In this document: piece after piece, positions 1 through 64,000 of the stretch
Numbering within the stretch: the stretch's first letter is position 1
Layout: each line of letters opens with the position of its first letter
NCBI GenBank assembly: GCA_964036045.1
Contig: OZ038379.1
Coordinates: forward strand, 71,982,001 to 72,046,000
Length of the DNA: 64,000 bases
Direction: 5' to 3'
DNA from: Eutreptiella sp. 'Long Island Sound 2002'
Lineage: Eukaryota > Protista > Euglenida
Notes under the pieces: model-generated
What the model was told of the DNA's origin: nothing
The model's input: the letters and a program-made list of their open reading frames with translations, nothing else
The model's database searches: none
Position numbers and translations under genes: made by a program

Positions 1-2102
1 TTCGGCAGCGACGCTCACACATGGAGACCAAATCCTCCATGTCACGTCCTCCTCTTCCCGACTGTCGTACTTCTCTTCGGGCTTCAACTTCCGGAGTTCG
101 CCATGCTCTTGAACGTCTCGGTTCTTCTATGGCCCCAATCTCCGGCGTGGTCTCCACCGAGTCCACAATACGCACCCGGGGGCGTACTTGGGCAGGGCTC
201 ATAAGGGCCCAAGTCCCCGGGTCGGCGGTTGGTAGGGGCAGCAGGTAAGCCTCTGCTACCATAAAGAAGGTCCCTACCAGGACCGGCCCCCGCTGTGCCC
301 CTCCCGCCTGTAACCCCTGCCGATTTGCTCCTGATCAACGATTGCATTGTTCAAAATCCAAGGTTCCAAATCCAAAAATATAGAAAATAAAATCCTCCTT
401 CAACCCTGAATGGCAACCAGATCCCACAAATACAGCAATAACCCAATTCACAATCCAAATCAGGCTGCGGGCTTTCGTTCAGCACACCGGTATTCCCACG
501 GTGGCGGGCATGTACAAGAATTGCACCAAGGAAGAAAGCCCTGAAATTGGCATATGAACACAAATAAAGCAAAGTTGGGGAAAGAGGTAAACATGCACAA
601 TCACAGCCATAAATCCCTCATTCCCTGGACTCAAGACCTTCCCTTGACTCACCAACATATTGCCCTGAACCAGGTCAAATGAGATGGCTGAATGCCATGT
701 GTCACAAGTCACTACACAAGCCCCAAAAATGTGTTCACTCCCAAGCCTCTGAATCCTAGCCCAATGAGGGAGGTGGCGTGTCATGGCCTAGGGTGGCACT
801 CAGGACCATGCCCTACCCTGACATAACCTTGGTTGGACTTGGAGTCTAATGGGCTTAGAGAAATGACCTATGAGTTTGAACTCATAACATGCCAAAAAAC
901 TGCCAATTCACACCATATTGGCCATATATCCAATATGTGCTCAAAATTGAGGTTACCACCTATCTGAAGGCTCAAAGCATGCACTGAATCGAAGTCTATT
1001 ATTCATGGAGGATAGAGACCAAAGGCCAATGCCCATGTACATCCCCACTTTACCCTCGAAACCCCTTCGGATATGGGCGCCACGCACTGCCCAAGTCAGC
1101 CCATGATTCTGAGACCAATTCCTGTAATCTCTCGTGCGCCAAGCCAAATGGAGTACACGATCCGGCATATGGTGGTGTACAACTCCAATGCATATGCCAA
1201 CATATGAACAACATATCATGGTTCGACCTCCCATAGGCTTCTTGCTGTTTGCCGACCAGGTAAGTACACAAAATGCAAAAATGAGCAAAAATTGAGGTCA
1301 AAAGCATGAAAATATGACCAAATACAAAGTTGTCATGATAATATATCTCTATGCTCACCCATGATATCCACTCATGGTTCAATACACAAATGATTGGAAC
1401 CATCTGCGAACAATTCCCCCACTTGGATCCCCAATTGGGCGCATGGAGATACCTTCGCCACTCATATCTACATGCCCCATGAAAATGGGAGTGCACCCAT
1501 GGATCTCTTTGTCAAACATACCATGAGCAATACATATGCGGTAGACTTGGTCTAGCGCTTTGAATTCGACAATTGAGACATGGGCAAAGCCCTTGTCACG
1601 TATGGCTCCCCATCTCTTCGGCCACACGAAGATATATAACATGGGCGTGAGCATATCAAACATATACCATGCATATAACACATACCCTCAAAATGTGGCT
1701 CCCACCATGGTATGCCATGCCCCTCCATGGACATAACTTCACGTTAAAAATACGTGGGAACCCAAAGAAAAGAATCTATGCAACCTCAACACCCATGCGA
1801 CACACTCGAAAGTCGCAATAAAATGTTCGGTTGCACGGTCCAAGAGTTATATATCACTTTATACCCTCTTGACCCTTTCCCCTTGCTACACCGGGCATGT
1901 GTGCGCACCAAAGGCGTTTGATGCTTCTCCAATTAACTTGAGACTGAGGCGCTTGCAACCCAACCTTCCTTATTCTCTTTCCTTACACTCGCGCGTAGAT
2001 ATGGTCCTTCAAAGTGGTCCCACGATTCACTTTTGTTTCCCTTATATCTCCAAGTCAAATGGGTGGCAAGTATAAGGGAAACCTGATTCGGGCATAGGGA
2101 AA
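1..2102 (-). mobile_element. 5' end of a second copy (A) of Gypsy element B: about 1.84-kb LTR-like leader, PBS and start of gag, running off the window
   Basis: 1-2102 is a direct repeat of 9377-11486. By eye the gag-proximal ~340 bp is better conserved than the leader. Both copies contain the PBS and the gag start. Confidence 0.85.
250..261 (-). promoter_or_regulatory. Primer-binding site (tRNAi-Met type), copy A
   Basis: Minus strand TGGTAGCAGAGG is complementary to the 3' end of eukaryotic initiator tRNA-Met (...CCTCTGCTACCA) and overlaps the gag ATG. Confidence 0.8.
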
Positions 2103-2616
2103 GGAGTATGACCACTCGAAGAAGTCCAAATCAAGTGCGGCGATGTCGAAGTCGAAAATTCGATTTCGACATCGCGAAAAATTCTGATTAAAATTCCGAT
2201 TGCTTATTTAGAGAATTGCGGAAGCAACGAACCCTTCGCTGATGTAATCTGACCCTTCAACGGAATATCCGCCAAAATATCTGGAAATAACAGTTAACCA
2301 ATCGGTTAACGCAAAATCGCGAGCCAACTGACAGTCGCCGATACATTAACCATCAGAACGAAAGGCTGAAAAATTACGGAAACATTATGATAATAAAACC
2401 CTATTGATTCCTGATATTCCGATATATAAATCTCTGCTGGCGGCGCATCGATACTGAATATTGCCGCTCATAGCCGCAATGACCAAACCTATCACACTAT
2501 CACATTGGGTTAGGTCAGGTGGATGGGAGAGTATGATATCAGCCAATGGCGGCTTGCCGGCACATAGATACACACCCCAAGTGACCCCAAGATGGCCACG
2601 GGGGTCCGAACCGGCT

Positions 2617-3306
2617 TCAACTGTGCCTATCCACCGCCAGGATGACACAGTCGTAGGTCTCTCCTTCCACGGTGACTTCAGGCATGGCGAATACATCCAT
2701 GGCCACGGACCGCATTGGGGCCTCCGGTATAGCCGTATACACCGGGTTGCCCGCTGTGGAGTGGTTGGGGCTCTTCGTGGCCCGACACACGGCACAGTCG
2801 CTGCAGTACCTATGCAGGATGGCGTAGTACCCCGGAGGGAACTTGAAACGCCACTCCAGGTCCTGCTGCATCTTGTCTCGGCCAGGGTGCATGAGCTGGG
2901 CGTTGTGCCAATGGTCAATGAGCTCCTGCACTCGGTTCTCGGGCACCAGCAGCTTGTCCTTGAGGAACAACTTGTCCCCATCCTCGGTCAAGCCCTCGGG
3001 CCATTCGTCGTCCGACGGGGCGCTCACGGCATTCCAGTACTTGCTCCAGTGCTCGGATGCCGCGTAGTCCTCCGACCAGTCCTCTGTGAGCACGGACCTG
3101 ACTAGCTCTACAGGGGCCACCATCCATTGCTCGAGGGTTTCCTCTCGAATAGCTTGGACGCGGGCACCCCGGAACTTGGCCAGGTCCGTACGGTTTGCCA
3201 TCACCACGAAGCACTTGATCCCCTCTTGTTCCATGACCTTCTTCATCTCGATGATGCGCTTGGCCTCCTCGGTTTCCTCGGCGTCCCCATGGCTGGATAT
3301 GTCCAT
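2617..3306 (-). pseudogene. pol: Integrase N-terminal half (HHCC zinc finger plus first catalytic Asp), truncated
   Basis: HWHNAQLMHPG...YCSDCAVC (H-H-C-C), then VAMDVF and AVDRHS*. In frame with RT-RNase H across a TGA at 3343-3345. The rest of the core is missing. Confidence 0.9.
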
Positions 3307-3342
3307 CCAAGCCTTGCCCGCGGGGTAGGCCCATCCACTGAG

Positions 3343-5379
3343 TCAATCTGCCACAGTGTTGTCCTTCCCCGGGACGTATACAACGCTGAGGTCGAACTTG
3401 GCGAACGTCTCGTGCCATCGGGCCCTCCGTGCCGCCGGTCCCGAGGGGGTGTCGACGTGCTCCTTGTGCCAGCTCTGCAAGGACTGATGGTCCGTGCAAA
3501 CCACCACCGGTTGCAATCCGATGTGGCCAGACCACTTCCTGAGTGCACAAACAATGGCGTACGTCTCCTTCTCCCTCGCGGTCCAGGTGGGGCGTTGGCC
3601 CTCGGCCAGGATCGGACTCCAAAACGCCACGGGTACGTGTGACCCGTCGTCCCCGATCTGCTCGAGGACTGCCCCTACAGCATAGTCCGAGGCGTCCGTC
3701 CGTAGCACGAATCCCCTGTCCGGGTCCACCAAGAATAGCCCCAACTGCCCCAGGAGTCGCTCCCTCAGGCAGTTGAACGCATCCTCCGCCTCAGGGGTCC
3801 AGGCAAGCTTCTTCTTGCTCCCCTTCCGGCCATCGAACTTACCCACCTGCAGCATCTTGTGCAGCGGCCCCGAGAGTTCTGCATACATCCGGACATAGCC
3901 CGAATAGTAATTGCAGAACCCCATGAAGGATCGGAGTTCGCTGATGGTCTGGGGCTTCTCCCAGTGGTGCAGGGACGCCAGCTTCCCAGGCATGGGACGG
4001 CGTAGCCCGTGACCAACCACATGACCCGCGAACTCCACTTCCTTCACGAACAGTGAGGCTTTAGTGGGCTTACACACCATGTTGTGCTTGTCCAACTCGC
4101 TGAGCACTTGGCGCAGATCCTTCTCATGCGCGTCGATGAGCTCATCCTCAGTCATGTTCTCCGTGCCGGACCCGATGATGATGTCATCCACGAAGAGGTC
4201 GGCACAGTCCCGGACGGGACCGTGTAGGTCCTCCGTCATGCGCTGGAAAGCGGCGTTGCCATTCTTGGCGCCCATAGGCACCACTTTCCACTGCATGGGC
4301 CCCAGCAGCATCGACATCGCTGTGCAGGGCCTGGAGTCCGGGTGTAGCGGCATCTGGTGATATCCGTGTTTCAGGTCTAACACCGTGAAAATCCGCTTTT
4401 TCTGTTGTTTTTGGAGGATGGAGTCGATCAGGGGAAGCGAGTACGAGTCGTGCTCGGTCTGCTCGTTCAAACCTCTGTAATCCACCACGAACCTCCACTC
4501 GCCCTTCTCCTTCTCAGGCACGATGAAGGCTGGGCTGGCCCACTCACTGTCGGAGGGTTCGATCCATCCCCGCTCAATGAACTCGGCCAACAGCTTCTTC
4601 ATGGCCTCGGCCCGATCGCCCTGAAGTTGGTACTCCCGATGACGATAGATCTTCGGGTTCGGCTTCAGCTTGATCTTCGCTGTACCAAACCTCCCGCGAT
4701 CTGGAGGGTTCTTGTTGGCAACGCCACTGAATAGCCGCGGATAGGCCTTGATCAGCCTCTCCTTCAGCTCGCCGACCTTCGGGTTCTCCTGGGCCTCTTC
4801 AGCCGCTTGCTTCGGTATAGACACAACCGACCGCACTGCGGTATAGGCCTCTTCTGGGTCCGATTCCGACTTCTCCTCGTCCGATATGCCGTCTTCATCG
4901 TCGTGGGGCATGCTTCCCACCGATAATCTTCGAAAATTCGCCGCCTCGGGCTGGGGACTGTCGCTACCGACACCCATTCTTGGAAAATCCCATGTTGGTC
5001 GGTCCGACCCAACCGGACCATCGTATTGGTCCGCGATGTGATCCATGACCCTCGCCACGAACTGATCCTTATCGTACGTGCTGGTGACCAACATCTTGTC
5101 ATCCCACCAATGCGGAGATGTGACCATGGCCCGCCTCTTCTTGGCTGCCACACGATTGTGCATCCCCATTCGCATGTAGTTGACGACGTCGTCGATCTCG
5201 GAGTGGGACAGGATGTCAATGCCATCCACTGGCTGATCCGTCCCCGCCTTGGGCTCAAACATGACCTTCATGGGCACCGCCTCCACCCTACGGATGAATG
5301 CTTCATCACCCGTGGGCTGGGCTTGCGCCCCATCCACCAGTAAAGCCTTGGTACCCCACGCTTGGCCCGGGGAGGGCAT
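3343..5379 (-). CDS. pol: Pol: reverse transcriptase and RNase H, preceded by a ~190-aa linker with an acidic tract
   Basis: WASPAFIVP, VVDYRGLN, LDLKHGYHQ, VVPMGAKN, FVDD, EFAGHVV; RNase H LRTDASDYAVGAVL, EKETYAIV, TDHQSL, GKDNTVAD. Confidence 0.95.
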   Translation of the reverse strand: MPSPGQAWGTKALLVDGAQAQPTGDEAFIRRVEAVPMKVMFEPKAGTDQPVDGIDILSHSEIDDVVNYMRMGMHNRVAAKKRRAMVTSPHWWDDKMLVTSTYDKDQFVARVMDHIADQYDGPVGSDRPTWDFPRMGVGSDSPQPEAANFRRLSVGSMPHDDEDGISDEEKSESDPEEAYTAVRSVVSIPKQAAEEAQENPKVGELKERLIKAYPRLFSGVANKNPPDRGRFGTAKIKLKPNPKIYRHREYQLQGDRAEAMKKLLAEFIERGWIEPSDSEWASPAFIVPEKEKGEWRFVVDYRGLNEQTEHDSYSLPLIDSILQKQQKKRIFTVLDLKHGYHQMPLHPDSRPCTAMSMLLGPMQWKVVPMGAKNGNAAFQRMTEDLHGPVRDCADLFVDDIIIGSGTENMTEDELIDAHEKDLRQVLSELDKHNMVCKPTKASLFVKEVEFAGHVVGHGLRRPMPGKLASLHHWEKPQTISELRSFMGFCNYYSGYVRMYAELSGPLHKMLQVGKFDGRKGSKKKLAWTPEAEDAFNCLRERLLGQLGLFLVDPDRGFVLRTDASDYAVGAVLEQIGDDGSHVPVAFWSPILAEGQRPTWTAREKETYAIVCALRKWSGHIGLQPVVVCTDHQSLQSWHKEHVDTPSGPAARRARWHETFAKFDLSVVYVPGKDNTVAD

Positions 5380-5765
5380 TGATACACCCTAGGCGTCGAC
5401 GAACAGCTCCTCCTCTGGCCCGAATGACATCTCGTTCAGAGTGATGGAGTCCAGCGTCGACTTGAGACCCTCCAGCGGACATGGGGTGGATCCTATGCCG
5501 GTTATGACCAGGATCCCCTTCGCCCTATCCGCGATGATCTTCTCCACCGTACGTCTGGTATTGTCCAGGGAGCCATGCCAATACACGGGTCCCCACTCCT
5601 TCAAACGCCAATGCCTGTGCCAGGCTGAGTCTCCTCGATGCCAATGCCTCCTACACTTCCGCAGAAGTGGGGCATCCCGGGAAGCGAAGACGTCCGTCTC
5701 GGGCGCTTCGGTACCCAGCGTCTGGATCATCCTGTCGTACACCGGCGGCGCCATTCCATACTCCG
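5340..5765 (-). other. N6-adenine DNA methyltransferase-like domain (phage Dam/DIRS-MT type) inside Pol of element B; motif IV degenerate
   Basis: EYGMAPPVYDRM...ETDVFAS...KCRRHW...DSAWHRHW...PVYWHGS...TVEKIIADRAKGILVI...TLDSITL follows the Dam-like pattern DxFAS / D-A-x3-W / W-x-NPP / K-x-x-x-E/D...xLI. NPP is replaced by HGS. Confidence 0.7.
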
Positions 5766-6537
5766 TGAGCTGAACTCCGCGGTCTCCTCTGGACTTGGCA
5801 CCCACAGCTTGCACCGCTCGGACGATCCGATCCTCTTCCTCAGCATTCCATTGGGATGATCCGCATGCATAGTCCGTGGACAGCCATGTGAGGCATTCAT
5901 CATCCTCCCGGACCAGCGTTGCACGATGGGGAAGGGCTCCAATGGCGTTTGCCACCATGAAGTCATACCCCATGATCATATCCCAATCGGTAATGTCGGC
6001 CACATAGAAGTTCCCGGATAGAGTGCTTCTCTTCGCCTGATCAGGGCGGTTCAAGCGCTCATGCTCCCAGAATTCCATACTGATGGTGGCCTCATGGGTG
6101 CCCCCACCCATGATCTCCCCGTTGGCGACCTTCAGGCGTACCGGTCTCCGGCTGGGCTGCAGGAGTTCCTCCTTGAACAACCCTCTCCGGACCAGGCTCA
6201 CCTGGGCACCCGTATCCATCAACACATCCACCACCTTCTCCTCTCGTCCGCACCGTATTCGCACTTTCAAGTGCAACTGCCGCTCGTCGCCATGAGGTGT
6301 ATAGACGACTCTCACGGCATGCAACTCTAGCACGTCCGGGTGCATCAGGACTTCAAGGGTATGGTCACGGATGGTGTAGATCTTGGGTTGGTCCTGCCCG
6401 TCCACGGGGCTCTCCGTGGTCGCTCCTTCCTTCTTGCCATGTCCCGTACCCACATGTACTTCCCTTGGCAGGGCGCTCCAGGGAACGGGAGTGGCGAAAC
6501 TCAGTGGTTTTGGCTCTTCCGGAGCCTTCTTTGGCAC
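5389..6537 (-). CDS. pol: Pol N-terminus: aspartic protease plus MTase-like domain
   Basis: VLMDTGAQVSL, RLKVANGE, MIMGYDFM. In frame with the RT ORF across one TAG (5389-5391) and with the zinc-knuckle ORF across a TAA (6619-6621). Confidence 0.9.
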   Translation of the reverse strand: MPKKAPEEPKPLSFATPVPWSALPREVHVGTGHGKKEGATTESPVDGQDQPKIYTIRDHTLEVLMHPDVLELHAVRVVYTPHGDERQLHLKVRIRCGREEKVVDVLMDTGAQVSLVRRGLFKEELLQPSRRPVRLKVANGEIMGGGTHEATISMEFWEHERLNRPDQAKRSTLSGNFYVADITDWDMIMGYDFMVANAIGALPHRATLVREDDECLTWLSTDYACGSSQWNAEEEDRIVRAVQAVGAKSRGDRGVQLTEYGMAPPVYDRMIQTLGTEAPETDVFASRDAPLLRKCRRHWHRGDSAWHRHWRLKEWGPVYWHGSLDNTRRTVEKIIADRAKGILVITGIGSTPCPLEGLKSTLDSITLNEMSFGPEEELFVDA

Positions 6538-6618
6538 CCGATGTGCCTTCGCTTTCTCTGGGATTCCACTGATTCTCAGAGGAGAGACCTCCGAGGTCCC
6601 ACTCCCGTGGGGGCTCCT

Positions 6619-7110
6619 TTAGACTTGGCCTCCCGCAGCCCCTTCCGGCTGCGATCCGCCAGGACTTTGTCCACCACGTTGCTGGGCTTTGAATTCCTCC
6701 AATGTCCTCAACATGTCCTCAGCAACCTCCTCGATCGACCTCACTCGTCGGTCTTGGCCAGGTCCACCACCATAGCCTCTTCCACCGCCTTTTCCTTGGC
6801 CTTTGCCTTGGCCTTTTCCCCCGTCTCCGCCCTTCGCCTTCGAATCGGAAATCCGCTGCTCCTTGGGCTTTTTCTCGGGGTGGGCGGCGAAGTAGGCCTT
6901 CTTGTCCGCCTCATACACCTTGCACTGACGATGGTCGTGTGCATGGTTGTTTCCCTTGCCATAACAGACCCAGCAACCGTCGTGCTGAGACCTGTACTCT
7001 CGGAACGAGAGCGGTGGGTTCCCGATCCTCCTTGGCTCTTTGCCCTTCTTGGGTCCCACCTGGCTCCATCTGGACCGATCCTGCCCATGATTCCTCACGT
7101 TGTGCGCCAC
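6619..7110 (-). CDS. gag: Gag C-terminal nucleocapsid region with a CCHC-type knuckle and G/K-rich tail
   Basis: CWVCYGKGNNHAHDHRQC followed by GKGQGKGQGKGGGRGYGGG. Confidence 0.7.
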   Translation of the reverse strand: MAHNVRNHGQDRSRWSQVGPKKGKEPRRIGNPPLSFREYRSQHDGCWVCYGKGNNHAHDHRQCKVYEADKKAYFAAHPEKKPKEQRISDSKAKGGDGGKGQGKGQGKGGGRGYGGGPGQDRRVRSIEEVAEDMLRTLEEFKAQQRGGQSPGGSQPEGAAGGQV

Positions 7111-7155
7111 AAACGCGAAGAAATGGGCCTCCTCGTGATCCTCCCGGGACCCGGT

Positions 7156-8272
7156 CTAGTGGTCTTGGCCACCTCCACTACCATCCTGCGCGGAGATGGC
7201 CGTGTCCTCCTGGATCTCCCGATGATGGCGGTCTTCTCGGTGGCCTCGTTGTCCATGACCATCTCGATTCTGCAAGTGGGCCTCGTTCTTCGCATTGAGC
7301 TTCAACTCCACCGTGATGTACTTCACGATCTCGTCAAGGCTCATGCGGGCGAAGATGACTTGTATCCTCAGCGGCTCCCCGCGCCTCCACTCCACGTTGT
7401 TGAGGCGCAGCAACCTTTGCCCCAAGGAGTCTCCAAACACCTCCACGTACACGGTGTTCTTCAGTCCCAACATCCGGTTGGGTTCGCCCAGGCTCCTCCT
7501 GAAGAACTCCATGATACCCGCATGGGTATCCTCCGCTGCCATAATCCTCACCGCCACCCGCTTCTTGGCGCGCTTCTTCTCCTCGTCCTCCACTTGTCTC
7601 TTCCAGTTGCCGGGGAGGACGTCCTTCAGCAAGTGGCGGATCTCACTGGCCTCGTTCCAGTCTTCAACCAGCTTGAGGCATCTGCGGTACTTCCGCAGAT
7701 ACCGGTTCCACTCGCAACTCACCGCGGTCCAGCGGCAGCGGGATGGACCACAAGTCCTCCAGCTTCTGGTTCGGAGCGTCCATCCGCTCCTCATCCTCCA
7801 ACCACTGGAGGCAGGCCTGCTCCGTACAGATCAATCCTTCCCGGATCTGATCCCGCAGCTCCTCCTTCAGGTCCTGCGCCAGCCGGTGTGGGAATGTCCG
7901 ACATACCCACTTGTCCCGCGGCGCTCCCCGCATCTCGCCGACGACCTCCTCGGCGAAGTCCTCCCAGTCCAGGATGAAGTCATCCAGGTTGGACGGGTTC
8001 CCGTTGTAATAGGGGATTTTGATTCCCCCTGAGGACGTCCATCCTGATGGCGTCTCCGACGTCTCCAGCCACCACTCCACCGAGACGGATACCACCTGTG
8101 GCCGGGGGGTGTGAGTACACTCCCCGTACATCCCTCTCCTCCATGGAGTGCGGTCCAGTTGGGCCTGAAACCATGGGGTTTGGAATGCGGGAAGGATTTG
8201 CTCCATCGGCCGTCCATATCCCCGTATTGGGGTCCTTCGCCCACAGGTTTCCGCCTGGATGACCTCGACCAT
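7156..8272 (-). pseudogene. gag: Gag capsid-like region split by frameshifts
   Basis: KIPYYNGNPSNLDDFILDWEDF (typical retrotransposon gag start), continuing in another frame as WNRYLRKYRRCL...LLKDVLPGNWK. Position between the gag N-terminus and the knuckle. Confidence 0.7.
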
Positions 8273-9638
8273 GTCCGTCGGCGCTTCCCATGGTTTGCCC
8301 CCGCATGGTCTGGATCTCGATCTTCTCTTCCGCGTAAACTACCATATTCGTCGTGATCGGTACATCCTGGGCGGCATGGGACATCTGTACAGTCAGGCTC
8401 CTCGGGTCCGTCGTTACGTGCCCTTCCCGCATGGACCCAGCCGGTGCCGTGTGTTCCCCGAGCATTGTGGATTCGCTGAACATGGGAACAAACGGCAGCG
8501 CACCCGGGTCAACACGCGGAGGCGCGTATGGTGCCTCTGCAGGGCCGACCATGGGTTTCTCCATGGCGCTCCTGAGGGTCTTAACCCGCTCCACCAGCTC
8601 TACCGCGGCCGGCTTTGCCGGGAGCTCCGGACCCGAGGCGAGGGGCTGTAGCTCCTCCAGCCTTTTCAGGCGTCCCGACATGTCCTCCACCAGGTGGAGG
8701 AGGCTGTCCACCACTCGCTGCCGCTTCTCCAGGGCCAGCTCCAGATTCTCCCGGTACCGGTCCCGTTCCGCTCGCAGCTCCTCCATGTCTTTCTCCGCGG
8801 CCGACTGGTCGTCCAGGATCCCCGCGACGTCCTCCTCTAGACCGTCCGTAGCGTTGTCCAGGCGGTCAAGGCGATGCACGATGGCGTCCATCCCCATCTT
8901 CGGGTACTTGCCCATGAGGAAGGACACGTGCTCGCAGTGGCACGTAGCGTGCTTTCCGCCGGATTCAGCGCATCCCGCGGTTCCCGGCACCTCAGACTCA
9001 TCGCCCATGGGCGTATCGCCTATGGCGTCCGTCTCTGGTCCCGTGTGCCGGGGCACAGGTGCCGTCCGGGCCCTGGCTGGCCTCTCCAAGCCCTCGGCGT
9101 CGTGCTTCAGGGCAGGCTCGGGGGCCATATGCGCCCTGGCGATCGGCGCGGACATCTCCGACTCGGAAGGTGGCTCGTAGGCTGTCCGATAGCCCTCGGA
9201 GTGCCCCTCGGATTCCCACAGCCTGACCGGGCTGGGGTCCGTGTCCATAGCCCCGGCGTCCCTTGCCGCGGACTTGGGTGACCCGCGCTTCTGGTAGCGC
9301 CGGGCCCGTCCTCCACTGCTGCCTGAATGGCAGGCCTCGTCAGAGTCCTCCGCGGCGGAGCGGAGGTTGCATGCCTTTCGGCAGCGACGCTCACACATGG
9401 AGACCAGGTCCTCCATGTCACGTCCTCCTCTTCCCGACTGTCGTACTTCTCTTCGGGCTTCAACTTCCGGAGTTCGCCATGCTCTTGAACGTTTCGGTTC
9501 TTCTATGGCTCCAATATCCGGCGTGGTCTCCACCGAGTCCACAATACGCACCCGGGGGCGTACTTGGGCAGGGCTCATAAGGGCCCAAGTCCCCCGGTCG
9601 GCGGTTGGTAGGGGCAGCAGGTAAGCCTCTGCTACCAT
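7980..9638 (-). CDS. gag: Gag N-terminal ORF (low complexity with coiled coil)
   Basis: 552-aa ORF starting at the PBS, with heptad-like LDRLDNATDGLEEDV...LKRLEEL. Its start is repeated in copy A. Confidence 0.65.
   Translation of the reverse strand: MVAEAYLLPLPTADRGTWALMSPAQVRPRVRIVDSVETTPDIGAIEEPKRSRAWRTPEVEARREVRQSGRGGRDMEDLVSMCERRCRKACNLRSAAEDSDEACHSGSSGGRARRYQKRGSPKSAARDAGAMDTDPSPVRLWESEGHSEGYRTAYEPPSESEMSAPIARAHMAPEPALKHDAEGLERPARARTAPVPRHTGPETDAIGDTPMGDESEVPGTAGCAESGGKHATCHCEHVSFLMGKYPKMGMDAIVHRLDRLDNATDGLEEDVAGILDDQSAAEKDMEELRAERDRYRENLELALEKRQRVVDSLLHLVEDMSGRLKRLEELQPLASGPELPAKPAAVELVERVKTLRSAMEKPMVGPAEAPYAPPRVDPGALPFVPMFSESTMLGEHTAPAGSMREGHVTTDPRSLTVQMSHAAQDVPITTNMVVYAEEKIEIQTMRGQTMGSADGHGRGHPGGNLWAKDPNTGIWTADGANPSRIPNPMVSGPTGPHSMEERDVRGVYSHPPATGGIRLGGVVAGDVGDAIRMDVLRGNQNPLLQREPVQPG
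9626..9637 (-). promoter_or_regulatory. Primer-binding site (tRNAi-Met type), element B
   Basis: Minus strand TGGTAGCAGAGG, identical to the site at 250-261. Confidence 0.8.
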
Positions 9639-9639
9639 A

Positions 9640-11486
9640 AAGAAGGTCCCTACCAGGACCGGCCCCCGCTGTGCCCCTTCCGCCTGTTACCCCTGCTGAT
9701 TTACTCCGGATCAACGATTGCATTTCTCAAAATCCTCAAGGTCCAGGGTCCAAAATCCAAAAATATAGAAAATGTAATCCTCCTTCAACCCTGAACAGCA
9801 ACCAGATCCCACGAATACAGCAATAACCCAATTCACAATCCAAATCAGGCTGCGGGCTTTCGTTCAGCACATCGATGGTTTCACGATGGCGGGCATGTAC
9901 AAGAATTTCACCATGGAAGAAAGCCCTGAAATTGGCATATGAACACCAATAATGCAAAGTTGGGGAAAGAGGTAAACATACACATTCACAGCCATAAACC
10001 CCTCATTCCCTGGACTCAAGACCTTCCCTTGACTCACCAACATATTGCCCTGAACCAGGTCAAATGAGATGGCTGAATGCCATGTGTCACAAGTCACTAC
10101 ACAAACCCCAAAAATGTGTTCACTCCCAAGCCTCATAATCCTAGCCCAATGGGGGAGGTGGCGTGTCATGGTCCAGAGTGGCACTCAGGACCATGCCCTA
10201 CCCTGACATAACCTTGGTTGGACTTGGAGTCCAATGGGCTTGGAGATATGCCCCATGAGTTTGAACTCATAACATGCCAAAAAACTGCCAATTCACACCA
10301 TATTGGCCATATATCCAATATGTGCTCAAAATTGAGGTTACCACTTATCTGAAGGCTCAAAGCATGCATGGAGTCGAAGGCTAGTATTTCTGGAGAATAG
10401 AGTCCAAAGGCCAATGCCCATGTACATCCCCATTGTACCCTCGAACCCCCTTCAGATATGGGCGCCACGCACTGCCCAAGTCAGCCCATGATCGTGAGAC
10501 CAATTCTTGTGATCCTTCGTGCGCCAAGCCAAATGGAGTACGCGATCCGGCATATGGTGGTGTTTAACTCCAATGCATATGCCAACATATGAACAACATA
10601 CCATGGTTCGACTCACCATAGGCTTCTTGCTGTTTGCCGACCAGGTAAGTACACAAAACGCAAAAATGAGCAACAATTGAGGTCAAAAACATGAAAATAT
10701 GACCAAATACAAAGTTGTCATGATAGTATATCTCTATGCTCACCCATGATATCCGCTCATGATTCAATACACAAATGATTGGAACCATTTGCGAACAATT
10801 CTCCCTCTTGGATCCCCAATCAGGCGCATGGATATACCTTCGCCACTCATAGCTACATGCCCCATGAAAATGGGAGTGCACTCATGGATCTCTTTGCCAA
10901 ACATACCATGAGCAATACATACGCGGTAGACTTGGTCTAGCGCTTTGAATTCCACAATTGAGACAGGGGCAAAACCTTTGTCACGTATGGCTTCCCATCT
11001 CTTCGGCCACACGAAGATATATAACATGGGCGTGAGCATATCAAGACATATACCATGCATATAAAACATACCCTCAAAAGTGGCTCCCACCATGATATGC
11101 CATGTCACTCCATGGACATAACTTCACGTTAAAAATACGGAGGAACCCAAGAAAAGTATCTATGCAACCCCAACACTCATGCAGTACACTCGAAAGTCGC
11201 ATTAAAATATTCGGTTGCACGGTCCAAGAGTTATATATCACTTTATACCCTCTTGACCATTATCCCTTGCTACATCGGGCATGTGTACACATCAAAGCCG
11301 TTTGATACTTTCCAAATTGAGTTGAGACAAAGGCGCTTGCAACCCAACCTTTCTTCCTCTCTTACCTCACAGTCGCGCGTAGATATGACCCTTCAAAGTG
11401 GTCCCACGATTCACTTTTGTTTCCCTTATATCTCCAAGTCAAATGGGTGGCAAGTATAAGGGAAACCTGATTCGGGCATAGGGAAA
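9640..11486 (-). repeat. LTR-like non-coding leader of element B (about 1.85 kb)
   Basis: Direct repeat of 264-2102, lying immediately upstream of the PBS. The shared terminus reads 5'-TTTCCCTATGCCCGAATCAGG (not TG). Confidence 0.65.
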
Positions 11487-11929
11487 AGCGTACTGTCCGA
11501 AAATCACCACGTTTAGCTAAGTGCTCCCTTGTTACCTCATCATACCTTTTAGATTTGAAAAGATTGTCCTGAAATTCCTCCCAACCAATTCCCTCAATTC
11601 TTGGCATTCTGGAAACTGCTCATCCGATTCAATTACGGATCGGATACTACCGGAATACCGATCATTACGTACCTGAAACACGCGCTCCTGTATCCCAGGA
11701 TGAGACTCGAAATTGACATTCTTGAGGGGATGCCTGAAAGAAGGTAAAGGGGGTGACCAATCATCGGACGTCACTCCTGGATTGCCATCTCGTCCTGAAA
11801 ATTTATTGCGGGATGTGGATCGACGCACACATGGCCCGTCCTGGATCGTTGTCTGAACGCCTTGCTTGTTTCATAACCGTCATCCTCATCGTCATCCTCT
11901 TCTTCACTGGTTTGCATCCCTATGGAATC

Positions 11930-12370
11930 AAAGTATATGAACCGAAAACTTTCCCCTTTCGGCACAGTGAGCAGATCCTTATTGGGACCCTGGAAAATTG
12001 TTGACCGGGACGGGATATCCATGCAATCCAGGGTAATCCCTCCCAATGTCCACCATCAAGCCTTTTTCTTCCTGACAGGGATGATCATCAACCCGGAGCA
12101 ACCCTCAAAAAGTATCTTCTGCACCGTGCGTTTGTAAAGATGGAGGGGGGGATGTACCCACATACTCTTATTATTCCACGGCTGAGAAAGGGAACCCTTG
12201 TAGGGCCCCTTCCCAGTGTGCTGTGAATAAAAGGATGGAAGAAGAGACTGTGACTGGTTTTTTGAAAAAGCATCAACTGCGAGTTCTATGTCATTTGAAC
12301 GAGCCCAGGCGACAATTTGCTTTGCCACCTCAGGCCGTAGTGTAAGTTCTCCTTTATGGTATACATGTGA
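11930..12370 (-). pseudogene. N6-adenine DNA methyltransferase-like domain of element C
   Basis: ELTLRPEVAKQI...AVDAFS...LPSFYS...SLSQPWNNKSMWVHPPLHLYKRTVQKILFEGCSGLMIIPV...*WTLGGITLD. Collinear with the element B domain and retains an HPPL motif IV. Confidence 0.78.
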
Positions 12371-13140
12371 AAGATTGATCTTGCCCTGGTTCTTGCGTAT
12401 TTGCTTTTGCTGTTGCCGTCTGGCTGAAGTGGTTTCTTGTTTTGATATGCGATTTAGGGTTTCTGCACTGGGGTGGTTTTGGACTTTGTAGATTCCAGTA
12501 TAGATTCTAGATACGTCAGACTAAAATCATCCTTGGAGGAAGGAAGATCCCCTTCAAAAAGATGATCATGGTCCGCCCTGGTGTAACCCCATCCAGACAT
12601 AAAATGGTCTGGGGCGTACCGTTCTGGTTTTGATGTACTCCGAAGAACAGAGACAGATGACTCACTGACTGTGTCCTCATCAGAGTTCATTTCCTCAGTA
12701 CCACACTCAGACGACGAATCCCACCATGCTTGGTCTGACAAATCCCTTCCAGCCCCAAGCCGCCGCGGCTGACTAGGCTCACGCGGCATAGAGTTATCTT
12801 TATACGGGTGTGTCACACCCTCATATTCATGTAGCAGATGGTCCACCATCCTGCAATACATGGCAGGCACTCCATTCCGGAGTCCTGGCGCACACTCCGG
12901 TGTGTATACGGGCGACGACGTTTTGCCAAAAAGCAGCGCATTGAGCATTGCCTCAGGGTTTTTGTTTTGAATCTTTATATTGTTTATTTGGATGGCCCAC
13001 ACCGTGATGGCATAACTACACGCTGCTCTTGTAAAAGCATAGTATAGCATGCAACCTGCAATGTGGGCCATCATTTGATATTTCAGTATTGAAAATACAA
13101 ATGTGGATAATAAGGGGGAAGGGGAAGTTAGTACGGACGT

Positions 13141-13548
13141 CCCTGTACTGCCAAATCCAGCGGCGCCTCGGGATGTATCGTCCATACTAGTAACCTCCCT
13201 CACACTGGGGAGCACACACTGTTCACAGATCAGTTGTGCTATTCTGTCGCCTGTGGTAACAGATTATGCTACCCTGGTCTGGGCAAACAGAACTACGCCA
13301 ATTTTACCTCTGTAGTCGGCGTCGACTACTCCCGCCCCCACAGCTAAACCGTGATGTTTCGTTAACCCGGACCTTGGTGCAACTCGGATGTAGGTACAGG
13401 GGGGTTCTGTGGCGGACAAGCCTGTGCTAACTACTGCGTAGCCCCAAGGAGGTATAACACAATCCTCTGCTGCTGTAATATCTAGTCCAGCAGACTGAGG
13501 TGTTCCACGCTTCAGAATTGTGGACCATTCAGACTACCTCATGAAATC
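13141..13548 (-). pseudogene. dut: Trimeric-type dUTPase with all five motifs, two in-frame stops and a probable frameshift
   Basis: SAGLDI (1), RVAPRSGL (2), AGVVDADYRG (3), GDRIAQL (4), [10 protein letters not shown] (5). Confidence 0.93.
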
Positions 13549-14109
13549 GATAACCGGTTTGGGATCAGGTTGGATGGACACCCCATTTATGCTACTTTGT
13601 GCATGTTGTAGCATGTCAAATGTGATGCCATTTCCGGAGCTATACAGCGTGTGAGTTAACTCCTGTACTGCTTCGGTTTGAACAACCTGATTATGGTAGA
13701 TTTCTGCTTCGTGAGGAGGTTTGAGCGGCAGACTACGAGTCGTGCAGTGTAGTGCCGTGCCCATCAGGGCCGGCCTGGGGTTGTTTGAGAAGGTGATGAC
13801 CTGCACTGTCTGCTTGAACTCCACTACTGGTGACCTTTGACGTGACCTGCTTCTGTTCTTGCAATGTATCCTACAATCTGGGTGACGCTCGTAGGTACAA
13901 AGTAGCGTCGGGGCCGGCTCCTCTGCTGGCTGGACGACTGCCAGCCGAGCTGTGTCCCTACAATCCTCGCACTTGTGTTCAGGACAACATTGCAATGACA
14001 TGCAAAAAGCACATGTGTCTGGTCGATATTGAAGACGGTTCAACCAGGAAGCAATTGTGATGAGTTCCAAGGGTACCAGATATGGGACGTCGGGGAGGAG
14101 GGCAAGACA

Positions 14110-14430
14110 GTAGCGATGCAAAAAAGGAAAACCTAAGATAACATGTTTTCCTATTGAGACTATTTAGATGAAGATTCGTCGACATCCCATTAAACACACA
14201 CCATGTGCAGTCCAACAGGGTGTCTGCACATCCACCCAAACCCCCGTTTTCTCTCCAAAAAGATGATTCCGATCCGCCCCGGTTATCTTTAGCGGCTTCG
14301 GGGCTGGTACTACCATGTGGGGAGGAGAGCATTCCGGACCTGCCACAGCTTCCATTTCTGCGCCTGTGTCTGCCAGGCCATCCATCTCGAGGGTTGTGGC
14401 CGCTGGATCTGCCAAAGAGAACATCCGAGC
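14110..14430 (-). pseudogene. Aspartic protease of element C
   Basis: GLADTGAEME...PLKITGAD...HVILGFPFL, with one in-frame stop. Confidence 0.82.
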
Positions 14431-14829
14431 GGGGGTCATCAAGCTCTTGGGAGAGGGCTTCTTAGTTTTCACTTTACAAAACGGGGGGCGCATTTGCTCA
14501 TGTATACTGTCTGCAAATGAGAAAATATTTTTTGGGGCTGATACCCATTCCTGTTCTTTTGCGGTAGCCCATTTCCCCACAGCTGCCGTTTTCTCGCACG
14601 GGTCGGGGGGCTGCCTTCAAGGCGCCGGGCTGGGATTTTGGCCCATCAAGCTGTGCGCGAGGTTCCACCACTCGGTGGCCCTTACTACCTCCGGCAACCC
14701 TCTATTTGTCTTCTTCCTCTGCCTGCACCTCATCCAACGGAAGTGGGTGAGGCGACCTGGACCTGCGAGGGCTCGGAGTGGCCCTTCGCTCATGCCGGTC
14801 CTTGTCCCATCCTTTTGGGGCTCTTTCAG

Positions 14830-16380
14830 GGTACTTGAACCAACAGTTGTCCGAGTTATGGTCCCGTTTCTTGCAGTGTTCCCCATACCTTTTTGAGCCA
14901 CTCAGGCTACGTTTACTACCAACACTGTCCCTACGGTCCCTATTCTGTCGATCTCGACTACGGCTTCTATCCCTGTCCTTTCAATTTTCACCACTGCCTT
15001 TAGTGCGACTGCGATGACCATCCCCATGTCGGTCCCCACTACGGTCCCATTTCTCGTCAGGTCTATCCCTACTGCAACCACGATCACCCGTGGCATACCT
15101 GTCCTTACTTGGACTTCGCTCACCAAACTTGTCTTGCGGGTACTCCTTCTGCTTATCGTCTCGACCATACCTGCTGGGACTTCGGGTATGGCCATCCTGA
15201 CTAGGCCTGCTGGGGCTGCGAGTTTGACCACGGTCTCTGTGTGAACTACCGCTTCGCTCCCAACTACGGCTCCGTCGTTCACTAAAATCTCTGGACTTCC
15301 GAGTCCGAAAGCTACTGCCCCGTCGTTTGGGGTCTGCCCGCTCCTTGCTGTAACTCCTTTGCCCGTCCCTACTATACCGCCTGTTCGGGGTCCCCTGACC
15401 TCGGTATGGGGAACGACCTCTATTCCTGTCAATGTCATATATGGCTCTGATTCGCGCATCGCGCTTTCTCTCCCGAGCTTCCTGGCGTCCCACATCCTCC
15501 AATGTCAAATAATGCGGCATGACACAACAATGTAGCTCGAGGTACGTGTAGCGCTTGCCGCGTTCCGCATGACGAGTGTTAATGCGTCTTAGGACCTTGT
15601 CAAATCCCCGTGTGTGTCCGCTTCTGGCGTGTGCCCTCATGAGTTGCATAAACTGTTGGTGTGCCGTAAACTTAGGAACACCTCCGGTAACTTGTTGAAT
15701 TGCAGCATGCATAATGCAAAGAAATCAGCCAACCTTTGGGGGGTCAACTCATCTGGGAACTGCATTGCCATCCACTCATCACCGGGTTCCTCGGGATTGG
15801 TATTACGACGCCCATCCCGAGAAATCCTCCACAGCAACTCAAAAAAAATGATCTTAGGACCCCTTTTTAGCTTAAGCCATTTAGCCTGTTCCCCTGCTGG
15901 TGGAGCCATGATGACATTCTCCAGGAGTGCCTGCTGAGTTTGATGTTGACCGTAGTTGTCATACCATTCCAACACGGTCAGCTCATAGTCGTACCATGGA
16001 GTACCTCCAACATATACCGGAAACTTTGCCCGCTTACGTACTGCCTTCAATTTTTCCGGATCGTAAAATGGGTGCCCCTCAGTAGACCATATCTTCCCTG
16101 GATCCTGAGTCTTAGGCCTCTGTTCGTAGATCAACTTGAGTAAATTCTCTGGAGGCCGGACCTCGCGGAATGCCCATCCGTCCTCAATTCCGGTTGTTAC
16201 TAATTTACTATTACGTTTATCCTCAGGGGGGAACATCGCATAGGCCGGGTCAAAATAACATTCCTCATCATAGCACCAGCTTATTTGCTTCCATTCTGCC
16301 TGCTGTACCTCAGTGATACTCACCATGCGAGGTGCTTGGCTTGGTGGTGCTTGTTGTGGGGGTTGGGAGGGGGTGGGCAT
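14830..16380 (-). pseudogene. gag: Gag of element C: capsid-like region, RS-rich domain and degenerate CCHC knuckle
   Basis: KFPVYVGGTPWYDYELTVLEW (capsid-like); RSRSWERS...RSPSRPS...RSPSRYG; YGEHCKKRDHNSDNCW (first Cys lost). Frameshifted. Confidence 0.65.
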
Positions 16381-16535
16381 TTGCGTCTAAGGGGGGGGCA
16401 ACCATTCACTCGCAACTGAGGTTGGCGGTTGTACCGGCGTTAATGGTGTGGCTTGGATTGCCGGCCCCCGGCAATTTGAGAGGCATGCCCCCCAACTGAA
16501 CTGTGGTATCCAAATCAAGCAACCGTTTGGCAGCA

Positions 16536-17898
16536 TCAGACAGCTCTTTCGTGCACAAGTGGGGGGGGAAATTGTTCTTCCAGCACCTTGATTTCTCCTA
16601 CTTGGCCGGAATAGAGAGAAAATTGAGGCGTTGTGTCATTGGGCCGAAAAACACTGCGCACTGCTGGTTGCGGCATGGCTGCGGAACCAACATTGTTATC
16701 CGCTTTTTCATCCATGTCATTGGAAAAGCGTTGATTTGCACGGGCTGCCTCTACTGCCTCCTGAATTTCCTCGGTGGGAGTATTGTCTTTACCACTTGGT
16801 TCCTCAAGAATGTCTTGACCCGGTCTTCGAGTTCCGATGCGAACGCCTTCTAGCCCGTCTGTTGCGTTCACATCGGGCTTTGCGTCCAGCATCTGTTGAA
16901 TCTCATTCCTATGCCGCGGAGTGTCAGCGACATGCACCTCACTCTCCAAACAAGCCGTTTCCGGTCGTTCTGCTTACGCCTTTGTATCCAAAGTGTCCTG
17001 TTTAACCTGTTGTTGCAGACCTAGGAGTTCCTCGGAAGCTTTTTTGACCCTCTCGGCCTGCTTATTGTGAGTCTCCGTTAGCACCCGGCGTGTTTCAGTG
17101 CTTTGTAACTCCGCTTGTGATATCAAATCCTGTGCTTGGTCCTTCCACAAGACTGCTTGCGCAGCTTGTGTCTCTGCAACTGCATGGGCTTCCTCTACTC
17201 GATTCAATGTGTCCCTGATTGTCAGGTCTGCTGTGGTGTAGTGACCCTTGAAGTTAGAGGCAATTTCCTGAATTTGCCTGAATTTGGCCGCATTTTCTTC
17301 GGTTATTTTTTCACAACGCCCTGAATTCGTTCATGGGTAACCCGTGTAGCCAATTTCTCGTCAACACTCTTCACAAAGCGTTCCTAGGTTTCCACTTTGA
17401 GCAAACCTTGCACCATCGTGTTCAACCTACTGTCAACCACACAAGTTTGCAACCGGTGATTCAAGGTGTGGTATACCTCCCTCTGCTCCTCGAATTGCGA
17501 AAAGGACACACATGCGTCGATGGAAGCCTGCAATCGATGCGAGCCTGCATGCTGCTCGCTTGGTCCGGTCAGGAATTTGGAAGTGGCATGGGCAAGGAGA
17601 GGATTCTGACGGCGCGCTTTGATTGCCTACGTCTTTTCTTCTCCTTGGTTTGAACGTGCTCTGCTAGAAACCGTTCAAAAGGGTCATTTGTGTCGGTTCC
17701 ATCATGATGTTCGTCCTCGTCATGTTGTTCATGATAGTGTTTTGATTCGATCTCAATGTTGTATAAAAGGCCGAATCGATGCCGATTTTTTTCCGGTTGT
17801 TTTTTCTTTTGTGTCCACTCTTTGGCCCTAACGTTGGAAATCCTTTTGAAGTACAAGGCACGCGCAGACTCAACCAAAATACTCCGTGTTCTCAACAA
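16536..17898 (-). pseudogene. Probable gag N-terminal coiled-coil region of element C, fragmented
   Basis: Consecutive minus-strand ORF pieces rich in E/Q/A/K heptads directly upstream of the capsid-like ORF. Confidence 0.45.
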
Positions 17899-18199
17899 TC
17901 ATGCGATCATTGTAGATGGAATAAAATCGGCATACTATGAACATAGAACATATGTACATAGTGTTGCATGGGAGGATTGGAGAGAACACATTGTATCTAA
18001 CACGCAATGAAATCAACATTGCACATTCACAGATGAGAGAGAACACATTGGTTGTGACATGGAATGAAATCCCAAATCCAAATTCAGAAATGCAGAGATT
18101 ATTCCCGATCCCTAAATCTGAAATTGTCGAATGCTCAAAGATCTGGCGACCAACAGGGCGCCAATGCGATCTCGATCATTACGCACCCATCTTGGTGTC

Positions 18200-21100
18200 G
18201 ATCCTATTACACCGACCCTGTTGCGGCAACAGCGCGTCATTGTCGTCGTCCTCCGGATCCAACAAGTCCTCGTCTGCAACTTCTGCATGGGCCTTTCAAC
18301 TTGCCTCCTCTGCAGACGGCACTTCCAGATGGGAATACCCTAGTTTCTCATCCTCTACCCACGTCTGCATGCCAAACTGGATCCAGAACTCACACTGCGC
18401 CAATCTGGTCTGGTCAATCCCTGCTTGCAGATGCTGCGTCACCCCTTGATGGTAGCTGCGTCACCAGTCCATCCGCTTTGATTTGGTCAACTGCAGAGAA
18501 CAAACCTGTGGAGGATAATCCAAAGCTGCCATTTTGGCTGCCATGTGCACATCGCGATGGAGGATCATGCCGTTGTCTGAGCGGTCTCTGTTCCGCATCA
18601 GTGTCGCAAGCCACAAAAAGAAGACAAGGTGCATGAACCCTGGCTCATCACGTTCGCGGCGACCCAAGCTGCTATATGGTGGGATTTGCAGTGAGGAGAG
18701 GCAACATGTTAGAGGGAATGTGAGGCTTTGCAATCTGAAAGCGTTGTACATAACTTTTTCCTGATCTTTACACCGGCCAGCAGAACCAGTGCTCTTACTT
18801 GAATCCCGCCTTTCCCCGTCTTGCCTGGGACCTTCAGCCAGTGACACACCTCCGACGTTCTCATGCCAGTAATCGTGCTCAACAAGTCCAGGTGCCTCCA
18901 GAACTGTTTGCAGCGCGTCCAACGCGGGCGACACCTCAGCGTAGATGGCCACCACAATTTCGCGGTTGTTGATGAACATCGTCGTCACAACGGAACTCAC
19001 ACAATGAGCACCATGCGCCAGATTTGCATTCAGAAGAATCATGTCCGTTTCCAGCGCCTCCCAGAACTTGAGGGATCTTGTGGATCTTTTTACGGGGCGC
19101 AAAACATTTTGACCATCTCGCCACCGACCCCAATGTTCAGCACATCCACTGTTCCAGACTCCGTACACTTGACCTTTGTCAAGGGAATTGCCAGTCTTGC
19201 ACACAGGCGGCCAAGGTCAATTGTTGCCCCACACTTTGAAAGCGTGTTAGCCATCACCGTCCAGAACCGCGCCATGCTCAATGTTGCCCACTTTGGCGTC
19301 GGAGCCCTCTGTTTCCACTGCCAGGCCCCGAAAGGGATCCCAAACCAATTGATATCCCAGTCCTGCAGCGGTACCCTCTCAGCCGGACTGGCCTGTGCAC
19401 AGGTGGTGAAAGAGTTTGTAGCACGATTTTTCCTGGTGTCTGCGTCCTTGCCTACTTGCCGTTCAGGGGAAGATACTTCTGGTCGGACGGACTGACGCTG
19501 TCCGGAGTGGCTCCGCAATGCCAATTGGTCCACTGCTGCTTCTGATAAGTAGAGGCCCAGTCCTGGATATCCTCAATGTTCACCTTTGGTCTCGACATGT
19601 CGGCGGCGACTCGTTCTAGGAGGGCTGGTTCTTACAGACCTTGCAGAAACTAGATCTGATTCGGACTGCAACGCTGCCTCCTCAGCGTGGTACACCAACG
19701 TGGAGAAGTATGCAAAGGCCTTCACCGCATAAGACTATGCAGGAGGAGGATGTGTTGCCTGATTGCGGTTTGCAATGCCTTGCATTCCAAAAGGCAACAT
19801 TCTTGGAGTTCATCATCGGAAACCTGTGCTGGTATCCATGCACTTCGCTAGTGGCCTTCGGAATGTTTCGGTGAATGTGACTGGCGCTACCGCCGGCGGA
19901 ACCCGCCGCCGCCGCAGCCCCAGGCCCCACACAAGCGGCGGTGCAGGTGACGGCTGCGCCCGGCGACGATGGTCCTGGGCGGTGGGGACAGGGGGGTGAG
20001 GAAGGATGAGCGACCACAACCAGCCCCCGGCAGGCCCGGGCCCCCCATTCCAGAGCGCCCTCGCCACCCCCCCCGCCGTTAGCGCAACAGAGCGACGCGC
20101 GCCGCCCCCAGTAGGGGGGAGGGCGGGAGCCGCGAGCGCGCGGACGCGCGCGGCGCGGAGACCCCACTGCCCCGCACACCGCTAATCACTAACTGCCGAC
20201 CCGGACCACCACCCCCAGCACCCGCCAGCCCTCCCCCCCCCCCCCACTGGTACCACGCGGCGATGCCACGGCGACGAGGAGAGTGGGGGGCCCGAGGGTA
20301 AGGAGCAGCACGACGGCTTAGCGCCCGGAGGCTGGAGGGGAGCAGGAGGGGAGTGCGCTCCCCCCCCGTCAACGGCTGCCCCCCCAGAACTGGGGCCACC
20401 AGGCCGCCCCCCTGCAGCCACCGGGGAGCAGCACCAGGGGATAAGAGAGGGACAGCCGGGAGCCCCCCCCCCCCCCTCCCCCCTCTGCCGCCCCAACCAA
20501 CCGACAGCCGGAGGCCGGCCAGGGGGACGGCGGCCCTGCATCCCCCCCGCCGGTCCCGGGGGAAGCCCCCCCCCCCCCGAGAGGGTCGCTACACCCAGGG
20601 AGGGGCGCCACTGTCGCGGTACGCGCTGCTGTACGCCACGTACTCCCAGTCAGCCGCCCGCCCACTCATGCAATACCCGCAGCAGGCCTGCAGCCCTGCG
20701 CCGGCGCGCAAGGGCACCCTGTTGGCCCCACCAGGACGGCGGCATGCGGACGTGAGTCATTGCAGTGTGGAGGGCGGGGCAATGACGAAGCGACCCGCCT
20801 TGGTGCCCGCCTGGGGAGGGCGGAGAGACGAACCGCAGCAGAGCAACCTTCCCGCCCCCCGCCCCGCGGGGCCCCCCGGCCGAGCCCCCGAGGAGGGGCG
20901 GCGCACCTACCACCCCCCCCGCCCCGCCAGACTGACCCACCAGCGGCCGGTCAGACCGCGCCCGGCACCCGGGGCGGCCAAACAGCCCCGGCCGAGCATG
21001 CAGCAGGGGGCAATGCGCGGCGCCACACTGCTGGTCATGAAGGGGGCCAGGGCAGGGGGCCACAGACCACCCCCCCCGGAGGAGGGTGGTGAGGGACCAC

Positions 21101-24100
21101 GACACAACCCCCCCCGCTCTCCCCCCAGTCCACCGCCTCCGGCCCGCGGGATGCCGGAGACGAGCCACGGAGACACCCGTACTCTGCCCCCCCCCCGGGC
21201 CGGGGGGATGTCCCCCCCCCCGAGAGGGCCGCGGCGCCCAGGGGAGGGGGGGACACCGCTAACCCAGTACGTCGTGCGCAGCCACGCCCCCACCCGTCTG
21301 CTCCCACAGAGACTGCGACAGGCACGCGGACCCCCGCCAGCACACAAGGGCGCCACACTGACCACACCCAGGATCAACACGCGAGCACGAATCGGAGCAG
21401 TATGGAGGCCACGCCCTCCATGAACTGAGCAACGTCAATAACACCCGCTTTGGTGCCCGCCAAGGGAAGGCAGAGGGACGGACCAAGGTATAGCGACCCC
21501 CCGCCCCTCGGGCCCCCCTGGCCACGCCTCCGGGGAGGACGGCACACATGCCCCCCCCCCCCGCCCCCCACGGCGCCAGAACGCCCCGGGTGCGCGGGCC
21601 CGCCCAAAAGGGGGCACACAACCCCATGCCAGGCAAGGGGGGAACAGGACCGGGCCAGCCCCAACGCAAGCAAGCCAGACATCGCACCAGACCGAGGCAG
21701 GACATGCGGAGGGGCACAGACGCGTGGAACGGCCCTACCGGCGCCCTGCACTTGAACCACGCGAGCTGCGCGCGCCAGACCGACCCGGGGAGGGAGGAAG
21801 GACGGGGACGCCACGAGAGCGTGAGCACACACACCCGCAAAGGACACGCGGGCAATACCAAAAGGGCAACCGAACCGAGCCCGCGGAACACACAGACCGC
21901 ATGGAATGGCGTACTAGCGGCCGAGAGTACGGGACCCCCGGACGGGACGACCCGTTACACGCAGCGCGGGGAACGCGGGGCGGGAGAGGGGGAACAGAGA
22001 AGACACAGAACACGGCGCCGGCCCCGGCCCCCCAGACCAGCCGCGAGCACTGCGCACACACGATCAGGGCACTGCACCCGCCAAGGCAGTAGTGGTGCGC
22101 CGAACCACACACCAGCCCCGCGGCTAGGCAGCCTCCGCGCCAGCCCCAGGGGGTCCCAATGGCGACAAGCCAGTACCACGGGCCCGGCGGCGCCGGCAGC
22201 CCTGGCGACCACGTATTAGGGGGGCAACGTGGTGGGTAAGCGCGTGCAGCTACGGTTGCTAATTGATGCACTGACCCGGGAGTGGCGAGAAGGGGAAGCC
22301 AGAGAGGGACAGGGCTCCGAGCCCCGTGAACCCGGGGGACTCCGCCACGAGGCAGGAGGTGTGTCATGAAGGGCCCCACACTAGGTCCCGGTGGGGAGGA
22401 TATCACGTGGTCCGACCAGGTGGCCCCCCAGGGCCGAAAGGCTTCTAGTACCCGAAACCTCAAACCTGAAACCTCAAACCTCATCGGAAACCTGTGGTGG
22501 TATCCATGCACTTCGCTCGCGGCCTTCAGAATGGTTCGGTGAATGTGATCCCTCACGGACTCCTTAGGCCCAGCCGGCGAGTTGCGCAGATGCATAAGGA
22601 GGGTTTCAGCTGCTTCCGACGGTCACACTGCAGAGATGTCCAGATCCATGGACTGTTTTCGACCTGTGATTGCTACCCAAGTGGAGCAGCTCATCTCCGT
22701 CTTCAGCTGGTTGACCTTGACAACTTTCATGCACTGCAAAGGGCCGAGGCCTCGCTCAAGATGTTCCCCCAGCAGCTCAACGATCGCACAGACACAGTGC
22801 TGCTTTGCAATGACCATCCAGTCATTGGCTGACCAGAAAAAAGGTTTGTGAGACCGTGCAGATGAAAAATGCACGCTACGGACCGGTTAGGTACCTGCTG
22901 ATTGCCATGCAGTCACGATCACAGACTCCTCAGTTTGGTCTGCCATCACACTTCTCCTGACCTCGTCCACTCGATTCTGTTGATGCTTTTGGATCTGGCT
23001 GTACTTCTTCTGCTTGTTCATCACAAGGGCTGTGACGTCGTCCTCCAACTGCAAAGGCTGCTTGTAGAACTGCAGGAACTCCTCCTGTACCGTGTCCTGG
23101 GGGCTGGTCGGTACTTGTGAGGTGTCTGTTCATGCTCTGCTCCCTTTCGTCCCTGTCAAGGTCTCTGCCTTGATGAAATGGGCCTGTAACAGGAGCTGTG
23201 TTATTTGACATGTCTTTAAGGGTTGATTACGAGGCCTCGCATTCGAAAAACCAGGTATTTGTGTCGTATTACCGCCTTTGTATTGCGAGCACTGTACAGC
23301 ATTGTACAGCGGTTGCAGAACATGGTGGGCGTCGATGGTGGGTCCTGGCTGTCGTCTGGGCCAGTTGCATTGCCTCACGAGAAAACCACAGTAGAGGACC
23401 AGCGCACACCAGTTCTCCAGAAGGTTGACAATAGTGTTACATACCACACTCTTCAGTCGATCGATTGCCGTCCAACCATATTCCGCAACAGCCTGCAACC
23501 TGTTGAACTTCCGCCGCAACTGCCGCATGAAATGCGGCGCAGACTTCTGGATGCCAACAATAGTTCTCTCCATGACTCGTATCTTTGGGGACGACCCTAC
23601 TGCTTCTTCAACTCCTAGCGACCAAAGCAGAAGTACAGGAAAAGAGCTTGAAGGCGCCGCCACACTTTTGTCACAAGGTATTCATAGGGATGCGTACAGC
23701 CGTACAAAATGGGAGTTCTCTTGAGCCTTTCGTGCCAGTTCCAGCGCTGCGTTCTGTCACAGTACAGCAATGTCAGACATATTTTGTGTATGTTGTCCTC
23801 AACGAGAATGGGTATGTTCGGGTGCGTCTGGTTCGACAGCGATGCAATGCAGTCCAACAACTCAATGAGGCCGTGGTATTAGGATATCTGATGCGTAATC
23901 ACCAACAGTGGTTTTCAACCAGGATTCGGTACAATATCTTGCACTATGTCAAGCGGCAAGATGCAAACAAGCCCACATCTCCCACGATTCCAAGGAGGCT
24001 CTGCTTCATTCTGAGAAATGCTGCTGCCACATTGTCGATGCTGCCCATGAGCACATCCAAGGTTCGGTGTCCTCTGAAATACGGCAACTCGCAAGGAATC

Positions 24101-24660
24101 TGAAAGACACAAAGCGCTCTGCAACTTTGGGACTGATCCTGGATCGTCGGATGCGTTCATTACTGCGTAATGTAGCAATTGTCGATCCATACGCAAACTT
24201 GACGGTTCTCCATCCAATGCCATGTTTCAAGCACCTTTGCTGCGGACCGTTGCTTCATAGTTTCCTCTTGCAGCCGAAGCAGTCCTGTCCTACACAGCCG
24301 GCGGCTGTTCTGCCGTCCGATAGAAGCAAATCTAGGGGCGTCCTCTTCCCGGTGTTGGGGTGTGCCCTGCAAGCATGTGATCTTGTACAGGTTAAAGAAC
24401 TCCTCCTTGAAGTGCATTGTGGCTCGACTCTCTGGTGTGGCTTTCAGTGTCCGCAGCAAATGCCGTGTGTTCATGTTCACTCTCAACAAGCGCGCAAAAT
24501 CAAAGAAGAAAACAGCTCCGCTCTTGCTCTTTTCAACAGCGGCCCCGAGGTGTTCAGGAGTAGTATTTCCATCGTCCGCTGCACAGAAAGCTTGCAAGCG
24601 CCTTACACGTTGACTCCACTCCAGGCTCTTTTTGTTGCGCGCTGGCGTCCTGTGCCAGAA
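18200..24660 (-). mobile_element. Heavily decayed non-LTR retrotransposon ORF2 (APE endonuclease plus RT), interrupted by an insertion at 19881-22480
   Basis: APE-like: VCVWIDNCY (~24180), LLGIVGDVG (~23980), LLDCIAS. RT-like: GKDADTRKNRATNS, INWFGIPFG, RFWTVM, VLNIGVG, MFINN(=FIDD)...ALDALQTVLEAPGL. Boundaries approximate. Confidence 0.6.
19881..22480 (+). mobile_element. GC-rich non-coding retroposon, copy 1, with 3' (AAACCTC)n tail
   Basis: Ends gaaacctcaaacctgaaacctcaaacc. Flanked by a 68-bp direct repeat (19813-19880 / 22481-22548, 5 mismatches). Homologous to 34594-36640 in inverted orientation. Confidence 0.8.
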
Positions 24661-25269
24661 TGAAATAAGGAGATAGGTAAAACACGACGAAACCTTTTTC
24701 TAGATGGCTGAAAATAAAGCCAATTAGCATAAAAAATGCGTAGGCTAAAAGGCGCGCTGCGAAAGGCGTAAAAACGCGAAGGAAAGTTTTTCCACCTTCA
24801 TTAGCCCAATAGTTCACGCCGTAAGCACCGTAACGCTCGTAGGAGCATAACGCTGTATCCCTCGACGTCTAACTAGCCATAGGCGCAAAGAAAAGCCGAC
24901 ATGCGCAGCGTGTAAACCTCGAAAAATCCTTTCTTTTTACTTGCCGCGTCCCTGCACCTCGTTCGTCATTCCTCTTTCTTTTCCATGTACCTCCCTTCCC
25001 TCCCCTGCTCCCCCCCTCTCCTCGTTGTGTCACTTCAGGCGAGCGGCCCAGGGGGAAAAGCGCTTAACCCCTTGCAATGACAAGTACTTCAACCTACGCG
25101 ACACCTTCATCATCTACGACCGGCAACACGTAAGGTGACAGCAATGGTCTTGCTGCACGCATGGGTGATGTGAGAGGGGTTGTGTCTAAAGTTCCTGTTT
25201 TCAACAAACATTTTACAAAAAAAAAATCTTCTTGTTGTTTTTTTTTTATTTTGCCAATCACAAAGCAAT

Positions 25270-27500
25270 GGTCGAAACAAAAAGCAGACGTTTTAGAGGA
25301 AAAAAAATGGGAAATAAAACCACAAACAGAAAAGAAAAAGCACAGCAGACCCAGGCAGCACAGCGGCGGGGAGCAGCACAGCACCGGAGGGCACAGCACC
25401 GGGCACCAGGGCACCAAGACACACCACACCACACAGCAGGGCAACACCACTGCACCACACAAAAAGCAACAGCACAGCGCACTACAACGCACCACAGCAC
25501 CAAGCAACAGGAACAGCACAGACCAAAAAGGACAGCAAGAACGAGAGCGCCAGCGCATTGCAGCACAGCACCACACACACAGCACGACACGGCGAAACAC
25601 GACAGGACGCAGGGCACAGCCAGACAAAAGGGCAGCAGCAGGGGGGGGTGGAGGCAGGGCTGGACAGGACGGCAAAACCAGGACACCACAGCACGGCACA
25701 ACCACACAGCAGGCAACACAGCGCACCAGAACAACGCACAGTCACAAGGAAAGCGCCACAGCGCGCAACAACAGACGACGGCGCCACACGCACGCAAACA
25801 CGCACCAAACAGCACGGCGCAGCAGAACACCGCAAGACACCAGCAGAAACGGAGCAGCCAAAGACAGCACAGCACAGCAGGACACCAAACAGCAAGGCAC
25901 CACCACACCAGCACAGCACAGAAAAGCACCGCAAACCACACAAGGGCAACAAGACGCATCACGCCACACAGCAGGGCAACAACACAAAAGAACGCCAAAA
26001 GAAATAGCACAGCACACAACAACACACCACGGCACCAGGCAAAGGCAACGGCACAGAGCAAAGCGGGCAGCAAGAAGCGAGAGCACCGGCGCAGGGGGGC
26101 ACAGCACCAGACGCGCAGCAGGACACGGCGAAACACAACAGGACGCAGAGCACAGCAAACCAACAAGGGCAGCAGCAGGGGGGAGGGGGGGGGCAGGGCC
26201 AAACAGCACAGCAAAATCAGCACGGCGCAACACCGCACAGCGGCACACCAGAGGACACAACGCACCACGACACCACACAGCCCGAAAGAACACACCGCAG
26301 CGCGCAACAACACACGACGGCACCACACACAACGCAGCACCGCACCAAACAACATGGCGCAACAGGGCCCCGCACGACACCAGCAGAAACGGAGCGACCC
26401 ACGACAGCACAGCACGGCAGCACACTGAACAGCACAGCACCACAAAGCCAGCACCGCACGGCGCAGCACAGAAAAGCGATGTGGACCACACAAAACAGCC
26501 CACACGAGACCAAAGCACCAAGGAACAAGACACAAGACACCACACAACAACAACAGCACCAAGTGGCGCAGCAGCACCACAGGAAACAAGCACCACACAA
26601 CACAACAGCGCGCACACCAAGACAATGGCAGCACGGCACAGCAGAAAAAAAACCATCAAAAGCGACAGCCGGGGGCAGGGGGGCTGGGGGGGCACACCAC
26701 ACGGCGCACCGGGACCGCACCGCAAGACACCAAACCGCACGGCCAGCAGGCGCAACACAACACGGACATGGAGCAGCACAGAGCAGAGCCAATGAGGACA
26801 AAGGCAAGAGGGCGCACGCACACTGCACAACAACACAAGAGCACAGAGGCGACCACACAACACCAAGAACAATGGCGGGGGCGGGGGGGGGGGGGGCACA
26901 AGCGAAGAACGCACCAAGGAAGGCAACGACGCACGGCCAAGAGACGAGGCAAACGCCGGGAAGCGCGCAGCACCACGGCACCAAGCGGGACCAAGGCGAC
27001 ACACCCCAGTGCGCCAACAACAGCGCACGCACGGCACAACAACAACACCAGCAGACAGAAAGCAGCGAGCGCCGCAAGCCCGGTCGCAGCACAAAGGAGC
27101 AAAGAAAGCCCCCCAAGATCCCCCCAAAAAGAACAAACCCCGGGAAAAAAAAGAAGAGAAAAACAAAAAGAAATTAAGGGGGAGGGGGGGGGGGCAGGGG
27201 GGGGGGTGAAACAGAAGAAAAAAAACATAAAACAGGGCAACAAAGAAAAACAAAAAGAAAACGAGAGCGCCAAGGCCAAGGGCACCCCGGACCAGAGAGC
27301 ACAAAAAGCCAGAGACAGCGGGGGTGCGGGCAACGAGGAGCGAAAAAAAAAAAAAGGAAAGAAAAACCACCACAAGGGCAACCCCAGCCCGGAGGGGGCT
27401 GAGCAAAGCAGCAAGACGAAACAGCCAAAGGAAGGGTGAGGCGCACCAAAACGCGCCCGGGGAGCCGGCCCGCCCGACACAGACAAGAAGAGCGGGCGCA
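25270..27500. repeat. T-depleted A/C-rich low-complexity array (CAGCACA-like units) with a ~540-bp internal duplication
   Basis: Almost no T on the plus strand; repeated blocks near 25570/26110 and 25820/26370. Confidence 0.8.
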
Positions 27501-27999
27501 CGCACACACGCACGGCACCCAGGCGTGGCGTTCTCTGATTCGAAAGGGAGGGTGTCGGCGTCCACAGGCAACAGCCCCGGTGCACCGGCTCAGTCCCCCG
27601 TCGAACGACAGACAGTACGGGAAACTGGACGCGTCAGTGACCGGGTCCACACACGCCAAACCACCGCAGCGCACGCAGCCCTAAACGGAGACCGGAGAGA
27701 CCCGCCAGGGACGACCCCATCGCGGGGCCCCGAACAGGTACGACACGGAGCGAGCCCAGCGCCCCTGCCTCGGCAGGGGCCAGCAGCAGGCACCATGAGC
27801 CTGGTTCTCGGCCGGCCTCCGCGTGCCCCGCGCAGCCGCTCAGTAGAGCCGGGGGCGACAGCCCCCGGGCTGGGGGAAGGCACCACGGCGACAGGAAATC
27901 CGACCTGAGCACCGAGAGGAACCTGATCACACGGGGCGGGGCGCACCGGAGGGCCAAAAGGCACGCCAGAGAGGCACGCTGCCAGCCACAATCATCGGC

Positions 28000-30240
28000 A
28001 CAGGATCAGGTGCAGAGCAACCATGGCCGTTGGGTGCCGCCAACCCGGACAGCGCGTGCCACACCCGCACAACCACGGCACACGAGCCGGAGCCAAGCAA
28101 CACCCAACCAGGTGAGGGATGCCCGCCACGAAATCCCCCCCCCGCCTGAGGAGCCCGAGGAACGGAGGAGAAGCAGAGAGGCGGGGATGAGGCGAAGGGG
28201 CGCCCCGGAGACAAGACGCCCCGGACAGAATCATCCTGGGCGGACCAAGCAGCAAGAGCCGCCGCCCCCCGGACTGGAGCAAGCACGGACAAGAGGCGGG
28301 CAGGCACCCATGAATGCAGCAACTGGGGCGGATCAAGCAGGAGGAGCCGCCGCGACCCCGGACTGGATCATCCAGGGACAAGTGGTGGCGGACGCCCCGG
28401 ACTGGAACATTCGGGGCGGAGCAAGCAGCAGGAGCCTGCGCCGCCCAGACTGGAGCATCCAGAGACAAGTGGCGGAAGACGCCCCAGATCGGATCAACAT
28501 GGGCAAAACAAGACGGAGAGGCGAGAACCCCCAGGATGCGAACAGCCGGGAAAAGGGGCCAGACGCCCAGGGCAAGATAGTGGCAGGAGCAGCACCCGGG
28601 CCCTGGCCAGGTCCGGAAGCAACACAAAGGAGGACGCCAGAGAGGAGCACAGAAGCATGGCAGAGGATGAGGCCGAGGAGATGCAGAGCAGCATAGATAT
28701 GGTGGGGCCGAGGGGAAGCGGAGAAACAGACCACAGATAAGGGCCGCGGAGATGCGGAGAAGCGGAGATGAGGACGAGTCCAACGAGATGCCGAGAAGCG
28801 AAGAAGGAGAAACGGCCCAAGGTGAAGCAGAGGAGCACACAAGGGGACGAGGCCGAGGGGATGCGGCGCAGTGGTCAAGAGGAAGAGGCCGAGGAGAGGT
28901 TGAGAGGCAGCCAAGATGAAGAGCCCGAGGAGAAGCAGTAAAGAATAGGCCGGGAGGAGGCCGAGAAGGTGCAGCCATGTGGTGACGAGACAATCAAGTG
29001 CCCGGGACTGGATCATCCGGGGCAAAAAAGGAACGAGCGGCGAAAACAAAACGACAGCAAGAAGCGGAGGAAGGAGGCCGGACGCTCCGGACTGCAACAT
29101 CCGGGGCAGAACAAGCAACAAGAGCCGCCGCCCCCCGGATTGGAACATCCGGGGCGGAACAAGCAGCAGGAGCCGCCGCCCCCAGCACTGGGTCATCCGG
29201 GGACAAGAGACGGCAAGACACACCAGAGTGGACCATCTGGGACGGAACAAGCAGGACGAGCCGCTGCCCCCCAGACAGGATCATCCGGGGACAAGCGGCG
29301 ACCTGACGCCCCGGACTGCATCATTCGGGTTGGATCAAGCTGCAGGACCTGGCGCATCCCGGACTGGATCATCCGGGCTAGAACAACAAGGAGCGGCCAC
29401 AACTGGAAGGGCACGATCATCCGGGCAAATCAGGCCTGCCGCCCCGGGCAGGATTGCTGGGGGCGGATCAAGCAGAAGGAGTCCCCACCCCCCGGGCTGC
29501 AGCGTCCAAAGAAAACTGACGGCCAGAGGCGAAAGGAACAACAGGCCGACGCCAAGGTGGGACAGCGATGGAGTCATGTCCGGAGGCAACGCAAAGGACA
29601 ACGCCAAGGGAATGCAGTGATGCAAAGAAGAGGACGAGGCGTAGAGGAGACGCAGTACAGCAAAAGTAAGGACCCGGGCGCGGTGAAGCAGAGAAACGGA
29701 CCAATGGATATGCCCCGGTGATGCAGAGAAGCAGCAAAGAGGACAAGGCTGTGGTGATGCAGAGAAGCGCGGATGAGGACGAGGCTGAGGGGAGGCAGGG
29801 CAACCATGCTGAGGACAAGGCCGTGGTGATGCAGTGAGGAAATCAAGTGGACTAGGCCGCGGTGAAGCGGAACAGCTGCCAAGAGGACGAGGCAGTGGAG
29901 AAGCAGCCAAGACGAGGAGGCTGTGGTGATGCAGCAAAACGGTGACGAGACCATGACGTGGTCAGGACTGGATTATCCTGGGAAAAATAAGGAGGAGCGG
30001 CCAAACCACGACGAGAGCATCAACAGGTGAAATAAGACCTGACGCCACGGGATGGATCAGCCGGGGCGGATGAAGCAGCAAGGGCCGCCGCCCCCCGGAC
30101 TGGATCATCCAGGGACATTAGGCGGCCACGCGCCCCGGACTGGATCATCCGGGGCTGGCAACCTCTCCGCGCAAGAGACGGGCCCGACAGGACGCGCAGA
30201 GGCGCGCCCGGTAATCCGGGTAAAGCAGGCGAGACGTGAG
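28000..30240. repeat. Compound minisatellite: ~50-bp CCGGACTGGATCATCCGGGG units alternating with ~30-bp GAGGACGAGGC/GATGCAGAGAAGC units in ~1-kb higher-order blocks
   Basis: Directly visible repeats; an inverted fragment of the same array lies at about 47580-47830. Confidence 0.8.
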
Positions 30241-30666
30241 TGCTGGTAGCTACGCCTCTCCGCACGCCCACCATGCAAGAGACACTTCTACCGCAGATGG
30301 GACACGTAGGGTGAAGTGGTGCACCAAGGGTCGCCCGCCCAGCAAAACCAAGGGTGGAGTCACACGAACAGCAGGATGCCCGAGCCAGAAATGGTGAGGG
30401 AAACAACAACTGAAGTGCCACCCCCCCCGAAACGGAGGGGGGACAACAACATGGAGACCAAGAACGCAAGCGGGGCATGACAGGAAAGCACTCCATCCCT
30501 CCAAGCCCTAGCAGGGGTACAGGTAGTGGCGTGCCTGCCAAGTCACAGCCGCAGAAAAAAAAAAAAACTGCTGTGTTCTCGTGCACACATGCAGGTGAAC
30601 AATTGGGCAGCCCACCCTGCAAAACCAAGGACGCAGATCACACACAGGGCAACACGCCCAAGCCAG

Positions 30667-30850
30667 GTATGACTCCACGCTTTCTTGTTTCCGACTGTAG
30701 ATTCACGTAGTTTGACGTCCTTCTCTGCAGCGGATGCTGCTCCGTACTGAGTAACATCATCACAGAGCCTTTTGAATCGCATGCGCATGCCAGAAGGTGT
30801 TAGTTGACACCACGCTTTGCTAGGTCGGCCAGATTCGTAATCCATTAGAC
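30667..30850 (-). pseudogene. N-terminal fragment of a Transib/RAG1-like transposase
   Basis: MDYESGRPSKAWCQLTPSGMRMRFKRL resembles MMTAGRPRKSYDTLTPSGKRMRKL at 59252. Confidence 0.6.
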
Positions 30851-31929
30851 ACAGGAACACAAAGGAAAGTGTGACCACCATATGCTGAATGGGTAATTTG
30901 GATTGAGATGGACACAAAGGGCTACAGATGGACAAAACTTGTTGTGCACGACTGGAATTTGCGCACTGCGCTGTGTGCACTATGCCGCTGGGCCGTGAGC
31001 ACAAAGCAAGCAGGTCATGTACTTCCCTTAATTAGGCATTGGTCCATGTTTTGCGGCTTTTGCTATATTCGATAGAATTTGCAGCAACAACTGCCTTCTA
31101 CGCCCTGTTGCCTTCAGCCCCTCTCCCCGCACTGTCCGCCCCTGATTGTGCAGGCGGTCCTTGATGAATGTGTGGTAACCAGATTGCATGAGTGTATATC
31201 AGTGTCCTTTACGTGTGCATCAGTGCAGCAGACTAGTCAGGTAGATACCTTCAGAACAGACCAGCAAGGGCGAGGATGCTGTTGCAGCGTGTCTTCACCG
31301 CAGTAGTTACTGCAGACCAATCACTATCAAGTCAATGCAGCCCCATTTGGTCCGGCAGTGCAGCAGTTCCTGCGGGCCGATCGCCCTTAAGTTGATGCAG
31401 CCCCTGTGGGTCCGCTGTTATTGCAGTCTCCACCCCTGCCATCCGATATCCATCAGGTTGAGGGTGCAAAAATCTGTCATCCCTTGCCCCAAGCCCCATT
31501 GTTGCCTTCGGGTCACCGTCAAGTCGATGCAGCCTCTACTGGGAATCTCGGCTCCATTGGCATCGGCACTTGTCTTTTTCGCTTTTGCGCCTCTTGGTGC
31601 TTCCATACCTGCCCAGGTCTGAGAACAGAGGGACAGGCTGACAGAACTGATATTGGGAATCAAAAGCCCGTCATTCTCAGGATGTGCAGACTGTTTTGAC
31701 TAGGGCTGGGGCGTGTGGCTGGTCAGGGGACTGCTAGAAGAAGGTCTTTTGGTGTGTTTAATTGCTGAGGCTCAGCCGTCGTCAGTCGCTGCAACCCTCC
31801 CGTTCCCCACGCTCCAATCTATGACACAACCCCTTCCCCCCCCATCCCCTATGAATGGTTTTTATGTTGGCAGGCGCGGCATTCGAGTTGCTGTGTGCAG
31901 GCCTTGCCAGCTGCTGTAGCTATGATCTC

Positions 31930-34060
31930 GCCTCTGAAAGAGAAGAGATCACTTGCACACCTCTATCTGCTGCCCATTCTTTTGTGGCGCTTCTTGTCAC
32001 TTCTTGAGCTTTTGTACCTAGGATCTTGGCTTCCGGAGTATGGGCAAAGACAGAGAGAAAGTGGAAGAGCAACGTTTGAAAGCCGAATCGATAGATTCCT
32101 CAATCTGGGGGGCACATATTGCTTCAAAGAAGAGAGAACAGTTGCACACCAATGCCAGTCATCCATGTCCCTCCGGGCTTCTTCTCCTTTTTGGGGTTTC
32201 TGTAGCTGCGTTCTGGGGTACTGAAATATGGGCAACAGGAGGAACAGGGGTAAGATGAATCTTTTGGAGTGGATCAGACTAATGAATGAATAGGTCGGCA
32301 GTGCAAAAGAGGAATCCACCCACATATCACTGCAAACAACAGAGATCACTTGCACACATCTGTCCCCTGTCCATGGGGTTTTGGCTCTTCGTGTCACCTC
32401 TTAAGCTCCTCGAGCTACGGTCCTGGCTTCTGGAGTCGGGGCAATGATTGATTCAGGGGTCAGAGTGATTGTTCAGAGTGGATTGGATTGATTCAGGGGG
32501 GCACATATCGCTTCAAAGAACAGTGATCAACTTCACATCGCTGCCACCCGTCCACTTTATGTGGGGCTTGTTGTCCTTTCTCGGGCCTCTGTAGCTGTGT
32601 TCTGAGCTTCCAGAGTCCAAGCAACAAGGGCAACAGGTAAGACCAATGTTTCAGACTGGATCGGACTGACTCACAAATACTTGGACACCTCAAAGGGTGT
32701 TTGGGGCACATATCGCTGCAAACAACAGAGATCACTTCCACAACTGTGTCACACGTCCATGGTTTGTGGTGTGTCTTGTCACTCGTTGGGCTTCTGCAAC
32801 TACTGTCGTCGCTTCTGGCGTCAGGGCAATGATGGATACAGGAGCCAGAACAGTCATTCAGAGTGGATTGGATTCATTCATCAATAGAGGGGGCACATAT
32901 CGCTTGACACAATAGTGATGAATTGCAAACCAATGTCACGCGTCCACGTTTTGCCGGGCTTGTTGACCTATCTGGGGCTTCTGTAGCTGTGTTCTTGGCT
33001 TCCAGAGTTTCCGCAACCAGAGAAACAGGGATAAGACATATCTTTCAGAGTGGGTCCGAGTGACTCATGAATCACTCGGCAGCGCAAAGGGGGTTCTGGG
33101 CAGATATCACTGCAAACCACTGAGATCACTTGCACACCTCTGTCACCCGACCATGGTTTGTGGCGCTTCTCATCACTGCTTGGCCTTCTGTAGCTACTGT
33201 CCTGGCTTCTGGCCTTTGCGTCATCACAGATACAGCGCTGAGAGCAATCTCTCAGAGTGGGTTGAATTGATTCACTAATAGGGAGGGGCATATGTTGCTT
33301 CCAACAACAGTCATCAACTGCACGCCACTACCATCTGTCCATCTTTTGTCCGGCTTGCTATCGTTTTTGGGGCTTCTGTAGCTGCCTTCTGGGCTTCCGG
33401 AGTCTGGGTAACGAGAGGAACAGGGGACAGATAAATGTTTCAGCGTGCCTTGGACTGACCCATAAATCAGTGGACAGTGCAAAGGGGGTTGAGGCGCGGA
33501 TATCACCGCAAATAACAGAGATCACTTGCACACCTCTGTCACCCGTCCATTGTTTGTGACGCTTCTCGTCACTTCTGGGGCCTTGTAACACCTGTTTTGG
33601 CTTCTGGAGTCTGGGGAATGGGAGATAGAGGGGTCAGAGCAACGTTTCACGGCGGACTTGATTGACTCATCAACCCTTCAAAAAACAGAGATCGAAGAAC
33701 AGAGATCTATTGCGCACCACTGCCACCCCTCCATGTCTTCTTGGGCTTCTTGTGCTTTCTCAGGTTTCTGTAGCTGCGTTCTGCTTTCCTCGAGACTGAG
33801 CAACGAGAGGAACAAGGGTAAGACAAATCTCTTTCAGTGGTTTGGATGGACTCAGGAGTAATTGGACAGCGCAAAGGGGGCTCAGGGCATATAGCACTGC
33901 AAGCAACAGATATCACTTGCACGGCTATGTCATCCGTCCATGGTTTCTTGCACTTGTGTCGGCAATGAGAGAGACAGGGGTCAGAGCATTCTTTCTGATT
34001 GGTTTCCATTAATATATCAATGGAGTTGGAACATATTGCTTAAAAAAACAGAGATCGCTC
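31930..34060. repeat. Higher-order satellite, ~195-bp A/B monomers forming ~390-bp dimers
   Basis: CACATATC(A/G)CTGCAAACAACAGAGATCACTTGCACAC recurs at about 32322, 32708, 33100, 33498 and 33886, with a B-type monomer between. Confidence 0.85.
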
Positions 34061-34593
34061 ACACCCCCCCGACACGAGCCCAGAGACTACTTGAACTCCT
34101 CCCGGTCTGCTGGGTGCGTTGACGGGGCTGTCTCTGCTGCTTCCTGTCAGCTTCTAGGTGTTAGTCTTCAACAACCCACAGGCTTGCTCGGGATTCCACT
34201 TGGACTTGTGCGGCAGCTGCTGATACTGATGCAGTCTGCGAGATGAAAAAAAACGGGGTTTTTTATTTGAACCTGGTAAGCTTTCTGGCGGCTACCACAT
34301 CCTTGGATAAGCCTGGCTGCTGTACCCTGTTGCATATGTTGAATACGCTCGATCTCACCGTGCAAACAGTGGGGATGACGAGCCACATCCTTGTCCTCGC
34401 TGACGTCATTTATGCCGCAACTTCTGCTTTCGCTTTGAATGCTGCTTTGGCTTGGACAGATGCTGACGCGCGGCTGCAGAATGTAAGGCTGACAGAAAGG
34501 AGCAGCAATGCAGCTTGGAAGGGGGAGTACATTAGTTCGAGGAGGCTAAGGCACTGACGTGTGAATAGACTAAATGGCCTTGACAGTAATTGA

Positions 34594-36640
34594 GGTTTGA
34601 GGTTTGATTTTGCGGATACTAGACGCCTTTCGGCCCCGGGGGGCCACCTGGTCGGGCCAGGTGATATCCTCCCCACCGGGTCCTAGTGGGGGGCCCTCCA
34701 AGACGCACCTTCTGCTTGGTGGCAGAGTCCCCCGGGTTCACAGGGCTCGGAGCCCGGTCCTTCCCCGGCTTCCCCGTTTCGCCACTCCCTGATCAGTGCA
34801 TCATTTCGCAGCCGTGGCTGCGGGCGCTTACCCACTGCGTTGCCCCCCTAATGGGTGGTCGCCCAGAGCGCCGGCGCCGCCAGGCCCGTGCTACTGGCTT
34901 GTCGCCAGTGGGATTCCCTTGGGCTGGCGCGGAGGCTGCCTAGCCTAGGGGTTGGGGCTTGGCGCTGTGCGCCACTACTGCCTTGCCGGATGCAGTGCCC
35001 CGTCTGTGTGTGCGCGGCGCTCGCGGCCAGTTCGGGGGGCTCGGTCCGGTACCTGGTGTTGTGTCTCTCTCGCTTCCCCCTTCCCGCCCCGCGTGTTCCG
35101 TGTTGCGTGTGGCGGGCCGTCCCGTCCGGGTGTCCCTTACCCTCGCTCCTTGGTTCGCCATTCTACGCGGTCTGTGCGTTCCGCGCGCTCGGTCCGGTTG
35201 CCCTTCTGGTAGTCCCCGCGTGCCCTTTACATGTGTGTGCGCTCGCTCTCCCGCGGCGTCCGCTCCCCCCCCTCCTGAGTGGTGTGGTGTGCGCACCTCG
35301 CGCGGTCCCGGCACTGGGCGCTGGTAGGGCCGTTCCACGTGGTCCGTGACAGTCCGCGTGTCCTGCCCTGGTCCCTTGCTCCTTCTGGCGTGCTTGGGGG
35401 GGGGCGGTCCGGTCCTGGTTCCCCCCTACTTGGCTTGGGGTTGTGAGGGTGGCGGTAGGGCGCCCCCCGGGGGGGGTGCCTTCTACTGTTGCGAGGGGCG
35501 TCTGGGGTCAGGCGCTCCGCCTCCCCCGACTGCCCGCCCACTGGGCGGGCTGTTGGGGTCCGCTATCAACGTGTTGTGGGCGCGGGCGTGCGGGTGTGGG
35601 GGCCCTTCTCTGTCCCCTCGGCCTGCACGCCCTTTGGGGGCTGCGCGCCGCCCGGTGGGTCCTTGGCGTTCGTGTGCCGGGGGGCGGGCTGGGGGGGGGG
35701 GGGGCGTGCGCCGGACCCCCCGTTTGTGCGGCCGGGGGGGGGCCTGTAGGGCGGGGGGTCGCTCTGCCTCGTTCAGGCCCTCTGCCTTCCCTGGGCAGGC
35801 AACAATGCGGGTGTCACTGGCGTCGTTCTGTCCATGGGGGGCGTGGCCCCCCGTACCACTCCGGTTCGTGCTCGCCCGCCTTCTCTGGGCGCCATCTGTG
35901 CGGCGTCCTGGCGCGTTGGCGCGGGCTCGCTTGTTCTCCGCGGCCCCTGTGGGAGCAGGCGGCTGGGGCGGGGGGGCGGGTCGCGCTCCGGCTCCTCTCT
36001 GGGGCGGGGGAAGGGACCAACCCCCCCTGTCTCGGGGGGTGGGGGCCAGGGCCCCGCGGCTTGCGGGTCGGTGGGGGGGGTGGGGGGGGGGGGGTCGCGC
36101 TGCGGCCTCCCTGCCCCCCTTCTGGGTGGCAGCCTGCGGTACTCCATCCTGGCCCCCCTCGCTTCGTTGGCGCACTCCCCTCCGGCGTGCGTGTGCGGTC
36201 GGGATCGCGGTGCCGCCCCGGGGTGGGGGGGGGGTGAGGGGCGGCCCGTGGACTGCTCCCCCGGGGGCCCCTGCAGACCTGAACCCCTCCTCTGCCCTCT
36301 CTAACTGCGCTGTGGTCACGGGAGGGTCATGTGGGGCGCGGCCTCCATACTGTTCTGGTGCGCGCGTTGCTCCGGCACGCTGGTGTGGGCTCGCCCTGCG
36401 GCCGCGACCCCCGCGGGAGCAGGTCCAGCTGCATCCCCTCCCCCGCGTCGCGGCCCTTCTGGGGGGGGGGGGGGCGTCCCCTCAGCTCCGTGGGGGCGGA
36501 GGGCCGCTCCTGTGGCTCCCAAACTGGGGGGGCGTGCGGGCGGGGGTTGGCCTGCCTTCCGTTGTCTCCGGCGTGCCCCGCCGGGGTATACTTGCGCCCT
36601 GGGGGTTGCCGGGCGGCCGCGGGCGTCAGGCGCGGTCCGG
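34594..36640 (-). mobile_element. GC-rich non-coding retroposon, copy 2 (5'-truncated), with tail and 15-bp TSD
   Basis: Exact TSD CTTGACAGTAATTGA at 34579-34593 and 36641-36655; plus strand begins GGTTTGAGGTTTGA; the paralogous site at about 43420-43460 lacks the insert. Confidence 0.92.
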
Positions 36641-37689
36641 CTTGACAGTAATTGAATGATCTGTGAATGGCCTCCATTGCAGCTACATCATTTGAGTGTA
36701 GTGTGAACACACAAGTTACCTGGTTCCCTTTTCTGATAATCCGCAACTCGCGAGAAGTCACATGCCCTGGAGGTAGAGCCAGAGCGTTCTGTTCGTTCTT
36801 TCACCTGGTGTCTCTGATTGTTCTGCTTGTTGGGTTTCTTTGTCTGCTTCCTGTCTCGCGGTCTTCCTTTCCCTCCCTTTTTCGCCCTGCATTCCTGCAT
36901 TTTGCGCTGCCCTGGTGCTTTTTGCTATTCAGCTTCTGCCTGCTGCCCTGGCTGACCTTGAAATCGTGGCATAGCAGGTTGCTGCCTTCAACTCTAATGA
37001 TACTGGTGCTGTGCTGTATGCAACTGCCAGCATGTACAACGGGCTGGGCTTGAACTGCTGCGTGCCGAATAGGGTCTTGGCGAAGCCCATCTCTAAATCT
37101 CTGAATGCAAAGCTCCGTTGTCCAAGTTATTTTCGCTTAATGAGGAAGGTTGCACCGGTACAGGCGCAAATGCCATCATCGGCTCGGATCTAGCTTCTGC
37201 TTCCCACTTGCATTGTCAGCAGCATTCCCCGGTTCTGAGGCCAAAGCTGCTCCGTATGCTGGGGTAGCTAGGTACGTCATGTCAGGACCGGTGTTCGCCC
37301 CGAAGAATCTGACCATGAGGCTTTTGCTCACCGACCCACGGCCCTACTGCACGTGCCCTCACAAGGCCGCTCTGCCGATCTGGGTTGTGTGTGCCTGGGG
37401 TTGCGCTGCGTATTGTTGTTGTGAACCGTCTTCCAAACAGCTCGTTTTGTTTGGAGTGTGTTATGCTGTGCCTCGCTTGTGCCCGGCATGTTTGGGGTTG
37501 GGTTCGTTGTATTGTTGCTGGGGCTCTGCTTGGCTCGTTTTATGTTGTACCGTCACCTTCGCCGCCTGATGGTAGGTTTATCCGGGTGTCGGGTTTGTTT
37601 GGCCGTGGTCGGCCGTTTGGGTTAGGTTTCGGTTGTGTTGGTTGCTTTGAGCGGGGACGGATGGTGCCGCTGCTTGGTCTCCGGTTGTG

Positions 37690-38560
37690 GTCGGGCGTGC
37701 TGTTCTGGCTCTTGGCCCGTCACTTTAGTCGCGCGTGCTGTGCTGGTGCTTGGTCCACGGCCTTGGTCGGGCGTGCTGTGCTGCTGCTGGCCCCCCTCCA
37801 TTGTTGGGCGTGCTGTGCCGACGCTGAGCTCCCCTCCATGGTGGGGCGTGCTGCGCTGGTGCTTGGTCTGCAGCCATGGTATTGTCTGCTGTACTGCTGC
37901 CGGCCCCCGGGCTACGACTGGCGGTGCTGTTTTGGTGCTACGCCCCCCAAAATGGACGGGCGTGCTGTGCTGGTGCTGGACCCCCCTCCATTGTCGGGTG
38001 TGCTGTGCTGGTGCTTGATCCGCCGCCTTCGTCAGGCATACTGTGCCGGTGCAGCGCCCCCCTGGCATAGTTTTGCGTGCTGCGCTGTCGCTACTTCTGC
38101 CGCCTTAGTGGGTCGGGCTGTGCTGGTGCTGGACCCTTCTCCATGGTTCGGGATGCTGTGCTGGGAATAGCCCCCCAAGCACGATTGGGTGTGCTGCGTA
38201 GGTGCTGGGACCCCTGCATGGCCAGGTGTGCTGTGCTGGTGTCGGGCCCCCCGCCATGATCGGGAGTGCTGTGTTGATGCGAGGCCCCCCTGCATGGTCA
38301 GGCGTGCTGTGCTCGTGCTGGGCCTTCCTCCTTGGTCGGGCGTGCTGTGCTGGTGCTGGGCCCCCATCCTTGGTTGGGCGTGCTCCGTTGCTGCTGGCGC
38401 CTCCTCCATGCTTTGGCGTGCTGGTGCTTGGCCCCTCTCCATGGACGGGCGTGTTATGCTACTGTTGGATCCGGCGCTATCGTCCGGTGTGCTGTGCTGG
38501 CGCAGGGTTCCTTTTTACGGCTGGGCGCACTGTGTTGCTGCTGGCCCTCGCTTCTTGGGT
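37690..38560. repeat. ~38-40-bp minisatellite (GGGCGTGCTGTGCTGGTGCTGG..CCCCTCCATGG)
   Basis: Tandem degenerate units; paralogous array at 45370-46330. Confidence 0.85.
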
Positions 38561-38849
38561 GGCTTTGTGGTGCCTGTGTGCCCTCTGTGATACTTTTTCA
38601 CATCAACAATCTGATTTAAAGTCCCTGACCCAGGGTCTTTGCCAAACCCACAATCATTGGTCTTGCATTCCAGTTCAGTGTTCCGTCGTGCTCTTCCTTC
38701 AGCCCTATCTTTTAACGCGGTATGTACAATTTCTGTCGATGCCTGCCGCGGGCTCGTGCTCCCTGTGGGAGCATCAAGTCGCCGGTGGGTGGCACCTCGT
38801 GTCCGGTGTCCCGGTGTCAAACATTCGAATATCCATGTGTGATACGTGT

Positions 38850-39660
38850 TGCCCCCCCCCCTGCGGGCTCTTTCTGGTCAGCAGAGGGGCTTGCTGGTAT
38901 GGGATGCACCGATCTGGATGATAATATTAACCCTGTAGATTTCTCTAGCATGCAGTTAGGTCAGTGGGGCGTACATTGGTATGGGATCTACTGGTAATGA
39001 TGATAACGGCGACCCCTGCGGGTTCCTCCGATAGGTCTCTTTGGTATCGTTTCCTGGGTGTCGTGGTTTCCGGGTGCATCATCCTCACCAATGTATCGGG
39101 CAATGGTACACTGCAGCAGTTCCTGGCATGGGGACCGTGCCTACTGTAGGCGGAGATGCAGAAGTATATTTTGCATGCATCAAGAAATAGCAGCAGACTT
39201 GTTGTAGAGAGACAGTTGTGTAGAATGTCATCCCGCTCTGCTAGTCGCACACAAAGGTCCGATGCCTGGTATGGATTGACGGCTGCACCTTATGGAGTTG
39301 TTGGCAATCGAAGTTTCAATACATTTGTACTCTCAAAATCTCGTACTCTTTCCTAGTAGCATGAATAATTCTCCCGGCACTCATGATGTGACCTTTCTGT
39401 TTCTTTATTCCACAACCGAGATTTCAATGTGTGGGACACAGTTTCTGCACTTGCAGGACGTGCTCTCTTTTTCTCATCAGAATGCAGCAGGGTGTACTGA
39501 CTCCGCGCTTCCTGGTTTAGAAACGTAGATTCAGGTAGTTTGACGTCCGTCTTTGCAGCAGATGCTGCTCTGTAATGAGCAATATCATCACAGAGCCTTT
39601 TCAATCGCATGCGCTTGCCAGAAGCTGTTAGTTCACACCATGCTTTGCTACGTCAGCCGG
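38850..39660 (-). pseudogene. Decayed Transib/RAG1-like transposase (N-terminus to around the second Asp)
   Basis: KKRARPASAETVSHTLKSR, LAERDD...SLLLFLDACKIY and ARSPCQELLQCTIARYIGEDDA align with RKRARPASRQHVINTLQSR, LVERDE...SLLLFVDACNLY and AKSPHQTIMQLAIARYVGPDDA of the 59-kb copy. Confidence 0.8.
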
Positions 39661-42600
39661 ATTCGTAATTCATGAGACACAGGAACACAGAAGAAAGTGT
39701 GACCACCATATGCTGAATGGTGAATCGGGGCGGAGATGGACACAAAGGGCTACAGATGGACCAAACGTGTTGTGCACGACTCAAATGTGCGCACTGCGCT
39801 GTGTGCACTATGCCGCTGGGCTGCGAGCACAACGCAAGCAGGTCATGTAAATCCCTTAAAAAGTCGTTGGTCCATATATTCGAAGGAAAATGCAGCAACA
39901 AACGCCTTCTACTCCTCGTACCCTCCAGCCCCCCTCGTTGTGCGGGCGGTCCTTTCTGAATGTGTGATAACCGTATTGCATCAGGGTGCATCAGTGGCCT
40001 TTATGTGTGCAACAGTGCATCAGACCAGTCAGGTAGATACCTTCAGAAGAGACCGGCGAGGGCGACGACGCTATTGCAGCGTATTTCCAGCGATCGCTAT
40101 CAAGTCAATGCAGCCCAATTCGGTCCGGCAGGGCAGCAGTTTCTGCAGGCCGATGGCCATTAAGGTTATGCAGCCCCTTTGAGTCCACTGTTACTGTGGT
40201 CCGCACTGCTGCTATCCGATAGCCATCAGGTTGAGGGTGCCAAAATCTGTCATCCCTTGCCCCAAACCCCATTGCTGCTCTCCAATTGCTGTCACGTCCA
40301 TGCAGCCCCTACTGGGATTCTTGGTTCCATTCAAATCGGCAATCCCCATTTTCTGTTTTCCACCTCTTAGGGCTTCCATACCTGCCACGTTCCGAGGACA
40401 GAGAGACAGGTAGACAGAGATGACATGGAGAAGCAAAAGCCTTTCATTCTCAGGACGTGCAGACTGCATTGATGAGGGCTGGGGCGTGTGGCTGGTCAGG
40501 GTACTGCTTCAATGAGCTCTTTTGGTGTGTTTGATTGCTGAGGCTCAGCGGTTGTCAGTTACTGCAACCCCCCTCCTCCCCAGGCTCCCATCCATGGCAC
40601 AACCTCTCCCCCTCGATCCCAATTGCACAATTTCTATGTTTCGGGGGGCGGGGCATTTGAGTTGTATTGTGCAAGCCTTGCGAGCTGCTGTAGCTGTGAT
40701 CTCGCTTCTGAAAGAGCAGAGATCACTTGCACACCTCTACGTCCCGCCCATTGCTTGTTGCGCTTCTTCTCACGTCTTGAGCTTTTGTAGCTACGATCTT
40801 GGCGTCCGGAGTATGCGCAAAGAGGGAAAAAAGGTAAGAGCATCATTTGAAAGCCGAATGAATAGATTCACCAATCTCGGAGGCAAATATTGCGTCAAAG
40901 AACAGAAAACAATTGCACCCGAGTGCTATTCCTCCATGTTCAATTTGGCTTCTTGTCCTTTTTGGGGTTTCTGTAGCTGCGTTGTGAGCTGCTTGAGTGT
41001 GGGCAACAGGGGGGACAGGGGTAAGATGAATCTTTTGGAGTGGATCAGACTAATGAATGAATAAGTTGACAGTGCAAATGGGGGTTCCAGGCACATATCA
41101 CTGCAAACGACAGAGATGACTTGCACACATCTGTCATCTGTCCATGGTTTTTTGGCTCTTTGTGTCACCTCTTAAGCTCCTGCAGCTATGGTCCTAGCTT
41201 CTGGAGTCCCCGCAATGATGGATACAGGAGTCAGAGTGACTATTCAGAGTGGATCGGATTCATTCATCAATCCGGGGGGGGCGCACATATAGCATCAGAG
41301 ACTAGTGATCACCTGCCTACCGCTGCCACCCGTCCATGTTTTGTCCTTCCTGGTGCTTCCGTAGCTGCGTTCTGAGGTTCCAGAGTCCGGGCAGCGAGAG
41401 CAACAGGTAAGATCAATGTTTCAGAACGGATCACAGTGACCCAGAAATAGTTGGACAGCGCAAAGGGGGTTCGGGGCACATCTCACTGCAAGCAACAGAG
41501 ATCACTTGCACACCTCTGTCATGCGTCCATGGTTTGTGGTGTTTCCTGTCCCTCGTTGGGCTTCTGTAACTACTGTCTTTGCTTCTGGAGTCTGGGCAAT
41601 GATGGATACAGGAGCCACAACAGTCATTCAGAGTGGATTGTATTGATTAATCAATAGAGGGGGCACATATCGTTTCACACAACACTGATCAATTGCACAC
41701 CAATGTCACCCGTCTCTGCCGGGCTGGTTGACCTATCTGGGGCTTCTCTAGCTGTGTTCTTGGCTGCCGGAGTTCGGGCAACGAGAGAAACAGGGATTAG
41801 CCCAATCTTTCAGAGTGGGTCTGAGTGACTCATGAATCACTGGCCAGCGCAAAGGGGGTTCGGGGCACATATCACTGCAAACCACGGAGATCACTTGCAC
41901 ACCTCTGTCACCTGTCCATGGTTTGTGGCTCTTCTTGTCACTGCCTGGGCTTCTGTAGCTACTGTCCCCGCTTCTTGCCTCTGTGTTTTGACAGATACAG
42001 CGATCAAGGCCATCTTTCAGATTGGATGGGATTGGTTCACTAATATGGGGGGGGGGGGGCATATGTTGCTTCCAACAACAGTCATCAGCTGCACAACACT
42101 ACCATCCGTCCATCTTTTGTCGGCCTTGCTATTGTTTTTGGAGCTTCTGTAGCTGCCTTCTGGGCTTCCGGAGTCTGGGCAACGAGAGGAACAGGGGTAA
42201 GATAGGTCTTTCAGAGTACCTTGGAATGACTCATGAATAAGATGACAGTGCAAAGTTGGCTGGGCGCACATATCGCTGCAAACAACACAGATCACTTGCA
42301 CACCTCTGTCATCTGTCCATGGTTTGTGACGCTTCTTGTCACGTCTGGGGCTTCTGTAGCACCTGTCTTGGCTTCTGGAGTCTTGGGAATGACAGATAGA
42401 GGGGTCAGAGCAATTTTCCAGAGCGGACTTGAGTGAATCATCAGTAAGGGGGGCACATATCTCTTGAAAAAAAAGAGATGGAAGAACACAGATCGATTGC
42501 GCACCACTGCCATCCCCCCATGTATTGTCGGGCTTCTTGTGCTTTCTCAGGTTTCTGTAGCTGCGTCCTTGGCTTCTGGAAACTGGGCAAAGAGCAGAAC

Positions 42601-45600
42601 AGGGGTAAGATAAATCTTTCGGAGTGGATCCGACGGACTCGGAAGTAAGTGGACAGCAAAAAGGGGGCTCGGGGCACATATCACTGCAAACAACAGATAT
42701 CACCTGCACAGCCCTGTCACCCGTCCATGGTTCTCGCACTTCTTGTCACTTCTCTGGCTTCTGTAGCTACGTTTTCGCTTCTAGCGTGTGGGCAATGAGA
42801 GAGACAGGGGTCAGATCATTCGTTCAGAGGGAGTTCCATTAATGTATCAATAAAGGTGGCACATATCGCTTAGAAAAACAGTGATCACTTACATAGCCCC
42901 GCCACGAGCCCAGAGACTACGTGAACTGCTGCTGGTCCGCTGGGTGCATCGACCGACCTGTCTCCGCCGCTTCCTGTCAGGTTCTAGGTGTTAGTCTTAA
43001 ACAACCCACGGGCTCGAACTTCTGCTTCGTTTAGGATCAGGCTTGCTGGGGATTCCACTTAGACTTGTGCGGGAGCTGCTGATGCTGATGCAGTCTGCGA
43101 GACGAGAAAATGTTTTTTCTACTTAAACAGGGTAAGCATTCTGGCGGCTACAACATCCTTGGATAAGCCTTGCTGCCGTACCTCATTGCATATGTTGAAT
43201 ACGCTCAATCTCACTGTACAAATGGTGGGGCTGAGGAGCCACATCCTTGTCTTCTCTGGCGTCATTCACGCTGCAACTTCTGCTTCTGCTTTCCAATCAG
43301 CTTTGGCTCGGACAGATGCTCGGGCGCCGCTCTAGAATGTAAGGGTGGAGGAGAGGAGGAGCAATGCAGCTTGGTAGCTGCAGTGCATTAGATCTGAGAG
43401 GACAAGGCACTGAAGTGTGAATAGACTACATGGCCTTCACAACAATTCAATGATCTCTGAATAGACCCCATTGCAGTTACATCATTTGAATGACGTATGA
43501 GATATGTTACCTGGTTCCCTTCTCTGATCATCCCAAACTTGCGAGAAGTCACACGCCCTGCAGGTAGGGGCAGAGCCTTCCTTTTTTTGTTTCACCTCAT
43601 ATGTCTCATTTTTCTGCTTCTTAGTTTCCTTCATCTGCTTTTTGTCTCGCGGCTTTGCTTTCCCTGCCATCTTCGGCTTGTATTCCTGCTTCGTGCGCTG
43701 CCCTGGTCCTCTTAGCTCTTCCGCGCTACCGCCTGCTGCCCTGGCTTTGCTTGGATTTGGTGCATAGCAGGTTGCTGCCGTCAACTCTAATGATACTGGT
43801 GCTGTGCTGTATGGCACTGCCAGCATGTAAAGTGTTCTGGAGTTAGACTGCTGCGCACCATTGTGCTTCGTGGCAAAGTCCATCTCCACATCTCTGAAGC
43901 CAAAGCTCCGTTGTCCAAATCTTTTACTTTTACCGGATACAGGCGCAAATGCCATAATTGGCTCGAATCTAGCTTCTGCTTCCCACTTGCATGCCAGCGG
44001 CGTCCTCCGGTCCTCAGACCCAAGCTCCTCCTTACGCTGAGGTAGGTAGGTAGGTCATGTTGGGACTGTGATGGCCCCCCAAGGGGTCTCACCATGGGGG
44101 TTTTGCTCACCCACCCACGGTCCTACTGCACGTGCCCCCACAAAGCTGGTCTGCCAATTGGGAAAAGGGCACAGTGGCCGCGAGCAGTACCCTCCAGCGG
44201 CTTCTGCCAAGAGAGGTAACCCATGTTCGAACGCAGACCCACATTCCTCTCCTTCGGGCGGATGATACGTGGGCAAGGGTCCCATCGCACCTCCTCATCA
44301 ACCTCGGATTTTGGGGTCCAAAAAGCCAAGGGCCTTGCCCTGCTCATCCCCACCCGAGCATTCCTTCGGTAGGCATGAAAAGACCTGAAGAAGCACTCGC
44401 TACAGAGTTTGCTAGCCGTGTTGTGTGCTCACGCCTCCTGACTCGGTCGAGCTTGCGCTCTTCCTTGGGGGCGGGCGGTGCGGTGTAGTTCTTTCGTTGT
44501 TGGTTGGTCGGTGGCATAATGGTAGAGCTGCGCTGTTGTGTTGTGTTTGTGGGTATGGTCGCTGGCAGGCGCGGCGCACCATGTTGTTGTCGACCTGTCG
44601 GACGCCGTTCCCGTCTTGACCCCTGCGTGCCTGGCTGGTTGGATGTTGGCTGGCTTGCATGTGGTCTGTTCATGGTCGGGTTGTTCGTTCTGCGGCACTT
44701 GTGGTGGTACACGGTTGTGTGAGCCGCCTTTTGGGCGGCCTGTTTGCAGTTGGCACCTTCGTGCCGCAGCCGGCGCCTGGGCAGCCGGGTGTCGTTCGTG
44801 TACGTGTATCGCAAATGTACTGTTTAGGTTTTGGTTGGCTGTGCCGTGGCCAACCTATGTTCGACCCATCGCGTTGTGTTGTTTCTTGTGGTGGGTGGCC
44901 GTCTAGACAACCTGTTGTAAGTTGGCTGTACATTACCAAGGGCCGCGTACGCGCAGCCGGTTGCGTTGAGTTGTCGCGTTCCCGGTTGTCTTGTGGCAGG
45001 TCTGCTGGGCAGGGGGTTCGTTGGGCTGCAAAAGTGGTGTGCGGGGCGTGTTGCGTTAGTTTGCTGTTGCTTTTCCCGCCCGCGGTGTGTGTTTTAGAGG
45101 TTGTTATGCTATGGCTCGCATGTGGTCCGTGTGTTTTGGGTTGGGTTCATTGCGTTGTTGCTGGTGCTTTGCCTCGCTTGTTCCGTTGTTGTACCGTCGC
45201 CTTCGCCGCCTGATGGTGGGTTTGTCCGAGTGTCGGGTGTGTCTGGCCGTGGTTGGCCGTTTTGGTTGTGATTTGGTTGTTTTGGTTGTTTTGCGCCGTG
45301 ACAGATGGTGCCCATGCTGTATCTGCCCTTCTGGTTTGGCGTGCGGTGCTGGTTCTTTGCCCGACGACTTTATCGAGCGTGCTGTGCTGCAGCGGGGTTC
45401 ACCGCCATGGTCAGAAGTGCTGTGCTCGTGCTAGGCCAACCACGATGGGCAGGCGTGCTGTGCTGGTGCCGGACTCGCTGCCATTATCGGGGGTGCTGTG
45501 CTGGCGCTTGGCCCCCTTCTGGGGTTGGGCGTGATTCATGCTGGTGCCGAGCCCCACTCTATGCCTCAGCGTGCTGTGCTCGTGCTTGGTCCGCCGCCAT

Positions 45601-46370
45601 GATCGGGCGTGCTGTGCTGCTGCTCGCCGCCCTCCGTTGTCTGGCGTGCGGTGCCGATGCTGAGATCCCTTCCGTGGTCAGGCGTGCTGCGCTGGTCCTT
45701 GGTCTGCAGACATGGTTGGGCTTGATGTACTGCTACCGGGCCCCCTGCCACGACCGGGCGTGCTGTTTTGATGCTAGGTCGAGCACCATGGGCGGGCGTG
45801 CTGTGCTGGTACTTGGCCCCCTTCCATGGTTGGGCGTCCTGTGCTGGTGCCCGGTCCTCCGCCTTGATCAGGCGTCCTGTGCCAGTGCCTCGCCCACAGC
45901 CATGGTTGGTAGTGCTGCGCTGAGGCATGGTCCGCTGCCGGGGTTTGGCGTGCTGTGGGCCTTCCTCCAAGGTCGTTGGTGCTGTGCTGGCGCCGGGCCC
46001 CCCGTCACGGTCAGGCTTGCTGCGTTGGTGCGCGGCCCCCTTCATGGCCAGGCGTGCTGTGCTGGATCTCCGCCCCACGCCATGGTCGGGAGTGCTGTGT
46101 TGGTACGATGTGCCCCGGCATGGTGGGTTTTGCTGTGCTGGTGCTGGGTTTCCCTCCTTGGAGGGGCGTGCAGTTCTGTTGCCGGGGCCCCATCCATGGT
46201 TGGGCATGCTGTATTGCTGCTGGCTCCTACTCCTTGCTGTTCCGCCGCCATGGTTGGGTGTGTGGTGCTGGTGCACGGCCCTCCCCCATGGACGGGCGTG
46301 TGGTGCGAGTTTTGGATCCACTGCTATGGTCGGATGTGCTTTGTGTTTAAATTCCCAGACCAGCTGTGAA
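39495..46370. repeat. Unit 2 of the tandem duplication, including the ~390-bp satellite (40700-42890) and ~40-bp minisatellite (45370-46330)
   Basis: Collinear with 30667-38600; the same five A-type satellite monomers at about 41092, 41476, 41866, 42267 and 42675. Confidence 0.85.
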
Positions 46371-47579
46371 TTACCCAAACAGTTACCCCAAACCTTACGT
46401 AACCTTTTACCTTCGACTCTTTCTGCGTAAAGGAACGATGGCCTTGTCCTGGTCAACCTTGGATCAAAGCACCAAGAACCAGAAGTCCTCAACCTTGAAT
46501 CTCAATCCAAGTATCAACAATAATACAAATAAGAAACAGACATCCCCTGAGAGGAAAGGAAAAACGGGGGACAGATATGATCACAGGACCTCATACCCGA
46601 CCTACGTGCGGATGGGCAGTTTCCGCTGTACACAGGGTAAAGACATATGGAGGCGGGAAGTGCCCTCAAAACACACAAATTCAGCGATTCTATTATACAA
46701 TAACATGTTTCAATGGACTGCACACACGGTCCGACAGCGAAGGCAAGGGAGCAATGAGCACTGAGGACTTAGGCCTTAAACGTCCACCAATAGTGCCTCC
46801 AAGGGGGGGTCCATAAGGGTGCATCAAAGACCTCACAACATACCCCATGGGGGGTTTTTCCATGACTCATACCGAGACTTCGATAGTAAGGGGGGGTCAT
46901 GGCGACCCCATTACTCCGCGTCTTTGACGACTCCATGACTGTCCTCTGGGTGAAAAATTGTCATCAGACTACTTCTGCCTCACGCATGTTTGCAGGGTCC
47001 GACACGCGGTAGGCAAGGCGGTGTGCGCCAAACATACCGAGTCAAAACTGCAAATTTGGCCATATTGGCCACGAAGTCAGTCCAACCAGAGTAGGAAATC
47101 AGGCAAGGGATTCCGTACCGAGCAAACATACTTACAACTCAAGGTCATATGAAAACATCTGCACAGGGGTTTGGTAAGCGGGCCCATTCGCTAACTGAAG
47201 TAAGCCAAGGGGACGCTCCCTTAGATGGGGCCCAAATCCCTAATTCTGCAACACGACGCGATCATGGGACTCACCATATGTGCAATATCTCCAGCTCACG
47301 TGGAGGAGCACGGATGAAGCTGACATATGGTTGGACCATAGTCATGTGCCTTCAGAAAAGCCACTTACCTCAGTCCAATTCACGTGCCCCATGGAGAAAC
47401 TAAAATTAAAACATGGTCTAAATAGTAAAAAAAAAGAATTTGGGCCAAAATGACATCTGCCCCCAAAGGTAGAACTCTATGTGCTCGGAGAGTTAGAAAG
47501 CAATGTGAGTCCACAACATATGAGATTTATTTGAAGCCTCTAGCTTTTGTTCCAAGATACAGAAAAATGGCATGCCAAC

Positions 47580-47830
47580 AGGGGCCCCGGGCTGTTCGCC
47601 TCCTGGGGGTTGTGGCCTCTCTGTCTTGTTTTGCCCCGGTTGATCCGATCCGGGGCGTCTTCCGCCACTCCTCCCTGGATGTTCCAGTCCGGGGGGCGGC
47701 GGCTCCTGTTGCTTGTTCTGCCCCGGATGTTCCAGTCCGGGGCGTTCGGACTCCTTCCTCTGCTTTTTGCTGTCGTTTTGTTTTGGCCGCTCCTTCCTGT
47801 TTTGCCCCGGATGACACCCGGGGACATAGC
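47580..47830. repeat. Inverted fragment of the 28-30 kb CCGGACTGG minisatellite family
   Basis: ggatgttccagtccgggg units are reverse complements of the units at 28990-29170. Confidence 0.8.
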
Positions 47831-49441
47831 CTGTTGGAGGCGGGTTAATGTCCCCTTTTCCAAATCGCCCTCACTCTTGGATATCGGGCGCACCCAACCC
47901 CTGGACGAGCATTAAGGCGGAGATAGAGTTGTACCTCTTTCTGGCTGAAAAGGTGAAAAATGGCCTAAGAAGTGGTTTACTCCGCCTTCGCTGCAAGGAG
48001 CCCAGGTAGAGGCAAGGCCTAAGACTTTCAGACCATACTTCCCAACACATCACGTCGCGTGGGAGCCACTTAGCTCATTGGGAGAGGTGAGAAAACAAAT
48101 TTTCCAACCTCGATTCGTGACGTGCATAAAACAAGTTAAGAATAGCAATATCGGCCAAACATTTAGAGTTAAAACTAAGGTACGTTTATCGAATCAGGGC
48201 TTGGCTTGTAGTCCAATTGAAGGTATTATAGTGGGCCTTTACAAATTTAGTTACGACACATTAAGTCTTACTTTGGTACCAAGGTCAAAAGGGCCGTCAA
48301 ATGGACAAGTGCGAATAATTGCAAAAGACGACGCGTGTTCACTTTGATGGCCTTTAAAAAAAAAGAGTGAAGTTGGAAAAATATAGCAACCACCCAAATA
48401 CATGTGGAAGGTCTCCGCTTGTCATATTACCTTGGTATTGGGTCTAACTCGCCATGGGCTTGGAGAACTAAGCAAAATGAAAAGTGAAAAGTGCCAAAGT
48501 CGCAATAAATTTACAAGGCACTTTCAATAAGAAAATTAATGCGTGGATACAATCTCGAGTTCAGACGTAATTCGCAAAACCTCTCCGGCATTTGTTCTTG
48601 GGAACAACATACTCGCGTATGGTTGTTCGTACTCACGTTGCCACGCAACTAGCGTTTGTGCACACCAGACACTCATGAAAAACACATGCTGTGGGGAACT
48701 CCCTTTCTAGATATACTTGGTATATCAAGGGAAACACGACGCAAACTCTATATGCACTTTGCATGAGTGCAAAATGCCGCACAATAGGAGGTTTGAGGGG
48801 AGCCAACGGCGTTGTGCTCCCCCACTTTGAATCATTGGGCCACGCGCAGAAAAAACCTCCCTCAGTGATTACCTCCAGTCTGGAGCGCTGAAAAGATCTG
48901 ACTGTCATACCAGTTGAAAGTATATTAAAATACCTTCAGATCCAGCTACTCAGGGCATTTTTAACCTCACAGGTTCAGGAGAAATTCCCCAAACATAACT
49001 CCCCACCGAAACTCTGGCAAACCCCGCGCACAGGCGACGACGGGCTACATTTTGGCAGAGCTCAGGGATTATTCGAAAATGACCCATTTTTGATGAATGT
49101 CGATCATCTACATAAGACTGTTGCAATTCATCAGTGACCGACGCCACTCACAGCAATTAACGACGATGTCGGGAATCGAATTGTCTTGCTGTCCTTCTGC
49201 AACAACTGCAAACAAGGGAAGGCTTGGCATCTCAGCGGAGGAAGGGAAGATACCTCAGGGATGTCACAACAGTGCCCATGGGGAGCAAAAGGGGCCGCCC
49301 TGACAGGCTGGTCAATCCCTAAACACTCCCCCCCGAAGACACAAGTAGGGCCTTTGTCGGGAAAGACCATTTTGGAATGACCCGTCAGAAATGCACAATA
49401 CACCGTCATTCTTAAGCTCACCCTTCGTCACAAAACTGATT

Positions 49442-49800
49442 TCACTTCTTCTTCAGAATTTTTTCACTGATTTCACTTCCTTCTAACTTGCCAACTTGGA
49501 CATAGATTATTATTGTATAAGTGTTCCCGACAGCCAAATTGCGCATTAGCACAGCCGGGAAGGCACCTCTTGGCACCCCATCTTCTTTCACTGCTTGCAC
49601 TGATTCCACTTCTTTTTCACAACCTTTTTCACTCATTTCACTTCCTTCTAACTTGCCACCTTCGACATAAATCATTATCGTATAAGTGTTCCCCACAGCC
49701 AAATTGCGCATTAGCACAACCGGGACGGCACCTCTTGGCACCCCATCTTTTTTAACTGCTTGCACTGATTCCACTTCTTTTTCACAGCCTTTTCACTGAT
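49442..49800 (-). repeat. 165-bp tandem duplication, in frame on the minus strand (55-aa unit)
   Basis: ESVQAVK(K/E)DGVPRGA...LMRNLAVGNTYTI(M/I)IYV...GKLEGSE repeated twice without stops. Confidence 0.75.
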
Positions 49801-49899
49801 TTCACTTAATGCCTTTCTCCTTCTAACTTGCAATCATTATTTACCCATACCATTCTCAATGCGTTTTTGACCTTTCGGGAAGCGCCCAAGTACCCAAAC

Positions 49900-51300
49900 C
49901 TCTAGAAGGAAGCTGATCTCACTTACCAAAACCAAGCATAAGTGATTTTTGCGCAAAAATCCACGTAGTTTGGTTGGATGCACGACACCAAGGCACATCT
50001 AAGCAAGGAAACGAGGTTGAATTGCAATCATTATTTATCCATACCGTTCTCAATGCGTTTTTGACCTTTCAGGGAGCAACCTAGTACCCAAACCTCTAGA
50101 CGGAAGCTGATTTCACTTACCAAAACCAAGCATGAGTGATTTTTACGCAAAAAGGTGTTGCAACGTTTTTTTGATCTTTCGTACAATGTTCCAACTGGTG
50201 TAGTAGGTGCAACTAACTTTCAAAAGGCTCCAAATCAGCTTCCTGGTTGGTGGAATTGAGTTGTTATCTACTTTCATGCTGGTGAAGTGCTGAATGGTAC
50301 TTCCACATAAGGCTCGCAACCACAATGTATCAATTGGTTCCGAACGCGGATCCTGGCTTTGTGACTCAGTGATTTTCATTCGGACCCTGGTCATTTACAT
50401 CGGTCCACACTGGCGATTGCTCAGGCACACTGCTGGTTGCTCAGGCACACTGGTGATTGCCCAGGCACACTGGTGATTGCTCAGGCACACTGGCGATTGC
50501 TCAGGCACACTGGTGGTAGACGGAAGCTGATTTCACTTACAAAAAACAAGCATAAGTGATTTTTGTGGAAAAGGGTGTTGCAACTTTTATTTGACCTTCC
50601 GCACAATGTTCCAACTGGTGTAGTAGGTGCAACTCAATTTCAAAAGGCTCCAAACTAGCTTCTTGGTTGGTGGAATTGAATTTTCATCTACTTTCATGCT
50701 GGTGAAGTGCTGAATGGTACTTCCACATAAGGCTCGCAAGCACAATGTATCGATTGGTTCCCAACGCGGATCCTGGCTTTGTGACTCAGTGATTTTCATT
50801 CGGACCTTGATTATTTACATCGGTCCACACTGGTGATTGCTCAGGCACACTGGTGGTTGCTCAGGCACACTGGTGATTGCCCAGGCACACTGGTGATTGC
50901 TCGGGCACACTGGCGATTGCTCAGGCACACCGGTGGTAGACGGAAGCTGATTTCACTTACAAAAACCCAAGCAGAATGTATCGATTGGTTCCCAACGCAG
51001 ATCCTGGCTTTGTGACTCAGTGATTTCCAATCCCACCTTGGTTATTTACATCGGTCCACAATGGCGATTGCTCAGGCACACTGCCGGTTGCTCAGGCACA
51101 CTGGTGATTGCCGAGGCACACTGGTGATTGCTCAGGCACACTGGCGATTGCTCAGGCACACTGGTGGTAGACGGAAGCTGATTTCACTTACAAAAACCCA
51201 AGCACAATGTATCGATTGGTTCCCAACGCGGATCCTAGCTTTGTGACTCAGTGATTTTCATTCGGACCTTGGTTATTTTCATCGGTCCAGACTGGTGCAA
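49900..51300. repeat. Hierarchical tandem repeat: 20-bp CACACTGG(C/T)GATTGCTCAGG arrays embedded in 420-bp and ~240-bp units
   Basis: Arrays at 50406-50518, 50826-50938 and about 51060-51170, each followed by GGTAGACGGAAGCTGATTTCACTTAC. Confidence 0.9.
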
Positions 51301-52059
51301 TACGACTGCAAACACGTTTCAGTCCAAGGAACCACCATGGTAATGAAAACAAAGGACAATCGCAACAAGCCGCACCACTCTGAGAATCTGAGTATCTGGT
51401 TCTCTTAATCAGTTCAACATCGCACACAGTGCATAATGAACACAGAGCTCAGGCATCTGCACTTCCAGAAATCAAACACAGGCGTAAAAAACAGCATGTA
51501 AATACAGTGCATGCAAACACATGCAAATTATAAGAGGGGCACCTGCTTGGAGAGGAATGTCAGAGTTCCCAGGCAGAATTGAACTGCTGACATCCGACTC
51601 TACATCAAAGGGGGCCCAGAGTTCCCAGGCTGCAATTTTTGGCGCAGCAGCCTTTCCCCTTTTACCCCTTCCATCTGCCAAGGCGAAGGAAATCCAGGGC
51701 AGCGTGGGTATAGCCGTCCACAGACTGCACCTGGACAAGCACATATAGACCTCTTAGGAGGACAGAAAGAAAACCGAACAGCGGGCTGGGCAGCACACAG
51801 GGGGGCTTTGACTGGTACAAAGGAGGCATTGCCCCAGGGTGCTCCTACCTCAATGGGAAAAAAATGCAACTTGGCAGAGCGCAGGGAACTGCCGGGCAGT
51901 CACATGGGGGGGGGGGGATCAGAGGGTGGGGGGAGCCACACACACAAAAATCCACATGTGACCCCGACGAGTTCTCCAAAACTGAAGCTGACTACCTATC
52001 AACAACACCACTGCTCAATGAAATCATTAAATTAATCAAAATTCAGAACTCCTGACGCT

Positions 52060-53090
52060 GGACTTCATTTCGTCTGCATCTGCATCTACTCACAGACTAC
52101 TGCAGAGATTTTCAGATGCATACTCATGTCCAGCGAGAAGATCCTCCCTGCCGCGGCCGCCATCTTGTACACGTCCCTTTCTGATGACGGAACAGCTCGC
52201 GCTTGCACTGCCATCTGTGAGGCCACTTGTTCTTGGTACACCCAGGCCATATCCTTCACGGTGGATCCCGGTCCCATCGCCGCGCTCCACATCCCCACCG
52301 CGCTGTCTATCAGGCTACTTTCCCGCAATGGCGTTCTCGTAAGACCTCCGAACTCGCTTTCCCCCGGGCATCCCACCGGATGCTGAAGTACCCTTCCTTC
52401 TCTGGTACATGGCGCACTCGGTATCGCGGAGCCACCTCGTCCTGCCGGCGTAGCTGCCGCACCACGAATTCTTCCGTCAGTCCCGTCGTGGTTGGCATTG
52501 GCAAGGTTGTCCCACTTCAAAGATGGTGATCGTTGTCATCGACTGCTTGGTGCTTCTGACGAATCCCTCCCGCTCCGAGGGATAGGGCCTAAGGACAAAG
52601 CAGTTGACAACTACTCACAGACTACAGCAGAGTTCTTGAGATGCATACTCGTGTCCTGCGAGGAGAGGCATCAGCAAGCAACCATTTTGGATGGTTCAGG
52701 CCTACGGCTCGGCCACCCCTATCCCCTGTCGGCGACCAGACGGGTCGGCATTGGCAAGGTTGTGAAAGTCTGAAGCTCATTACTGTGTGCCAACCCACCC
52801 AGATGTTTTGCAAACCCCAAACCCACAAATGCCATTGGACATTCACCCACCCAACTACCACAGGCAAAATGCCTCACCAAAGGCAAAATGCCTTGACCAG
52901 GCGCCGACCCAAAATCCTCCACAATGGCCTACCCTACCTGGAAGCCAGCCAGCCTAAAATTCTCACAGACCCGACCTAGGGTAGGACACACATTAAAGAA
53001 AGTCTGGGCACTCTCAACCTGTTACCATGGTGCGGTCGGTGGCTGCATGAGGGCGATGTGGAGCAGCGTCGCTTCCCTGCTCCCTTTGGT
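52060..53090. repeat. Dispersed repeat family with ~370-bp internal units (paralogs at about 61200-61380 and 62280-63230)
   Basis: CTCACAGACTAC..CAGAG..CTT.AGATGCATACTC at 52089, 52614, ~61274, 62566 and 62938; 52890-53090 matches 63020-63210. Confidence 0.8.
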
Positions 53091-53269
53091 GGCGCCTCCT
53101 CCACCTTTAGCTTTTCTTTCTTTCGTTTATGCTGCTTCCCCTGGACATGCCACCTCCACGACGTGGGGTTCTCGGAGACCTCCACGTCGCAGAGGCAGCA
53201 GTGGGGATGGTTTGGGTCTTTTTTAAAATATTTGTAGTCTGGACACGATGCGGTGATCGGGAGTGCCAT
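52976..53269 (-). CDS. Short ORF with a U1/matrin-type C2H2 zinc finger
   Basis: MALPITASCPDYKYFKKDPNHPHCCLCDVEVSENPTSWRWHVQGKQHKRK: C-x2-C...H-x2-GKxH pattern, with a pyrimidine tract just before the ATG. Confidence 0.6.
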   Translation of the reverse strand: MALPITASCPDYKYFKKDPNHPHCCLCDVEVSENPTSWRWHVQGKQHKRKKEKLKVEEAPPKGAGKRRCSTSPSCSHRPHHGNRLRVPRLSLMCVLP

Positions 53270-53457
53270 TATTGAGAGAAAAAAGAAACCTCTAACCAGA
53301 CAAACACCAAGACAGGGGCGGAAACATCCCAAAGGGCATGATATGATGGGGCAGAATAGATGAACCCATGTTGAACACTCTCTCCACACCGCAACTCAGC
53401 AGCACATCTACCTCATGGGGCTTGCTTGTGGGGCTCATGTGCAACCATTGGTAATAT

Positions 53458-53607
53458 TTCCAGAAGTATCTCGTCTTTTGAAGCGTGAAAATGACATAGG
53501 TTGGGATGCACGGCAACCTATGTCGACCGAGGGGGGGGGGACGCATGCACCAGCCTCCTAAAGGAATTACAGAGCACACACCAATATATTGGTTCAGTAG
53601 GTGCATG
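53458..53607 (+). pseudogene. Internally deleted fragment of the Transib/RAG1-like transposase
   Basis: PEVSRLLKRENDIGWDAR fused directly to STEGGGRMHQPPKGITEHTPIYWFSRC; both halves match the 57.6-59.3 kb ORF. Confidence 0.8.
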
Positions 53608-53876
53608 ATCTCCTTTGTGGCCAGATTGGGGAACTATGAGCCCCCATCAGGGCCACCAGTACCGGCCTTCTTCAGCTTCTTGGCATTGCGGGAAAGGGGG
53701 CATCCAAATTGAGCCACGAAATTGAGGCTGACGCGGTGGAAGCCCGTCTTTGCCAACTGGATGAAGTTGCTGGCAGTCAGAGGCATCCAGTCCAGGAGAA
53801 TCTCCACCGTGAAGGATCCAGCAGAATTCTGAAAGGCTGCCCAAGGATTGGAAGGGGGCGGCAGTGCATCATCCAT
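53608..53876 (-). pseudogene. Cyclophilin-type peptidyl-prolyl isomerase, 5' fragment
   Basis: SAGSFTVEILLDWMPLTASNFIQLAKTGF[gap]HRVSLNFVAQFGCP...AGTGGP. The YDGxHF-like segment is deleted, there is an in-frame TAG, and the fragment ends at the transposase fragment. Confidence 0.8.
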
Positions 53877-54099
53877 GGCAGGGGAAAAAGACTAGGCAGA
53901 AGAAATGACGCCACGGGGTCATACTATCTGCTGCAAAGGGTCTGTGTTCCTCGGACCAAGGCGTCAGTTCTGCCCATTAAGCGCATGCTTTGTGCTGCAA
54001 ACTCTGGAGACTTGGTGCCCGAGGCTTTAACGAATTCACCACAATCAAACAGGCTGCAGCTGCCGCTCAGCCCTGTGCATCGGCGCCTGGTGTAAAAAG

Positions 54100-54693
54100 C
54101 CCCCCCCCCCCTGCGCAAGCATGCTGAAGGTCGGCAAAACGACGGTAACACGGGCTTATGTGCTTGGACAAGGCAGTGCTTGCGCGCGACGCGCGGTACC
54201 AAAAGAACGTATGTCATCGGAAACCTGCCCATACCTCACCCTAATCACAATTGTCACAACAGGGCACTACAACACAATGTGCAGGCAGATTTCAGCAAGT
54301 TCTGGAGGTCCTCACTGCCCATCAGGGCCATCAGGAGCTGTAGAAAAGAAGCCCTTTCCCACATTGCGCGTCATCTTGAACAATTCTAAATGCTTCCCCT
54401 TTTGGGGCAGCCTTTGGGGCAGGCTTGGCTTCGGGTTTTGGAATGAGTTTAGGCTTCCTATTCCTTGGGACAAAACTGTCATCAACAATATCCTTGGTGA
54501 AGTAAAGCTTGATATGAGCAGGAGGAACTACCACAAGCATGATCAAGCCCAGCTTTCCCTCTACAAGCAAACCACAATCGCATAATGTTACATTTCTGAC
54601 CATAAAAACCGTGGTCAGAAAATTCAATCAAAACGACGGTAACACGGGCTCATGTGCTTGGACAAAGCAGTGCTTGCGCAAGGGGGGGGGGGG
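54100..54693. mobile_element. Short inverted-repeat (MITE-like) unit split by a 443-bp insert flanked by a 51-bp direct repeat
   Basis: C-run+TGCGCAAGC at the left and GCTTGCGCA+G-run at the right; direct repeat 54135-54185 / 54629-54679 with 2 mismatches. Confidence 0.6.
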
Positions 54694-57639
54694 TATCTGC
54701 GTATGCTACGGAGTGGACAGCCAAACTTCGGATGACAACGAATTCTGCCACCCCGCATTTTCAACGGACACGGAAAGTTGACGTTGAGGGTTGGAGCAGA
54801 TTTTTGAGATCGTTTTAGGAAGGTTCGCTGCTGGGCCGAAACTGATAGTTCTAACGTTGATCCAAATATATATCATTTCAATGTAATTGTTTTTCCCCTG
54901 CTCATTGTAGGTACCTGGAACATGGCGCGCAGTTTCGTGTTGTGGCCGATCATGGGGCGGGTATAATGGCCATTCAAATGAAGATGGCCGCAAACCGGCC
55001 AAAAATGTATGACAAAAATGAGTGAATGTGGTAAAACAATTGAACGAAGGAAATGGCCTAATTGGTTTTGTGGCCGGGTTGTGTTCCCCCTCCCAGAGTC
55101 CGACCAAGCCGGGGGGGGGCGGGGGACGAAATCAAAACATGTCATGTGGTGATGACAGGAGGCTGCGCCCTGTGAATTGCATGCTCTCTGCAGTTACCCG
55201 CGCCACCGCACACTCCCCCCGGCCCCTAGATGCAGCTCCTGGTCGGTCTCCTACAGAAAGGGATGCCAAAAGAAAGGGGCATTGGTACTTCCCAGTGCCA
55301 TATGTCCATTCTGGACTAGAAATATTTGTATAGCCCGAGTCAGGCTCATGAGTGCCTGTTCCATGATGATTCAAAACGGACACGAAATGTTTTCGATGTG
55401 TCGGCATCTACAGTGCACCAGCTGCATTGCTGCCATTGCTTTCGTTTTGGGTAGTGTTGAATTTACGCTGTAAATGCCAAATGCGTTTGCATCCATTTGC
55501 AATTGTTGTCAGCAGGGGGCACAGGGTCAAGCCAAACTGGTGAGTCCCTGCAAGTTCATGCATGCTATGCAATACCAATGAGGTGATTTGGGAATCTTTA
55601 CCCACACACAACCCACCAAGGCAGCAGTGCAGTGCAGCGCAGCGCAGCGCAGTGCAGTTTCTGGTCCAATTCTGCTTCGTGTTCCAGCTATGCTTGACAA
55701 AAATTGATCGTCCCCCATTGACGCTCCCCCAACTCCCCATCCGACAAATATTGGCGAACGTTGTCCCCGCATTCCGTCATACTGGGTCTCAGTTAGCCAC
55801 AGAGGATCACACGAAGCACGTGCGCAGGATCCGCGCCTTCTCCACCTATGCCCTGACGAAACTTGATTACATCACACATGGCGCCGTCCTTCCAGCACCC
55901 TCTCTGACAAACCTGCAGGTGATCACCAATCGACATTTTCGATGTGTGTATCGGCGCCCCAAATGGGCTCCCTTGGACTCCCAAATGGAGTCCTCACAAG
56001 TGCAACCAAACTGCAATTCAAAAGAACAACCCAGCATGCAAACACAACAAGCATTAGGGGGCGTTTTCTCACACCGCGCGCGCACAGCGCGGGCACAGCG
56101 CGCGCACAGTGCGCGCACAGCGCCAACTATTACGGTGATTATCCGGGTAACAGCCCCCAAAAAACCGCCTACCCGCGGAATCATGCACAACCAATTCAAA
56201 TCCCGAAAATTCAAACATCTGATGCTTGCCATTGGTCCCGTGGACCTAAATTCTGCCCCCTATAGCCCCGTCCACTGCAGCCGCCATTCAATGACGTCCG
56301 CTCAATCTTCTGAACTTACCGAACTCCCAGTGGTGGAGAACAGCCAACGTTTCGCACAGCGCGCGCACAGCGCGTGCACAGCGCGTGCACAGCGCACGGT
56401 ACGCCCCTTAGCCACGCACGAAAACTTGCAAACCACGTGGGCTCTGACTGAAAGTCACCGGGATGGGACCGGGTTTCATATTCACCACAGAGGAGGGCAC
56501 CCACCAGAAGTCCGCGCGGCACGGGGCCAGTCCTGGGGATAGTGCGTATCGGCGCTAGCGCGAGATACACACTTTTTTTGGGGGGGATACACACACAATA
56601 CACATTTCAGATGCCTGGCATACACATGTGATACATGAAATCCATGAAGAGAGAAACGAGATCTTGGCCATCCCCCACAGGAAACGAAATGAGAAAAGGG
56701 TTGGACACACATATGGAACATAGCACAATTGACATATGTGCATGCCAGGAATTGAAGTAACGCTCAACCGTCTCAGCAGAGCCATGCCTCACCAACTGAG
56801 CTACAACTACCAGCTTGTAAATCTGTGCAGCAAAGCGTTCTTAGCTTAAAATGATGTCTAGAAAAGAGCGCAAAAAGCGCACGCCAGAATGAGAAAAGGG
56901 TGGGACACACATGTGATACACACTCTTGAGAGTTGGGATACACACATGATACACACACCAAAGAGTTACAGATACACAAGTTTCAGTTCTTTGGGATACA
57001 TTTATCTCCAGGAGTGCACGGGGGTTCATGGCTCCCTGAGCTGGATAAGACGATGCAATGGCAAAAGGTGGGCTGCAGGGGAACTTCAGGCAGGGCATGT
57101 CTTGAGGAAAACACGCCCTGCAGAAAAAGCCCTGCAGAAAAAACACAGACACTTTGCCTCGAGAACATCGCGAGTAAAGTACAATATCGCATGTGGTGGT
57201 CCGGTAGTTGACACCACGGTCTGAGGGGCGAGAGTCCTGGCACACACAACACTGCTGTTTGAACGTTGGAAATTGACAACAGCACAAACTGGGTACGTGT
57301 CAATATCATCGACATTCATGGCTGAAATTGAGAAAACCTAAGTGAGTGACGGTAAGCTTATTCTGAGACCATAAGATGCAGCGGGAACTGCCTAGCCTGT
57401 AGGCATCCCAGTGTGCTACTGGAGCACAGAAAAGACTGAGGCAGGTGATGGCAACTTGGCGAGCTGAGCATCGAACCTACGTTGGAGGGGAAGAGGGTAC
57501 GGGCTAGCGAACCTACATGGAGGAGAAAGAGGGTAAGGCCAACACAGGCAGACTCTCTTCGGAATGAAGGTAGAGAAAGAGGATCACAGTGCTTGTACCG
57601 CACCTCTTCACCTAAGAACCACAGGCCCAGCACCTGTGC

Positions 57640-59252
57640 TCCCCACGTTGTACAATCCAGTATTCCAGGTTGGCACCTACTGAACCAATATGTTGGTGTG
57701 CGCTCCGGAATTTTTTTTTGAGGCTGGTGCATGCGTTCCCCCCCCTTGCTGGACACCCGAACCGGATTTCCTGAGTGCAGAATGCGTGGGGTTTGATGAA
57801 ACAGGAAGATGTGCAGTCCTGGTCCATATCGACGGGCGCTGAGACCCACCAAGCCATATAATCGATCAGCCTCTAGAGCAGGGGAGTCTCTCATTGACAC
57901 TGCTTCGGGCTTCCAGTACAAAATTTGTTGTCCCAGGAGGTGCATCAGTTTGATATACCTCTGAATCGGATCAGGCAGAGCACATCAATTGTTCAACAGT
58001 GGGTGTGCAATGCAAATCCCGTCAGGATCCTTACCAAACTTGGTGAAAATATTTGCCAGTTTTTCCCAGAAGCTATTAAGGAACAGTACCCTTTTCGCCT
58101 CTTTACAGTCGAACTTGAAATACCCACGGCATCCTCTTTTTTTAGTTGTTGAATTGCCTCAGCATCGGGTTCAAAATATTTTGGAGACTTGTCCAACACG
58201 TTGAAGACTGAACGGTAGAGAGAGACCAGATTCTGCACATAGTGGTTTGGGAGGTTCTTCTTTGCGTATAGGTAAAGGGCATGTAAAATTGGGTGGGTCA
58301 AAACGTGTGCCCATAGGTGCCGTGCATCCCAACCTATGTCTTTTTCATGCTTGAAAAGACGAAGTACTTCTGGGACGGGGATCATTGCAATCCAGTCGGC
58401 TAAAGTCCGCAATTCGGCGCCGGTGAAGGTTGGTAGCACAAATTCCTCCTTTGTTGCTGGGCAAAAAGGGCAGCAGTCATTGCATTGTGGACCGTGAGTC
58501 CCCAGAAATGTGTTCAAATGGGCCAAGTCTGGGTATGTCTTTAATCGAAGCGGTTTCCCATTTACACCGCGTGTCAGGGCTTTCTCTATGGCAGGCACCA
58601 TTCTGTGCGTATTGAGAAGACCCTTGAATTGATGTGCATCATCCGGCCCCACATAGCGTGCAATTGCAAGTTGCATGATTGTCTGATGCGGACTTTTGGC
58701 CTCAGGTAAACGGAAGACCAAGACGGGGGACTTCAAGTCACGGTCCCCGTAAAGGTTGCAGGCATCCACGAAAAGTAATAGTGAGGGTGAGTAATCACCC
58801 TCGTGCATGCATTCATCTCTTTCAACAAGGTACAAATTCATGTCCAGTGCCTGGAACGGGCTCATTGTTGCCCCCTGTGGCATCGTTGTAATGACACGGC
58901 CCTCCAGCAATTCTTTTTCCAAGTCACCAACTTTGTTTTGCCAGCAATTCATGCGCTCCTGGCCCTCAATATGTGCGTTTTCTGTGGCTTTTGTGCGAAC
59001 GCGTGACTGGAGAGTGTTGATAACATGCTGCCGACTCGCCGGTCTTGCACGCTTCCGATTTTGCACAGGATGATACCTGCATCGCATCCTTGGAGGCTGC
59101 TTGGTTGGTGGCGTGGGACGCAGAACCCCACATTTATCGGCAAGACCTTGCTTTAATTGTTTGGGTGCCTGCTCAAAATGCAGTTTCCGCATGCGTTTGC
59201 CAGAGGGTGTTAATGTATCATAGCTCTTTCTGGGCCGGCCAGCTGTCATCAT
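57640..59252 (-). pseudogene. Near-full-length Transib/RAG1-core-like DDE transposase (one frameshift at the T7 run 58137-58143, one TGA at 57985-57987)
   Basis: GRPRKSYDTLTPSGKRMR (NBD-like); LLLFVDA (Asp1); YPDLAHL (Asp2); CCPFC and DARHLWAH (Zn ligands); HIFLFHQTPRILHSG...SSKGGERMHQ (Glu); ILDCTTW. Confidence 0.78.
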
Positions 59253-59490
59253 AAAAAGGATAATAAGAAGAATTGAGAGAAACCCTCTGATATGGGCCTT
59301 CATGAGAGCCAGAAAGAAATGTAACAGCAATTTTGCATAAACATTTCGAAAATTGAAAGCGTGTAGAACCAGCGAGTCATCAGCACAAACAGACACCCTC
59401 TTGTCGGTCATTCGAACAAAAGCCGAGGAGATTGCACCGGTAGAGCATGTACATCCACAATCTGATGAACTCGTTGCGGGGATGCAGCAA

Positions 59491-59674
59491 TCAGCCCGTT
59501 TCAGGCACTGGACATGTATTTGTACCTTGCTCAAAGAGATGAATGCATGCATGAGGGTGATTACTCACCCTCACTAATACCAGCCTGATAAAAGAATTAC
59601 AGAGCGCACACCAATATATTGGTTCAGTAGGTGCCCACCTGGAATACTAAATTGTATAACGTGGAGAGCACAGG
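59491..59674 (+). pseudogene. Inverted, internally deleted transposase fragment upstream of the main copy
   Basis: 59491-59578 is a reverse-complement match to 58777-58864; 59579-59674 is a reverse-complement match to 57633-57728. Confidence 0.85.
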
Positions 59675-60118
59675 GGTGCAGAGAAAATTGTAAGTTTGTG
59701 CAATTTTGTCTTGCGGTATATGCTTGTAGGAAAAAAATTGTCTTTTTTTGCAATAAATGCGATTACAAAAAAATCGTAAGTCGTGAGGATGGTAGGGGTG
59801 GCTTGAGGGGGGGGGTCCACACACCAGTACTATTTCAGTGAACCCGTCATCGCAAGCAGCGTGTTGCACTTCATGGAGTACATCATAGGGCTCATCATAG
59901 GATCTGCTGTCCGCTGCCTCTTTGAAGGCGGGCTGTCATGCCACTCGCTTGTTGTGAAAGCCCTTGGTGAAGAATTGCTGAAGTGGGATCTCGGATGGTT
60001 TTGCCAGCCTGTGCCAAGGTAAATGCAAGCAGAGCTGCTGGTCGATCCGCCAAGCTGACAGACGAGGTAAAATGTCACCGCCATTGCTGAGATTGTGCAC
60101 AAGCGACCCAGGAAGCAT

Positions 60119-60820
60119 ACCATAGTCCACAGGTAAGGTTGGCCAAATACCATCCCCGTTGCACGCCTGGCTCCTGAAGCAGCACGGTTGTGGAATCCCT
60201 CTCGAACGGCTGCAGTCTGAGGACAGTAAAGGGCGGTAATGGTGCATGCAAGCTATTGGTCGAAAGAAATATCCATACGAAAAGCTAACCAACATGTACA
60301 AGTGTCAGGACCCTCGACTCAAGGATCATACCATAGTCCACAGGTAATGGTGGCTCTCTGTTATCCCCAATGCACGCTTGGCTCGTGGAGCAGCATGGCT
60401 GTGCAATCCGTCTTGAACGGCTGCATTCTGAGGACGATAAAAGGCGCTAATGGTGCATGCAAGCTATTGGTCGAAAGGGATATCCATCCGAAAAGCTGTC
60501 CAACATGTAGCCCCCCCCCCCTTGTTCAGTATACACCTTTGCGCAATGGTTCCCTCACACCCCCAAGTGACGGTTCCCTCGCCCCCCCCGAATACTATGC
60601 AATGGACACGTAACACAGAACAAGTCATGCAGCAAACATACCATAGTCCATAGGCAACGGTGGCCTCCTGTCATCCCCAATGCGGGTCTGGCTCCTTGAG
60701 CAGCACGGCTGTGGAATCCTTCTTGAAAAACTGCCGTCTGAGGCCAGTAGAGGGTGCTGAGAGTGCACGCAAGCTGTTGGTTGAGAGGGAAATGCATCGG
60801 GGAAGCTGAGCGGCCCTGGC
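60119..60820. repeat. ~210-bp tandem repeat, three copies
   Basis: ACCATAGTCCA.AGG at 60119, 60330 and 60640, each followed by collinear sequence. Confidence 0.8.
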
Positions 60821-62279
60821 AAAACTAATTCACCAGCGTCAGAAACACACCAGCTGACGCTCCTTGTCTATCAGGCCTTGAAGAGTTGCGTGAGATAGAT
60901 GGATCCCTCCGCTCCGTACCATCTGGTTGCCAGCCTAGCGGAGAGGCAATCATAGAAGAGGTTGTTGGGGGGGGGGGAGGACCCAAGTTGCCCTCCTCTC
61001 CAAACGCCACCACCCTGAGAAGCCTATGTATCCAATTGTCAGGGCCACAAAGATACCACGGTCCCCAGGTAGGTTCTGCGTTCTGCCATAGATTGACTGT
61101 GAAGAGGAGCGTCGTGAGGGCGACCGTGATGAATGCCTACTTCCTGTCTCTGACAATTCCGTCCTCCGGTGTGACGAAGAGTGCGGTGATGGCGATCGTT
61201 GTGATTGCCTTGATTCCGACGAGTCCCTCCCCCGCTGGGGGATAGGGCCTAAGGACAAAGCAGTTAACAACTGCTCACAGACTACTGCAGAGATCTTCAG
61301 ATGCATACTCATGTCCGGCGAGAAGAGGCATCAACAAGCTACAATTTTGGATGGTTCAGGTCTACAGCTCGGCCACCCCCCTCCTGAAGGGGTATGGGGT
61401 GCTTCACCCACACCCGCTGCCCAGCCAGTGGCGCTCTGTTCATCAGGGTTTTTCCTGGGCTGATTCTCAGCGTGACTTCTGTGGAAAATACCCCAGAAAA
61501 CGTCGTGTTTCGCCATTTTAACCTGGCGCCGACCTTCGTCGCTTGCGCGTCGCAGCCCCAGATCGAAGTTTTCTTTCTCGATTCCTGAAGATTATAATCA
61601 ATTTTATTATTGATTTATCAGTTTTAGAAATATAGGAATAAGCCGTGACCATTTTTGTGGCGTTCCGCAAGGGTCAATTTTTGACGAAATTGGTCACGTA
61701 AAAGATTTTTCCAGAAAATCCTGAGGCGATCCCAGGAATCAGCCAGGCGCCCAAGGCGTGGCCCAACAGTGGCCCTCTTCATATATAATATGCATTTGGG
61801 AAGAGACGCCTCGTGTTGGTTACACGACGTGTTTTGGGGGGAAACCCGGGAAATGAGTGTTTTTGACTCAAAAATCACTATATTTCACTGTTCTCCGCCC
61901 AAAAACGACTGTTTGGTCCAGTTTGGGCAGGATCTCAGTGGAGATCCTGATGGCGACGACTCGTAGCCGTCAGCTTTTCTGATGGCGGCGACGCCGCCAC
62001 CATCGTTTCGTCTTTTTTTTTCTAAGCTATTTTATAGTTTAGAGATGATACATATACTTGTTACGTGTGTATGCATTGTTACTTGTTACATATACCTTCT
62101 CTTTGTCCAGAGACGCCAGATTGTGTCCGCGGACGCTTCCCGTGGGGTGAGCAAGGATTCCAAGACCATTTACGCAACTCCAATGGAATTGAAGTTTGGA
62201 ATAGACTTCATGTAGTACTTGGAGGGGTTGGGGTGATGGGTTGAAGGATTTTCAATTTTCTGTGGACGCACGGACATCA

Positions 62280-63230
62280 CCCCCGCCGAAAATGCTTCAC
62301 TCCCCTTTCGGCGACCAGACGGCCGGGCATTGGCAAGGTTGTCCAAGTCTGAAGCTCATTAATGTGTACCAATGTCAGCACGCATACCACGATCCGCAGG
62401 CAGGGTCGGTCTTCTGTCATGGCGGCTGCTTGACGAGTATCTGTCTGTCATTGACCGCGACACAGAGTGCTGTGATGGTGATCGTTGTGATCGACTGCTT
62501 CGTGTATCTGACGAGTCCGTCCCGCTCCGAGAAATAGGGCCTAAGGACAAAGCAGTTAACAACTGCTCACAGACTACAGCAGAGTTCTTGAGATGCATAC
62601 TCATGTCCAGCGAGAAGAGGTATCAGCAAGCCACAATTTGGATGGTGCAGGCCTACGGCTTGGCCACCTACCTTCACTGTCGGCGGCCAGACGGGTGGGC
62701 ATTGGCAAGGTTGTCCAAGTCCGAAGCTCATTTCTGTGTACCAATATCAGCACACATACCACAGTCCCCAGGCAGGGCCGGTCTTCTGTCATTGCGGCTG
62801 CTTGACGGGTATCTGTCTGTCATTGACCACGACAAAGAGTGCCATGATGCTGATCGTTTTGATTGACTGCTTCGTGCTTTTGAGGAGTCCTTTCCCCGCC
62901 GAGCAATAGGGCCTGAGGACAAAGCGTTTAACAACTACTCACAGACCACTGCGGAGACATTCAGGTTCAAACTGATGTCACACTGTTCCCCCTTTGGTAC
63001 CTGTCGCTTCTCCTTATCCAGGCGCCGACCCAAAATCCTCCACAATGGGCTTCCCTACCCGGAAGCCCACCCTGCCCCAAATTCTGACAGACCCACCCTA
63101 GGGTAGGACACACACTACAAAAGCTCTGGCCTCGTGGCAGCAGACATACTGGGCACGCTCATCCTTTTGCCATGGTATGGTTGGTGGCTGCATGAGGGCG
63201 ATGTGGAGCGGCGTCAAGATTTCCTGCTTT
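62280..63230. repeat. Paralog of the 52-53 kb repeat family with two 372-bp units
   Basis: ATTGGCAAGGTTGTCCAAGT at about 62329 and 62701; CTCACAGAC at 62566 and 62938. Confidence 0.8.
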
Positions 63231-64000
63231 CTGTCTCTGATGAGTCTGTTCTCTGGCGTCCTGCGTGATAGACAAACCACTTGACCGCTACTCAGAGATT
63301 ACCACGATGCACAAAGATGCACATGAATCAGTCCATTCTCCAACGATGCACATAAATTTGTCCCTCTCTGCTTCAAAGAGCGGGGGGGGGGGGGATGCGG
63401 TCGCCGAGATTGGCAAAAAATGCGGAAACATGCGGACAAAATGCGGAAAATGCGGCAAAAAATGCGATAGAAAATGCGGTTTGGTTATAATGGTGTTTGC
63501 CCCTCAAAACCCCTATGTTTCGTGTCGTCTTGCACAATTTGGCGCTCAAAGCATGGACGGTTTGATGGAACAACTTGGTGCAGTAGTTCAACTCAAGAAT
63601 ATCACGGACTAGGCTCAAAACAGCTTGGAGCAGAGGCTGCAGCTGCTTGGTCAGGCCAGACCGCTGAATATCCGCGCTGCATCAGATGCTCTTCCTATGA
63701 ACCCAAACCGCCGGGCTCCCTGGGGGAGAGGGGGTGATACCCCAACATACATACCTCAAAATGATACCCATGACACGCTGTTCATTTTGAATATACACAA
63801 CTGGGGGAAAAAACTTTCAAATAAAATTTGTCCATCAACTCAGGCTCCCATCAGCGAAGGTCCGACCCGGAGGTCGGGCCGGGGTCAATGTCCTTCTCTG
63901 TGGTTCTCATCCATTTTTGAATTCTCCACAAATTCTGAATATTTTGAGCATAGACACATAGGGTCAAACAAAAACATTTCCCCCTGCCATCTGCCTAAAC

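Follow-up and report, generated by a model that had tools for sequence, protein, structure and literature searches.

Two lineages of Ty3/Gypsy retrotransposons in Eutreptiella keep a Dam-like domain whose catalytic motif is lost

Introduction

The methyltransferase (MT) domain of DIRS1-type tyrosine-recombinase retrotransposons is credited to Goodwin and Poulter. In amino-methyltransferases, the Asn or Asp and the aromatic residue of the (D/N)PP(Y/F/W) motif position and stack the target adenine. The MT-A70 family includes catalytically dead partner methyltransferases, such as METTL14 (with EPPL) and the ciliate MTA9.

The MT domains of DIRS elements have been placed in the PCIF1 clade, and it was argued for those of DIRS1 that they are catalytically inactive and either bind the template RNA or mimic PCIF1 (Iyer, Zhang & Aravind 2016, PMC4738411). 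A preprint that appeared in May 2026 (doi 10.64898/2026.05.21.726589) gave the first description of DAM-LTR retrotransposons, including those of Euglena gracilis, so Dam-carrying LTR elements are a known kind. The preprint screened with the Pfam model for Dam (E <= 1e-5), its elements are described as keeping Asn-Pro-Pro, and it does not discuss degenerate or non-catalytic Dam copies. It also reports more 6mA at Euglena DAM-LTR insertions.

Here, we analyze a locus that an earlier examination of the letters alone (the sequence-only reading) took to show a novel architecture. The preprint already describes such elements. What is new relative to it is that the catalytic motif is lost in both of our families while selection keeps the domain.

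Two nested elements

The window, by which we mean the whole stretch of 64,000 nucleotides that was analyzed, is from the genome of Eutreptiella sp. 'Long Island Sound 2002'. (The euglenid spliced-leader 24-mer occurs 5458 times in this genome, versus 0 times in the control.) It contains two retrotransposons, elements B and C, and both Dam-like segments lie close to where the sequence-only reading had put them. The features of element B are:

1 to about 2105, minus strand: 3' LTR, which runs on outside the window (direct repeat)
about 2106-2619, minus strand: 3' non-coding remnant (blastn, direct repeat)
2620-2946, minus strand: N-terminal zinc-binding part of the integrase (Pfam Integrase_H2C2, E 8e-7)
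3394-3801, minus strand: RNase H (Pfam RT_RNaseH and RT_RNaseH_2, E 4e-22)
4018-4515, minus strand: reverse transcriptase (RT; Pfam RVT_1, E 8.5e-25)
4516-5316, minus strand: long, partly acidic linker from the Dam-like domain to the RT (translation)
5317-5775, minus strand: Dam-like domain, a probable pseudo-methyltransferase (profiles, fold, alignment)
5959-6240, minus strand: aspartic protease with DTGAQ (Pfam gag-asp_proteas / Asp_protease_2, E 1e-4, which falls under the curated Pfam cut-off; an intact B copy gives the same match)
6619-9376, minus strand: gag-side region (94% alignment with other B copies)
9377-11490, minus strand: 5' LTR (direct repeat, continuity with other B copies)

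The LTRs of element B are a direct repeat of about 2.1 kb (1-2102 versus 9377-11486, 93.4% identity over 2114 nt), and other B copies align without a break up to 11491-11492 (blastn). The inner end of the 5' LTR is undefined because the matching 3' LTR continues past the left window edge. The three ORFs of the gag-side region (7980-9638, 7156-7794, and 6619-7110) had no match in a Pfam search. The window copy covers amino acids 1-1333 of the family's intact 1688-aa ORF (tblastn), and its Dam-like domain corresponds to amino acids 282-434. This domain has an in-frame stop at 5389-5391, which is private to the window copy, and a 1.46-kb internal deletion truncates the integrase at 2619/2620 (the blastn alignment skips from 7349 to 8813 of L015). 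The deletion took the end of the integrase core and the chromodomain; intact copies have rve and Chromo. A stop codon, this deletion, and an LTR divergence of 6.6% mark the window copy of element B as dead.

The features of element C are:

11492-11911, minus strand: acidic linker and pre-RT spacer, frameshifted (tblastn, intact relative L026 aa 365-472)
11912-12340, minus strand: Dam-like domain (profiles, alignment, translation)
13141-13533, minus strand: dUTPase domain (Pfam dUTPase, E 1.3e-21 and 4.8e-10, in two pieces)
14053-14538, minus strand: N-terminal Pol region with a protease-like D-T-G motif, GLADTGAEMEAV (tblastn, L028 aa 55-217, E 1.5e-15; a Pfam search gave no match)

There are in-frame stops in the Dam-like domain (12056-12058) and in the dUTPase (13264-13266; 45.8% identity to the dUTPase of family L028 by tblastn), and with these stops and its frameshifts the window copy of element C is also dead. 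Its homology to the intact relative breaks off at 11485, exactly at the start of the element B LTR: element B is nested inside element C. Neither an RT nor an integrase of element C is seen in the window, and the RT is missing because element B was inserted. An acidic linker does follow both Dam-like domains, as the sequence-only reading had it, but what it took for the start of the RT in element C is the pre-RT spacer.

Intact relatives show the full architecture. An intact B copy has Pfam matches for the protease, RT, RNase H, integrase, and the chromodomain of a chromovirus (PF00385, 25.1 bits, which is exactly the cut-off). C-type relatives have RT, RNase H, H2C2, and rve, and some have a dUTPase; a Pfam search found no chromodomain in them, with SH3_Tf2-1 in its place. 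The order of domains in the intact relatives of both elements is protease, Dam-like, RT, RNase H, and DDE integrase, which supports the proposed place of the domain, after the protease and before the RT of Ty3/Gypsy elements that bear an integrase. The Ty3/Gypsy-type RT and RNase H are in the window for element B; intact relatives alone (L026 among others) show them for element C, whose class assignment rests on relatives at 63-74% amino-acid identity. As for a DDE integrase in an element with LTRs, H2C2 is present in the window copy of B, and intact copies of B and of the C-type have both rve and H2C2.

Many B-family copies retain intact 1688-aa ORFs, and deletion of the Dam-like domain was seen in none of the sampled families. 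The domain is stably kept in many families and thousands of copies, as had been surmised, and it is fixed in young, abundant copies despite the loss of the motif that we discuss below.

Homology and fold of the Dam-like domain

The collinear pattern that drew attention to these segments is real in both elements: D-x-F-A/S, W, W-x-H-PP/GS, V-x-K-I, G-x-L/M-I, and I-T-L. However, neither domain matches the Pfam model for Dam (PF05869), even at E <= 10, and a PDB sequence search was likewise empty. The direct similarity of B and C is weak, both by BLASTP (25 aa, E 4e-4) and by hhalign of the C-type profile to B (E 1e-3 over 118 collinear columns). The homology of B and C to Dam is established via intermediates and profiles only, as follows. 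First, both match the profile of canonical relatives (B-type, 99.3% probability, E 1.2e-20, 140 columns; C-type, 99.4% probability, E 5.5e-22, 140 columns), and the likeness of the two segments thus exceeds chance. Second, family D, from the same genome, scores 46.4 bits with PF05869 versus a cut-off of 28.1, and it matches both the C-type profile (99.6% probability, E 1.9e-24) and B (BLASTP E 2e-6 over 145 aa). Third, an exhaustive phmmer search with B yielded relatives that bear NPPY or NPPF (P0078, P0089, and P0112, E 6e-9 to 6e-5), each of which is above the Pfam Dam cut-off. (P0078 also has a weak PCIF1_WW match in Pfam.) Family E, which is abundant and has NPPF, reaches just 18.1 bits with the Pfam Dam model. 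Coverage of the Dam profile is about positions 20-108 of 169, and the target-recognition parts are absent.

The AF2 model of the B domain (pLDDT 90.8, pTM 0.86) is a class-I methyltransferase fold. Its best Foldseek match is human PCIF1 (6irv_A, E 7.8e-3, TM 0.62, probability 1.00), and almost all of the remaining matches listed are SAM methyltransferases. Annotated methyltransferases also make up nearly all of the top 50 in an exhaustive structural search. The structural Z-scores (T4 Dam 7.8, PCIF1 7.7, M.TaqI 7.0, E. coli Dam 6.4) are moderate, at 7.9 or below, a range that the tool calls common, and the argument for the fold combines the uniformity of the matches with the sequence link. Thus, the B domain is predicted to have a class-I, Rossmann-like SAM-methyltransferase fold, and the profile comparisons confirm that the B and C segments are homologous to phage-type Dam and DIRS-type methyltransferase domains, as the sequence-only reading had supposed.

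The lack of direct Pfam or PDB matches at E up to 10 might suggest that the likeness to methyltransferases is a chance match of motifs and that the segment is a lineage-specific spacer. We reject this, and give it almost no credence, because of the profile-profile scores (99.3-99.6% probability to Pfam-positive relatives) and because the structural neighbors are almost entirely methyltransferases.

B and C share the core of the fold and the order of motifs (D-x-F-A, the N-P-P-Y/F loop, the K-helix, and the V-V-P-x-W strand) with phage-type Dam (PF05869, T4 and E. coli Dam), but their catalytic loop is replaced and the parts for target recognition are missing. PCIF1/CAPAM, a cap-specific adenosine N6-methyltransferase, is the best Foldseek match to the B model, but it is a cellular enzyme that is active, and B and C lack its NPPF, its helical RNA-binding domain, and its WW domain. 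DIRS1 elements have a domain of the same small methyltransferase-fold family within a retrotransposon polyprotein. In DIRS1, however, the domain follows RNase H and there is a tyrosine recombinase, whereas the B and C-type families have neither trait: they have LTRs and a DDE integrase, and their domain is placed after the protease and before the RT. The closest described elements are the DAM-LTRs, which are also Ty3/Gypsy-like, with LTRs, a DDE integrase, a chromodomain in some, and a prokaryotic-type Dam domain inside Pol; they too occur in a euglenid (Euglena) and have a domain from the eukaryotic TE-Dam lineage. B and C differ in that they escape Pfam Dam detection and lack Asn-Pro-Pro (they have HGS and HPP).

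Loss of the catalytic motif

The family consensus at motif IV is N-P-P-Y/F, and active amino-methyltransferases have (D/N/S)-P-P-(Y/F/W). Neither pattern is found in B or C. Element C has HPPL, with neither the Asn nor the aromatic residue, and element B has HGSL, in which both prolines are gone too. HGSL is invariant in 12/12 B copies, and C-type relatives have HPP, APP, LPP, or HAP. The alignment shows a gradient, from NPPY/F to NAPF, then HPPx/APPP/LPPT/HAPE, then HCPR/HAPR, and finally HGSL. In contrast to motif IV, the motif-I-like D-x-F-A/S is retained (DVFAS in B, VDAFSK in C), and its Asp is nearly invariant. The P-x-W...WW segment that is conserved beyond the next strand is also lost from B. 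So, HPPL is not the intact motif that the sequence-only reading had taken it for. N-P-P-Y/F was apparently lost twice, independently, in the B and C families, and we infer from the missing residues that both domains have probably lost catalysis.

The sequence-only reading also raised the possibility that the domain marks the element's cDNA. Given the loss of the motif, catalytic marking is unlikely for both elements; for C this is because HPPL lacks the Asn and the aromatic residue. More broadly, both domains could be active N6-adenine methyltransferases with a non-canonical loop (HPPL for C and possibly HGSL for B) that mark the cDNA or the integration site with 6mA. The fold and motif I are retained, purifying selection on the domain equals that on the RT, and Euglena DAM-LTR insertions have more 6mA (doi 10.64898/2026.05.21.726589). 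His recurs at the Asn position in both lineages, which could be an adaptation, with chemistry that is altered rather than lost. Nevertheless, we consider activity unlikely: the Asn/Asp and the aromatic residue are gone from both B and C, B has also lost both prolines and the P-x-W...WW segment, and even canonical Dam domains from eukaryotic TEs produced no 6mA in E. coli assays. By analogy, the domain may instead resemble METTL14 and MTA9, where a degenerate motif IV goes with a fold that selection maintains for a non-catalytic role, although those proteins belong to MT-A70 whereas the B/C domain is Dam/PCIF1-like, and any partner of the B/C domain would be putative.

Shared ancestry and selection

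The sequence-only reading described B and C as unrelated, but the two trees make them distant relatives. The topology for the RT is ((B,E)100,(D,C-types)100), and the Dam tree recovers these splits at 91/89 and 100/99 (both trees cover Dam-bearing lineages). On these trees, B and C are two deep sister lineages, all with the domain at the same position. The same supported splits in both trees point to shared ancestry of the Dam domains, not two separate acquisitions. (Repeated DIRS/LTR exchanges in Euglena have been suggested; doi 10.64898/2026.05.21.726589.) Between lineages, identity is 19-23% for the Dam domain versus 35-48% for the RT, so that divergence is roughly twice as fast in Dam.

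Among copies of the B family, the Dam-like domain has a dN/dS of 0.17, compared with 0.12 for the protease, 0.20 for the RT, and 0.31 for the linker, which is the least constrained, where dN in the Dam-like segment is biased downward because the copies were chosen by protein similarity in that segment, and where heavy CpG methylation may inflate dS. For the window copy of C against L026, dN is 0.18 and dS, which is saturated, is about 1.5 (ratio 0.12). Inside the L026 family, the ratio is 0.61, which implies that L026 copies are mostly decaying. By these ratios, the Dam-like domain is under purifying selection and its reading frame is kept. Together with HGSL, this favors the earlier suggestion that the B domain is catalytically dead yet retained.

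It seems improbable, even more so than an active enzyme, that the domain has no function and is a decaying relic, ballast that is carried in frame between two essential domains. The stepwise erosion of the catalytic motif, the faster divergence of Dam, and the ratio of 0.61 in the L026 family would fit such decay. But the ratio within the B family is below that of the adjoining linker, C and L026 differ by far less in dN than in dS, no sampled family has deleted the domain, relatives at 27-55% identity give a confident common fold, and the HGSL region is unchanged in all 12 copies.

Implications

We therefore propose, as the probable explanation, that B and C are DAM-LTRs whose Dam-like domain was inherited along with the RT and retained as a non-catalytic pseudo-methylase. 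The Pol of these lineages comprises protease, dUTPase (in the C-type), Dam-like domain, linker, RT, RNase H, DDE integrase, and chromodomain (in B). The domain is a class-I N6-adenine-methyltransferase fold in minimal form, of the kind known from phage Dam, DIRS MT, and PCIF1, and was passed down vertically with the RT, in which HGSL or HPPL replaced the catalytic loop while purifying selection held motif I, the fold, and the reading frame. Methyl transfer has most likely been lost, and the domain probably acts as a pseudo-enzyme. It might be a nucleic-acid- or cofactor-binding module that grips template RNA or cDNA, or it might be an adaptor to the host's adenine-methylation or transcription machinery.

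We also suggest, tentatively and with slightly more doubt than belief, that the euglenid Dam module became a pseudo-methyltransferase at least twice (Asn to His on both occasions), that families with thousands of young copies keep it as tightly as the protease and RT, and that its main service is non-catalytic. If so, the domain might hold template RNA or cDNA, or it might dock the MT-A70/AMT1 or RNA polymerase II machinery of the host, and most DAM-LTRs would escape Pfam-based censuses. In any case, screens with Pfam thresholds under-count LTR elements that carry Dam.

As DAM-LTRs are currently modeled, 6mA written by the Dam of the transposon itself lets its new insertions land in permissive chromatin. 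The B and C families are very abundant and recently active, with the motif lost and the domain under selection, which argues for a second role: either a non-catalytic function exists, or the benefit of the domain never depended on catalysis. One genome offers a natural comparison set for these possibilities, with NPPF (family E), NAPF (family D), HPPx (C-type), and HGSL (B-type).

Element B is nested within element C

Two Pol reading frames, those of the Ty3/Gypsy retrotransposons B and C, occupy the minus strand of the window from about 1 to 14,540.

Features of elements B and C in the window (all on the minus strand)
1-2102 and 9377-11486: LTRs of B (a 2.1-kb direct repeat, 93.4% identity)
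Within the ORFs of B: aspartic protease, RVT_1, RNase H, and integrase zinc-binding domain (Pfam)
5317-5775: Dam-like domain of B
11912-12340: Dam-like domain of C
13141-13533: dUTPase of C (Pfam, in two pieces with E = 1.3e-21 and 4.8e-10; stop at 13264-13266)
14053-14538: protease-like D-T-G region, in the upstream part of C

From 6618 down to 2620, B matches amino acids 1-1333 of the protein of an intact family member (L015; 1688 amino acids in one open frame) at 93.6% identity (tblastn). The intact copy also encodes an integrase core and a chromodomain. In the window copy, an internal deletion at 2619/2620 has taken out 1.46 kb (7349 to 8813 of L015), and with it the end of the integrase core, the chromodomain, and some 400 nt of non-coding sequence on the 3' side. 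Also, the domain of interest is interrupted by an in-frame stop at 5389-5391 (codon 410). With a stop codon inside its Dam-like domain and the 1.46-kb deletion, the window copy of B is dead. (At the L015 locus, a direct repeat of the RT region, 99% identical, lies at 1-300 and 5168-5467, with a spacing of 5.2 kb. This represents two B copies, tandem or nested, of which the upstream one is truncated after RNase H.)

The closest intact relative of C (L026, 1682 amino acids) aligns over its amino acids 25-472 to C from 12837 down to 11485, with 59-74% identity and with frameshifts (tblastn). The homology stops at 11485, and the 5' LTR of B ends at 11486-11492; other copies of B align without a break as far as 11491-11492. 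As the homology to C ends exactly where the LTR begins, B was inserted into C and is nested inside it. The RT, RNase H, and integrase of C should lie past the left edge of the window.

Farther along the window, base composition is odd at 20001-22000 (GC 0.74, AT skew +0.49), and from 26001 to 30000 the AT skew reaches +0.83 and +0.57. There are degenerate 88-bp tandem repeats at 28214-28485 and 29133-29377.

Identity of the Dam-like domain

The sequence-only reading proposed that B and C carry collinear domains resembling Dam-type methyltransferases. The two segments are indeed collinear, though very diverged: BLASTP aligned just 25 residues of B and C (E = 4e-4), and a profile of six C-type families matched B over 118 columns with E = 1e-3 and a probability of 21%. 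Even when E values as high as 10 were allowed, direct Pfam scans of the ORFs and domains of B and C found no methyltransferase family. A search of PDB sequences with the C-type profile gave only chance matches (for example, chlorite dismutase and MS2 coat protein). Word-indexed searches for homologues found no more than near-identical copies in the case of B, and nothing for the C-type relative.

Despite the lack of a direct Pfam match, profile searches linked both domains to Dam via intermediates. First, a whole-genome scan with Pfam Dam (PF05869) found many copies of another Gypsy family, which we term D. Its domain scores 46.4 bits (the cut-off is 28.1) and sits between the protease and a Gypsy-type RT. 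Family D matches the C-type profile with 99.6% probability (E = 1.9e-24, 137 columns), and it matches B by plain BLASTP (E = 2e-6, 145 residues). Second, when 1.84 billion representative proteins were searched exhaustively with B (phmmer), 107 relatives came up. Three of these (P0078, P0089, and P0112) read WMNPPY or WMNPPF and are each above the Pfam Dam cut-off, and P0112 has a protease upstream. In profile-profile comparisons, these canonical relatives matched both the B-type sequences (99.3%, E = 1.2e-20, 140 columns) and the C-type sequences (99.4%, E = 5.5e-22, 140 columns).

The predicted structure of the B domain is a confident methyltransferase fold (AlphaFold2 with a 24-sequence alignment, pLDDT 90.8, pTM 0.86). 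(The 6-sequence C-type alignment gave an unusable model, with pLDDT 49, which we left out of the structural searches.) The best PDB match by Foldseek was PCIF1, the human cap adenosine N6-methyltransferase (E = 7.8e-3, probability 1.00, TM 0.62), and the remainder of the list was nearly all SAM methyltransferases. An exhaustive structural comparison gave a similar picture: the 50 best chains are, with few exceptions, annotated as methyltransferases. The Z-values, which are modest if taken alone, were 7.8 for T4 Dam (rmsd 3.2 over 111 residues), 7.7 for PCIF1, 7.0 for M.TaqI, and 6.4 for E. coli Dam. The assignment to the methyltransferase fold is secure because of the uniform structural list and the chain of sequence matches together, and a likeness to methyltransferases by chance is excluded.

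Breadth and inheritance

In every family that we read (families D and E in part), the order is protease, dUTPase in some families, Dam-like domain, RT, RNase H, and DDE integrase. A dUTPase and a Dam-like domain occur in one Pol, in this order, in the C-type families L028, L029, L030, and L033, and C-type families with dUTPase have ORFs as long as 2539 amino acids. Family E (L049:772-3426) is a very abundant Gypsy family with an intact WINPPF motif and many open frames of 1727 amino acids, and its Pfam Dam score is just 18.1 bits, below the cut-off of 28.1. Intact Pol frames occur in many copies (for example, 1688 amino acids in B and 1727 in E). Copies are very numerous in the 2.28-Gb genome: a first look gave 13,345 candidates that match the domain of B, 10,596 that match C-type domains, and 33,568 that match the NPPF-type family E. 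These are loose candidate counts, which may overlap and should not be read as copy numbers.

We built maximum-likelihood trees for eight families, one from RT and one from the Dam-like domain, and the supported splits agree between them: the RT tree joins B with E (100/100) and D with the C-type families (100/100), and the Dam tree joins B with E (91/89) and the C-types with each other (100/99). Thus, the domain diverged along with RT. The two elements had been described as unrelated; by these trees, B and C are instead distant relatives (their RTs are about 37% identical), and not two unrelated elements that each acquired the domain on its own. All of the families in the trees carry the Dam-like domain, so a single acquisition is an inference. 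In sum, the domain of B and C is a Dam/PCIF1-like methyltransferase fold that lies between protease and RT and is inherited with RT.

The catalytic loop

Motif IV (canonically N-P-P-Y/F) in the joint alignment
Canonical relatives and family E: NPPY / NPPF
Family D: NAPF
C-type families: HPPP, APPP, LPPT, HPPE, HAPE
Window copy of C: HPPL
B-type relatives: HCPR, HAPR
B and its nearest relatives: HGAE, HGSL

C had been thought to keep the catalytic motif, as HPPL, in contrast to B. This was too generous, as C has neither the Asn nor the aromatic residue. In B-type sequences, the P-x-W...WW segment after the next strand is also gone. Motif I (D-x-F-A/S) is retained in the joint alignment, and its Asp is nearly invariant. 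At the level of sequence, then, the catalytic loop has been lost and the rest of the domain conserved. The main rival explanation is that the domain is still enzymatically active and uses an unusual catalytic loop, which we consider unlikely.

The family that is sister to B reads NPPF, the one that is sister to the C-types reads NAPF, and the wider Dam family has NPP, so parsimony implies two independent losses. Apparently, both went through Asn to His: in B-type and in several C-type lineages, His stands in place of the catalytic Asn, and the two are not sister groups. Simple decay does not explain such a repeated substitution.

Selection and possible function

Among 12 copies of B, pairwise dN/dS (NG86) was 0.17 for the Dam-like domain, 0.12 for protease, 0.20 for RT, and 0.31 for the linker, with the caveats that these copies are the best protein matches to the Dam-like segment itself, which biases its dN downward, and that CpG methylation may inflate dS. 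All 12 have the same residues at HGSL and around it. Between the window copy of C and L026, the ratio for the Dam-like domain was 0.12 (dN 0.18, with dS saturated at about 1.5). Within the L026 family, dN/dS was 0.61, as expected of mostly decaying copies. Also, homologues that are only 27-55% identical still give one confident fold. Together, the dN/dS values and this fold support the maintenance of the domain by purifying selection. That the domain is functionless ballast seems very improbable.

We propose that the domain would act without catalysis. It might serve as a binding module for the RNA or cDNA of the element, or as an adaptor to host machinery. As for the host's own enzymes, matches to the MT-A70 family (PF05063) above the curated cut-off occur at three loci (C18:42934523, C18:43300855-43306083, and C5:3045014-3047696), which are candidate adenine methyltransferases of the AMT1 or another subfamily.

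The 24-nt spliced leader of Euglena, which served purely as a probe, had 5,458 matches in the genome (reversed control, 0), so the genome is that of a euglenid. This result ruled out an animal genome with DIRS elements, which the size of 2.28 Gb and the large chromosomes had initially suggested. Sequence words of B (5389-6537) also turn up in metagenomes: several studies of estuary, sediment, and urban samples have runs whose contigs contain them, so the host or its close relatives are common in such samples. None of the runs with these words is on record as RNA, which carries no information on expression.

Relation to described elements

This kind of element has already been described: a bioRxiv preprint of 22 May 2026 (doi 10.64898/2026.05.21.726589) reported Dam domains in non-DIRS LTR retrotransposons ("DAM-LTRs"), including a Euglena DAM-LTR/DIRS group and chromodomain-bearing forms. 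In those elements Asn-Pro-Pro is conserved and 6mA is higher on the insertions, and heterologous assays in E. coli were negative. Copies that are degenerate or inactive go unmentioned in the preprint. Its elements were screened for with the Pfam model at E <= 1e-5, a screen that B and C would escape, and, unlike the DAM-LTRs that it describes, B and C do not have NPP. Iyer, Zhang, and Aravind (PMC4738411) placed the methyltransferase domains of DIRS1 in the PCIF1 clade, in agreement with PCIF1 as the top structural match of B. They judged these domains to be inactive and suggested that they perhaps bind template transcripts or mimic PCIF1.

The initial observation of Dam-like domains in both elements thus holds, and its interpretation holds in part, without the lack of relationship between B and C and without an intact motif in C. 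What is new here is a variant whose catalytic motif has degenerated, which selection retains, and which apparently evolved twice. Pfam-based screens have a blind spot, and censuses of DAM-LTRs at Pfam thresholds would miss even family E.
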